This document shows positions 1 to 64,000 of a DNA stretch of 64,000 nucleotides, one piece after another. Position 1 is the first letter of the stretch. Each line of letters starts with the position of its first letter. The stretch covers positions 712,113 through 776,112 of the forward strand of contig NW_003314335.1 in NCBI RefSeq assembly GCF_000143415.4, read 5' to 3'. The notes under the pieces were generated by a model that worked only from the letters and a program-made list of their open reading frames with translations, was not told the DNA's origin and searched no databases. Position numbers and translations under genes: made by a program. The DNA comes from Selaginella moellendorffii. Lineage: Eukaryota; Plantae; Lycopodiophyta.

Positions 1-1452
1 GCACTGGCTCCCGTGGCGCGTTTAAGCGTTGAAAGCCAGGTAACTCGAGCTCGCGCTTCCATGAAGCTTCTTTTCGAGGTGCTTTGAACGTTTCTTTCCA
101 ATTTCCTAGGTCCTATACTACACTCCAGCAGCAGCGAGGTCCCAATGGAACGCAGATATCCGGTCGCACGTTATTGAATCAAAGGATCTCTCCTTTTTTG
201 TAAGCTCTCCGGTCTTTGGTTTTTTCCTAAAGTTGCTGCTCCTACAGGTGAACGCCAACGAATGGCATTTGGATACGTCTGCTGCCGCAGCTGGGCGGTC
301 GAAAGTTCTCCATTTTGCAATGTACGTGGCCTCGTATTCTCCTTTTGGCTACGGTCCGTTCGCTTTAACATTACAGATATGTGCCTCCCGTCGAGGAATG
401 CCCGTTGCGCATCAAGCTGTCAAGCGGCCGCATAACCTCCTCGGCCTCCATCGACGGTTTTACCTCTCCAGTCGGTAGTCGCCAACCTTTTTTTTTTTTT
501 TCTTCTTCCTGTTGCCTTCGCACAATCCAGCTGATGCCTTTAATGCCAGGGGTGGGGAGGTGTGGTCATCTGGAACCCGCCCGGGTGTCTGGTTGCTGAT
601 AATAGCACCTTGCGGCAGCGACTAAATGTGAACGTGCGCTGCCTGGAGGAATTTGATTATTGGAAAGGCTGATCTATCGCTTTGTTTTTTCTCCCAGGAC
701 TTGAAGACGACGATGGAGGTGGTTGTCGCTCAGCTCCGGACACTGTTTGGTCTGCCTCCGGTACCACCGCGCAGGAAAGCTCCAAAGCTGTCCATTCTTT
801 TCAACCAGAGAACAGGATTCGCAGAGTGGTACGGAGCGAGCAGTGTTCTATTTCCAGGAGGTGATGTAATGCTGTATTTGATGCAGGGAGCTGGATCTGC
901 TGCTGCGCAGGCGCGTCATAGCTGATGTAAACTCCACTGCTTCTACCCTGGCATCACTCCTAAAACTGGTATGATGATCTTCACTTCCTCGGAAGAGAAA
1001 AGCTCTTAATTGGGTTGCTGTACAGGTGGAATCGCTTCCAAAGATGGTTATTCAGCAAGAGATTGGTGTCCAGGTGACAACGTCGCTCGAGGCGGCTGAG
1101 AAAGCCATGGACGCTGGAAACGCTTCCTACGAAGTGATTGGCAGTAAGGCTATCGAAAAGTCTCTTACGTACTCAGCCGCGTCGTGTCTCTCGCAGATTT
1201 CTCGGCAACGGCAAAAGCCCGGGCTGAAGAGGCTTTTTTCCATCCATCGATCATGTCTCTCCTTCACTTCCCAAAGGAGCACCAGTTCGCGATATACACG
1301 GTACCTTCGAGAAAGACAAAAGAAACAATTCACCATAACTGAAAACTCTGCTCGTTCTTGTGCAGCCATTTTTCGTTCCAGTGCTGCTTCACACCGTTAT
1401 CTCCGTTGTCAAGGAGACAATGAGATACGCTCGAAAGTCGTCGAGGAAATAG
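1..1452 (+). CDS. PIGS: GPI transamidase component PIG-S, 3' part of a multi-exon gene (5' end lies outside the window)
   Basis: Spliced exons read LAPVARLSVESQ/VLYYTP, VNANEWHLDTSAAAAGRSKVLHFA, YVPPVEECPL, WGGVVIWNPPGC, GFAEW/ELDLLLR, AEEAFFHPSIMSLLHFPKEHQFAIYT/PFFVPVLLH, ending at TAG 1450-1452. Short GT-AG introns keep the frame where checked. Confidence 0.88.
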
Positions 1453-1664
1453 GTAAATGCTATATTCTACTTCGTACTCGCTCTTACTCGCGAAAACTCT
1501 CTTGGAATTACTAGGTGGTTTGATCCTACAATTCATGCGAGAACTTCAGCGTCCTTCCCTTGAACGAAACATTGAAACGTAGCTTCTATATTAGAATTAA
1601 CAGTCTCCTTGCGGTTTTCATTTCGCTAGAAAAACTATGGACAAGAAGAGTGATAAAGCTCAAG

Positions 1665-2714
1665 TTAATGAACAACCTGCCATGCTCGATCCACGCCTAG
1701 GTGCTGTAACTTCTTTGCAATAAAATCCTCCTCTTCTTCCTCCTCCTCGCCTCGCCTTCTCTTCAATCCATGGTGTGGCTGCTCGAAAACCATTCTCTTC
1801 GAGTGCTGTTCTTCCTCCAGACTGCGATTATCTGGAACTTGCGACCCGGAATGCTTGACGACCCATGGATGGTTCTCAACTTCATGGATAGGCAGCCTCC
1901 TTCTTGGGTCCAAGTGGAGCAACTGGAGAATGAGATCCCTGGCTCCATCGCTCACGTCCGTCCAGTCCAAAGAACTCACCGCCAAATCCTCCCAATGACT
2001 CAACCTCCTTGGCACATCCCTCGATCTCACTCCTTCGAACGCAAGCTTCCCGGACAAGATCTCATACAAAACAATGCCCACGCCCCACACGTCCACTCTC
2101 TCGTCGTACTCATGAATGGAAGCCACCACTTCTGGAGCAACATATCTGTCTGTCCCGACCTGGCCTCTCATTCTCATGTCCGTCCCCTTGCTCACCCAAG
2201 AGGTCCCAAAGTCCGCCAGCTTTATGTTGTCAAACAAGCTCTCCCCAAAACCCAAGAGGATGTTCCCCACCTTGATGTCCCTGTGAACCACGCCCAAGTC
2301 GTGCATCCTACTCACGGTCCTGGCCACGCTCTCGATCACCATCGCTGCTTCGTGCTCGCTCAACCTCGTCCTGTCCTGCAGCAGGTCTTTCAACGAGCAC
2401 TCGCACAGTTCCATGATGATGTGGTAGTAATCGTCGTCCCTGAAAACGTCCACCAGTTGAACCACACCACTCTCGCCCTTGCCTTTGGAGAGCGCCCGGA
2501 TCTCCATTTCGGCTTCCTCTAGCAGGCCTCCATCCGGGAAGTCATCAGGGTTGAGATCTTCAAGCTCGTCCTCTTTATACTCTGTGACCCTGATCGATTT
2601 GCAAGCAAAAGGCTGACCGTCACACTTGCGCACTACTTTGTAGACGATTGCCTGGCCGCCATGATCCAGCTCCTCTTCCACCGAGAACAAGGCTCTCATG
2701 CGCTCCATCTCCAT
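1665..2714 (-). CDS. Intronless Ser/Thr protein kinase, CAMK/CDPK-related, without EF hands
   Basis: FACKSI (catalytic Lys), HRDIKVGN, DFG, GTDRYVAPE, DVWGVG, HPW. Likely start is MEMERMR at 2714. Confidence 0.9.
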   Translation of the reverse strand: MEMERMRALFSVEEELDHGGQAIVYKVVRKCDGQPFACKSIRVTEYKEDELEDLNPDDFPDGGLLEEAEMEIRALSKGKGESGVVQLVDVFRDDDYYHIIMELCECSLKDLLQDRTRLSEHEAAMVIESVARTVSRMHDLGVVHRDIKVGNILLGFGESLFDNIKLADFGTSWVSKGTDMRMRGQVGTDRYVAPEVVASIHEYDERVDVWGVGIVLYEILSGKLAFEGVRSRDVPRRLSHWEDLAVSSLDWTDVSDGARDLILQLLHLDPRRRLPIHEVENHPWVVKHSGSQVPDNRSLEEEQHSKRMVFEQPHHGLKRRRGEEEEEEEDFIAKKLQHLGVDRAWQVVH

Positions 2715-2944
2715 CGCTATGGTACCAAAGTGCGCGCTAAACCCAGATCCCACAAAGGGTGTTGATAGCAAGAAAAAAAAAGTGTAGGTTTCCTTAAACA
2801 CAGGTGTATTTATATAACAGGGAAAAGGCGAATAAAGAATATTATCATCTACCATTTTCTAACAAATAAATCTTAGGGGATGGTCAACTTTAACCAAACT
2901 TTTAATTCGTTTTTGCCTCCCATGGATGCTTCTCAGCATGCAAA

Positions 2945-5260
2945 CTAGCTTATTGCCACAGCTATGGGACTTCGCACGCTGTGTTTTCCATCGTCCCAAG
3001 TGAGCGACGAGAAAGCCCATGGATTCGAAGCAATGGGCTCTTTTGAAGAACTCAGGGAGATCGTGACGTTGAAGGAGAGCTTCTCCCCCTGGTTCAAGAA
3101 CTTGAGCTCCTGCGGCGAGACGGTGATGCTGAGCCGCAAATCGCTGGGAGCCTCCACTCGTGCCTTGTAGATTGAGCTCGCATCGCCAACGTTTGTCACT
3201 GTTCGCGGGATCGTCGCACTCTTGACAACGCTGATGTTGAATCCGATGGAGGGATAGTTGAGGCTGGCGGGAGTGCTCGTGCCGTCGGGGCAGGAGGTAG
3301 CGGTGTCTCCTGTGATGTTTTGGACTTGCTTGGAGGAGTAGCCGATGCTGCAAAGGTAGAGGATGTAGTCCAAGATAGCCGTCTCGTAGACCAATCCCGG
3401 ATCGATGGCTTTCATCGGCTGGATCACTCCGGCACCAATGCTGAAGGAGTCTCCTGGCGATCCGTCGCTCTCTGTGATGGGCTTGCCAGTGTTGTCGAGA
3501 TACCTCGCTGCGAAGTATGAGAGATAGCATTCGTTCCTATTTGCAGTTTCTTACCTGTTGTCATGATCGCGGACTTGATCGCCGCCGGACTCCAGCTTGG
3601 ATGAATCGACTTGACGAAAGCAGCCGTACCGGTTGCGTGAGGACAGGCAAAGGAAGTTCCCGATGCGATAGCAAAGTTGGTACGCACAAACGTCCCATTT
3701 GGATCCATTGCTACGCTTCCACTGCTCCATGCTGCCAAGATGCTCACGCCTGGAGCACTCACGTCCGGCTGAGAAAGTGTTCTTCAAGACCAAAAAAAAG
3801 AAGACAAAGAAAAAATACCTTTATAATGTCGGGACTGATAATGTTCGGTCCTCTTGAAGAGAAGTCTCCAGCCACCGGTGCAGGCTTTATAGGAAACCGT
3901 GTCGAGTTTCTGGGAAAACAAAGTATCAGTCGCGTAACCAACGTAGAAATATAGACTCACGGCGTGATCTCTCGATCGATGGAGCTGGCACCAACAGTAA
4001 GTATCCAAGGAGCTATGTTGGTCACTGTTCCTTTGATCGGCCCAGAGTTTCCACAAGCACACGAGACTAAGATGCCTTTCTCCAATGCATGGAAGGCACC
4101 AATCGCGATAATGTCGACGTTATATGGCAGAGGTACGTCGCCAAGCGAGAGCGATATCACGTCCACTCCATCGTGAATTGCGTCGTCTAGAGCCGCTACA
4201 ATGTCGATGTCGTAGCACTGGAAAGTCCAGCACACCTTGTACGCAGAGATCCTGGCACTGCGAAGACCACCTCTAGCAATTCCTGAAGCTAGTCCTTCCA
4301 TGCTCGCGTTGGCCACTGCCATACCAGCCCCAATGGAAGCTGTGCCCGTTCCATGGCCATCAAAGTCTCTAGGATTGCTGTATGCCACCGAAGCGTTTGG
4401 GGACAGGCCGGCTCTGTAGTATTTCGCACCTATGAGTTTCCTGGCGATACAATACACACAAAGTTCAGGAAAAGAAAGCGATGGAGTGGAGCGCGCGCAA
4501 AATGCCTCGTACCTGTTACAGTGTACTACTACTGAAGCGTTCGTTTTCGGATCATTGACGCAAGACCCCTTCCATTTCGCCGGAACTGGTTTCATTCCAT
4601 CGTCACGGAAGCTTTTGGATTCAGGCCATATACCTGTGCACTGTGTAAGAGTGTGATCCAGCAAATTTCCTCATACCTGTGTCAAGGACTCCAATTATTA
4701 CATCACTGGAGTCCTCATCCAGAATTCTATGCTTGGACAACAGACTTGCTGCTTTTGACTCTGCGTCAATCGGAAGGCCCAAGAAATCCCACGAGCGAGT
4801 TGTAAAGAGCCGACGAACTCTGTTGGGATGAACACTGAGAACTTCCGGCATTCCTACAGAACAGGAAAGAAACTGTTATGTAAGAGAGTACTAATGTTGC
4901 CGGCACGTACTGGATAGCTTATCAGCTTGTTCTTTTGTAAGTCTGGCAGAGAATCCGCTAAATACATACTTGTAACTATAGATCATCGCTGCTGAGGCCA
5001 CCTCCATGCTAGAGACCAGAAAAGTAAAAAATCTTGGATCAGACTGCTACTATCAAACCTTCCGGTTGCTTTCACGAGAAGATCATAGTGAGTTGTGGTC
5101 AGTGTGTCGGCAGATATCCCCTTTTTACCTCCAAGGTACACAATATACGGCTGCAAGACGGTTAATAATCAAAAGAAAGTAACAAGAAGCAAACCTTCAA
5201 CGAGCTGGAAACATCTCCTTTGCAGTAACACACAAAGAACACAAATAAGAAGAGCCGCAT
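2945..5260 (-). CDS. Subtilisin-like serine protease (S8) with signal peptide, I9 prodomain and Fn3-like C-terminus; PA domain apparently absent
   Basis: [13 protein letters not shown] signal peptide; [21 protein letters not shown] prodomain; TTRSWDFLG; [24 protein letters not shown]; SLNYPSI, RTVTNVG, VRSPI. Confidence 0.9.
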
Positions 5261-5429
5261 TTTCGACTTTGTTCCACAAGCCCTCGAAGCAAGTGTATCG
5301 ATTTGAATAAATCGACATCGACGGCGCGTCCTCACTGCAAGCAACAAAACTGAACTGTAGTATAGAGGATGCTCCCACAATATCCAAAAGCCTTGCACCA
5401 AATAAACAGTGTTAATGTTTCATAAAAGG

Positions 5430-6090
5430 TACCTTAGACGACAGGAGGGATAAGCTGTTGCGACGTCTCACCGACGTTGAAGGATGGGAATGAAAATACC
5501 AAGCACCTAGAAAACCAGCAGCGTCGTGAAAGAGCTCCACGGAACGAACGTACCGGGATCAGTAAGAATCTCACCCATCAAGCAGTGCCTAGGAGGATCC
5601 AAGAGATTAAACGTCGAAGCCAAGTTTCCAAGCCCACGTCCGACCACGAAAAAGTCGAAACCATGGAGGTGCATGGGGTGAGAAAGGCTGGTCCCTTGAA
5701 GAATAACCTGCATCCTCGTTCTATACTACCCCGGACAGCGTTGAGACTGGCAGGAGGAGTGTAGTCGAAAACAGGAGTCGGGTGGACGTAGCTTATGTTC
5801 ATGGATGCTCCGGCCTGGCCCTCAGACCACTGTCAGCTTTCCTCTGGTGCGTCCGGAGGACAGCAGAGGACGTTCGTTATCACCACCTCATTTCTCGATT
5901 TCCGTAGAAACTTCTCCCGAGGCCACTTTGTCCTCAAACTCTGTCGCAAAAGCTACCTCGAAGTGGCCAGGAAGATCTGGTAAACTTGTCGGAACGTCCG
6001 ACGAGGCACCAACTTCGAGTATTGTGGAAGTTCTCGTGGTGTTGATCGATACAAGCGGAGCCGCACTATATACTCAGCGGTGATCAGCGC
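5430..6090 (-). pseudogene. Laccase (multicopper oxidase) remnant
   Basis: [20 protein letters not shown]...FNLLDPP and MNISY...VFDYT fragments lie in shifted frames. Confidence 0.8.
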
Positions 6091-6179
6091 TCTGGCCTGT
6101 TGCGATTGGTGTTGAGAGCTTCGACATACGAGGCATCGATCTCGATCACTTGAAGCGTATGATTTGCTATACCAAAGAT

Positions 6180-6300
6180 CATGGCGGCGTGTACCAAGCT
6201 TACCGAGAAGGACACCGAAGAGATCCACGGCGGGCTCGTCAAAGTGCAGTGCCTTGGCGGCCTTGCACTCGAAAGCTACACCGATATGTTTTCGTGCAGC
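6180..6300 (+). pseudogene. Small PPR-gene remnant
   Basis: Matches the ACTKDTGQEIHDRLVKV..G segments of the PPR remnants at 21.7 kb and 26.3 kb. Confidence 0.5.
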
Positions 6301-6983
6301 ACGATGTCGTGTCCTGGATAGCAGCCACGAGAGGCAAGCCAAGGGGCTCACCTTTGAGCCTACATTGCGGTCGAACCCCACCGTGGGGCGCCTGGCGTTC
6401 GATGCGCTGCTGTGACGAGGATAAGGCGCTGCTGCTTATGATCAACATCTATGCCGCTGCGAGGGAAACAAGAACCCTAAAAAGCGGGAAGGAACTCGGT
6501 TGCAGCATTTGCCCGGAATGCGTAAGTCTGGAAGTTAGCTACGACTTCTCAATGCAAGTGATCACGTTCCTTGACCACTTGACTCTACGGTGCCCAGCGC
6601 AGGAGTCTTCTCAGCATAGCAACACGACTGATGTTTTCTAAAAAAACTGGATTCCTAAGAATAAAAATGGATGTTAGAATTCCCAAAGATTCTGATAGTG
6701 AAATTTTATTCAGGGGTTTATTTATTTCGTAATATACCAAAGTATTTGAGCATGGGTAAAATATCTTAAAATATCTAAACATATTTTAGTAAATAAAAAA
6801 CTAGCCAGATTAGTGTGATTTAAGTTTATTTTGACAAAAAAATTAAAATAAATTTTTATGTACTGAACTCGAATTTGCGGGCAGATTCACAGCTCAGGTG
6901 CATCTTGTGCCCAATAAGAAATATTAAACTTACATTTAAATCAAATAAAATACCGCTATAACTTTATTATTTAGAAAATCAAT

Positions 6984-7021
6984 TTCCGTTGCCGGGAATT
7001 GAACCCGGGTCTTTCGGGTGA
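6984..7021 (-). pseudogene. 3' half of tRNA-Glu (truncated)
   Basis: Reverse complement is TCACCCGAAAGACCCGGGTTCAATTCCCGGCAACGGAA: 3' side of the anticodon arm, T-arm and acceptor strand of plant tRNA-Glu. The 5' half is missing. Confidence 0.7.
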
Positions 7022-7212
7022 TATTTCATTGTAACAATAATATTTGATAATTATATTTACTTTATTAAGTTATATTATTTTGAGTATATTATAAATAATT
7101 TGCAGATAAATTAATAAATTATAGGTGTTTTGGGATCATCAAATATAATATTCTTGTTCTTGCCAGCACAATAACTTTCACAATCTGGGGTTCTTAGTTC
7201 TTACACTCCTAA

Positions 7213-7917
7213 TTACATACTTTTAGCTTTTTTAATATCATAAATGTGGCGATTGAGCTCTTTTAATATCATAAACGTTCCTACTATGTTGGCGATGATC
7301 CAGCTAAGAGTCGATGATTCCAATCCAGTTATGATGCTGGTGATGACAGGAAGAAGACTTGTTAATCCCAATCTAGCTATGATGCTGATGATAACATGAA
7401 GAAGAATCCATGATCCCAATTCAGTTATAACGCTGGTGATGGTGCTAGTGGTGGTCCTAGTCCCTGTGCTATTCTTTGCCCCTGTGCTATTCTTTGTCCC
7501 CGTCCCCTGTGGTGGTGGTGGTGAGGATGGTGGCAGTGGTAGTGACAGTGGTGGTGGTCGTGGTGAGGACGGTGGCAGTGGTGGCAATTGTGTCTCCTCA
7601 CCCAGCATGCTCTTGCCTCTACCACTGTCGCCTCCGCTGCTGTCGACGCCACCACCGCTGGTCTGGGAGTTCATGGCGGAGTTGGTCTCGCTGGTCCGGG
7701 AGTCTATGGGTGAGGAGATGTGCCCACGATCGTCGTCCATGGGTCCCATGGATGAGGAGCCATCCAGAGGAGGCGGCGGCATCGGCGGCAATTGCTTCAA
7801 TAGCTCTTGGAGCCGCTCCTCTACCACTGTCACTCGCTGCTCCACCACTGCCAATTGCTGCTCAAGGAGCGCCACTCGGTGGTAAATGATATCATCACTA
7901 GGAAACAAAAGCACCAT
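7213..7917 (-). CDS. Hypothetical protein: short coiled coil, Pro/Ser-rich linker, C-terminal 16-aa amphipathic repeats
   Basis: 234-aa ORF with no family recognised. An upstream exon is possible. Confidence 0.4.
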   Translation of the reverse strand: MVLLFPSDDIIYHRVALLEQQLAVVEQRVTVVEERLQELLKQLPPMPPPPLDGSSSMGPMDDDRGHISSPIDSRTSETNSAMNSQTSGGGVDSSGGDSGRGKSMLGEETQLPPLPPSSPRPPPLSLPLPPSSPPPPQGTGTKNSTGAKNSTGTRTTTSTITSVITELGSWILLHVIISIIARLGLTSLLPVITSIITGLESSTLSWIIANIVGTFMILKELNRHIYDIKKAKSM

Positions 7918-8159
7918 CGATCAATCCACCCAAACCCTTCCCAAAAGCCCTACAAGAATAGTATTTTATCTTGGTTCAATCCTTTTTACCAAAAAGGACG
8001 TTTTGTATCCTTTTTGGCCAAAAAGGATACAAAACGTCCATACCTTTGCTGGTCCATCAAACCGTGGAAAGAGGAGTGTCAACTTCCATCGACGGTCACA
8101 GACGCAGTGGCCGGAGTATACAACTCCGAGGGTGGCAGCGCTTGGATGAGCGTCGCCAG

Positions 8160-8311
8160 GACGCTCGAGGGGTGGGCTCGGACGTGACGGGGGGATACCA
8201 GTTGGGATCATCGCGGTGGAGACGCAGACGGCCATGCAAGTGATCCCCACGGACCCCGGACAGGTCGACTCGCAGGAGAGAGTGGTGCCGCAAGCCGGAC
8301 AGGTGTGGTTC
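8160..8311 (+). pseudogene. ACC1: Fragment of cytosolic acetyl-CoA carboxylase (carboxyltransferase domain)
   Basis: TLEGWART followed, after a deletion, by GIPVGIIAVETQTAMQVIPTDPGQVDSQERVVPQAGQVWF. Confidence 0.85.
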
Positions 8312-8699
8312 CAAGAGGTGCTACCGTAGTCACCGGGACGCACTTGAGGCTGTGGTTCCTGACGTGGAGCAGCAGCGGGATGGTTGGGCCGACGACTCCA
8401 GCACCTGAGAGTGCAGAGAGTTTCGAGGCAGATGCTCAGAGCTGTGCAGCTCTGATCTCCTCTTCGTGCTTGCTCGTGTCAGATGGATCCTGGAGCACTC
8501 AAGGAGCAAATCAAAGCAGCACTACTGTAAAACCTACTGCTGTTGTCATTCCTTTTCCAAGGCACGGAGGAGCTCAGCAAGGATCCCACCTCACCTACGT
8601 GAAATTGTTTGGTTCACATTCAAATAAAAGAAAAAATAACTTCACCTCAGTTCTCAAGCCCAAGCAGCGCGTCCCTTATCAGAGCTTTGTTCCGCGCTC

Positions 8700-10790
8700 T
8701 TGCTCTTAGTTGGGGCCGAGCACAGGTAATGGAGAAGGTAGTCGTTTTTGGAGGCGGTTGTTGCTGCAAGATAGGGACTTGAGAGCGGGCATGAGCTCCC
8801 TGTTCTTCGACTGGATTGTTCTGCCAATGCAAAGCTCCTGTAACAAAGCTAACTTAGTACATGTTTCCTTCTAACTGGATTCATACCAGTAAGAACTCCA
8901 AATGAGGTGTCTTCTCCAGGTACTGCACAAGTGGATCTCCAAGGTACGAAAGTGAAACGTTGCAGACAACACCACTGATCGCAGAGACGTCTACGGCCTC
9001 CACGCATCTCTGAATCAGCAGCGCCTCGTTCAACCGGAGTGCCAGCATCAGTGCTCGTGAATAACGCTTGCTTTCCAGCGCATCATTGATTGCCTACAGA
9101 AATGGCAACAAAAGCTTCACATCCAGTGAGCCCGTAAAGACCAATCGTACCTCCGGTGTGACATCCACATCGAGATCGGTGGGATAAAAAACAAGGTTGT
9201 CCATTGAGTAGGCCTTCCGTTGTTGCAGCTGCCCAAGTCCTGCCAGTTGGAGATATCCTGAGGCACTTGGTGTGTATAATTGGCCTCGCAGTGTTGGTCT
9301 GTGCCCCTGGTAGTTCCTGCGTCAGATCTATAGTCAACTTGGACCATCGACACCGGCCTGTCATAGTCATCGATCAGATCTTGAGGACCTGCTGCAGTCA
9401 TTCTCTTCGAGCCAGAACACCATCCAACGAATAGTTGTGAGATATCTGAAACCTTCGTAGCAAAACGTGCACAGACGATATGTCGTAAGCATGAAAGCCA
9501 AGCGAGCTTGTGCGTGATAAATACCTGGTCCGCGACGTCGTACATGCAAATGTGCTTGCTGGTTCCTCCAGCAAGCAGTAGGCTGCCGTCGGCTGAGTAA
9601 GACATGGTCGTAAAGCATTTGCCCGAGCTCGAGTTAGCGGCCGTTCTTCTGTCACTCATCAATCTCACTCCAGCAACGTCACGCCTGCCTTGTATCGTGC
9701 CCATTAGCACTCTGTTAATGGGGTCCCAGAAGTGGATCTGACCATCAAGTGTTGAGCAGGCCAGTTACTTTCCGTCCGGACGGTAAACCACGGTGAGCAG
9801 GTCATGTGTATGAGTGAAGGTTTCAACGAGGAAGCCAAGAACTCCTGTCAAGACGTGTTAGAAAGTGGAAAAGATTGTCGCGTAGGAGTACGCACGTCTG
9901 TAGGAGACAAGGCCAAACCATGAACCGGTCCCTCATGACCACCGAAGACATCCACTAGCCGCGCTGTTTTCATAGACCAAACGTATATCTAGCACGAACA
10001 GTAAAGCTTGAAATGAATCGAGAAAAAGGAAATCGAGTAGACAGCGACAAGATACCTGGAATGTGTGTTCCAGCACAGATGATCTCTCCACTTTTGTCTG
10101 CAGCCAATGACACAAACTGCGTGGGTGGTGAAGGTCCGGAAGTTCCGATAGCACATCAGCTCCCATGCACGTACAGTACCATCGAGAGATGCACGGCATT
10201 ACTTTGGCCAAGAACAACGCTGCAGTCACTGCATTTGTGTGCTCGGCAAAAGTGACGAAACAGAATCCAGACGCAGCATTCCACAACTGCAACACACGAG
10301 AAAGGCATAAGCGACGGCGCAAGAAGAGAGTGATATCTTCTCTTTGGAGATCGATAGCAGCTGTATGCACGTAAAGTCGGGCATTTGGTAGATGCAACCA
10401 CGATGTTCCTTCCATGCTGGTGGAACAAGTGCTTCTTCACGAGCTGCCACTGCCCTTTATCCGGACGTAGAACTGGTAGCTTTCTCTTCTCCGTTTGCTG
10501 GCCATCGGATTCTTCCTGATTGGTAAGTGTGTGAAAACCGAGGAATCAAGTCATCCAAGCAAATACCTTACGAAGCTATGTCTTCCTCGACTTTCCTTGA
10601 TCGCCACCACCATCGAGCGCGGGAGCTGGAAGCTCTTGAGCCACACCCAGTGACACAGCATCCTTGGAGAAACTATTAAGCGCAGATCCCGCCCCCGGTG
10701 CTCTCACGCCATTGACAACGTTGCGGTGCGCAGAGAGCACGACTGGCCTGTATCCCTCTGCATTGCTCTGGAGCCTGAAAATCCTCGGCG
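8700..10790 (-). pseudogene. PWP2: Periodic tryptophan protein 2 (PWP2/UTP1 WD40) pseudogene retaining introns
   Basis: WNAASGFCFVTFAEHTNAVTA, GTIQGRRDVAG..LMSDRRTAANSSSGKCFTT, SPTGRTWAAATTEGLL; multiple frameshifts and deletions. Confidence 0.82.
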
Positions 10791-10879
10791 CGCGACAGCA
10801 CTCGCGCTCCGGTATAAAACGGATGATGTAATCTTATATTAGACTAATCTAAACTTCCAGTTTGACGACCAAGGTTCTG

Positions 10880-12736
10880 CTAATGTTGACTATTTGAGAT
10901 GAGAACTTGGCATACACGAAACTCTTCGTGCTCGTCTCCCATTCTCTCGAGCACAAGAGCGGCCCTGTCCATCTCTCCCAATTCACACAGCTTCTCTATC
11001 AGCTTGACAAAGGTGGCTGGATCCGGCCTCGCTGATTCCACCGCCCGAGTAACTTGGAGCATCACCATGAACGCGTGCTCGATCTGTCCAGCGCTGCAAA
11101 GCCCCTGGATCAAAACGCTGTAAGTGGTCGAGTCCGGAAGGCTTCCCTCGGCGATCATCTCCTCGAGGACCCTCTCCGCCTCGTCCATCCTGCCGAGCTT
11201 GCAAAACCCCTCCACAAGGCTGTTGTAAGTCGCGGTGTTTGCTCGGCACCCCTCCTCCGCCATCACCGTGAGAAATCTGGAAGCCAGATCCATCTCTCCG
11301 GTTTTGCAAAGCCCCGCGACGTAGGCATTGCACACCAGGAGATTGGGAGCGTAGCCACACACCACCAGCTGCTCCAGGAACGCTCGAGCTTCCACCATTC
11401 TCCCCATCTCTGCAAACTTCTGGACCATGATGCTGTAAGTCACGAAGTTTGGCTTGCACTTGCTGTGCGCCATCGTTTCCAGGAGCTTGGCGGCGCTGTC
11501 CATCTGATCGGTGTTGCAGAACAGCTCCAGTAGCGCGTTGAAGGTGACGATGGTCGGGCAGAATCCCATCTCCACCATGATGTCCGTCATGCCGAGCGCT
11601 TCCTCGGGCCGTGCCGCCTTGCAGAAGGCGTGGAGGATCAAGTTGAGCGTCAGAATGTTGGGCTCGATGTTCCTGAGAAGCATCGTCTCCATTACCTTGC
11701 ATGCCTCGTCCGGCCTCCCGGATTTGCAGAGAAACTCCACCACCGGATTGAAAGTCACAGCTGTCAGAGCAAAACCAGCGCTTTCCATCACTCCCATGAG
11801 CTCGAAAGCCTCGTCGAGCAGGCCAGCTTTGCCGAGGCCCGTGGCCATCGCGTTGTAAGTCACCCGGTTTGGAGCCACGCCTCGCTTGGCCATGGCCTGG
11901 AGCTCTTCACGGGCCTCCTGGATCCTCCCGGAGCTACACAGCGCATCAATGAGCGTGTTGTAGGAGACGCTGTTGGGCTTGCAATCCATGCGGTGGAGAT
12001 GGCTCTTGGCCTCGTCCACAAAGCCAGCCTCGGAGAAACCTTTGAGCATGAGGTTGTGGAGAACGACCAAGCTCCCAGGGCTCATCCCTGTATCCTTGAA
12101 CTCCTCCACAAGCCTCTTTGCCTCGTCGAACTCCCCGGCAAGGCAGTGGCCGTGGACGAGAGTTCCATACGTGAACTCACTGTGCACGAACTCCCCCAGA
12201 GTTTTTCGATTTAGCATCTCTCTCACCTGGTGGATTCTCCCGGCCTTGATGAGCGTGTTGAGCAGGCAATTGTATGCCACCGTGTTGGGCTTGTAGCAAG
12301 CTTCTCTGGTTAGCCACTGGAAGAACGCAAGAGCAACATCTGGATCTTTCGTTCTTTGCAAGATCTTGCACACTGCAATGTGGCTGAAGTAGAGGCCTTG
12401 GAATGCGGCTAGACTCCCCACCAGAATTCCTTCCGGAAGCCTCGATTCGAGAAGCTTGCAAATCTCTGTCACTGAGTCTTCATCCACTACTGCAATGTTG
12501 ACTGGAGGATCGAGCTCGCCAGGCTGCCGCTCCTGCGATTTCCTCTTCCTCCTGTATCGAGATTTCTTACCTGGTCTCTGGCCTGATAATATTTGCTCCT
12601 CGGCAGCAGTGGCACTGGCATTCTTCCGGAAGCTCACATTTTGCTGGACGGCCTGCGCGCTGCAAGAAACCGGAGCTAAAGATGTCGAGGATGAGCTCGC
12701 GATCGCCACCGGAATGGCGCCGGCTAGCAGCGCCAT
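10880..12736 (-). CDS. P-class pentatricopeptide repeat protein, probable plastid transit peptide
   Basis: Intronless 618-aa ORF with about 12 35-aa PPR motifs (PNxVTYNxLI..LCK.GR). Confidence 0.93.
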   Translation of the reverse strand: MALLAGAIPVAIASSSSTSLAPVSCSAQAVQQNVSFRKNASATAAEEQILSGQRPGKKSRYRRKRKSQERQPGELDPPVNIAVVDEDSVTEICKLLESRLPEGILVGSLAAFQGLYFSHIAVCKILQRTKDPDVALAFFQWLTREACYKPNTVAYNCLLNTLIKAGRIHQVREMLNRKTLGEFVHSEFTYGTLVHGHCLAGEFDEAKRLVEEFKDTGMSPGSLVVLHNLMLKGFSEAGFVDEAKSHLHRMDCKPNSVSYNTLIDALCSSGRIQEAREELQAMAKRGVAPNRVTYNAMATGLGKAGLLDEAFELMGVMESAGFALTAVTFNPVVEFLCKSGRPDEACKVMETMLLRNIEPNILTLNLILHAFCKAARPEEALGMTDIMVEMGFCPTIVTFNALLELFCNTDQMDSAAKLLETMAHSKCKPNFVTYSIMVQKFAEMGRMVEARAFLEQLVVCGYAPNLLVCNAYVAGLCKTGEMDLASRFLTVMAEEGCRANTATYNSLVEGFCKLGRMDEAERVLEEMIAEGSLPDSTTYSVLIQGLCSAGQIEHAFMVMLQVTRAVESARPDPATFVKLIEKLCELGEMDRAALVLERMGDEHEEFRVCQVLISNSQH

Positions 12737-12785
12737 GGCACATTCTTCGCTAGGGTTCTTCCCTGGCTAGGGTTTTTGGGATCGC

Positions 12786-13283
12786 ATGGCGGCATTTGTC
12801 TGTTCTTCCCCAATCCTGCTCTACTATCCCCCGATTCGTCCACACCAGCGATCCAGCATCGTCACGAGAACCCTACGAACCGATGGCGCCAGTAGCAGCA
12901 ACGGATTCAGCGAGGATCCACTGAGAAGACGCGGGAGCGGCAATAATCCCATCTCCACTCGTCTCGGGCAGCTGCTGGAAGCGAGAAGGATCGATCTGCT
13001 GGAGCGATTCCGGGAGATCCGACGCAATTTGCCGCTCAAAGTGTTCTTGCTGCTGCTGGGATTCTACTCGGCCAACGCGCTGGCCACGGTGCTGGGGCAA
13101 ACGGGGGACTGGGACGTGCTGGTGGCCGCGATCATCGTGGCTGTGATCGAAGGCATTGGATTTCTTATGTATAAGATGCCGCCCGTGACGGAGAAGCTGC
13201 GATTCCTGGTGAGAATGCTGAATTACTGGAAAGCCGGCCTCTCCTTTGGTCTCTTCGTCGACGCATTCAAGCTTGGAAGCTAA
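12786..13283 (+). CDS. ycf20: Ycf20-like (DUF565) plastid membrane protein
   Basis: TRLG..., [27 protein letters not shown] and the C-terminal [20 protein letters not shown] signature. Confidence 0.92.
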
Positions 13284-13405
13284 GAACCCTAAAAACAGAG
13301 GGGTACTTCCTGGGGTTCGAACCGGTGACCTTGTGCTAGAGCTTATATTAATAGCAAACTATAAAAATACAGTAACCTTTCCATAGTGATAGTATTTCGA
13401 TTGCG

Positions 13406-14858
13406 ATGAAGAAGAAAGAAGTGATATTTTCTGGGATGATCGTTCTCCTTGTTCTAGCGTATGGAGTTCTTCTTTTGTACGCTGTGACCGTCCATCTCAC
13501 CGTGAGGCACTACGTGAATTTCAACTCAAGAACACGATTGCATACGATCAAACAAGACGTGGATCGCGATTTTGGAGCCACCAATCTCACGAACATTGTG
13601 TTTGGGATCAGCTCCAACGCCGCGATGTGGGATTCGCGCAAAGAACTCGTCAAGGCATGGTGGAGGCCGGAGGATCGAATGAGAGGCTTCGTTTGGCTGG
13701 ACGAAGCAGTGAATTCCACTCTACCGGACCAGGACACGTTACCCGAGATCAAAGTTTCCAGTGACACCTCCAAGTTTCGATACACGTACGGAAGATCACC
13801 ATCGAATGGAAGGCACCACATCCGCATAGCAAGGATTGTCTCGGAGATGTTTCGCCTTGGGCTGGGAGACGTTCGCTGGTTCGTCATGGGCGACGATGAC
13901 ACGGTGTTTGTCCCCGGAAACTTGGCGAAAGTTCTCGCAAAGTACGACCACCGGCAACCGTACTACATTGGATCAATCTCCGAGAGCCACTTCCAAAACG
14001 TGGATGGATTCTCGACAAACATGGCGTACGGAGGCGCCGGATTCGCGATAAGCTACGCGCTCGCGGAGGAGCTTGACAAGGTCTTGGACTATTGCCTGGA
14101 GAGATACCATGGATTGTATAGCGCGGACGCTCGGATCCACGCCTGTGTGGCGGAATTGGGGGTTCCACTCACGGTGGAGCGTGGATTCCACCAGTTTGAC
14201 GTGCTGGACGACGCCTCTGGATTGCTCTCCTCGCACCCTCTGACGCCGCTCGTCTCGCTCCACCACATCGAGCTCCTGGATCCATTCTTCCCAAGGATGG
14301 GGAGGATCGAGAGCGTCAAGCATCTGATCGGGAGCGCGCACGGGGTGGATCCGATGGGCTTGCTCCAGCAATCCTTCTGCTATGATCCCGATCGGAACTG
14401 GACGATCAAAGTGTCTTGGGGATTCGTCGTCCAGATCCACCAGGGAGAGGTTCCAGAGAAGGATTTGGAGCTTCCAGTGAGAACATTCTCTGGGTGGCAC
14501 CGCGACCGTGATCGCGTGGGGATTGCCTTCACGACGAGAGAGAACCCGGTGGACCTGTGTGACCGGCCGGTCAACTTTTATTTGACCCGGTCAACGGGGC
14601 TCGAAGGCGGGAAGTCAAGCAGTAGCTATGCGCGGGAAGAGAGGACACGGTGGAAGTGCTTACGCTCGGAGAAGGATTTATCCATGGTGAAAACTATACG
14701 CGTGGTCAAGGATATAACTCCGGATCCATGGCTGCTAGAGGTAAAGTTAACTTTACTTTTTAATCCCGAGTGAAGTTTGGTTTTACCAGGCTCCTAGGAG
14801 GCAGTGTTGTACGATACAAAAGCACGGGGCAACGATGGAGTTGAGAGTAGAGAATTGA
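13406..14858 (+). CDS. DUF604 / Fringe-like GT31 glycosyltransferase, copy 1
   Basis: N-terminal TM segment, IVFGI, WWRP, WFVMGDDDT (DxD), GFHQFD, PLVSLHH; last exon APRRQCC ends at TGA 14856-14858. Confidence 0.92.
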
Positions 14859-15394
14859 TATTTTAGGGCTATGATAGCTGAGGGTTTTAGCGCCATGGAT
14901 CTTGATAGCGAAGTTTTGCGCGATTGATCGCTAGGGAGGGTAAGGCTGTTCTAGAGCACGATCCATTGCTGGTAGGGAGGGGATTTATAGTCGATGGAAC
15001 GCGCTCTAGAGCCGCGGGGTTTTGGAGTGATTCGAAGCCGCATTTTGCCGATCGGCACGATATTTTCGAGATGGATCGCGATACAGAATCTCCGTTTTTG
15101 TTGTTTTCCAGGAAAAAGGGAAGCTCGTTTTGGAAACTCCACAAGTAAGTTTCGAACTCTTGCGTAGAGTGTTTTTGCTCGTTTGCTTGCGAGTTTTGGC
15201 CAGAGAGTTTCTCTTCTTCTCATCTCCTAAAGTAGCGCGGCAAAGAGTCCTTTTAAAAGTAGCTGATTTCTCTACCGGCCTCTCTTCCTTGTAGAATGGT
15301 TTCTAGCTTCCTGCCCATCCGTGCTGCCAGGCATTTGGTTCTTCCAGCGATGGCTACAAATCTTTGTCTTTCTGGGTAGAATGTTTCGTGCATC

Positions 15395-16845
15395 ATGGCT
15401 GCCAGGCAGTTGTTCTTTGCAACGATAATTCTTCTTGCTACAAGCTGCGTCCTTGTTCTCTTGGGAACTAACTTCTCTTCACAGAAGCTCTACCGTGGCT
15501 ATTTCTGCGATCGCCATCTTAGGAGCGGCAGCAGCAGCAGCAGCACGACCAAAGTGGAGAATATAATGTTTGGGATCGGAGCAGGGTCACAGACTTGGGA
15601 TCACAGGAAGAACTACGTGAGGCTTTGGTGGCGGCCGAATCAAACGAGAGGGGTGGTCTCGCTGGACAGCGCTGTGCGAGACATGCACGATGGATCGCTA
15701 CCTCCGCTCCAAGTCGTCGACAACAACGAGCTTTCGAGAAACTTCACCTTGACGGACCAGCAGATGAAGGACCAGATTAGAGTCTCGAGGCTTCCTTCGG
15801 AGTTGTTCCGGCTCAAGTTTTTCGGGGTGCATTGGTTCGTTCTTTCAGACGACGACACCTTCTTCGTCGTGGACAATCTCGCTCGGGTTCTCTCCAAGTA
15901 CGACCACAGTCAGTTTTACTACATCGGTGCTTTTTCGGAGAGCCACTACCAGAGTGTTACAGGGTTCTCGACAAACATGGCTTTCGGGGGTGCTGGGATT
16001 GCACTGAGCTACTCACTTGTGGAAGCGCTCGAGAAAATGCAGGACGACTGCATTAGGAGGAACGATCACGTATGGGGTGTCGACGGCAAGCTACAAGCTT
16101 GCATGGCAGAACTTGGCGTGCCACTGACGTTGGACAGAGGATTTCATCAGGTAAATGGCTGGCTGCTCGAGCTCCTCAAAACTTTCGTGCTCTAGCAGAT
16201 GGACATTCGTGGAGATGCTATCGGGTTGCTCGACTCTCACCCGACTACTCCGTTGGTTTCATTGCACCACTTGGATACGGTCGATCCTATTTTCCCAGGA
16301 ATGAATCGGATTCAAGCGTTGGCTCATCTTTCGCTTGCCATTCGGGCTGATCCTTCTGCCGTCTTACAGCAGTCTTTTTGCTACAACGATGTCTACGACT
16401 GGACGCTGAAAGTGTCTTGGGGATTTGTCGTGCAAGTCAACAGGGGCTATGTATCTCCCAGAGAGCTGGAGTATCCGTCCAGAACTTTTGTGGAGTGGTT
16501 TGGCTGTACTGCAGGTTCTTGCCTTAACTTTAAGACAAGACAGATCGATCGCAGCGATCCCTGCTTGAGCACCGTTTCATTCTTTATGCTCAACGTCAGC
16601 CAGGATGGTCTAGACAGCAACTATTTCAAGAGGACAGGCGCAGGCAGCTGCGAAGATAGAGATCCTTTGTCACGCCTCGAGATAATTCGTGTAAGAAAAC
16701 AACGCAGCCAGTACCGAGTAAGTGCACTTTTCTCGTGTTTCTGTTTACTTATTTGTCTTTTACTTAGGCCTTAAGAAGACAATGCTGCAGCATTCGCGAG
16801 CCTTCTAAGCAAAATGAACATGAGCTAGAGATCAAGGATTGTTGA
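15395..16845 (+). CDS. DUF604 / Fringe-like GT31 glycosyltransferase, copy 2 (3 exons)
   Basis: Same motifs (WFVLSDDDT, GFHQ/MD, PLVSLHH, RRQCC); stop at 16843-16845. Confidence 0.9.
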
Positions 16846-17021
16846 AACGTTTTTTATTCCTTAACATGCTAACTTTCATGATCGCTTGCGTACGCTTACG
16901 AAATGTCACTCTGATGTGCAGGTGACGTAGTGGTATGTGATTCACACTTATCAGTGTGATCATGTCGAAAGCGTGTGATTCTACTCTTAAGGTAACTTCG
17001 AGTGAGTCGTTTTGTGGCTCC

Positions 17022-18440
17022 ATGGATGTAACAAAGCTGTTCTCTTGTGCAGTTGGAATTACAGCTCTTGTAAGCTGTTACATGATTATTACTCAGCGTT
17101 TGCAGCCTCTTCTTCCACGGAGTTTAGAGACTGGCAGCTTAGGTGGCGTGACCAGTTTGGAAAACATCGTGTTTGGAATAGGAGCCAGCTCTCGTACTTG
17201 GGAACACAGGAAAAGATACATAAAGCTTTGGTGGAGACCAAACGAGACGCGAGGTATTGTTTCACTGGACAGACGGGTACCTAACATGAAGGACAGCTCT
17301 CTACCTCCGGTCAGAGTTTCGGACAACGCGAAGCTATCAGCAATGTTTAGAGCCAGGGGGAAACACATGAGGATCACATTAGGATTACAAGGCTTTCGTC
17401 AGAGTTGTTCCGGTTGAACTTCTCTCGGGTGCATTGGTTCGTTCTCTCCGACGACGACACCTTCTTTGCGCTCGACAACCTTGTCCAGGTTCTCTCGAGG
17501 TATGATCACCGGGAGTTTTACTACATAGGTGGCTTATCTGAGAGTCATCACCAGAGTGTGCTGGGCTTCTCAACCAGCATGGCGTTCGGGGGAGCAGGAA
17601 TTGCAATGAGCTACGCGCTGGTGGAAGCACTAGAGAAAATCCAGGACGATTGCATCAGAAGGAACTATCATGTCTGGGGTGTCGATGGGAAGCTGCAAGC
17701 TTGCATGGCAGAGCTCGGTGTGCCATTGACAATTGAGAAAGGATTCCATCAGGTAAGAAATCCGCTTTATTCCTAATGATCAGTTCACTCATTTATCCTT
17801 TCTCCTAGATGGACTTGCACGGAGATGTTATAAGTTTCTTGGCTTCACATCCCCACTCTCCGCTGGTTAGTCTGCATCACATAGACGGATTCAATCCAAT
17901 ATTTCCCGGGATGAGTCGAATGGAGGCGCTGGACCATCTCTCCACTGCAATCCAGTCGAATCCATCAGCTGTTCTTCAACAGTCGTTCTGCTACAACCAG
18001 GGGAGCGCATGGGGGTACGTTGTCCAAGTGAGCAGGGGCTTCATTTCTCCTAGAGACTTGGAGCACCCAGTGAAGACTTTCGCCGACTGGCTGGGGTGCC
18101 GCTATCGTCCTTGCCTCAACTTTAGGACCAGGAATCCTTCTGGCGATCCTTGTGGACGTAGCATACGGTTTTTCATGGTTAACGTAAGCAGGGATGGTTT
18201 TTACAGCAGATACCTCAGAGGAAACAGTTCAAGCAAGTGTCTCCTTGAGGATCCTCTAGCAAAGCTCGAGACGATACATATATGGCTGAAACAGACACAG
18301 ACCCGGGTAAGCCAGTGTGCCAACTTTGGGAACTGACTTTGTTTTGTGGCCATGCTCTTTAGGCTCCAAGGCGGCAATGTTACAACATTCTAAATCCACG
18401 CGAGCAGGATAAACATCATTTGGAAATAAAAGATTGTTAG
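17022..18440 (+). pseudogene. DUF604 glycosyltransferase copy 3, with a 1-bp frameshift near 17372 and a small in-frame deletion
   Basis: Close paralog of copy 2. KHMR then HIRITRLSSELFR continues in another frame; CYNQG-SAWG lacks the DWTLKV segment. The frameshift could be an assembly error. Confidence 0.75.
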
Positions 18441-18605
18441 CTGAGAGCTCGATGTATTATAATTGTTTTTGAGATATTTCGATCCACATCCAGATTCAGG
18501 TACACGTTCATATTTTCGTCTCGAGAGCTAAATCAGGTGTCACGATTACAGGATTATTTCACCGTGATGGTATAAATTGATCTTTTGAGGCTGTCTCACG
18601 CAGCA

Positions 18606-20498
18606 ATGGAATTCACTTCCCGGTTTCTCCTCATTTCGTGCCTCATTGCTGTAGCTTCATTCTGTTTTGCAGCTGCAGGTCGCTGTCACACTCACTGCTA
18701 TTGCTTGCCTCACCAACGATGCTTCCCATCTCCTCCAGTTTGGCATTCTTTCAGCAAGGACATTGGTGGTCGACTGATCCAAGCAAGGTAAAGAGTCCTC
18801 TTCAACATTCTGATTCATTGGAAACACACACTTCTTTTCTCCTTTCTCTTCCAGGCCAGCTGCGTATCCGTGCCACGATCCACACTATGACGAAGCAGCC
18901 TGCAAAGTTGCCAAAACAAAGTGGACCGATGCACTGTGGAGGTCGGACCAAGTTGGCGCTTCTCAGCATCCCCAGTGGGACTCGTTCAAGCAGCAGAAGT
19001 GCCTCATCAACGCTAGCGACACTTGCTACCAGGGTGCTGTTCCAATCTATGCCGTGGACGTGCGCCAGGCCGATGATGTGTCCAAGGCTTTTGCTTTTGC
19101 CACCAAGCACCACATCCGTGTGATTGTCAAGAACACTGGCCACGACTACCTTGGACGCAGTGACGGGAGAGGTGCTCTCAGCATCTGGACTCACAACCTC
19201 AAGACGATCGATTTCTCGGACAACTTCGAACGATTCCAGTGTCCATTCGACAGCAAAGACGGCCAAGTGTCGGCCGTGACTGTGGGAGCTGGCGTCCAGT
19301 TTGGAGAATTGTACAAGGCTGTTGCTGCGCAAAACAAAATCGTCATTGGTGCCTTCAGTGCGAGGTAAGTTATCTCTCTTGAATTTCTCTTGATGATCCA
19401 ACTTGAGCTTTTGACCCTCCCAGTGTTGGTGCTGCGGGAGGATACGTCGGAGGTGGTGGACACAGCGTTCTTGCGCCAACTTATGGCCTCCCAGCCGACA
19501 ACATCCTCGAGATCAACGTGGTGACACCTGATGGAAGCTACTTCGTGGCCAACGAGTGCCAGAACAAGGATCTCTTCTGGGCTCTCCGGGGTGGCGGCCC
19601 GGCAACGTTTGGCGTGGTTCTCAGCGTCACTTACAGGACACACCCGGCACCGGCAGCTGTCACCAACGTCCACCACGAGGTCTCAGCCAACGATTCTTCC
19701 AGCCTGAGGGACTTCATCGCCGAGTACGCCAGGCTCATGCCATCCATCGCAGACAAGGGATATGGAGGAAGCTTTGCCGCCCTTCCCAATGCCGGTCACT
19801 TGAACTACGTTCTCCCTGGAGGCAACCAGAGCGCAGCACAGCAGGACTGGCAGCCACTGGTGGACTTCGCGGCCAGCCACCCCGGGCTCAACGTGCTCCA
19901 GAGAGTCACCATGTTTCCAAACTTCTATGCCTTCTTCAACGCCACCCTGTGCAACAGGTTTAAAACGCAGTGCACGGACCTGACGGGAACCAACGAGATC
20001 CTGGCCAGCAGGCTTCTTCCCAGGTCGCTGTTTGTCAACTCCCCGGACGCCATCGCCGACGCCTACATGGACATCCTCACCAGGAACTCGAGCAACGGCG
20101 CCAGGAACTTCATCCTCACCATGAGCGTTGGTGGTGGAGCTGGAGCTCTGGGTGACGAGCACAGTGCTGCGCTGAATCCTGCGTGGAGGAAGGCCCTGTG
20201 GCACACTATCATCCAGGCCGTGTGGGACGACGATGCAAGCGACGATGTGATCCAGCACAAGTTTGTGGACATCACGAATGCGAACCAGGTGTTTAGAGAC
20301 TTGGCACCGGAGTCTGGGAGCTACATGAACGAGGGCGATTACAACGAGCCGGATTGGCAGACGTCGTTCTTCGGTGAGCACTACGAGAGGCTTGTCGAGA
20401 TCAAGGCGCTGGTTGATCCCCATGACGTGCTGGCGTGCCGCAACTGCGTTGGAAGCGAGGCATGGGACACCGATTTCTTCTGTAGGAAAGATCACTAA
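18606..20498 (+). CDS. Secreted FAD-linked oxidoreductase (VAO/BBE superfamily), fungal-type
   Basis: Signal peptide; exons 18606-18787, 18855-19364, 19424-20498 splice in frame; VKNTGHDYLGRS..GALSIWTHNLK, DLFWALRGGG, YMNEGD..EPDWQ..FFG..YERL..IK..VDP....CRNCVGSE.W. Confidence 0.92.
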
Positions 20499-20974
20499 AC
20501 TATGATGTGCTCACATTTCTAACATACTGTTTTTTGAGCTTTAAAAATTATTCTAATATTACTTGGTGAGTTATCCATTGAGACATTTATCAGGAATGTC
20601 TCATCACATGGCTACAAGATGTTTCATAGTTTGTTTACATAAACTTTACAGTGTGTGTTTAACCACACAATGGATAGCTTGCACCATTTACACATTCGAG
20701 CTGGATTTTCTTCATCACCAGAATAGCTTTTGATTACTTCCTGTTCAGGCACCACTTTCCATCAAACTCACTTTTGCTGTTGTTCGATCCAGCTCTTCTT
20801 TGTGCTGTGGAACAGATGAGTCCCAATGCCACCAACTTTGTGCACACCTTGAGAGCAGCCATGAAAGGGGGTTTGGGAGGATCTGGAAGTGCTGCATTTG
20901 CAAGAAGAGCTCCAGTGTCAGCTGGGGCTCGTCATCTTCTGAGTAACTTAGGATAAGCGACCCATGTCCGGGCT

Positions 20975-22500
20975 TGGGATTTTATCGAAGGCCTGCAGCT
21001 TCCACACTTGGCCATACATGTGAACGAACGTGCTGGCTCCAAACACGTCTGTGACAAGTCCCTGGGAGTGGATTGCCATTCCTACTTCCATTGCCGTCGA
21101 CTTTCTGCCCTTCCTCTTTCACCACGACGAGAGTGCAGGCTTTGAGAGCTGTGACAAAAGATCGAGAATCCGGTGCGATTCTTTCGTCACTACCAGCAAT
21201 CATCCGAGAGAACAAGTCGAGGCCAAGCTCGACCTCGTTATTCTCTGCGTAGCCGAGCAACAGGACGTTCGACGACACCACTGTTCTACAAGCCAAGACC
21301 CTCCTGGCATCGACCAGGCATCACACCTGGCGTACATGTCCACCAGCGTGCTGGCCACCATGGTATCCGAGTCGCAGCGGCAGCTTACAGCTTGTGCGTG
21401 GATGCGTTTGCCTCTGGACAGCGATTCTAGCTTCACAATCCTTCCATCGAGTTCTCATCCGGCTCCCTCAACACAAGACCAATGCAGGCCCTGAGAGCAG
21501 CCATGAAGGTGAGGGAGTTGACGATGGAGTAGGCCTCCTGGTCTTGCAAGCAGTCGAAGACTTCCAGAGCCATCTCGTCACAGTTTTCAATGTAGCCGAG
21601 CGTGAGGGCTGGCCAAAAGTATGAGTATGCTGCCACACTCGGAGTACCTGCCGCCCAAGGGAGCTGGCAACGAACAAGTTACCGTCAAAGCCACTTGGAG
21701 TAGCTTTCAAGTGCAAGGCCATGCCACAGCCAAGACACTTCACTTTGACGAGCCTGTCGTGGATCTCCTGGCCGGTGTCCTTGTTACACGCTTTGAGAAC
21801 GGCCATGAAGCTTCTATCATCCGGGGAGAAGCCCTGAGCTTCCATGGACCAGAAAGTTCCAGAGCGAGCTCTTCCTCGCCTCTCTCTGCATAGCCGCTAA
21901 TCAACGAGTTCCACGACACCACAGTCCACCCCGCCATCCTGTCGAAGACCATCCGAGCATCGAGCAGGCTGTCACACTTGGAGTACATGTCTTAGCCAAG
22001 GAACTCACAGCCGGAAGTCACAGCTCGGGAGTGGATTTCCATGCCCCGTTCGAGGCTCCTGTCACCACCACCTTGTTCTCGGCCCGAGTATAGGTTGCTC
22101 GTCTTCCTTGGCCACGACGCTGGTGCAAGCTTTGAGAGCGGGCACAAAGGTTCCTGGGTGGCAGGCTGTAGTCGGACTCCATCTTCGAGAAGAGGTCGAG
22201 GGCAAGCTCTCCCTGGCCGCTGTCCGTGTAGCGGAGCATGAGGGCGTTCCAGGGGACAGCAGTGGCGTAGCAGCAGTCGAGAATGGAGTCGAAGTCGGCA
22301 AGTGAGTGGCGGTGCTAGCGTGTGGCTGCGATCTCGGATGCAAGCAGCGTGAATAAGCTTCCCGGCCTCCAGGTCCCGGGTGCTGCCCGTGACAAAGACA
22401 TCGGGACTTTGAAGCGCTGCCTCGTCTTCCCTGAAGAACTGTCACTAGGGTGGGAAAGGATGGAGAAACACTCACGCGCTTTGCTGCCTGAGGGTTCTAA
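20975..22500 (-). pseudogene. Degenerate PLS-type PPR gene (left arm of large inverted repeat)
   Basis: VASTLVDMYA.C, VVSWNSLISGYAE and SFVTALKAC motifs in broken frames. Confidence 0.85.
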
Positions 22501-23651
22501 AGGTATTAAGTAAAAGTTCAGTACATTTCTTGTGTGAGAAATCTGCAGGAATTTCTGGTTGCATTCACAGAGAACCTAGATGATCCAGTAAATTCTCAGC
22601 GTTCTCTTGGCTGGGGAACGCGATCAAAATCGCCACTGTTGATAATCATCTGAGTCTAGAGAAAAAAATTTGCTCTTGAAAGTTTTCTTTGGACTAAGCT
22701 GGATTTGCTGGCTTACAAACCGACTCATTATGTTTCTAGGAAATCACTCTAGAGAAAAACACAATTCTACAGGTGTCCTATCAGAGGCAAGATTCCAATC
22801 CATTTGCTTTTCAGGTATGAACAAATGTAAATCCTTTTGCTTGTGAGACCAAGCAACTCCATCACCTCTCTTAGAATCGCTGAGTTTTCTTCTTCATCGC
22901 CCACTTCATGGTTTGCCTTCCAGGCCACTTCCCCAAAGAGCGAGGAAAGCTCCTCCTCTTCTTGCATGAACTCCTCGTCCATGGAACTCGTCTTTCCACC
23001 CTCAGAAACATGCTCCCAGCCTTCCTCGTCATCATTAGCTATCCACTTCGCCAAAGAGCTTGTAGAGGAGCTCTTCCTCTTGCAAATACCAGGCTCTCTC
23101 TTTGCACAATTCATTTGCTGCCCATGTGAAGTCCATCTTCACTCCTTTATTCATCCACAACTGATCACAAGCGCGATAGATCTTCTCTCGAAAGTAATAG
23201 TTATAATCCCATTATTTATATACTAATATTTTTCCTTTTGCAAGGGATGGGGGCACGTTTGCCCAGGATCTTCCATCTTCTTATAAGCCTTGGAGAGCCA
23301 GGAGTGACGTTAATACTGGTGGAGCTCAGGTGAATTGCAAGCATGGTCGGCTGCCAGTTTGAGATCCAAAAGTTCCCATGAAATTTAGGTCGTCATCTTT
23401 TCAATCTCTTTAACAATTCAAAACGTTTATGCACGTATTTCCAGCTAGTGCTTTCTAGCATTAAAGTGACTGTAAGGTGGGATTCATTTTTTACTCATCC
23501 CGTGAAGCCAGTACGTCCAGGTTCCACGGTCTATACCTCCCATCGCTCCATCGGCTCATCGCATGATCCATGCAGGTGATGATATATAAAACTGGAAAAA
23601 AAAAACCACGTAGCTATAGCTTTGCAATCTCCTTATCCATTCATTTCATAT

Positions 23652-24070
23652 ATGGTTTTCATCAAGAGATCCACGCTCGTCCGGCCAGTGTCACCAGTTC
23701 TCAATGGATCACGGCAGCTTTCGGTNNNNNNNNNNNNNNNNNNNNNNNNNNNNNNNNNNNNNNNNNNNNNNNNNNNNNNNNNNNNNNNNNNNNNNNNNNN
23801 NNNNNNNNNNNNNNNNNNNNNNNNNNNNNNNNNNNNNNNNNNNNNNNNNNNNNNNNNNNNNNNNNNNNNNNNNNNNNNNNNNNNNNNNNNNNNNNNNNNN
23901 NNNNNNNNNNNNNNNNNNNNNNNNNNNNNNNNNNNNNNNNNNNCGATCATGGCGTCATGTTCAGCGAGGCGTCGTGCGATCGCCCACTTCCCAAAGGCGA
24001 CAAGTTTGATCTGGACCCCGAGTTCCTGCTGGAGCTGTCTCAAGCTCCTGGCACGAGAAGGATCTCAAGT
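23652..24070 (+). CDS. BAHD acyltransferase N-terminal part, interrupted by assembly gaps; functional status unknown
   Basis: MVFIKRSTLVRPVSP...LS, then after the gap DHGVMFSEASCDRPL..GDKF..DPEFLLEL, resembling HCT-like transferase N-termini. Confidence 0.55.
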
Positions 24071-24725
24071 GGCCGTGGCCGGCTGATGCTCCACGCCTTT
24101 TCATCCAGGTACATAAGATCTCACAACGTGTATCTAAAGACAATGTTATACTTTCAAGGTGAGCGAGTTTTCGNNNNNNNNNNNNNNNNNNNNNNNNNNN
24201 NNNNNNNNNNNNNNNNNNNNNNNNNNNNNNNNNNNNNNNNNNNNNNNNNNNNNNNNNNNNNNNNNNNNNNNNNNNNNNNNNNNNNNNNNNNNNNNNNNNN
24301 NNNNNNNNNNNNNNNNNNNNNNNNNNNNNNNNNNNNNNNNNNNNNNNNNNNNNNNNNNNNNNNNNNNNNNNNNNNNNNNNNNNNNNNNNNNNNNNNNNNN
24401 NNNNNNNNNNNNNNNNNNNNNNNNNNNNNNNNNNNNNNNNNNNNNNNNNNNNNNNNNNNNNNNNNNNNNNNNNNNNNNNNNNNNNNNNNNNNNNNNNNNN
24501 NNNNNNNNNNNNNNNNNNNNNNNNNNNNNNNNNNNNNNNNNNNNNNNNNNNNNNNNNNNNNNNNNNNNNNNNNNNNNNNNNNNNNNNNNNNNNNNNNNNN
24601 NNNNNNNNNNNNNNNNNNNNCAATATAGATTTCCTTAAACAAAAGTGTATTTGTAAAGGAAAAGTTGTATATAAATAATGGGATTATTAATTTAAGGGCT
24701 AACTATTGCTTTTGAGAGAAGATCT

Positions 24726-25115
24726 ATGGCGCTTGGGTGTGGCGTAGCTATGCTTGGTGATCAGCTGTGGATGAATAAAGGAGTGAAGATGGACCTCACA
24801 TGGGCAGCAAACGAATCGCGCAAAGAGAGAGCCTGGTATTTGCAAGAGGAAGAGCTCCTCTACAAGCTCTTTGGCGAAGTGGAGTCGCGAGTAGCTAATG
24901 ATGACGAGGAAGGCTGGGAGCGCGTTTCTGGGAGTGGAAAGACGAGTTCCATGGACGAGGAGTTCATGCGAGAAGAGGAGGAGCTTTCCTCGCTCTTTGA
25001 GGAAGTGGCCTGGAAGGCAAACCATGAAGTGGGCGATGAAGAAGAAAACTCAACGATCCTAAGAGAGGTGATGGAGTTGCTTGGTCTCACAACCAAAAGG
25101 ATTTCCAAACTGTAA
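24726..25115 (+). CDS. Small acidic hypothetical ORF with an internal repeat; frameshifted mirror copy at ~22830-23170
   Basis: 129-aa ORF with repeat EEELLYKLFGEVE / EEELSSLFEEVA. Confidence 0.3.
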   Translation: MALGCGVAMLGDQLWMNKGVKMDLTWAANESRKERAWYLQEEELLYKLFGEVESRVANDDEEGWERVSGSGKTSSMDEEFMREEEELSSLFEEVAWKANHEVGDEEENSTILREVMELLGLTTKRISKL

Positions 25116-25499
25116 ATCTCATCTAACAGGTATATTGAAATGCTTTCTACAAGTAACTTCCTACACACGACATTTCTCAAGCAAATGCCTCGATAAGACA
25201 CCGTAGAATTGTATTTTTCTCGAGAGTGATTTCCTAGAAACATAATGTGTTCGTAGTGATCTGTTTGTAATCCAGTAAATCCAGCTTAGTCCAAAGAAAA
25301 CTTTCAAGAGCAAATTTCTTTCTCTAGACTCACATGATTATCAACAGTGGCGATTTTGATCGCGTTCCTCAAAGAGAACGCTGAGAACTTACTGGATCAT
25401 CTGGGTTCTCTGTGAATGCAACCAGAAATTCCTGCAGAGAGGAAAGATTTCTCACAAAGGAAATGTACTAAACTTTTACTTTATACCCTCGAAAGATCG

Positions 25500-28030
25500 T
25501 CTCGGATCGCTGGAGGCAAAGCGCGTGAGTGTTTGTCCATCCTTCTACCAATCACAGTGACAGTTCTTCAGCAGCGCTTCAAAGTCCCGGTGTCTTTGTC
25601 ACGGTCTCGGCGCTCAAGGCGTGCAGCAGCACCGGCCGGGACCTCGAGGCCACGAAGCTCATTCACGCCGCTTCCATCCGAGATGGCAGCCACACAGACG
25701 TCTTCATGGCCAGCACCGCCATCAGCTTGTACTCGCGATGAGGCTCGCCTCGTCTTCGATTCCATTCTTGACTGCTGCTACGCCTCATGCTCGGCTACAC
25801 GGACAGGGAGAGCTCGCCCTCGACCTCTTCTCGAGGCCGCGACGCTGGTGCAAGCTTTGAGAGCGGCCACAAAGGTTCCCGGGTCAAGTGGCAGGCTGTA
25901 GTCGGACTCCATCTTCGAGCAACCTATACTCGGGCCCGAGAACAAGTTGGTGGTGAAGTTCAGGAGCCTCGCATGGGGCATGGAAATCCACTCCTGAGCT
26001 GTGACTTCCAGCTGTGAGTTCCTTGGCTTCGTCATGAACAGCTACACTGACCATCCGAGCACTGCCACACTTAGCTGTTCATGAAGAAGCCAAGGAACTC
26101 ACAGCTAAGTGTGGCAGTGCTCGGATGGTCTTCGACAAGATGGCGGGGCGGACTGTGGTGTCGTGGAACTCGTTGATTCTCGCTACGCAGAGAGAGGCGA
26201 GGAAGAGCTCGCTCTGGAACATTTCTGGTCCATGGAAGCTCAGGGCGTCTCCCCGGATGATAGAAGCTTCATGGCCGTTCTCAAAGCGTGTACCAAGGAC
26301 ACCGGCCAGGAGATCCACGACAGGCTCGTCAAAGTGTGGCTGCGGCATGGCCTTGCACTTGAAAGCTACTCGAAGTGGCTTCGACGGTAACTTGTTCGTT
26401 GCCAGCTCCCTTGGTCGACAGGTACTCCGAGTGTGACAGCATGCTCATACTTTTGGCCAGCCCTCACGCTCGGCTACGTTGAAAACGGTGACGAGAGGCT
26501 GCCTCTGGAAGTCTTCGACCACTTGCAAGATCAGGAGGCCTACTCCATCGCCAACTCCCTCACCTTCGTGGCTGCTCAAGGCCTGCATTGAACCGGATCT
26601 AGAACTCGGATGGAAGGCTTGTAAAGCTAGAATCGCTGTCCAGGGGCAAACGCATCCACGCACAAGCTGTAAGCTGCCGCTGCGACTCGGATACCATGGT
26701 GGCCAGCACGCTGGTGGACATGTACGCCAGGTGCAGTACCCTGGTCGATGCCAGGAGGGTCTTCGACTGCATGCCTTGTAGAACACTGATGTCGTTAAAC
26801 GTCCTGTTGCTCGGCTACGCAGAGAATAACGAGGTCGTGCTCGGCCTCGACTTGTTCTCTCAGCTGATGGCTGGCAGTGACGCACCGGATGCTCGATCTT
26901 TTGTCACACCTCTCAAGGCCTGCGCTCTCGTCGTGGTAAAAGAGGATGGGCATAAAGTCGATGGCAAGCTTGTTAAAGTGAAGGCGATGGAAGCAGGAAT
27001 GGCAACTCCCAGGCCAGATTTGACACGGACGTGTTCGTAGCCAGCACGCTCGTAGACATGTATGCCAAGTGTGGAAGCTTGCTGGACTCGCAGGGCCTTC
27101 GACAAAATCCCAGCTCAAGCCCTTCTCTGGACGTCGCTTATCCTCGGCTACTCAGAGGATGACGAGCCCCAGCTGACACTGGAGCTCTTCTCGCAAATGC
27201 GGCACTTCCAGATCCTCCCAAACGCCCAGACTTTCATGGGCGTGCACAAAGTTGGCGGTGTTAGAACAAAGTAGTGAAGTCGAGATCAATGCTGGAAAGG
27301 TGGCAGTGGTGAAGTTGAAAGCTCTAGAGATTCGCCATGACATCCATGCTCATGCCTCTAGAGCTGTAAGTGAATTGTCATTTTCAACCTCACCATTGAT
27401 AAGTACTCCACAGTGGCTCCATGGACGGTGAGTGTTTGACACCATGGTTTCTCGCCATGGTTTCCTGGACAGCCCTGATGCTTGGCTACACCGAGAACTC
27501 CCAGCCGCAGCTCGTCTCTCAAGCTGCTACCCAACGAACGGTTCCCAAATGCTCGAGCGTACGTGCCAGTTGGGAGTTTCAAATGCCAGATGGGCAATTT
27601 AAAAATAAACACTAGACTGCTCTCAAATCCTAGCTCCGCGCTGGATGTGGAGCTTGGCCAAAAGATCCACAGCGAGCTCTCCAGATTCGGCCTTGAAAGC
27701 GATCCAGTGGCGACAATTCTCCCGTCAATCTCTCCGGAAAGGCTGGAAGAATTCTCAATTGTTTGACATGGTTCCTTCTTCCAGCAGCATCATCACTTGG
27801 AATACTGGTCACCGGCTATGGCAGGCAAAGGGATGTGAAACGCGTCTTGGATCTCTACCACTAGCGATGGTCCAAATCCCCATGATTTGTGTTCTTGGCG
27901 CTTGCAGCCACGGCAGCGGCAAAATATTTCCAGGCGATGCTGGATTCGTCAGTGATCCCGTCCATCGAGCACTACCACTGCATGATCGATCTCCTTGGGC
28001 GCTGCATTGGAGATGATCGCATCGATGCCC
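25500..28030 (+). pseudogene. Degenerate PLS-type PPR gene(s) (right arm of the inverted repeat and its extension)
   Basis: MVASTLVDMYARC..LVDARRVFD, LWTSLILGYSE, EHYHCMIDLLGR; many frameshifts. Confidence 0.85.
26010..26130. repeat. Interlocked short inverted repeats from a templated inverted insertion
   Basis: 26049-26078 is the perfect reverse complement of 26101-26130 (30 bp); 26010-26044 pairs with 26072-26106 at 34/35. Confidence 0.92.
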
Positions 28031-28050
28031 TTCCGGCCGAGCGCAATTAC

Positions 28051-28751
28051 CTAGCCTGCTTGGCTCGCTCGCAATCGCCACAGCGCTCTCGCGTTGTCAC
28101 TGATGTTCTTCCGGTACTTCCGCTTGGATTCCTGCGCGAAGAAGTTCACTATCCTGTTGTCAAAGTCCTCGCCACCCAAGTGCGTGGCCTTCACCTCGAA
28201 CACCCCCTGGTCGATCGTGAAGATCGAAACATCGGAAGTTCCACCGCCCAAGTCGAAGATCAAGATGTTCTTCTCGCCGGTGCTCGACGCCTTCTTGTCC
28301 AGGCCATAGGCGATGGCCGGTGAGCTCGTTGATGATCATCAGCACATTCAAACCCGCAATGGCTCCAGCGTCCTTCATTGAAGTAGGCCGGGACCGTCAG
28401 CTTGATGCATCCTTGACGCTCTTGCCCATCTCCTTCATCTTGGTGAGAACCATGGAGGAGATCTCCTCGGCTGAGAATTGCTTCTGCTCGTTCTTGTAAG
28501 TCACCACGCTCATGGGCTTGTCGCTCGGCCCCGCGATCACCTTGAAGGGCCACAGGGAACGGATGGATCGCTGAATTTCCTGCCGATGAGCCGAAGACGG
28601 TGTTGGAGGGATTGAGCGCGACCTGGTTCTTGACGGCATCGCTGATGAGCCGCTCCGTGTCCGTGAAGCTGGTTGCCCTGTGATCTCCACTTGATCGCTG
28701 CCAAACCCCGACGCTCGACGTCGTGCCTAGATCGATCCCGACTGCTGACAT
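28051..28751 (-). pseudogene. HSP70: Cytosolic HSP70 ATPase-domain pseudogene
   Basis: [63 protein letters not shown]; many small deletions. Confidence 0.92.
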
Positions 28752-28881
28752 TGCGCGCTGTGATCTTCGCGCTAAATCGGGTGCTCTAGCTAAGAATTAC
28801 TTTCTTCCCACCGATGGATCGAATAAATTCCTAACATATCCTACGTGATTAAATTCAAATTTTCTAATTAAGTATTCATTG

Positions 28882-28925
28882 TCGGCTCTCACCGAAAGAC
28901 CCGGGTTCAATTCCCGGCAACGGAA
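28882..28925 (+). pseudogene. Truncated tRNA-Glu(CTC) remnant
   Basis: TCGGCTCTCACCGAAAGACCCGGGTTCAATTCCCGGCAACGGAA; the D-arm and 5' acceptor strand are absent. Confidence 0.7.
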
Positions 28926-29127
28926 TTTACAGGCTATCATAGTCATAAAAGGTCGACTCGTTTCTGATAAAGTCCTAATTGTTACTTGAAAGGCCAGTTT
29001 TGGCAATTGTATCGATCTATTTTGTTTAACATTGACAGGACTGCGTGTAGAGAAGGATTACTTTGCTCGTCAATATCTATCAATGTATTCTGGGAAATTC
29101 GTTGGATCTTCTTCATGAAGCAAATCA

Positions 29128-29152
29128 TGCGGTGAGCGTGGATCGAACACGC

Positions 29153-29195
<43 letters not shown>

Positions 29196-29200
29196 CCCGC
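29128..29200 (-). tRNA. trnF-GAA: tRNA-Phe(GAA)
   Basis: Reverse complement GCGGGGATAGCTCAGTTGGGAGAGCGTCAGACTGAAGATCTGAAGGTCGCGTGTTCGATCCACGCTCACCGCA is the canonical 73-nt plant cytosolic tRNA-Phe. Confidence 0.97.
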
Positions 29201-29308
29201 TTAATCTAAATTATTTAAGATATCTTTAATGAAAACTTACCTTTAAACTAATGGCCTAAACCCTAAGCCCTAAGGACAGGGACTTCCACTGAATGATTCC
29301 AGGAAGTG

Positions 29309-30414
29309 ATGGAAGCAGCGGCGGCGGGAGGACGCGCGCTGGTAGTTCTTCCTTCCCGATCTCCATTCCAGGAATCTAGATTTGCATTCCCTGCTCGATG
29401 CGCTCCAATTCCAATCGCGCAGCGGCATTTCTTTCCTCCTCCGCGGAGCTGGGATTCCCAATGCCGTCGCCCTCTGCTTAGGTTTTCCTGCTGCCTCAGA
29501 GAAGCACAAGGCGATCCCGCGACGAGGAGGAAGCGCCTGGCTGTTTTCGTGTCCGGCAGCGGATCAAACTTTCGGAGCATTCACAAGGCGACGATCGATG
29601 GCACTGTTCTTGGGGATGTGGTGATCGTTGTCTCGGACAAGCCAGGTTAGTTCTTGGTTTTTTCCATGGCTAGAATCCATAGCAATCCAGCTAGAGTTTT
29701 TTCATTCTTTTGTCCTGGATTTAGAATGCAAGGCTTGCGAGTACGCTCGAGAGCACGGGATTTCGGTGGCGTACTATCCGAGAACAAAGTTCGCTCCAGA
29801 TGGAGTCTCTCCAAACGAGCTCGTGGAAATTCTCAGGTTGGCTTTATGCTTTTCTTTTGCTAAAAGAGTTTACGTGTGATCGATCTTTCGCAGGCATCAA
29901 AGAGTGGATTTCGTGCTGCTGGCTGGCTACTTAAAGTTGATACCAAAAGAGCTCGTGGAAGCGTTTCCTCGAGCGATCCTCAACATCCACCCCGCGCTCC
30001 TCCCGGCATTTGGAGGCAAAGGTTTCTATGGAATCAAAGTCCACGAGGCTGTCATCGCTTCCGGCGCTCGGTAACTTCCACCTTTCATCGTTCTCTTGCT
30101 CTAAATTCTTGCAACTTTTAACAGTGTCTCGGGCCCAACGATCCATTTCGTGGATGAGAAGTATGATCACGGGAGTATTCTTGCGCAGCGAACAGTTCCT
30201 GTTCTAGAGACGGACACGCCGCAAGACTTGGCAGCCAGAGTGCTGGAACAAGTACGTGGTTTGATTGTTCTTTAGTTACGATTGGTTTTTGGATGGGATT
30301 TGCTACCGACAGGAGCACGCACTGTATGTGGAAGCTGTGGCTGCTCTCTGCGAAGAAAGGATTGAATGGAGTGGCGATGGAGTCCCTCGCATGCGCGAAA
30401 AGGAGCTAGCTTAA
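29309..30414 (+). CDS. PUR3: Phosphoribosylglycinamide formyltransferase (GAR transformylase) with organellar transit peptide
   Basis: LAVFVSGSGSNF, LAGYLKLIP, ILNIHPALLPAFGGKG, GPTIHFVDEKYDHG, EHALYVE; 5 exons, TAA at 30412-30414. Confidence 0.93.
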
Positions 30415-30487
30415 CTGTGAGGTATTTCGATCTTTCTATATACCATTTTCCAGAGAAAACATATAATTTACAGGCAAATCATCTCAC

Positions 30488-31748
30488 TCATGGGTTTTGT
30501 CCCTGTTCCTCATCCCGGATTCTTTGTTCTGGAGTAGAATTTCGTGCTCGTAACAACGCCAACGCCAAAGACAATGCAATGCCCAGAAGACCAGCCATTG
30601 TTATCGAAAGCAATGCCTCGATATGTAGCTGCAAAAACAAAACATAAATTTCATAAAGATGGTTAAGGACTCCACCATTTGGTAGAATAAGTGTGCGAGC
30701 GATATCACAAGCCCAATTTGAGTTGCCGAAAGAAGCCATATAAACTTTTGTTCCACTGGAAAATAATTAAAATATAAGAAAATTGAGGAAAAAAAAAAGG
30801 ACCAAATTACCAAATACAGTCCCTGTAATGGACGTGGTAATTCCAAATAATAGTCCAAAAGGCAGTGCCAAGATCAGTGCCTGATTACCGTTCTGCTTGA
30901 TCTGCATATAAAACTTCATGAGTTGAATCAAAATCTTCTCATGTACCAGCATTTGTTCCAGGAAGCAGAAGTAAGTCACGCTAGCGATTATGCTAATCCA
31001 GAGCCTGCAGCGTAAGAAGTCAAGCAAGCAAACCAAAAAAAAAATTTTTACATCACCTCCACTCAAGCATGCTAAAGCTAAGCCCTTGATGATCAAGTTG
31101 CTGGTTTAAACTTTGAGTAGCGTTTTCGAGCCGGAGTGTGACCGGAAGGTTGACAACTTCCTGGCCGCAAACATCACACTGTCGATTCCCTCGAATGCCA
31201 AACCACTTGAGAGCGCAATCTTGATGGGCCAGTGCCAGGCCGCCTTTGCAGGAACACTCGAGCCTGAGAGTGGAGCTTGTCTCTTGGGTGAGATCACAGA
31301 GGCAAATTCTACAAGATAGATCCTCCTCCGAGGATAGCTCGTCGTGATCATCTCCTAGATTTACACACGTGTTCTCAGTTCTCATGAGCATTTGGAGAAA
31401 CATCAAGATTGCGATGTTTTACCTTGCTTTGGACGAGGAGTCACAGGTTTTACCAAATAAGTTCCGGAATACAGCCTTGTTAACTCCTTCTTCGTGTGTT
31501 CTTCCATTGGGCCGGAGATAGAACGCTGCACAACTTTCTTCTCATGCTGAAAGATCTAGCACCAACTTGTAGGTGAAGAACAAAGGAAGGAAAATTAGAA
31601 AGACCTTCGATCCAAGTGAGACCGATTGAGAGTTGTATTTCTTACTCCAGCTGGGAGTTCTTGGAAGCATTCTCTTGGGATCATTGTCTGGTGGTGGTAC
31701 CTCAAGCCTCAACCTTGGCCGAATTCGTGTTGTGTCCTTGGCATCCAT
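30488..31748 (-). CDS. RING-CH (RINGv/MARCH-type) E3 ubiquitin ligase with TM segments
   Basis: CRICL...LECSCKGGLALAHQDCALKWFGIRGNRQCDVCGQEVVNLPVTL followed by hydrophobic exons. Confidence 0.85.
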
Positions 31749-32344
31749 CTAATAACAACAACATGATCACAAAAAAACCGAAGACAAGGGAGAGACCATA
31801 CCTCAACTTGTGGAGATTGATCCTCAGCTCACCCGTTAACTCGATCCAGCGTTGGCAGCCGTCGGATTAAGTCAGGTTCTCTGCGAGCTGACAACTGCCA
31901 AGTTGTGGAGAACCAGGCTACCAGCTGCCAGGTTGTGGAGAACCAGCTGCCAGTTCTGGAGAACCCTTTCATCCTCAAATAACTTTATTCCATGTGTCCG
32001 TCAACGGTCTCGCCACAGTCCGTTAAGGCCGTTCCTCGGGCACGGGCTCGCTCGAATGCGCTCGCCGTACACGGGAACTCCATCACGATCGTGGTGCCAG
32101 GTGCCCAGCACGTACTGTTCCACGTGATAAAAACATTCTCGGCTATTATTCCCCACTATTAATGATTCTGTCAGCACCAATGCTGACGCATGTTTGTTTA
32201 CCTTAAACAATATTATTCTATTTATTGTGGATCGAGAGAATTCCATTTAAAACCATTACTGAGCTCAATCGGGGAGAGTGTCAGATTGAAGATCTGAATG
32301 GAGTTCTGCATGTAGAAAAAGTTATACACTGCAACAATTTTTTT

Positions 32345-32590
32345 TCTTAGGGAATGTGACTGACGCAAACTTTTACACTGGGTGTATCGCTCCGTGGGTT
32401 CCACTTGAAATACATTTAACACTGCAAAGAGTGACAAAAGTTTTACCCATTTTGTACTCGTCAAGCATTTGCCCAGTGATGAGTCCTCATAGCCCACGCC
32501 AAAGCTATAAACGTCACTTGCAGCATGGTGAGCTGCTGGCATAAGAAGTACTTTGGATCAAGATACTTGTAGATGTTTCCAGAGATAGAA
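32345..32590 (-). pseudogene. Degenerate copy of kinase exons of the neighbouring LRR-RLK
   Basis: YLDP.YF...ASDVYSFGV...VTGQ plus the adjacent intron match 33985-34190. Confidence 0.7.
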
Positions 32591-32749
32591 CTCGAACTCC
32601 CCAGCCGGGCTCAGCTTAGCTTTATGTCATCTTGTAAGTGTTTCATTCTCGCCTTGGACCAGCTTCATCTAAGCCTCCAAACGAGTGAGAAACCTGTCTT
32701 CCTTGTTTTGTTTCCCTGCAAGCATTTTTCTCCTCGGATTTTGGCACTG

Positions 32750-32881
32750 TCTTCATAATGGACTCTAGCCATGGAGAAACCAAGAAGAATAAACCTGACT
32801 TGTGATAGACACGAAAAACTGGGCACTTCCTTCTCGACGCGGGATCATGAGAAAATGGTGTTCGATCCACGTTCACCGCAA
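32750..32881. pseudogene. Remnant of an inverted PurN 5' region plus the 3' end of tRNA-Phe
   Basis: Reverse complement of pieces of 29513-29680, followed by GTGTTCGATCCACGTTCACCGCA (tRNA-Phe T-arm and acceptor). Confidence 0.7.
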
Positions 32882-33624
32882 TCTCATCTGTCCTAGTGCC
32901 ATGCAAAGAAGTCAAAGTCTTGACTGGGTAATTGCAATACAATATACATGACAGGCTTGTGATAGACAAGTTTCCATTTCATTATCAAGCAAAATAGTAA
33001 TAAATGCACGGATGCCAGATCCACGTAATTTATGAGACATGGTAACTGGAAGAACACAGCCCAGGCCACAGAAGGCAATGGAGAAAGTACCACGTTGTTG
33101 TTGAGAAATACTTCATTGAGAAACATGGTTCGGTGAAGGTGGAGAGACTTGCCCAGTGGTTCTGTTATGGCCATGACTGGTGATTTAGCTTTAGGTGAGT
33201 ATTTTCTTTTGAATTTTTCTAAGCTCAAGCAAGTTTATCTGTGTAGAGATTGATACTGGCGGAAATGTGTTCCAAAGAGCAAAACGAAGAACAAAAATTT
33301 TCAGGGTTCTTTGAAACCAACTTTATATTGTCAAACAGGCTTTCCCAGGAGGATGATGCCCACACTGGTTTGGTCACTTGCTTGGTCACGACCGTTGGTT
33401 CGTACCTCTGCGGGGTACAGTTTCCTGACTGTGTTTATGATGAGAAGGTTGACAATGGCCAAGTTTGAAATTGGTTTTCCAGCATCTAGAACCCAGAAAG
33501 TTGTGAAAGCGGGACAGGAGCACTTGCAAAGAAGATCCAAATGGAGCATGGCATGCTGTGGTGTACAAAGATTCGTCCATGTATATATGAAAAGGAATGA
33601 AAGATGAACGTTCTTGTGGAAATG

Positions 33625-36951
<3,327 letters not shown>

Positions 36952-37089
36952 ATTCAAGGCGCTTAGAGAGCTATGGACCGAGACCCGAAAGGGCTTTCCA
37001 ATTCGAAAATCGGGTAAAACAAAAATGCTTGACCAAGCAAGTCAAACTTATACTATTATCTCTTACTCACGTGTTTACACGAAGCCGCC

Positions 37090-38330
37090 GGAGAAAAAGA
37101 CCTAGGATCACTACCAAACTTCTCCTTTGCCTCGGCGGGCCCGTAATCGACGTGGAAAATTTGTGGCCACTGCAACAATCGCGAGCCTCCAACACAGAGG
37201 CGAAAAGACAAGAAACTCTTACCTGTGGCCATGGATTCCCCAGTGCACGAGTTGCAGGAGGCTGAGGAAGTAGCTCCAGATTTACAACGCTCGTGCAGCC
37301 GTGGCGGACCACAGTACCGATGCAATCTGTGCCTGTATGGCCTCCTCCTATCACCACCACTTTCTTGTCTTTGGCAGATATGTAGTTGTTGTCCTTGAGC
37401 CAAATCCAGCAAACTCTTGGTATTCGTGTGAAGGAACTCCATGGCAAAACGTATGCCATCATATTCTCGGCCTTCTACTTTAAGGTCCCTGAAGAAAAAC
37501 AAATAAAAAGATGGTTAGATCTGAAACAAGTGGAGAAAAGCAAGACTTGCAAGTAGTAAGCTATCATAGTCGGACATTAACCTCTCCACCGAGAATAACT
37601 TGTCAACTCCGACATTCGCATTAACAATGAACTCGATCCCTGCGGCAGCCATCAGGTTCACTCGCTGGTGAACGACCTCCACTTTGTCGGTCTTCATGTT
37701 TGGCACACCGTACATCATGAGGCCTCCAATTCTATCCACTCTCTCAAACACTGTCACAGAGTGGCCGGCCTTACTGAGCTGATCAGCGGCCGCTAGGCGT
37801 GCCATACCGCTACCTACAATCACCACTCTCTTCCTGCAAAGAGACAACGACGTGAGAAACCAACGACGTGAGTAAACCTTGTCTCTACATACCCGGTCCG
37901 ATAAGCTGGTGGACAATCCAGCCTTCCTCAAAAGCTTTGTCGATGATGGTACACTCTATCGTCTTAATGGACATCGGGTTCTCTATAATTCCCAGAACAC
38001 AAGCACCCTCGCAAGGAGCAAGGCACACACGTCTTATGAACTCTGGAAAGTTGTTGGTTTCCAGGAGCCTATCCAAGGCTTCCCGCCAACGACCTTGGTG
38101 AACAAGCTCGTTCCATTCCGGAATCTTGTTTCCAATGTCATCCCGCAGGTCAACAGAGATGAATAAATAACATAGCTGAACTGGACATACCTGGTTGCAG
38201 TTCTAATGGAGTGCCGCGCGGACTGGGTTTTAAGGAGGTTATCGCAAGGACCTCGTTCCAATGGGCCGGGCGATATGGAAGTGTTTCTCGTTCATACGAG
38301 ATAAATCCCGATGTTTCACTGCGTCCGGAA
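37090..38330 (-). pseudogene. GLT1: NADH-dependent glutamate synthase (beta-subunit-like region) pseudogene fragment
   Basis: [74 protein letters not shown]; frameshifted, introns retained. Confidence 0.9.
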
Positions 38331-38529
38331 TTCTTGTTGGCCGCGCTTGGGCCTGAGTCTGACCACAAAGCGAACACGTCAGAGTTGCAGGCCAGATAAT
38401 CATTCAATTCTACCGCGACTACTGCAGCCGCTCCTCCGTCAGCCATTTTCTTCGAGAGCTGTTTTGTAGTCGCAGGGGAAAACTTTCACGAATTCGTAAT
38501 TGGCCTGCAGATGCATATGTTTGTTATGG

Positions 38530-39297
38530 TAAATGGTTGGATAACATATAGAAAGATCGAAATACCTCCCAGTTAAGCTGGTTATTTTCCACACATGCGA
38601 GGGACTCCATCGCCACTCCATTCAATCCTTTCTTCGCAGAGAGCAGCCACAGCTTTCACATACAGTGCGTGCTCCTGTCGGTAGCAAATCCCATTCAAAA
38701 ACCAATCGAAACTAAAGAACAATCAAACCACGTACTTGTTCCAACACTCTGGCTGCCAAGTCTTCCGTCTCTAGAACAGGAACTTCTTGCTGCGCGAGAA
38801 TGCTCCCATTCTCACAAAATGGATCGTTGCGCTTGAGACACTGTTACAAAGTTGTTGCAAGCAATTAGAGCTCGTGCGGTGAAAGATAGAATTTACCGAG
38901 AGCCGACAGCCTCGTGGACTTTGATTCCGTAGAAACCTTTGCCTCCAAAAGCCGAGAGAAGCATCAGGTGAATGTTGAGGATCGCTCGAGGAAACGCTTC
39001 CACGAGTTCTTTTGGTATCAACTTAAAGTAGCCGGCCAGCAGACGAAATCCACTCCTTGATGCCTCAGATAATGTTAAATCTTCTAGGGAAAGAAAAGCA
39101 TGAAACCAGCCGCAGAACTGTCCTGCATTCTAAATCCAGGACAAAAGAATGAAACTCTAGCTGGATTGCTATGGATTCTAGCCATGGAGAAAAACTAACC
39201 TGGCTTGTCCGAGACAACGGTCACCATCGGTCGTCGCTCTGTGGATGCTCCGAAAGTTTGATCCGCCGGTGGACACGAAAACAGCCAGGCGCTTCCT
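38530..39297 (-). pseudogene. PUR3: PurN/GAR transformylase pseudogene, inverted copy of 29530-30490
   Basis: Exons, introns and 3' UTR align with the intact gene but carry many short deletions. Confidence 0.9.
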
Positions 39298-40441
39298 CGT
39301 TGTCGTCCAGTGTGTAATCCGTATAGAGCACTCACCACTTCGATTGTGGCGAGTACTCTTGTGGAGCAGGACAGGAAAACCTAAGAAGAGCCTACGGAAA
39401 TGCTAGAGAACTTTAAAGGTTAAATAATAAAAATCTCTGTTGACAAAAGTATGGACAAAGCTTTATTGCCTCCACCAGAGAGCTTCCCACAGCCACAAGT
39501 ACCTGTAGTTCTAAGTTATCATGTTCCGTCACCATACTAGCCACGAGCTCCATATCAGAAGAATACAACACAGTAGTATGCACCAACAAGTATATGCTGG
39601 CTGCGTGATTGGAATTGGAGTGCATAGAACAGGGAATGTGGCTTAAGCGTTAGGTCTCCATTTGGCCATGGAGAAAATCAGCTAAGCCGAAAAGTGTGGC
39701 GCTGATCGAGCAGCTCGGCTTGAAATCGGTGAGTTCTGCTAGTTTAAACAAAACTGGTACTTAAAATTATAAACTCAACTGATTACTCAACGCATAAACA
39801 AGATTTGCCTTTAATCTTCTTTTAATTATATCATTATTAACTATCGCTAATGTAGCATTTAATACTAGATATTCTAGGAATATTTTGTACACAAAAATTA
39901 AAATAAATAAAAAATTGTTCTACCTTCCTTTTATACTAGCTAGCTCCGCACTACAAAAGAAACATGAGACTCACTAAAACAACAATGCAGAGAACTCTGC
40001 TGCCAACCTCATGTGCGTTGTTAATTAAAGGGGGACATTCACAGTGCAACAAAAACGCTCAAGGATCAAGCGCCAGTAAGCTGCGCTGCTCTCAGAGAAG
40101 TAACTGAATCATTCACTTTCCTCCGTCTTTTCTTGAAAATCTCAGGCTGGCTGCACAACATGTCGTTAAAATAGCGAATAAAACTGTGACAAAAAGTGCA
40201 CCTGTGGCCATCAGTACTGTCCTCAGCACTTCTTCTGCACACAAAAGAGGGCTGCATTAACACTGTTATGAACAAAAAGTTAAATTACCTTCGGTGGTGG
40301 GCACCCCTCTTGCTCTTGGAAACCTGCCTCACCAAGACACCCGTAGTTGGCAACAACCATGCCAATACGAGCCTCCGTGTTGCCTTCATCGCCTCCCCTC
40401 CATTCTCCATGAACAAGACAACTGCAAGTCAAGACTGGTAA

Positions 40442-40658
40442 TGTTATGAGCTATTCTTGGCTCATAACTAGTACGGATGCGGGACGACAGGGGATCCATA
40501 CGAGACATATATGGTCCGACTGGCGCAAAGCGGGAGGGTAGGTTTTCGTTGTTCTCTTCTTCTTCTTCCAGGCCTTGAGCCTTTTCTCTTCTCTTGTTTC
40601 TCATGTGAATCACTCATTAATGGATCACATCCTTTTTGATTGGATTCTCATCCTAACA
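40442..40658 (+). repeat. 5' LTR of Gypsy element 1 (217 bp)
   Basis: TGTTA/TAACA termini immediately upstream of the tRNA-iMet PBS. Confidence 0.75.
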
Positions 40659-43600
40659 TTTGGTATCAGAGCATTGATCAGGACCTTGGCAAAGATCATT
40701 CGGGATATCGCATCGTGGGAGAGAGGTTTGGTCCACGTCCTTAGCTCCACGGCATTCGCCCGATCTAGGGTACAGCTGTCTCAGCAGGGCATCCGACAGG
40801 AGGTGTTTGCGGCGGCGATCATTTACCCTAGGCTGCCGTGGGCGATCTGGGCTTGGGCGAGAGCAAGGCGCCAGAAAGAAGCAATGCCACCATGGAACAA
40901 AGGAAAAAAAGAGGTGAAATCTTCCCCGTCAGCCGATGGAGAATCCAGCAATGTTGAGGTGGTCGATCCAGTGAATTCTCCACAGGTAGTGCCTAAGCCG
41001 GTTGGTGAGTTGAGGGAGGTGTTGCAGTCTTTCATGCAACGCTATGTGACGAATCATCAGCAGGACTTGGAGAGGTTCCAACAATTGCAGCATACCTTGG
41101 CCATCATCGAGCACAATCAGGCCACTATGGGTGGCAAGATAGAGGAGCTGGGGGAGCAGCAGCGGGTTTTGACAGAGAAGCAAGAACAGATGGGGTCTAG
41201 GGTCAAGGATCGAGGAGACCCTGATCTGAAAGACATTGTGCACCGGTTTTCTGACGAAGATTGGTTCCAAGATTCGAGTCCTGAATTACCCCCAACAGGT
41301 GATCGACCTTGGTATGATGACTTGCTGGAGAAGATGAAGTCACCAGTTCCAGAAGGAGGGGCCAAGGGGATACTCGGGAGGGGTCCAGGGATGGGGTCAC
41401 GGTGGCAGGATCGGGAGAAGCTCAATATACTGGAGTACGATGGCTCAAATGATCGGCTAAGACTTCAAGATTGGCTCCGCAAGCTGGAGTGGTGTTTTGT
41501 GTGGCAAGATACCAAGGGAGTGGATAAGGTTCCCTTTGCATCAATCTTCTTGAAGGATCTGGCATCTGAGTGGTTTCATAACTTGGAACGAGCTCGCATA
41601 TTTCTGGACTGGGAACAGTTCAAAGTCTTGATCACAGACACTTTCATCCTGACCCCAGTTTTGGAGCTGCCCTTCAACAAGTTGTGCGACCTTCGCTATG
41701 ATTGGCAACATCAAACTCTCCAGGCATTCAATACAGGATGGTTACGGGCCAGATATGAGGTAGTGGGAGTTTCAGACGAGATTTTGGCCCAGCGTTACGT
41801 AGCAGCGCTGCCCTCATCAATGGCAGGTGATGTTGCTCAAACCAAACCAGTTTCTGTGCGTCAGGCAATGGTGGCAGCATTGAATGCAGACCAGCGGTTT
41901 CGTGAATGGGAGTCTCGATTGCGTCGTCCTGATATAAGCAGGCTTCATCGTCAGGATTTCCCAGCTGCATCACCGACCCCTACGCCGACAGTGTTGCCGA
42001 CAGTGAACAGTGATAAGGAACGCAAGCCTTGGCGAGATCTATCCACTCAGGAACGGGCCAAACGCTCAGAGGATTTGAAGCTAGGCAAATGCTTTGATTG
42101 TGGGCAGAAATGGACTCGAGGCCACCATTTGGTTTGCCCATCTCGGAAGGGTGCTACAGTTCCCAAGGCAAAGGTGGCGATGCTACATTTTTGCGAGGCT
42201 GCTTCTGGGGAATTTGTTCCAGTCGACATGGACACGGTTGATGAGAGTGAGGAGATCTTTGTTTGGGAATCAGGGAACAACAGCCCGGGCTTGGAGGACC
42301 CGGACAGCTCAGGTGGCAAGGCATTTATCTCCTGCTCAGCATATTTTGGAAAGACTGGTCCGCAGTGTTTCCGGGTGCGGGGAACAATTAATGGCAGAGT
42401 GGCATTCGGCCTGGTTGACTCTGGCGCCTCACACACGTTTGTGAATCGGCGGAGTTTATCACAGCTGAAGCTCCTTCCGTTGCATACCAACAATCTTTTG
42501 AATGTCGAGATTGCGGATGGAGGGATGGTGGAATCATCTCAAGTGGTGGATTGTGCATTTGTGGTTGGGGAGTACACAGTGAAGGGTTGGTTCCATGTGC
42601 TGGATATGGGTGCAGTGGACGTAGTCATCGGGGTGGAGACTCTCCAACAGCTTGGGGATATCATGGTGAACTTCCAGGAGCAACCATGATAACGTCTCAG
42701 CTTCAATAACAACGGCAAGAGGGTCACTTGGGCGGGTATCGAGGTTCCCCAGGACTGCTCAACAGTGTCTTACGCCCAGTGTGCTCGGATGTGTGGGAAG
42801 GGCGCAATCGCCGTACCAGTTGAAGCTGGAGACCAAACAGAAAGGTTGCAAAAGGTTGAGAGAGATGAGATGATGCAGTGCAGAGTGGCTGATAGCAAGA
42901 ATTCAGTCGCTCAGCAGGAGGAGTTTCATGAGCTTCAACAAGATATTCTCAGGTTGATGATTCCAGGGGATTTGCGTGAGGTTCTCCTCCGTCATCTACC
43001 AGTTTTCAGACACCAAGTTTCTTTGTTGGTGTCATCTAGAACAGGTGTGGAACATTCCATTGTTCTAGAGGGCAACTCCATTCCAGTTACTCGTCCATTT
43101 TTGAGATTATCACGGGAGGAATGTCAAGAGGTTGACAGGATGACAGATGAGCTTCTCCAGCAGGGACTGATAGAGCCGAGTTCTAGTCCATTTGCGGCTC
43201 CCATTTTGCTGGTTCTGAAAAAAGATGGTGGTTGGCGACTGTGTGTGGACTACAGAGCACTGAACAGAATCACAGTCAAAAACAGGTTTCCTATTCCGAG
43301 GGTGGAGGAATTGATGGATGAGCTTGGGGGAGCCTGTTTCTTCACAAAGCTGGATTTGAGATCGGGGTATTATCAAATCAATGTGGTGGAACGTGATCGT
43401 CACAAAACTGCATTCAGGACACACAGGGGTCTTTTCCAGTTTAAGGTGATGCCCTTTGGGCTCACTAATGCACCAGCCACATTTCAAGCTGCCATGAACA
43501 AGGTGTTGGGACGGTTCTTGTTCAACTTTGTGGTGGTGTTCTTCGATGACATCTTGATCTTCAGCCGAACTTGGAAGCTGCACCTCAATCACGTGGAACA

Positions 43601-46600
43601 GGTACTGCAAGCGTTGGAGGAAGCAGGAATGGTGTGCAAGCTCGCAAAGTGTTCTTTTGGTGCTGTGGAAGTGGACTACCTGGGATTTAAGGTGGCTGAG
43701 GGACAGGTGATGGCGGATCCAAACAAGTTAGAGGCTGTTGCTGACTGGCCGATACCACAAACCATGAAACAGCTTCGGGCCTTCTTGGGATTTGCCAACT
43801 ATTTGCGGAAGTTTGTTAAGCATTTTGCTTCAGTAGCTGCTCCTCTCACAGATCTCCTCAGGTCGACACAATTCTGTTGGGATGTTAGGGCCCAGCAGGC
43901 GTTCATGAATCTCAAGCAATGAATTGTGGAGGCTCTGGTTCTGGTGTTGCCAGATTTTTCAAAGGAATTCACAGTAGACTAATGCATCAGACCAAGGAGT
44001 GGGAGGAGTTTTACTCCAGCAGCATGGCATTGTTGCTTTTGAGAGCCGCCGGTTTACGGAGATTGAATCCAGAGCTCCAGTATACGAACAGGAAATGGCA
44101 GGTGTTATGCATGCTGTTCGTCGATGGAAGCATTATTTGGCTTTCCGTCATTTTCGGCTTCACACTGATCATGTGAGCATTCGGTTTTTGCTCACTCAAC
44201 CCCACCTCAACAAGAAGCAGATGCGTTGGGTGGACGAACTTCAAGCCTTTGACTTCACTATCGAGTATCGACCAGGTGCTTCCAATGTACTTCAGATGCT
44301 CTTTCACGGAAGTTTGCACGCACCGAGGAGTCAGCTCTCTATGGGATTTCTCGCCTGCAACCGGAGTACGTAGAGCAGATTCGGGAGGGGTACGCACAAG
44401 ATGTGGCCCTTCAACAGATTCTAGAGCAGCTTCAGAATGGGGAGCAGCATCCCAAGCTAGTCCTCATTGATGGCATTCTCTGGTCAAAGGGACGGGTGTT
44501 TCTCAACAACAAGCATCCATTGCGACAAGAAATTTTCCGTGAGTGTCATCAGGGAATTCTTGCTGGACATCCCGGGGTGGCAGCAACATTGGCGGCAATC
44601 AAGCTTCACTTTGTTTGGAAAGGCATGCAGCGAGAAGTGAAGGCGTGGATTCAAGAATGTCCGGTATGTCAGGTGGTAAAGACAGAGACAGTGGCTTCTC
44701 CAGGTCTTCTCCAGCCATTACCAGTTGCAGATGGTCCCTTTACTAGCATTTCCATGGACTTTGTGGGGGGTCTGCCTCGTTGCCAAGGAAAAGACATGAT
44801 AATGGTGGTGGTTGACCGTTTCAGCAAGACAGCTCGGTTTCTGCCAACGACAAGTTCAGTGTCTGCAGCAGGGATAGCCGAGTTGTTTTCTCGAGAAGTG
44901 ATTTGCTTCCATGGTCTGCCTCGGGAGATTGTTTCTGACCGGGATCCGAAGTTCCTCAGCTTGTTCTAGCGTCACCTTTTTTCAGCTCTTGGGACCAAGC
45001 TCAGCTTCAGTTCAGCGTATCATCCCCAATCGGATGGGCAGACAGAACGAACCAACCAGACAATGGAGGTATTTCTCAGAGGTTACACACTAGATCGTCT
45101 TACATCATGGCTGCACTGGCTCCCATATGCAGAATTTGCATATAATTCGGCCTGTCATTTTGCTACAGGGTTTGCTCCTTTGGAGATTCTCTATGGGCGT
45201 CGAATCCTATGTTGGCCAGCTCCCGCACTTCCGGTCCCAGAGGTGACAGTTTCTGGACATCTAGAGACCATTCGGGAGTTGCATCAACAAGTTCATAGCA
45301 GGTTGGAGGCAGCTCGTGCAACCATGAAACTTCAAGCTGACAAGCATCGGAGTTTTCGAACATTCACTATTGGCGACCTGGTGTACATCAAGTTCCGACC
45401 CCATCGTCACACTCTAGGCTGTCGAGCGGGCTCTCGATCCAAGCTGACTCAATGCAAGCTCTATTTCGTTAAAGTGGGATTTATTCAGTAAAATGGGACT
45501 AGGTACAAATTTTCAAGTATTTGAAAATGACGTGAAATTATATGTTTTTTGTCCAGGGGCTAGACATATCTGGGGCATGGTGACTAGCGCGGTGACTTTA
45601 TGTCCAAACTGAGTCCATCTGGTTGTATAATAAATCTCATTGTCAAGGTGAACAAGCCGAATCTAAAGCTAAAGAAGAGTGATGGCATGCGCGCACACAC
45701 TATTTGTTTGTTCATTGAGCGTGTGGTGAGCTTTCCAAGATGAACGTCATTCCTATTAGCCAGACTTATAACTTAATGGTGAGAACATTTAGATATTATT
45801 CAATGTTATCTTTTTCTAACGAATCTAATTGTGAAGGTGTAGCAAGAGGCATTGCTAGTCTGGAGAAGTCATTTAACTCATTTGACCCTTAGTGTATTTT
45901 CATGAAACTAAATAACATTCATATTATTAAGGAATTTCTCTAGTACCTTTTTTTTACGACATAGAGGCTTGCATTTCTTTCAAAGGTGATTTAGTAAAAG
46001 GCCTGAGGGCACATGCCATTCTATTTCTCAGACCGGTATTAAGATATACTAGTGCAAAGGGAAAAAGGTATTTGGTGATCAAGTAAATGGCATGAGGGCA
46101 CACGCCATTATAAGCCTAAGCGCTAGTGGACACCTCCTTTTTGGTACTCTCAGCGGTACTATCATCCTTCTCCGGGTCAGTTGTTTTGCTTTGGATTGTT
46201 GTCTCTGACGTTACTGGGGCGTTCTCGATAGTTGTTAATGTTGCCGTTTGTTCAGAAAAATGATCACCTGGAGTATAGTACGGGGAGTTTGGAAGACTTA
46301 TATATTCTACATCTTCAGTTATCTCCTTCTCCGTCTCCTTTTCTGCCTCACTTACAGATTTTGTGCTTGCCATGAGAACGCTCTTCACCCTAAAATATGG
46401 AGTTCGTTGTGTTATAAAAGGAAACCAACACACACACTGCAAGGGAATGATGGTACATAAAGCACGTAAGCCCACAATATGGGTTTATGTGCCATTAATA
46501 TGGGCCACACGCCATATTATTAGATTTATGCATGTGTGATTGGTAAATGCATATGTCACATCATCTTTGTTTTACCTCACACACTATATCAGGCCTAATG

Positions 46601-47011
46601 AACCATATCACATGTGCGCACATGCTATATATATGGAGAAGTATTATGCAAGGATAGAAATTCAATGCATGATTGTGAAGAGCAATGGCATGAAGCCACA
46701 TGCTAAATAACATTTTAGAGAAAGAATTAAAATAAAAACATGCAAACAGTACTAAGTGGACCAAGACTTAGAAGTGCACAATTGAATGAGGTATTTCTAA
46801 TAAATACTTCACTCACCTCATATAGGAATGGCTACCACTCTCAAATGGCATATCGCCTCATGCCATCACCTCGCAATTTGTTATAACAATCCGATGAATT
46901 CATATTCGGCTTGTTCACCTTGAACTTTAAGTAAGATTTGCTAGAACAACTAAGAATTTATACTTGTTATTTGTATCATCTCACCTAGGAATGGCGTAAG
47001 GCCACATGCCA

Positions 47012-50000
47012 TCACGCCTCCTCTGATTCAGATTCGAATTGTTCACCTTGAAATAAAATACATTAGAAACTTAGTAATGGAATATTCATGAATCTCACCT
47101 TGAACCCGGGTTATGAATGCTCTTGCTACATCTCTTGCATGGTCTGGCAAGGTGATGGTGGCACTCTGCTTCCGCATCCAACCATGCACAACATTATCCA
47201 CCGATATGCTCATGCTGGGATCCCTTGGATTCAGCACCCATCTCTTTTCTAGGCAATCCTTCGTATATCCGGAACTTGGCTTGAACCACTCCACAGTTAC
47301 ATTGAAGGAGTTAGTTTCCGCATCCTCCTCTGCATCAGTGATGCAGCGCCCCACCCATATCATTTGTTTTTTATTACTGGGTCTGACAAGCACGACCATT
47401 CCTTTGCAGACCTGTACTGGATTGAATGCTGAATCCGGCTTCTTGTTCCTCGGCCCACAATAGTGATCCTCAACATCGTTATCTGTCACTGCATTTCCAG
47501 AGGACATTGTTCCGCTACTATCTGGTGCTCTGGGTTCTGGCCAAAATGACTCTTCCAATTCTTCATATACAACCGGCCCATTTTGGATAGCAGATATAAT
47601 CTTCTCCCAGTATTCGAGCAAAGGCTTGCACCTCTGAAAATAGGATTCTCCACCAAACACCAACCCCCTCTTCCAGAAGGCAATATGCTGTCTAATCCCG
47701 GCCACTATACTTTCCTGGTCTTTGAGTCCATCTGGGTGCATCGGCCGTGGGGAACCCTGAGGAATCATAGGTTCCCCAGTTATGGGATCTCTCTTGAAGA
47801 GTTCAATGCCGTCCACTGGCAGCCACACTGTGTCCCATTCTCTCATCTTGTATCTCATTACTGGAGCACCGTCACACATACTGAAATGAAGCTGAAGAGG
47901 CTTGGAGTGGCCAATCAGCGTTTCAGATCCGTCCTTGATGTAGCCTCTTACAAACCCCTTAAAGTCTGGAACCTCTGTCAGAAGTGCAGCTTCAATAGTG
48001 CCTTTGATGCAATTTTGGAATTCATCGTAGAGTTGTGGGAGGGTGAGGACATTGGATCGCCGGAGGGACTCTGCCAGGTGACTGAACATGGCATCAACGT
48101 CTTCATGAGTGTGCCCAACCATGAGAAAGCCAAGTGTAACCGTTTCAAATATGCCTTTGGCAACAAGCATCGCCAAGTACGCGAAGACGTACATGTTTTT
48201 GTTCTCACTGCCAGCATTGTCTGTTTGGAGCAGAAGATGGGGTGGAAGGCCACATCGGCCGCAAGAACTTCCTTGAGATTCTACTTCGTTTGGATGAGGC
48301 TGTGCATTCACCGGGTGACCAGCCTCGTCGGAATGGCATGAGGCCTCACGTGATAACCCTACAATCTGACGGCCAACATATTCACTGGGATGGCATGGGG
48401 CCCCACGCGATACTGCAAGCCTTTGCTCCTCCTCCAGCTGAACCCTGTATGGGGTTCGATCGACAAGGGCCTTATGCAAGGGTTGGCCGTTCAGCTCAGT
48501 CTGCGCACTTTGCAGAGACCTTAAGTGTTTTGCTAGGGACGCAATCATCATGTTCGCACCCCCGCCACCCCATAGAGGTACAAAGAAGTTCCCATAGTTC
48601 TGGGCACCATGCCCATGAGCGATTATGCCAAACAGAGACACAGGCAGTTGCATGGATGAAGAGATTGCCTTGGGGGCAGGATTGAGTCGAGGTAAGCACG
48701 TCTTTTTCTGGTCCATTTTGTCGTGGATGATGCAGAGGTAAGAGTCAGGTCTCTCCATGGAGAGAATCTTGTTATGATAATATGCAGTCCTGCAGCTTCT
48801 CTGCTCGATGTTGTGGTCGAGCCGCCTTCTAACCAACGTCTCTCGCTCTTGAGCGGTGCAAGAATTCTTCGACAAAGCCATTTTGATAGCAGTGCACTCG
48901 TCACACTTTGAAAAGTTGGAGTACTTTCCTATACTCACATCCCTGAACCCGTTGCTCCACAATCTACTAAATCTAGATTGGCTCAGCTTCCTGTAGCCAT
49001 TACTCTGGAGTTCCCGATTCACATCTTCCAATATGGCCCCCTTGGTATACATGGAAGGGAGAACTCGTTGGGTGTCTCGTGTTCCATCTTCCAAGAGGCG
49101 GGTTTTATGTGGTTGCTGCTCGCTACATGTTTCGACAAACCTCTTGAAGATTGCCTCTCCATATACAACATGACCCCTGGTTTTGTGCGCACCGTCGTTC
49201 CCATGGACTGCCTGTTGAACCCTTTGTTCCTCGAACTCAGTTTTGATTCTGTAGAATGTGGTTCGAGGGACTCCATAAATGATTCTCTATGCCTTCATGC
49301 AGACCAAACCCTTCTGGAAGACCATGCCCCCCACCTGATATTCTGAAGCATCAACAGATGACCGTAATGCCTCATACACAAAATTGCGAGCTGCCTTCCA
49401 GGACAATGTCTTGTATCTTGCTCTCTCCTCTTCAATAGCATCCCAATCAGCATGTTGACAGCACCTCCTCTTGCAACAAGCAACTGTCGAGACCATTCGA
49501 ACCTCCATCGCCATTTTCTGCTTTTTCGGTTCGTTGCTTAGATCCCTTTGGCTGCGCTTTAGGAAGGTGTACTTTCTTTTCCCATGAAGAGATGTTCTGT
49601 CATCAGTTGTAGTGGTGTTTGATTGTGAATCCTTCACATTCTCAAACACTAAGTGCCTCAATTTCCACCGCACAATGCTTCCAATAGTCAGACTGTTTTC
49701 TTTTGTGTCAACAACCTCTAAAATCGCAACTCCAATATCATCCCAGCCCAATTCTTGATTAGCAACCGCATCTCTTGGATCGACAACTGTGGCTAAGCCC
49801 TCAGCTACCACCTCCCCTTCGGGGTTGTTTAGAAACACCTTCGCCTGAATCCATGTAGCACGGTTCTTAAGATCCACGGAGGGAACATGCGTCGCACTTG
49901 CGCTGTCCCCAACATCTGCTTTCTTCTGAAGATTTTTCAAGGCAACAACAACATTTACCCCGACGACCATCTCTCCTCGTTCAATAGCGACCACATTCCC

Positions 50001-50153
50001 ATCGAAGACAGTCTCTACTGATACAGCAGCATTGCCTTCCCCAAGCTTTTGACAGTGTATAACAAAGTTCCAATCCATAGACACAAGGGTCCCTTTTGCA
50101 ACTCTCTTCCCACCATTCAAAATGTAAACCTTTTCCCCAACCCTGAAGGCCAT
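47012..50153 (-). pseudogene. ~1030-aa DDD/E transposase (Sola-like), one premature stop at 49287
   Basis: ORFs 49287-50153 and 47043-49094 are in the same frame and open between them; FSKCDEC, HDKMDQ, QTDNAGSENKN, FLMVGHTHEDVDAMFS; probable small terminal exon GEQFESESEEA*. Confidence 0.8.
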
Positions 50154-53045
50154 TCTGAAAGTGCAGAAAAGAAGTTAAGACCATAAAAAAAATGATTGGA
50201 GAATGGCCTAAATCATAACATACCAAACAACCTCAATAGCATGAGGCCGCCATTATTCAAACATGCTATTGACACCCACGTGAAATTTCGCATTCACAAA
50301 ATTGGCATGAGGCCTCATGCCATCTTGATATACACACAGCTGCAGGCAAGTAAAAACATACATGACAATACGCTAGCCATGAAATTGCAAGGGCCCAAGA
50401 TGGCATGTGGCCTCATGCCATTTCTAAATGTGGTCCTAAGCCATTCCATGGTGAACATACCAGGAAGCACAAGTGCCGAATATCAAGAGGAAGCGGTAGC
50501 CACACCAAAGACAGTGCCACTCGCAACACCGCAACTACTTGTAGTGCCGCTCGCAACACCGCAACTGCTCGTAGCGCCGCTCGCACAAACTGCCACTCGC
50601 ATAAACTGCCGCTCGCAATGGCGCTCGCAATGCCGCAACCGCTCGTAGACGCATAAACCACAGCCCACAACGCCGCTTACACAAGCAGCGCTCACTGCGC
50701 TCAGTGGAACCAAGAACACGGCGCACAAAAATGATAGACCTAGGAATGAGTTCGAGAATTCAAAAATAACACACGCTTGAACGTCACATAAAATCCTCTG
50801 ACAAACCAGATCTTATGATTCCTTTGACAAATTTCAAACTGAGTAGCTTCTAGACTTTGCTGTCAGAGGTTGAACTTTGTCACATCATGTCCTTGCCTCG
50901 ATCCAGCTGTGCCATGTCAGTGATTCGAACTTTGCCATGCCATGTCAGCGATTCGCGCCAAGATTATTCGCCGTGTAAAGGAATAATTATGCTGTGTGTG
51001 TACGTCCATTTATGGCAATATAAGGCCACACGCCATTCAAAGAATAATGCTAGTCGAGCATTTTTTGGTGCATTTTTGGGTTCAAAATTGCATGAGCCCA
51101 CACGCTATAAAGTTTACCTGTACCAAAAATAGAAACAGCTTTATTTACTTGGGAATTTAAGTGGTTGAGGCATTTTTAAACTTACAAACACATGCCCTAC
51201 TTACATTCCTTTGGTTGCTTAAAATTCAAAAATATTATAAACCTTTCTTTTTGCATTTTCAATGTTTTCAATTATGGTTTTTGATTTTCGCAGGACCAGC
51301 CTAGTAATCTATTTGCATCCCGTCATGTTTATAGCTAGCTTTTGTTTGTCCCCTTCGCTAGCCTGAGATACATCTGCTCGGCATTTGCCTCTTACAGCAT
51401 TTGCCCAGAAAGGGCATCTTTCTTCACGCAGCATTTGCCACATGTTTAGGGTTTAGGGTTTAGCAATTCAGTAGCTTGATAAACATGCAAATACAGAACT
51501 TGATGCAAAATCCTTTGATATATCACAATGCCCCTAGGACCATAACACATTTCAATAGAGAGGGTCCTTTCATTTCATAACTCCTTACGTAGATCTTGGT
51601 GAAACCAGAGTTAGTGAAGTTAGTTTCTTGTGATCCCACATCTGATTGTGATGTCCCTTTGCAGTGTCGATGGAAAGGTCAATGCACACCAAACTGTAAA
51701 ATCTTGGAGCAAAATAACGGTCGGATCTATGGCAAATGCCCCTGAAACATTGTAAGGCTCGTGTGGTCTCATGTGGTGTCCGATCGAGATGCTTCTTTGC
51801 AGAGTCATCAAGAAAGACATTGTATACCATTCTGTAAAATCTAGTTGCGATCTAACGGTTGGATCTCCAGAAAACTCAAAAAAATCTCGCGCATGTTAGA
51901 ATATCCTAGGAATATACTCCTATGTGCCCCTGAAAATGGCATGCGGCCCCACGCCATTCAAGAGATAACGCCAGATGACGCCGAGAATTTTTTGGTGCAT
52001 TTTTTGGGTTCAAAATTGCATGAGCCCACACGCTATAAAGTTTATCTTTGCCAAATAGAGAAAAGTTTATCTGTGTCATGTGAGGTAGTTACAGTCCTTT
52101 GTGCTCGACATCTGCCTCTTGCAGCATTTGCACTGAAAGGGAATTTTTCTCCATTTAGCATTTGGCCTTAAAACTGGCATGCGCCCACACGCCATTCAAG
52201 GAATAACGCCACAGGAGGCCTGGATTTTTGGGTTTAAAATGTTTAGGGTTTTTTGGGTTTTTTCAAAATATTTTGGGTCCAACGTTTTTTGGGTTTCTTT
52301 GCTTCAAAATTGCATGAGCCCACACGCTATAATATTGATTTGAGAGAAAAATAGAAATAGATAGAATTTCTTTATTTAGCTGAACATCTGCCATTTTTGG
52401 AAATACAAGATGCTTTGGAATATCCAATCATGCATGGTATAAATATAGCGAGGGTATTAAATGATATCCCAATCATGATCTTTCTTTTGGATTTCGCGTG
52501 CATGCAGTCCGAGGAATGATGACGTTGCGGATTTCTTTTGGATTTTGCGTGCTTGCATGTGCGCGGCAATCCAGAAATTAATGGTGGCGCCCAAGTCCGA
52601 GGAATGATGACGTGGTGGGATTACCAACCGTTGTGACATTTCGCGCGTGTGAGGTTAGGTTTTGCATTTTGCTTCGTACTCGCGCTCGCGCTCGCATCAC
52701 ACTCGCGCTCCCGCTCGCATCGCGCTCCCACTCGCGATCACGCTCACTTCTCTACAGGTTTCTCGTGTGCATCGGCGTCCACTCGCGCTTGCATCACACT
52801 CGCGCTCGCATCGCGCTCGTGTGCATCGGCGTCCACTTCAAGACACACCCAGTTTGTAACTTCGCCGCCAACTCCGCCGCTCACTCCGCCACCCACACGC
52901 AGCCCACTTGGCGTCCTGGGAGATTTCAGCGCCACTCTCCAACTGTAAGTGGCAGAGTAGCCTTGCTGCTACGATCCGCTGCACACACAGTGCACATTCG
53001 CCAGCGAGTCCAGCCTCGATTGTCACAGCCTCCATTCGGCTTCAA

Positions 53046-56000
53046 ATGGTAAGTCTTTTAGGCCAAGTAGAAAATGGCATGAGGCCACATGCCATTCAGT
53101 AGCAACATTGGCATGCACCGATTGGGCTCTCGAGTGCAGTCCGGTTACAGATGGCGTGTAGCCTCACGCCATCTTAGGATGCAGCCTCAAGACATCTGAT
53201 GCAGTGGTGAATGGCGTGTGGCCTCACGTTATTTCCAGCTGCTAGCTTTTCATCTGTCAGCTCTAATTGTTGTGCATTTCTGAACAGGCGAGGAATTGCG
53301 TTCTTCTTCCAGCCACTGTCAATGTGGATGCAGAGAAGGGGGAGGAGCTCACCAGTTGGACTTTCGGGATGGAAGGCGAGGATCTGATGCTGTACAACAC
53401 AAATGGTGGGAGAAAAGAATGCATGGGGATCCTCATCCAAGTGACAGACACTCCATGCAGTTCCATGCAAGAATATGGACTGGCACTTGTGGTAGAGACA
53501 GCGTCCGCCTTCAAGATCCACCTTGCACATCCTAGCGGCTTCCCGGAGGGGGGCAGCGGCTATGAGGAATTCCTAGAGGGAGCTAGGGAGAGGTTGTCCA
53601 GGAGGCCCACAATTTCAAAGACGTTGTGGGTCTATGAAGATCACATGGAATCCACGGACCTCACCTACGGCGATGTTCAAAAACTATATTCCAACATTGA
53701 GCCGTTGAGAGTGCCTCCAGTTCGCGAAGCGAAGGGGAAGGGGGTCGATCTGGAAACTACCCCGAAGCAGAAAAGGGTGGTCAAGCTCAAGCCGACGTCC
53801 GACTCTGCTGCTCCAAAAAAGAAGCTACTCAGTGATGCCATTGCCTCGGGTTCGAACACTACACCCACCAAAAAGAAGAGCCGCAAAGAGCAGAAAGAGC
53901 AAGAAGAGGCAGCAAAAATCGTCGCAGATAATAGTACTTGTTATTATTCCAACAAAGTATATACAATCGACGTGAGCCGTATCGACATCCAAAGCAAATA
54001 CAACCACAGGCTAGTATCTGATGAGTGGGTGGAGAAACTGAAGCAGAAGATGCTGGCAAGTCCAGTAACACCCGACATCGCAGACGTGATCCCCTACTAC
54101 CGAACAATGAAGGGCGAGACGAGGTTTCCAGACTTGATCAATAGGAAGGTGTTGGACGATCAGAACATCCGGTTCTATGCCATCTCCGGGCAGCATTCTA
54201 GCTTGGCGATGCAACAGATAGTTGTGGATATTATGGTGGGCAAGGAGGTGAAGAAAGTCTTCAAGACAAGAGTTGTCCGCCTGATAAAAGGCAACTCGCC
54301 CCTCCGATCTATCATATACATCTCCCACGCGCAGAATGTCAAGCAAGAAACGTTGACATAAACGTGCTACAAATCGGGTCTGCATGAGACATTGGCACGA
54401 ACACGGAAGCTCTGGGTTCAACTGAAGAAGCCACAAAAACCAGGACAAGGACGTGCACTAGCAACTAGCGCCTGGCAGGTAAGCCTCGTTGCATGTGGCA
54501 TAGCATGTGGCCTCACGCCATTTCCATTGCAGGAATTCTCGAGTCTTCTCTCGAAAACACTGGGGGTCAATGACACACTCAGCATCCATAACATTCTACT
54601 CGCGACAAAAGTTGTTTTTGACAAATGGGTAGATGTGCTGAGGAGGTACCATGACAGGGAGTTGCTAAACTCAATGGGTGTGGAGGACGGCCGGAAGCCC
54701 AATGATTTGAAGCTCAACACCTTGCGTTTCTCGTGGTCTCTAGACGACGACGACCTTCTGACAGTGGCTAATGCTCTTCTACGTGGTGAGGTAGTCTTCA
54801 ACAAGACCAAAATGACTCCCGGCCATATTGTGACATACGAGGACTTGTGCACGACTCTGAGAGCTCGTGCGCTATTGAAGGATTGGATCTTCAAGCAAGT
54901 GGCCGTGGAGAGGGTGAGCATCGACACCACGCAAGAGATGATGGAAGAGTTGGAGTTGTCAAATGAAGACATCGACGAGTACGTGAAGGGGGCCCCCAAG
55001 TTCATCGATCTGCTGCAGGATGCCACGAAAAGTAAAGCTGAGAAGTTGGATCAGTATCCAAATTTCATTAAGAGGGATGTCGACCGCCGGCTTCAGAAAC
55101 AGCTCGACCCCGCAGCAGAGGCCTATCGAGAACCTTACCGGGTATACGTGAATTCGGATGAGGATCAAAGGTGGAGGAGCATCGTTTCCCGCGGAGATGA
55201 GCAAGTCAAGAACATCTTTTGTGTGATGGACTTCACAAACGAAGAGATCACTCATGCAGACGAAGTCAGCTCCATCATTGACTTAATGGTGGGACTTGCG
55301 GAGGTGGAATCTTCAGTCCACTATATGATCTACGACTCCGAATCCTATCACAAGTTCTGGAAGGCCTTGAACGAGGTGAAGGCTTGGTTGAAAGGCAAGG
55401 AGATGTAGGAGATCCATGGGATAATGGCTAAGAAGAAGATACCAACGAATGTCTGCATCTTCACACTCGCCCTTGTTATTGGTCCTGCAGCAGAGTGGGA
55501 CTGGAGTGACTTCCCAGATTCGTTCGACAAGGCCGATCGAATTGATCTGAGGGAGGTCAATTTACCCGTGCCTGAGGAACTGAAGACGGCTATGGAGCTT
55601 TCGAATCCAAAGAAAGCTCCAGGTGCAGCATGGGAAATGCTCAGCTGGGTCTTCAACGCAATAGCGGGTGACTCCAAGGGCAAATGCGTTGTCGAGTACA
55701 ACTGTGGCGGACTATTCTTTCGAGCCGCACTACTCAAGGGTGTCCCGTGTGTTGCGGTGACAAACTCCATTGAAGAGGTGACTTCAATGGAGCATATAAT
55801 TACAGTTGCCAAAGAAAAACAGTATCTTCTCTACGAACCTAGTGAGTACGCACTTTAAGTTTAAATGTTATCTCACAAGCTCTGTATGCAGGAGCGTGGC
55901 CACCCCCAGATGCTGAAACGGCGTTAACAGCTACTGATGTTAGGCCGAGCTCACAACCTGCACAAGGTAAGGTCACGTGAGGCCTCACGCCATTTTGATT

Positions 56001-58638
56001 ATAGATCGTTGTGAATATTCAGACACGAGGACTGAAAAGCGCACTGGTGGCGCGTCGAAGAAGGACAAACAGAAAGGCAATAGGAAAAAAGGAGGTACAA
56101 ATTATATTTGCAATGGCGTGTGGTCTCATGCCATTCCTTGTAGGAGACACTTCTTCAAAGGCAAAACAGGCAAGCATCAGCCAAGCTCAAACTGACAGTG
56201 GTCATAAAAAGCGAAAGCACGTTGGACAGTCGTCGGGATCAGAGGCGTTTGATTTGAAAAGGAAGAAGGGCAACGAAAAGATGATAGGTAATGCCTCGCG
56301 GTTATGGCGTGTGTGCTCATGCCATTCATTGCAGATCAAGGGCTGAGTGAAAGGAGCCAGTCACCACCTCCTGACTCAGATTCCTATGGCGGACTCCCCT
56401 TCCCCAATCTCAATGGAGAGGTACAATGGATAAGGGATGCTTTTCAAGTCAGGGCCACATTTTTCTCATCTCGTCGTTTTTGAAGGGTGCAAGAACGTGC
56501 AGAAACCATGTTAAGACAGTCGGGTGAGGATACGGTCCTAGGTCAAGCACTAAAACAGGCTATGGATGTCTTGTATTTTGAGATGGAGACTCGGCCAGAT
56601 GATTTTCCCAAGATGGTCCTGGAAGAACAAGCCATCCAGCCTGAGCAGCCTATGGAAGAAATGCAGGAGGGGGATGAGGAGCCAGAGAAAGATAATGAGC
56701 AGGAAGAGCAAAAGGATGAAGAGGAGGACAAAGAAGAGGAGGACGAAGAAGAGGAGGACGAAGAGGACTTGGATGGTCCTCACAATGGTGACGATCACAA
56801 TAACGACGATGACGATAATGACGACGATGGCCAGCCTGAGGTGGCCAAAGAGCAGCGGAGGAAGGTCATACAAGACAAACCATCAGGTAAATAATAGTAC
56901 ATCCATTCCTAACCTTTTATCATTTCTAACATTGTCCATGTAGGTCGCAGAAGAAATGAATTAAGATACAAACTCTAGCCTTTAGTGTCGAGGAAGGATA
57001 GTGCCAAGCAAGGGTCGAAACGTATGTCCAATCCTTCAGAATCAGCAGTGCGCCCAAGTGATATCGGTCCTAGTTCCTCAATAGCAGTTGATGGTAAATA
57101 CAGTATAGTCGATTCAATGTGCTAATGAGTTTGTTTTTAGTAGCCAGTAGGGAGGATACCATCTCAATCGAAGGGAGATATTTGGACATGCATATGGATC
57201 CGCCAGTGGACTCTACTTGCCTGCAAGAGTCATCAGAGCTGGTGGAGGCTACTATCCATATCAACGCCAAGCAAGCTGACCACGCTCCACTTGATGCTGC
57301 CCATACCATTGAGTCAATCTTGTCCACGTATCCAACTGACGGTGACCAAGCGCCATTGGACCCGCATGAGGCCGCCCCAGCCGCCGAGCCGGTCATATCC
57401 TCATTTCCAACGGACTCAACGTGTGCCCAATCGTCTGACTACGCGCTGTTGGAACCTCCCTACACCGCCCCTGCTGCCTGTTCGGTCATGTCCACTTTGC
57501 CAACGGAGGCACCAGCTGAAATGGCGTGTGATCACACGCCATCGGAACCACCCCATGCCACTGTTGAGCCAATTGTACCAGAGTCTACAGCTGAAATGGC
57601 ATGTGCCCACACGCCATCGGATGCGATTGACCCCACATTGCAGAGGAGAGTATTTCCGCCCTTCACGTTTCCTCGACCAAAACCCTCTGAACGACCATCG
57701 GGAGCACCATTCGCTAATATTGTAGATGGTAAAATTGACTTGTACCATTTTTTATGCTGACGCATTTCATTTCAGAGTCACGGCGAAAGTACTGTATCGT
57801 TTTTGATCTGAACGGTGTCCTTTTCTCCCATGAGCGTGGCTCGTCCTCGAATGTCACTGCACCCTCCAAAGCCTGCGGTCGCAAGTTGGTCAAAAGAGAC
57901 AGATTCACATTAATCACACGGGAGAAACTGCGGGATCTAATAATGACCATGCGACACTTAAAACAGAGGGCCGGGTTCAATTTGCAATTGGGAGTTTGGA
58001 CATCCATGATGCGCCACAATGCATTAATGTTGCTATAGATGATGCACGATCAGACGCGAGTAATATTACCATTTGACTTTCTCCTAACGCAAGAGGATTG
58101 CTTGACTATGGTCCATGTGAGGGGTAGCAAGCCCATCTTCATCAAGCCAGAGGCTGTAGTGATGAACCGGACCGCTAGGTCAAGTGAAATCCTCATCATC
58201 GATGACTCGCCGATTAAAACTGCAGCGAACATGCACACATATGCAGTGCACCCCATCTCTTGCAGTATGGAAACTAGGGAGAAGAAACCGTATGTTCTAG
58301 GGGACCTTGCAAAACGGCTTGAAGCGATGGTGATAGAGAACCGGCCAGTCCAGGAGGTGGCTGCAGAAATCAACCAAATGGCAGATGGAACGGTATATTA
58401 GAAGCCATTTGATCGAACAGACACCAGTCATCATTTATGGCATGTATATTGTCTAGCCAAGCACTATCCGCATCTCCATAATCTGCTCAACCGGATGGGT
58501 TCTTCGACCACTGAACATGAGCGTGGACGTATTAGAGAAGAGATGGCATTACTATTGGGTTTAAATCCTGATAGTGTGGAGAGTGATGAAATTCCAAGAT
58601 TATTGTATAGGCGTTGGAGGCAAAAAATAACAGTCTGA
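53046..58638 (+). pseudogene. Multi-exon transposon cargo gene: ParB-like domain, degenerate amino-MTase-like domain, acidic/Pro-rich linker, FCP1/HAD phosphatase-like domain; 4 in-frame stops
   Basis: ATG|GTAAG at 53046, exon 2 from 53288; collinear in-frame ORFs separated by single stops (54359, 55406, 58036, 58399); NHRLVSDEWVEKLK...FYAISGQHSSLA; IVFDLNGVL...GVWTS...LIIDDSP.K. Confidence 0.7.
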
Positions 58639-59479
58639 GATGGCATGTATTTATTTAAAAATGTAACTTATTATGGCATGGGGTTCCATGCCATTGTATT
58701 AATATTAAAAGACAATTCTTTGAGAGGATTTGCATTATACTAGAAGTGTTAAAGCATGTTATTGGAAGTCTACGAAATTGTTTTATTAATAAGGGAAAAG
58801 TAAAGATTGAATGGGGACTTGGGCTCCACCTAGACTCGGAGCAACTGAGCCAATATTAAAAAGATGGAAAGAAATTGGACGACGATGACAAGGAGAAGAG
58901 AGAGGTGAAGCAGTGGCAGGGGGAGGAGAAGTGATTGAGTAGACATTTCCTTGTTTAAAATAAAATGGCATGTGCCTCAATGTAGTTGAATTTTGTTATA
59001 TTTATATACTATATAAAGGTTTGGAAACCTTATTTTACAAGTGGGATAATAAATATTCCCACTTTAACGAAATAGAGCTTATGCTACTTTGGTCCTTTTC
59101 AGGTGATTGAAAGGATCAATGAGGTGGCATTTCGGCTGGCTCTTCCTCAAGGGTGCAAGCTCCATGATGTGTTCCACGTTTCCGAGCTCAAGTTGCATTA
59201 CGGTCCGACTCCCTTGTCGACAGTGGAAGTTCCAGTCCGTTCGTTGGGGGACCAGCATCTGGTTGTGCCAGATAAGGTGATCGATGTGGAGACTCGTCAG
59301 CTGCGTCGACGTACGATTAAGCGTTATCTTGTTCGCTGGATGAACACTGGGGGGGATACAGACACCTGGCTTTCTCAACAAGAGTTCGATCGTCTGTGTA
59401 AGGAACCAACTCGCCGAGGTGTCGTAGGCTAAAGGAACCCCGAAAGCATGACCAAAATGACAAAGAGTTCATCGGATGG

Positions 59480-59762
59480 GACCAAGTCGAAGATCGAGTC
59501 CAAGACCGACTCTAGGACCGAGTTCGAGATCGAGTCCGGAATCGAGTCCGAGACCGACTCGAGGACCGAGTTCGAGTCCGAGTTCGAGACCGAGTTCGAG
59601 ACGGAGTCCGAGATCTGAAATCGGGTCCGAGACCGAGTCCGAGGTCGAGTCCGAAGTCGGGTCCGAGATCGGGTCCGAGATCGAGTCCGAGATCGAGTCC
59701 GAAACCGAATCCGAAGTCGGATCCGAAATCGGGTCCGAGATCAAGCCAGAGACTAAGTCCAA
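59480..59762 (+). repeat. Hexamer-based (GAGTCC/GAGATC) minisatellite in the LTR
   Basis: Tandem TCCGAG-like units. Confidence 0.9.
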
Positions 59763-61589
59763 ATACTAATACGGGTCAAGGGGTGAAAGCCCAAAGCGTG
59801 CGTCTCCCAGGGGGGGGGGGGGGGCTGCAGGGGGTTCCAAAAGTACAGTAGGGATAGTGAGGTCCAGGATCCAGTTTTGAAGGGACTCTCCAATTGGGCT
59901 TCCAAACCGACTTGAGGTTGAGACTGGGACCGAGGGGCCTTGGGTGGGAGTGAGCATGGACTTGGCTGGTGCCGGAGGGGCCATCCAAGGAAGTGCTCAA
60001 GAGCAGCTCCCACTCCCGAAAGGGAAACCGATTGCGGTGCTCCCGACTCATGTGGAGTGGTGCCCCACTTGAGTACCATGCGGCTCATTGGTCCTCGCCC
60101 TTCCTAGGGGCTTGGGCCTTCCTTCGGGATGGAAGTGGGGGGCGAGAGGTACCCATACCGGGCCGCTAGGCCACGATGTTTCGCCCCGGTGTCCCGAAGC
60201 AAGTGTTGCACTCAAGACTTGGGATTTAGAGGGTCCCATGATCAAGTCTTGTGGTACCAAAGGATGTTAGGAACCTGGAAGCTTGGTGTGCTTGGCTGCT
60301 TGTGCTTGCGGGGAGTGTAGCCGAACCTTAAGTCCAGTCTAACCCGGGGAGGGGGATTGGGAGTGATTTGGGAATCCGTGGATGGAAGGCTAACCCCCCG
60401 TTGCTCGTGCAGTGAGTAGCTGAGACCAAGTAGGAGCTGGTACCATAGGCGAGAACCTTGGCAAGGGAACTTAGCAAAAGCAAGGGCGGTGTTGGACGGA
60501 TAGACGAGGTAAGCTGGCAAATTGGAAAGGAAAAATTTGTGGCTTACAATTTGGTATCGGAGCCTTTATCTCAGTTCTAGCGAAGGATAGTGTAAGCGAC
60601 TAATTTTTCCATTTTACTTTAGTCACTTAACCGCACCTCCGACCACTTGGAGGAGTCTCATTCACAACCTCCATAAGTCCCAGTTAGGACTTGGGGCTTG
60701 CTAGCCCCGAGAATGGCCTCCGTGCCACTCCACCTTTGCACTTGGTCCAAGTGCTCCACGTGTCCGATCCCATGACCGACACCCCAAGGTACCCCTGACA
60801 TATCGGCCCGTTACGCTAAGGCCATGCCCATTCACCTTGGTCACACCGGTGGTCTAACACCACATAATGCATCATTGTCCCGTCTCTCAAAGACTGGGCC
60901 ATCCGTCCATGAGCGATCATCCCCGATCTACTCCTTAGCATCCTTAGGATGCCCGCAGACATGGGGAATAGCCTTCCCCGACAACTCCTTTCCAGTCCCC
61001 ACCAAGTCCCTTTTAGTCTATGGCCGTGTTCGCCAACACTGCCACTGGATCAAGGCCCGCAGGCCTGACCGCTAAGTCCCACTGTCCTTTGGGACTTCCT
61101 CACCATGTGACCGTCTCCTTGGTCACTGCATTAGAGGCCTACTCCTCTTCCCTTTCACCGTTTGGGACTTTGGGACAACATTTCGGAACACCGTGGCCTT
61201 ACGCAAGCCTCATGGGTACTCTCCTCGCCTTTCGCCTTTAGGTGCTCTAGCCATGGGCTTAGAGCGAGGTTCCGTTGAGCCACGACAGGTATCCAAGTAG
61301 GTAGTGCCACCCGCACTTGGATTGGGAGCATCGGCTAGTCGATCTCCCGGGGGAACTAGAGCCAGCTCTTGAACACTTCACCAAGCTACCCCGCTTGTCG
61401 GTCTGTGTTCACTCTAGTCTTGGACTTCCCAGTGGGCAGCTCATCACCCAACACGGGGTCCGGCCTTCCTGGGCCAAACTGGCCTTTCCTGGCCAAACTG
61501 GCTCCACTGCAGTCCTCCCCCTTACTATACTTTTGGAGCTCACCAAACCCCCCAGGGTCTGGGAGACGAACGCTTTGGGCTTTCACCCT

Positions 61590-62190
61590 CTCAGACTCGA
61601 ACTCGGACTCGGACTCGGACTCGGACTCGGACTCGGACTCGGACTCGGACTCGGACTCGGACTTGGACTCGGGCTCGGTCTCGGACTCGGGCTCGGTCTC
61701 GGCCTCGGCCTCGGTCTCGGTCTCGGTCCCGATCTCGGTCTTGGTCTCAGTCTTGGTCTCGGTCTCGGTCCCGGTCTCGGTCTCGACTTCGGACTCCATC
61801 TCAGGTCCATCTCGGACTCCATCTCGGGTCCATCTCAGACTCCATCTCGGGTCCCTCTCGGACTCCATTTCAGGTCCATCTCGGACTCCTTCTCGGACTC
61901 CATTTCGGGTCCATCTCGGGTCCACCTCGGACTCCATCTCGGACTCCATCTTGGACTCCATCTCGGACTCTACTTCGGACTCCACTTCGGACTCCAACTT
62001 GGGTCCATCTCGGACTCCACTTCGGACTCCAACTCGGGTCCATCTCGGACTCCACTTCGGACTCCAACTCGGGTCCATCTCGGACTCCACTTCGGACTCC
62101 AACTCGGGTCCATCTCGGACTCCATCTCGGACTCCATCTCGGGTCCATCTCAGACTCCATCTCGGGTCCCTCTCGGACTCCATTTCGGGT
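61590..62190 (+). repeat. Hexamer-based (GGACTC) minisatellite in the Gypsy-2 leader, complementary to the LTR array
   Basis: (CTCGGA)n followed by 12-36 bp higher-order units. Confidence 0.92.
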
Positions 62191-64000
62191 CCCTTTATGG
62201 AGCCTCGCTTTTTGCTCGCTTCGTGCTCGTTCCTCGAGCACTTTGTTGGGAGTTCCACTCCCGCTCTTGACTTTTCAAGTCGGAGCTTTTGGTCCAAACG
62301 TGTTACGCTCGTTTGGCTCTCGCTTCGGCCACTACCACGTGGCGCCCTTCCAGCTCCACTTTTGGGGCCTAGGGATTTTGTGTCTCACAGATAGAGGCGG
62401 ATTGCTGGGAGATGGCAAGGGCAGGGCGTAAGCGAACCCAGGCGGAGACGGAACCTCCGCCGGAGCTGGAGCCTCCGGTCGAACAAAAGGCTATGGATGA
62501 GGAATCCTTGCATGAGGAGGACTCTAGTGAGGAAACTTCCAAACAGGAGTCCGGTGGTGAGGTTCGGTCGTCCAAGGCTCGATTGGATGTGCTAGAAGGA
62601 TAGTTGGCACAAACCAATGCCCTGCTGGAAACTCTCGTACGCAAGCTAAAGCGTGACGAGAGGCGGAAGAAAAAGAAAAAGACTGCGGATGCTGGCAGCG
62701 CAGAAGGTGCGGATCTTTCGGGCGGGACTGAGGCAAAACCAGACAAGGTTGAACAGACCGAAGTAGAATCAGTCCCTCAGGCAGTTCCCAAGTACAAACC
62801 AAAGCCCCCACCGGTCTTCAAGGGAGTGAACGACTATAAGGTGGTGGAGGATTGGTTTTACGATATGGAGGACTACTTCCGAGCGTTGCGGTTACCAAGC
62901 TCGGAGAAGGTCCCATGTGCAAAACCATACTTGGCAGATAATGCCAAGTCTTGGTGGAGAACGACGAAGGCCAACGAAGGACCAATGGCCACTTGGGACA
63001 TGATGAAGGCGAGGATCCGCGCAACATACGTTCCTCCGAATGCCACTCTGCATCTGAGAGATGAGCTGAGTAGGCTGAAGCAGACTGGAACCATCCAGGA
63101 ATATGTGAATGGGTTCATGGCAAAGAGGATACTTGTCACGGACATGGGGGATATGGATGCATTCCATGCCTTCATATCAGGTTTGCAAACCTGGGCTCAC
63201 GGTGAGGTGATGCGGTGGAACCCGACCAACTACAAGGAAGCGTTGGATGCGGCCATCAAGGTGCATTTCAACGATAACCTGTGAAAGGGGAACACGATGG
63301 GGTCGGGATCCACATTTAGCAAAGGGGCCAAACCAAGGGGAACGTATAGCAAGGGGAAATTCAAAAGGAGTTTCTCTAAGAATGAGTCCTCGGGGTTCCG
63401 GAAAGGCAAATTCGGTGGCCAGCGAGCGAGTACGTGGGGGAGTCAAGCGAAAAAAGACAAACCCACGGATAAGAAGGTCAAGTCGTATAGCAGCGTGGGA
63501 AACAACATATGCTACAACTGCGGTGAAGCGGGACACTTCTCGAGGGAATGTCCCTACCCGAAGAAGGCCAGAGCTAATATGGCCATCAAGTCGGGTGAAG
63601 TCCAAACTGAGGTATGTGATCCAGTCCCTAACTCAAAGTTACTCATTACACGAGCAACTTTGGTAGAGAGTCGTTCGCGACATCTACTAGCCCTCCGAGG
63701 GAAGCTCGGAGGTAGCTTTGTTAAGATCCTTATTGACACAGGTGCTTCGGATAATTTTGTGGCTGCAGACATAGTCCGGCAAGCCGGACTAACGGTGCAG
63801 CGGCTAGGCGAACCAAGGACTATAGAGTTTGTTCAAGGTAGCCAAAGCACCGATGAGGTACTTCGACAAGCGAGAGTCGAAGTGGGGACATGGAAAGTGG
63901 ACATGGCGGGATTTGACGTGATCTTCGGAATGGATTGGTTTAATAGGTTCGTGGTAGCCCTACATGGACAAGGTAGGAACCTTGTGGTATTGGCAAATGC

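Follow-up and report, generated by a model that had tools for sequence, protein, structure and literature searches.

A cargo gene predicted to encode one protein of ~1,635 amino acids, with ParB-like, methyltransferase-like and NIF/FCP1-type HAD segments, is carried by a 13,625-bp Sola-type DNA transposon (45456..59080) in the window, the 64,000-nucleotide stretch of Selaginella moellendorffii DNA analyzed here. The transposon belongs to a multi-copy family and contains 26 copies of a 22-bp palindrome, ATGGCRTGNGGCCNCAYGCCAT (45682..58694). This element-specific palindrome, which the original prediction had overlooked, is the best clue to the target of the cargo protein. The original prediction had described transposon cargo, three domains and a single protein, in an arrangement without precedent. 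All but the last of these stood: in two algal genome papers, Sola1 elements of brown algae and Plavaka elements of red algae already carry ParB plus methylase accessory genes (PMC12477816; bioRxiv 10.1101/2025.02.11.637652).

Results

The transposon lies inside a gypsy element, and excision of 45456..59080 restores the gypsy integrase frame (KLTQC joined to YFGPFQV). A 4-bp target-site duplication, ATGC, flanks it on the left (45452..45455), where removal of the element rejoins the integrase frame, and on the right (59081..59084). The left terminal inverted repeat (TIR; 45456..45479, + strand) starts AAGCTC, measures 24 bp and is 100% complementary to the right one (59057..59080, − strand). 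A contig with a different flank stops at 45456 and hence marks another insertion site; at the right end, contigs with different flanks stop at 59078–59082. The gene lies between these ends, as transposon cargo. Sola DNA transposons are described as having a 4-bp target-site duplication and TIRs of 11–1124 bp (PMC10741241); our element has both, together with a DDD transposase. From its AA...TT termini, which resemble those of Sola1-1_Ec32, we infer placement in Sola1. Contig depth is not a copy count for this family. An Rfam search of the element returned zero RNA families. A different, shorter element with identical TIR and palindromes was seen in run X5. The element was also met in runs labelled organisms B and C; horizontal transfer was not concluded from these, as mixed DNA is possible.

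The main transposase exon (47099..50155, − strand) matches DUF7869 (Pfam E 6e-41) and contains the motifs HDKMD, TDNAG and HTHEDVD, assigned as the DDD triad by inspection, and one premature TAG at 49287–49289. At its N terminus, the transposase has Transposase_23-like (E 0.024) and Cys-rich parts. The cargo gene (+ strand) and the transposase gene (− strand) are arranged head-to-head, and between them (50156..53045) lie 5′ introns and UTRs and a putative divergent promoter region with seven palindromes and telobox-like TTAGGGTTT words.

In our splice model, the cargo gene runs from an ATG at 53046 to a stop at 58638 (53046..58638, + strand), the end points originally proposed. It has 10 exons here and 11 where the donor at 56956 is kept. 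The nine GT-AG introns are all in phase, and eight of them measure 47–57 nt. The TAG at 56976 is intronic: the window copy has lost the donor of that intron, and in other copies an intact donor removes this apparent stop within a 49-nt intron. After the methyltransferase exon, the donor (55842) is stronger in other copies owing to their G at 55841. The claim of a single protein is supported by this model and its in-phase junctions. Reads of two runs guessed to be RNA cross the predicted introns uninterrupted; these runs are possibly DNA and are therefore uninformative on splicing. An N-terminal region with a Lys-rich linker (53288..53938, + strand) has no recognized fold and no Pfam match, and aligns loosely to the N termini of homologues P0004, P0010 and P0011. 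The linker exons between the methyltransferase-like and HAD modules (55892..57728, + strand) encode ~507 acidic, P/S-rich residues with basic KKRK and KRKK words.

Six lesions interrupt the window copy: a 12-nt insertion with a TAA at 54359 (54349..54361, + strand), a TAG at 55406 in the methyltransferase stretch, two lesions in the linker exons (a TGA at 56481; 22 nt deleted after 56956), and TAGs at 58036 and 58399 in the last exon. The comparison with other copies, which rests on 40 of 75 rows, covered all but the last two; the four others are absent from other copies, the insertion being missing from X19, X4, X8, X5 and X13.

All peptides quoted in the original prediction were found on the + strand, at the ParB, methyltransferase and NIF stretches. 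For the first of these (53939..54355, + strand; invariant Arg at 54008), a ParB/sulfiredoxin (Srx) fold is predicted from a model with pLDDT 70. Foldseek listed 29 PDB rows, and 28 of them are ParB, Noc, PadC, KorB, Srx or SbnI, a count in which we take the Atu1540 and Pfu hypothetical entries to be ParB-like. A VIA structure search gave PadC at Z 10.3 (rmsd 2.8, 99 aligned); the nearest folds also include KorB and Noc. A GxxRxxA nucleotide motif marks the CTPase clamps of this superfamily (ParB, Noc, KorB). This motif is absent here: the segment FxAISGQHS has GQHS at 54188–54199, with Ser in place of the GxxR arginine, and GQHS is found in nine of 10 sequences and GQHL in one. Across 14 sequences of the ParB exon with ~25% identity, 11 columns are invariant, which points to long purifying selection. 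Behind the domain, a conserved all-helical middle region (54533..55126, + strand; BLASTP to P0003, E 8e-13) is a candidate DNA-recognition part. Its pLDDT is mostly <55, it was hardly probed by the fold search, and no helix-turn-helix was resolved in the low-confidence model of exon 3.

Next comes a predicted β-class amino-methyltransferase fold without catalytic motifs (55127..55834, + strand), in which DFTN (55229) takes the place of DPPY and EYNCGG (55694) that of DPFxGSG. Although the original prediction rated this call its weakest, structure searches favored it. With the exon-3 model, a poor one (pLDDT 47.5), an exhaustive VIA search put amino-methyltransferases in the top 11 rows (Z 10.1–7.8; next row, 6.7), CcrM scoring Z 10.1 (rmsd 4.2, 180 aligned). 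For the Selaginella homologue P0003, eight of the 10 structure rows of its Atlas model align to PF01555 (TM 0.36–0.41 by query), and only one row reaches the naming bar. Foldseek with the low-confidence exon-3 model found nothing at E ≤ 0.001 and ranked CcrM 49th. Sequence profiles alone (Pfam, NCBIfam, PDB) missed both the ParB and the methyltransferase parts; hhalign of the latter against YhdJ and eight methyltransferases gave probabilities of 0.3 and 0.1, and hmmsearch with the profile of those methyltransferases, run on six sequences, matched only P0023 and P0021, at E 0.003–0.007. The structure searches thus returned both expected folds, and exon 3 is predicted to fold like β-class N6A/N4C methyltransferases, with motif IV ahead of motif I as in that class.

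Motif IV reads DFTN, DLRR or DSAN and motif I EYNCGG, EYGCGG or DINTGG; (D/N/S)PP(Y/F/W) and FxGxG each occur in none of seven sequences from three independent lineages. MAFFT sets the motif-IV strand at YMIYDS, whereas alignment A3 and the modelled strand, which we follow, set it at VMDFTN; PPY is absent at both. The SAM loop is one residue shorter than in eight real methyltransferases, and the aligned column shows no acidic residue for ribose binding; the motif-IV Asp is retained. The DNA-methylase module is likely inactive, judging by these residues. Since the ParB and methyltransferase motif losses are common to the relatives, they do not represent decay of the window copy.

The last exon (57776..58638, + strand) encodes a NIF/FCP1-type HAD domain and an 80-aa tail. 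The NIF/HAD stretch (57790–58236) contains DLNGV (at 57805), VWTS, K and IIDDSP, and scores 24.2 bits against the Pfam NIF cut-off of 21.8 (E 3e-05), in line with the initial FCP1/NIF assignment. The Asp of motif I, the Thr/Ser of motif II, the Lys of motif III and the DD of motif IV are all kept. FCP1/SCP phosphatases have a DxDx(T/V) motif I, and FCP1 proper a C-terminal BRCT domain. Here, motif I is DLNGV, with Asn replacing the general-acid Asp. A Pfam search of the 80-aa tail gave no match, to BRCT or otherwise. DLNG is presumably typical of an uncharacterized plant/fungal NIF subfamily rather than of proven CTD phosphatases. GQHS in the ParB-like module, the loss of DPPY and FxGxG in the methyltransferase-like one and DLNGV in the HAD domain thus each depart from the canonical catalytic residues.

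A homologue search gave 11 matches, two of which (P0007 and P0012) were discarded as repeat-driven. Among the nine credible ones, seven end with the ParB exon and two cover exon 3; none spans ParB and methyltransferase parts together, and none has a HAD fusion. In the S. moellendorffii homologue P0014, the ParB-exon tail joins the methyltransferase exon at the identical point (EWQ-EF). The ParB-exon homologue P0026 resembles clusters of the fungal DUF3723 (PF12520) in language-model features (0.93–0.94, 158–168 shared; guide 170), a lead only, and no Pfam match to DUF3723 was found by sequence. Word-based protein searches returned no matches for residues 210–857 and none among proteins of 882–2515 aa; the method is weak, a ParB-profile search giving three matches and missing eight of nine of its own homologue rows, so full-length fusions may exist. 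Locus scans of metagenome, viral and prokaryotic contigs detected no relative, and in phages a tblastn search with P0003 returned a single match, judged to be chance.

With up to three mismatches allowed, the palindrome occurs 24 times in the 13.6-kb element, and not at all in the other 50.4 kb or in 30 Markov shuffles. Palindromes are found in five of the nine cargo-gene introns, at 53074, 53151 and 53211 (intron 1) and at 54500, 55972, 56113 and 56304 (four others); further copies lie in an exon (57521, 57596) and 3′ of the stop (58673). Altogether 22 of 26 are non-coding, in an element that is 59% coding (P 7e-6). The 52 half-sites read CATG (28), CACG (20), CACA (one) or otherwise (three). 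Neutral decay of methyl-CpG should yield TG and CA equally, and the rarity of CACA was therefore counted in favor of a methylation-tolerant site; repeat homogenization could also be the source of this bias. C>T and G>A differences among copies fall in CG or CHG in 25 of 32 cases, against 34% expected (P 3e-7; 40 of 75 rows), a pattern which indicates that the host methylates the element.

Discussion

The nearest described counterpart is Sola1-1_Ec32 of Ectocarpus. By its description (PMC12477816), both are giant Sola elements with a 4-bp target-site duplication and AA...TT termini, and both have, inside the TIRs and opposite the transposase, one accessory gene with ParB-like and N4C/N6A-methyltransferase domains. 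They differ in size (13.6 versus 21.5 kb), in TIRs (24-bp perfect versus 282-bp imperfect) and in protein length (~1,635 versus 1,104 aa). Against that description, the land-plant host, lost methyltransferase motifs, FCP1-type domain and dispersed palindrome are particular to our element. The best match listed there for the Ectocarpus transposase is Sola1-1_PPa (PMC12477816). In domain order and folds, the cargo protein also resembles phage and bacterial ParB_N-N6_N4_Mtase fusions and ParB, Noc, KorB and PadC; it differs by GQHS, loss of DPPY and FxGxG, a spliced gene and <20% identity. Judging by its name, we take Sola1-1_PPa to be a moss element. Green-algal cases are reportedly covered by Iyer 2011.

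The red-algal study describes the Plavaka accessory genes PAG2 and PAG3, and inverted-repeat arrays in Bostrychia that accompany ParB/methyltransferase accessory genes and are proposed as self-targets (bioRxiv 10.1101/2025.02.11.637652). They share with our element a transposon-borne ParB-like domain with an effector, PF01555 cargo and inverted-repeat candidate self-targets; they differ in having an EnSpm/Plavaka transposase, separate genes for ParB-2OG oxygenase and MTase-SET proteins, and tandem arrays beside one gene, whereas our palindromes are dispersed through introns. That study ascribes binding and modification of an element's own sequence to VANDAL elements only. In Arabidopsis VANDAL, the motif bound by VANC21 lies in introns and other non-coding DNA of VANC21's own element (PMC5735166). 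A second gene and a family-specific motif concentrated in intronic, intergenic and terminal non-coding element DNA are common to both systems; VANDAL is Mutator-type, with a 9-bp non-palindromic motif in tandem repeats and an experimentally demonstrated function. The likeness concerns motif placement only and is a works-like one. Among the papers listed, our full-text literature search found no land-plant or FCP1-fused case, nor one that combines these with a pseudo-methylase; Table 6 of the Bostrychia preprint may list more.

We tentatively favor, at somewhat short of an even chance, a self-targeting, VANC-like accessory protein that would bind its own 22-bp palindromes and keep the promoters usable against host methylation. 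As in ParB, Noc and KorB, the helical region that follows the ParB domain may let a dimer read the dyad. At one position, the palindrome would accept CpG or TpG, almost never CpA, so binding could persist when that cytosine is methylated. The ParB domain may serve for dimerization or as a loading switch, possibly without CTP hydrolysis given GQHS in place of GxxR. The dead methylase could be a scaffold that grips DNA and descends from a phage-type ParB-methyltransferase fusion, and the HAD domain, on its 500-residue tether, might bind or weakly dephosphorylate the Pol II CTD or another nuclear phosphoprotein. With a canonical catalytic residue missing from all three modules, this effector step is unsupported. 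The window copy is dead, and the protein would come from relatives without these lesions; as that copy is heavily mutated at methylatable sites, any protection failed in it.

Rather unlikely, in our view, is a transposition cofactor that compacts the element and brings its ends to the transposase, or a KorB-like autoregulator of the shared promoter, with no anti-silencing. The first 1.6 kb at the left end hold seven palindromes, and one lies 0.4 kb from the right end; these positions, the retention of palindromes and TIR in the shorter X5 element, and KorB and Noc as near folds agree with it. However, most sites are in internal introns and the promoter region rather than symmetric at the ends, and a phosphatase-like domain would have no obvious role in strand transfer. 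A bolder form of self-targeting, which we consider unlikely, would have a ParB clamp load at methylation-proof parS-like intron palindromes, spread along the element, and bring the FCP1-type domain to RNA polymerase II; this transposon family alone would then escape host silencing, a phage-type ParB-methylase having become a eukaryotic anti-silencing machine.

The palindrome reader could instead be the transposase, whose Transposase_23-like and Cys-rich parts could bind DNA, or the palindrome could act as an RNA hairpin, the cargo gene being a long-carried passenger. The degenerate catalytic motifs and the S. moellendorffii homologue, as annotated without ParB and HAD parts, fit such a passenger, but the invariant ParB-exon columns, the absence of the four checkable lesions from other copies and the matching layout of the brown-algal Sola1 element (PMC12477816) make it distinctly unlikely. 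We regard as very improbable a methylase that writes 6mA or 4mC at or near the palindromes by a non-canonical mechanism: fold, motif order and motif-IV Asp are kept, and the algal studies call the relatives putative N6A/N4C methylases (PMC12477816; bioRxiv 10.1101/2025.02.11.637652), but the missing motifs, short SAM loop and absent ribose-binding residue argue against activity. Least probable is a separate HAD gene, or a ParB-methyltransferase protein stopping at TAA 55856, right behind the methyltransferase fold, where P0003 also ends; exon 9 has in-frame Met codons, but gaps of 47–57 nt are too short for a promoter, every junction is in phase and donor 55842 is stronger in other copies.

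For the self-targeting reading, comparison with the algal elements suggests that self-targeting is the conserved job and the effector (oxygenase, SET, phosphatase) is swappable. The algal genome papers proposed ParB plus methylase accessory proteins as a second self-targeting class, and we found no test of one. The Selaginella family is a compact land-plant test case: it has a 22-bp candidate site, it includes copies that lack the lesions, and as a natural variant it has apparently lost the methylase chemistry and gained a phosphatase-like domain. It would also reveal if plant chromatin is a substrate on which a bacterial ParB/parS-type module can operate.

The cargo gene lies in a multi-copy Sola-type transposon

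The cargo gene (53046-58638, plus strand) is enclosed by a DNA transposon at 45456-59080, which is bounded by perfect 24-bp terminal inverted repeats (TIRs) and flanked on either side by a duplicated ATGC. Once the transposon sequence is taken out, a Ty3/gypsy element regains a continuous integrase frame. This host element, whose integrase frame the insertion interrupts, occupies 40542-45451 and 59085-59432 and comprises gag, protease, RT, RNase H, integrase and a chromodomain-like tail. The left arm of the transposon encodes, on the minus strand, a DUF7869 transposase (Pfam E 6e-41) that has three Asp motifs and is interrupted by a single premature stop. Sola transposons are described in the available text of PMC10741241 as combining a DDD enzyme with a 4-bp target-site duplication, and both features of our element are consistent with Sola.

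By inspection, the C-terminal end of the transposase (47099-47400, minus strand) holds a Tudor/PWWP-like beta-rich stretch (VVLVRP...WVGRC...VEWF), and its N-terminal start consists of two mutually similar Transposase_23-like segments, the first of which alone matched in Pfam (E 0.024). Both parts are possible chromatin readers. An acidic/Thr-rich frame of 122 codons downstream of the transposase (46116-46484, minus strand) found no match in a Pfam search; it probably represents additional 3' exons of the transposase gene.

The transposon family is multi-copy: summed contig depth in sequencing run X1, a quantity that does not equal copy number, was 630,000-940,000 over the 28 inner bins and 120-520 at the listed positions in the flanks, and both TIRs form end points of contigs carrying different flanks. 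A 4.9-kb contig of run X5 (record 18) has the same TIR and the palindromes described below with different DNA in between, and represents a family that is related or non-autonomous. In three other insertions (one side each), the 4-bp sequence abutting the TIR is AATA, AATT and ATAT, as against ATGC in the window, hinting at an AT-rich target that begins with A. The surroundings, judged by inspection, are gene-dense plant DNA with short introns and kinase, subtilase, PPR and glycosyltransferase-like ORFs. Arrays of a 12-bp GAGTCC-type unit (Glu-Ser/Asp-Ser frames) lie in the LTR region and beside a second retroelement (59445-59790 and 61400-62300), and two N runs mark assembly gaps at 23700-24600, distant from the cargo gene.

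A repeated palindrome and a ParB-like domain

A self-complementary 22-mer, allowing at most five mismatches, occurs 26 times between the TIRs and is absent from the remaining 50.4 kb of the window. Shuffled sequences gave a mean of 0.33 matches, a lenient test because the consensus was built from the same copies; the absence of copies from the surrounding DNA is a reasonable control. Non-coding DNA holds 22 of the 26 copies, and five cargo introns contain at least one. The copies at 48333 and 48390 fall in an in-frame, non-conserved-looking part of the transposase ORF directly ahead of the second catalytic Asp; this stretch may be an unrecognised intron, and the non-coding share would then be higher. 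Of the 52 half-sites, 28 read CATG, 20 CACG and 1 CACA, a constraint that would be compatible with a reader to which it makes no difference whether one position is T or methyl-C. In the 40 of 75 differences listed for the window copy, 25 of 32 transitions marking it lie within CG or CHG, indicating that the host methylates the element.

The ParB-domain model (pLDDT 70) matched Noc (E 6e-5), PadC, ParB, KorB, sulfiredoxin and SbnI in Foldseek, and PadC (Z 10.3) and KorB (Z 9.5) in the VIA structure search, where the first rows of other types fell below Z 3. Viral ParB proteins gave 11 matches to the domain at E<=0.001. Fourteen ParB-exon sequences, about 25% identical, share 11 invariant columns, including one Arg and SGQH. 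The GxxR arginine is replaced by Ser in nine of ten sequences, and CTP-clamp chemistry is therefore doubtful. One ParB-exon homologue resembles fungal DUF3723 by its features, which we treat as a lead only.

Our best-rated reading, to which we give somewhat short of an even chance, is that the cargo product would be a self-targeting accessory protein acting like VANC. The motif that VANC binds lies in introns and other non-coding stretches of the element that carries VANC (available text of PMC5735166), and a bacterial ParB-family protein, VirB, is reported to counter silencing (PMC10653881). The cargo protein would likewise bind its own element, load there and act through an effector. Appreciably less probable is a role as transposition cofactor or autorepressor; that the gene is a passenger is unlikely.

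A degenerate methylase-like domain and a phosphatase-like domain

The exon-3 model was poor (pLDDT 47.5), and Foldseek with it did not recover an MTase fold. When VIA searched the same model against 48,161 chains, the top 11 were all amino-methyltransferases (Z 10.1-7.8; first unrelated row 6.7), with matches spanning model residues 199-434: CcrM 10.1, M.BceJIV 9.7, MboIIA 9.6, RsrI 9.3, bdelloid N4CMT 8.8 and PvuII 8.5. For the homologous protein P0003, an Atlas model gave PF01555 in eight of ten structure rows (TM-scores by query <0.5), two of the eight coming from clusters that also bear ParB_N. Compared with eight real enzymes, motif IV retains the Asp alone, motif I is one residue shorter and the acidic ribose-binding column is non-acidic. 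DPPY-like or FxGxG-like words are absent from all seven sequences, drawn from three lineages; with the degraded motifs, this makes it likely that the domain has long been a pseudo-methylase. Activity of the fold by non-canonical means is rated very improbable.

The last exon exceeds the Pfam NIF cut-off. Its HAD domain, preceded by an acidic, Pro/Ser-rich linker of about 507 aa, retains the nucleophile Asp, Thr/Ser, Lys and DD, and has Asn in place of the general-acid Asp. The original prediction of ParB-like, degenerate MTase-like and FCP1/NIF-type parts holds, at fold level for the first two and at family level for the third.

Gene model and homologues

With segments spliced, as had been proposed, nine GT-AG introns (eight of 47-57 nt) join the segments from ATG 53046 to TGA 58638, all in phase; the family protein is predicted to be about 1,635 aa long. 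Phase agreement is support rather than proof, since splice sites were picked by eye from consensus scores. Other copies were compared in four runs from at most three samples. In each run, a G at 55841 gives a stronger donor after the MTase exon, and 22 extra bases follow 56956; these bases provide a donor that, with the acceptor at 56985, creates an in-phase 49-nt intron and eliminates an apparent stop. Three further lesions are missing from other copies: a 12-nt insertion that bears the TAA at 54359, the separate TAG at 55406, and the TGA at 56481. The 40 of 75 differences listed do not include the TAGs at 58036 and 58399.

Against 1.84 billion representatives (phmmer, E<=0.001), 11 matches were obtained: seven over the ParB exon, two over exon 3, and two discarded as repeat-driven. 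None covers the ParB and MTase folds together, or the HAD exon. ParB-exon matches stop near one common intron position, the point where an S. moellendorffii protein has the ParB-exon tail fused to exon 3. That the locus comprises two separate genes is the least probable account. The only named plant source of a cargo homologue is S. moellendorffii, which makes the host of the window a probable lycophyte, or else some other non-seed plant. The S. moellendorffii genes behind P0003 and P0014-P0016 (SELMODRAFT_409495 and 416075) are annotated with helical and pseudo-methylase parts only, and represent truncated remnants or else a domesticated copy.

Relation to known elements

The cargo finding is real and of a kind recently described. 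Like our element, Ectocarpus Sola1-1_Ec32 is a Sola with ParB-plus-MTase cargo, a 1,104-aa gene opposite to the transposase (available text of PMC12477816). In red algae, Plavaka elements bear MTase-SET genes and ParB-oxygenase genes adjoining inverted-repeat arrays (available text of bioRxiv 10.1101/2025.02.11.637652). The available portions of PMC4738411, PMC8885841, PMC6839031, PMC5751038, a Marchantia 4mC preprint and a 2026 retrotransposon preprint mention no such land-plant element, and among the papers listed by full-text literature searches there was no FCP1-fused case. What is new here is the setting in a land plant, together with the loss of methylase motifs from the ParB-methylase cargo of this Sola element and the cargo's acquisition of a phosphatase-like domain.
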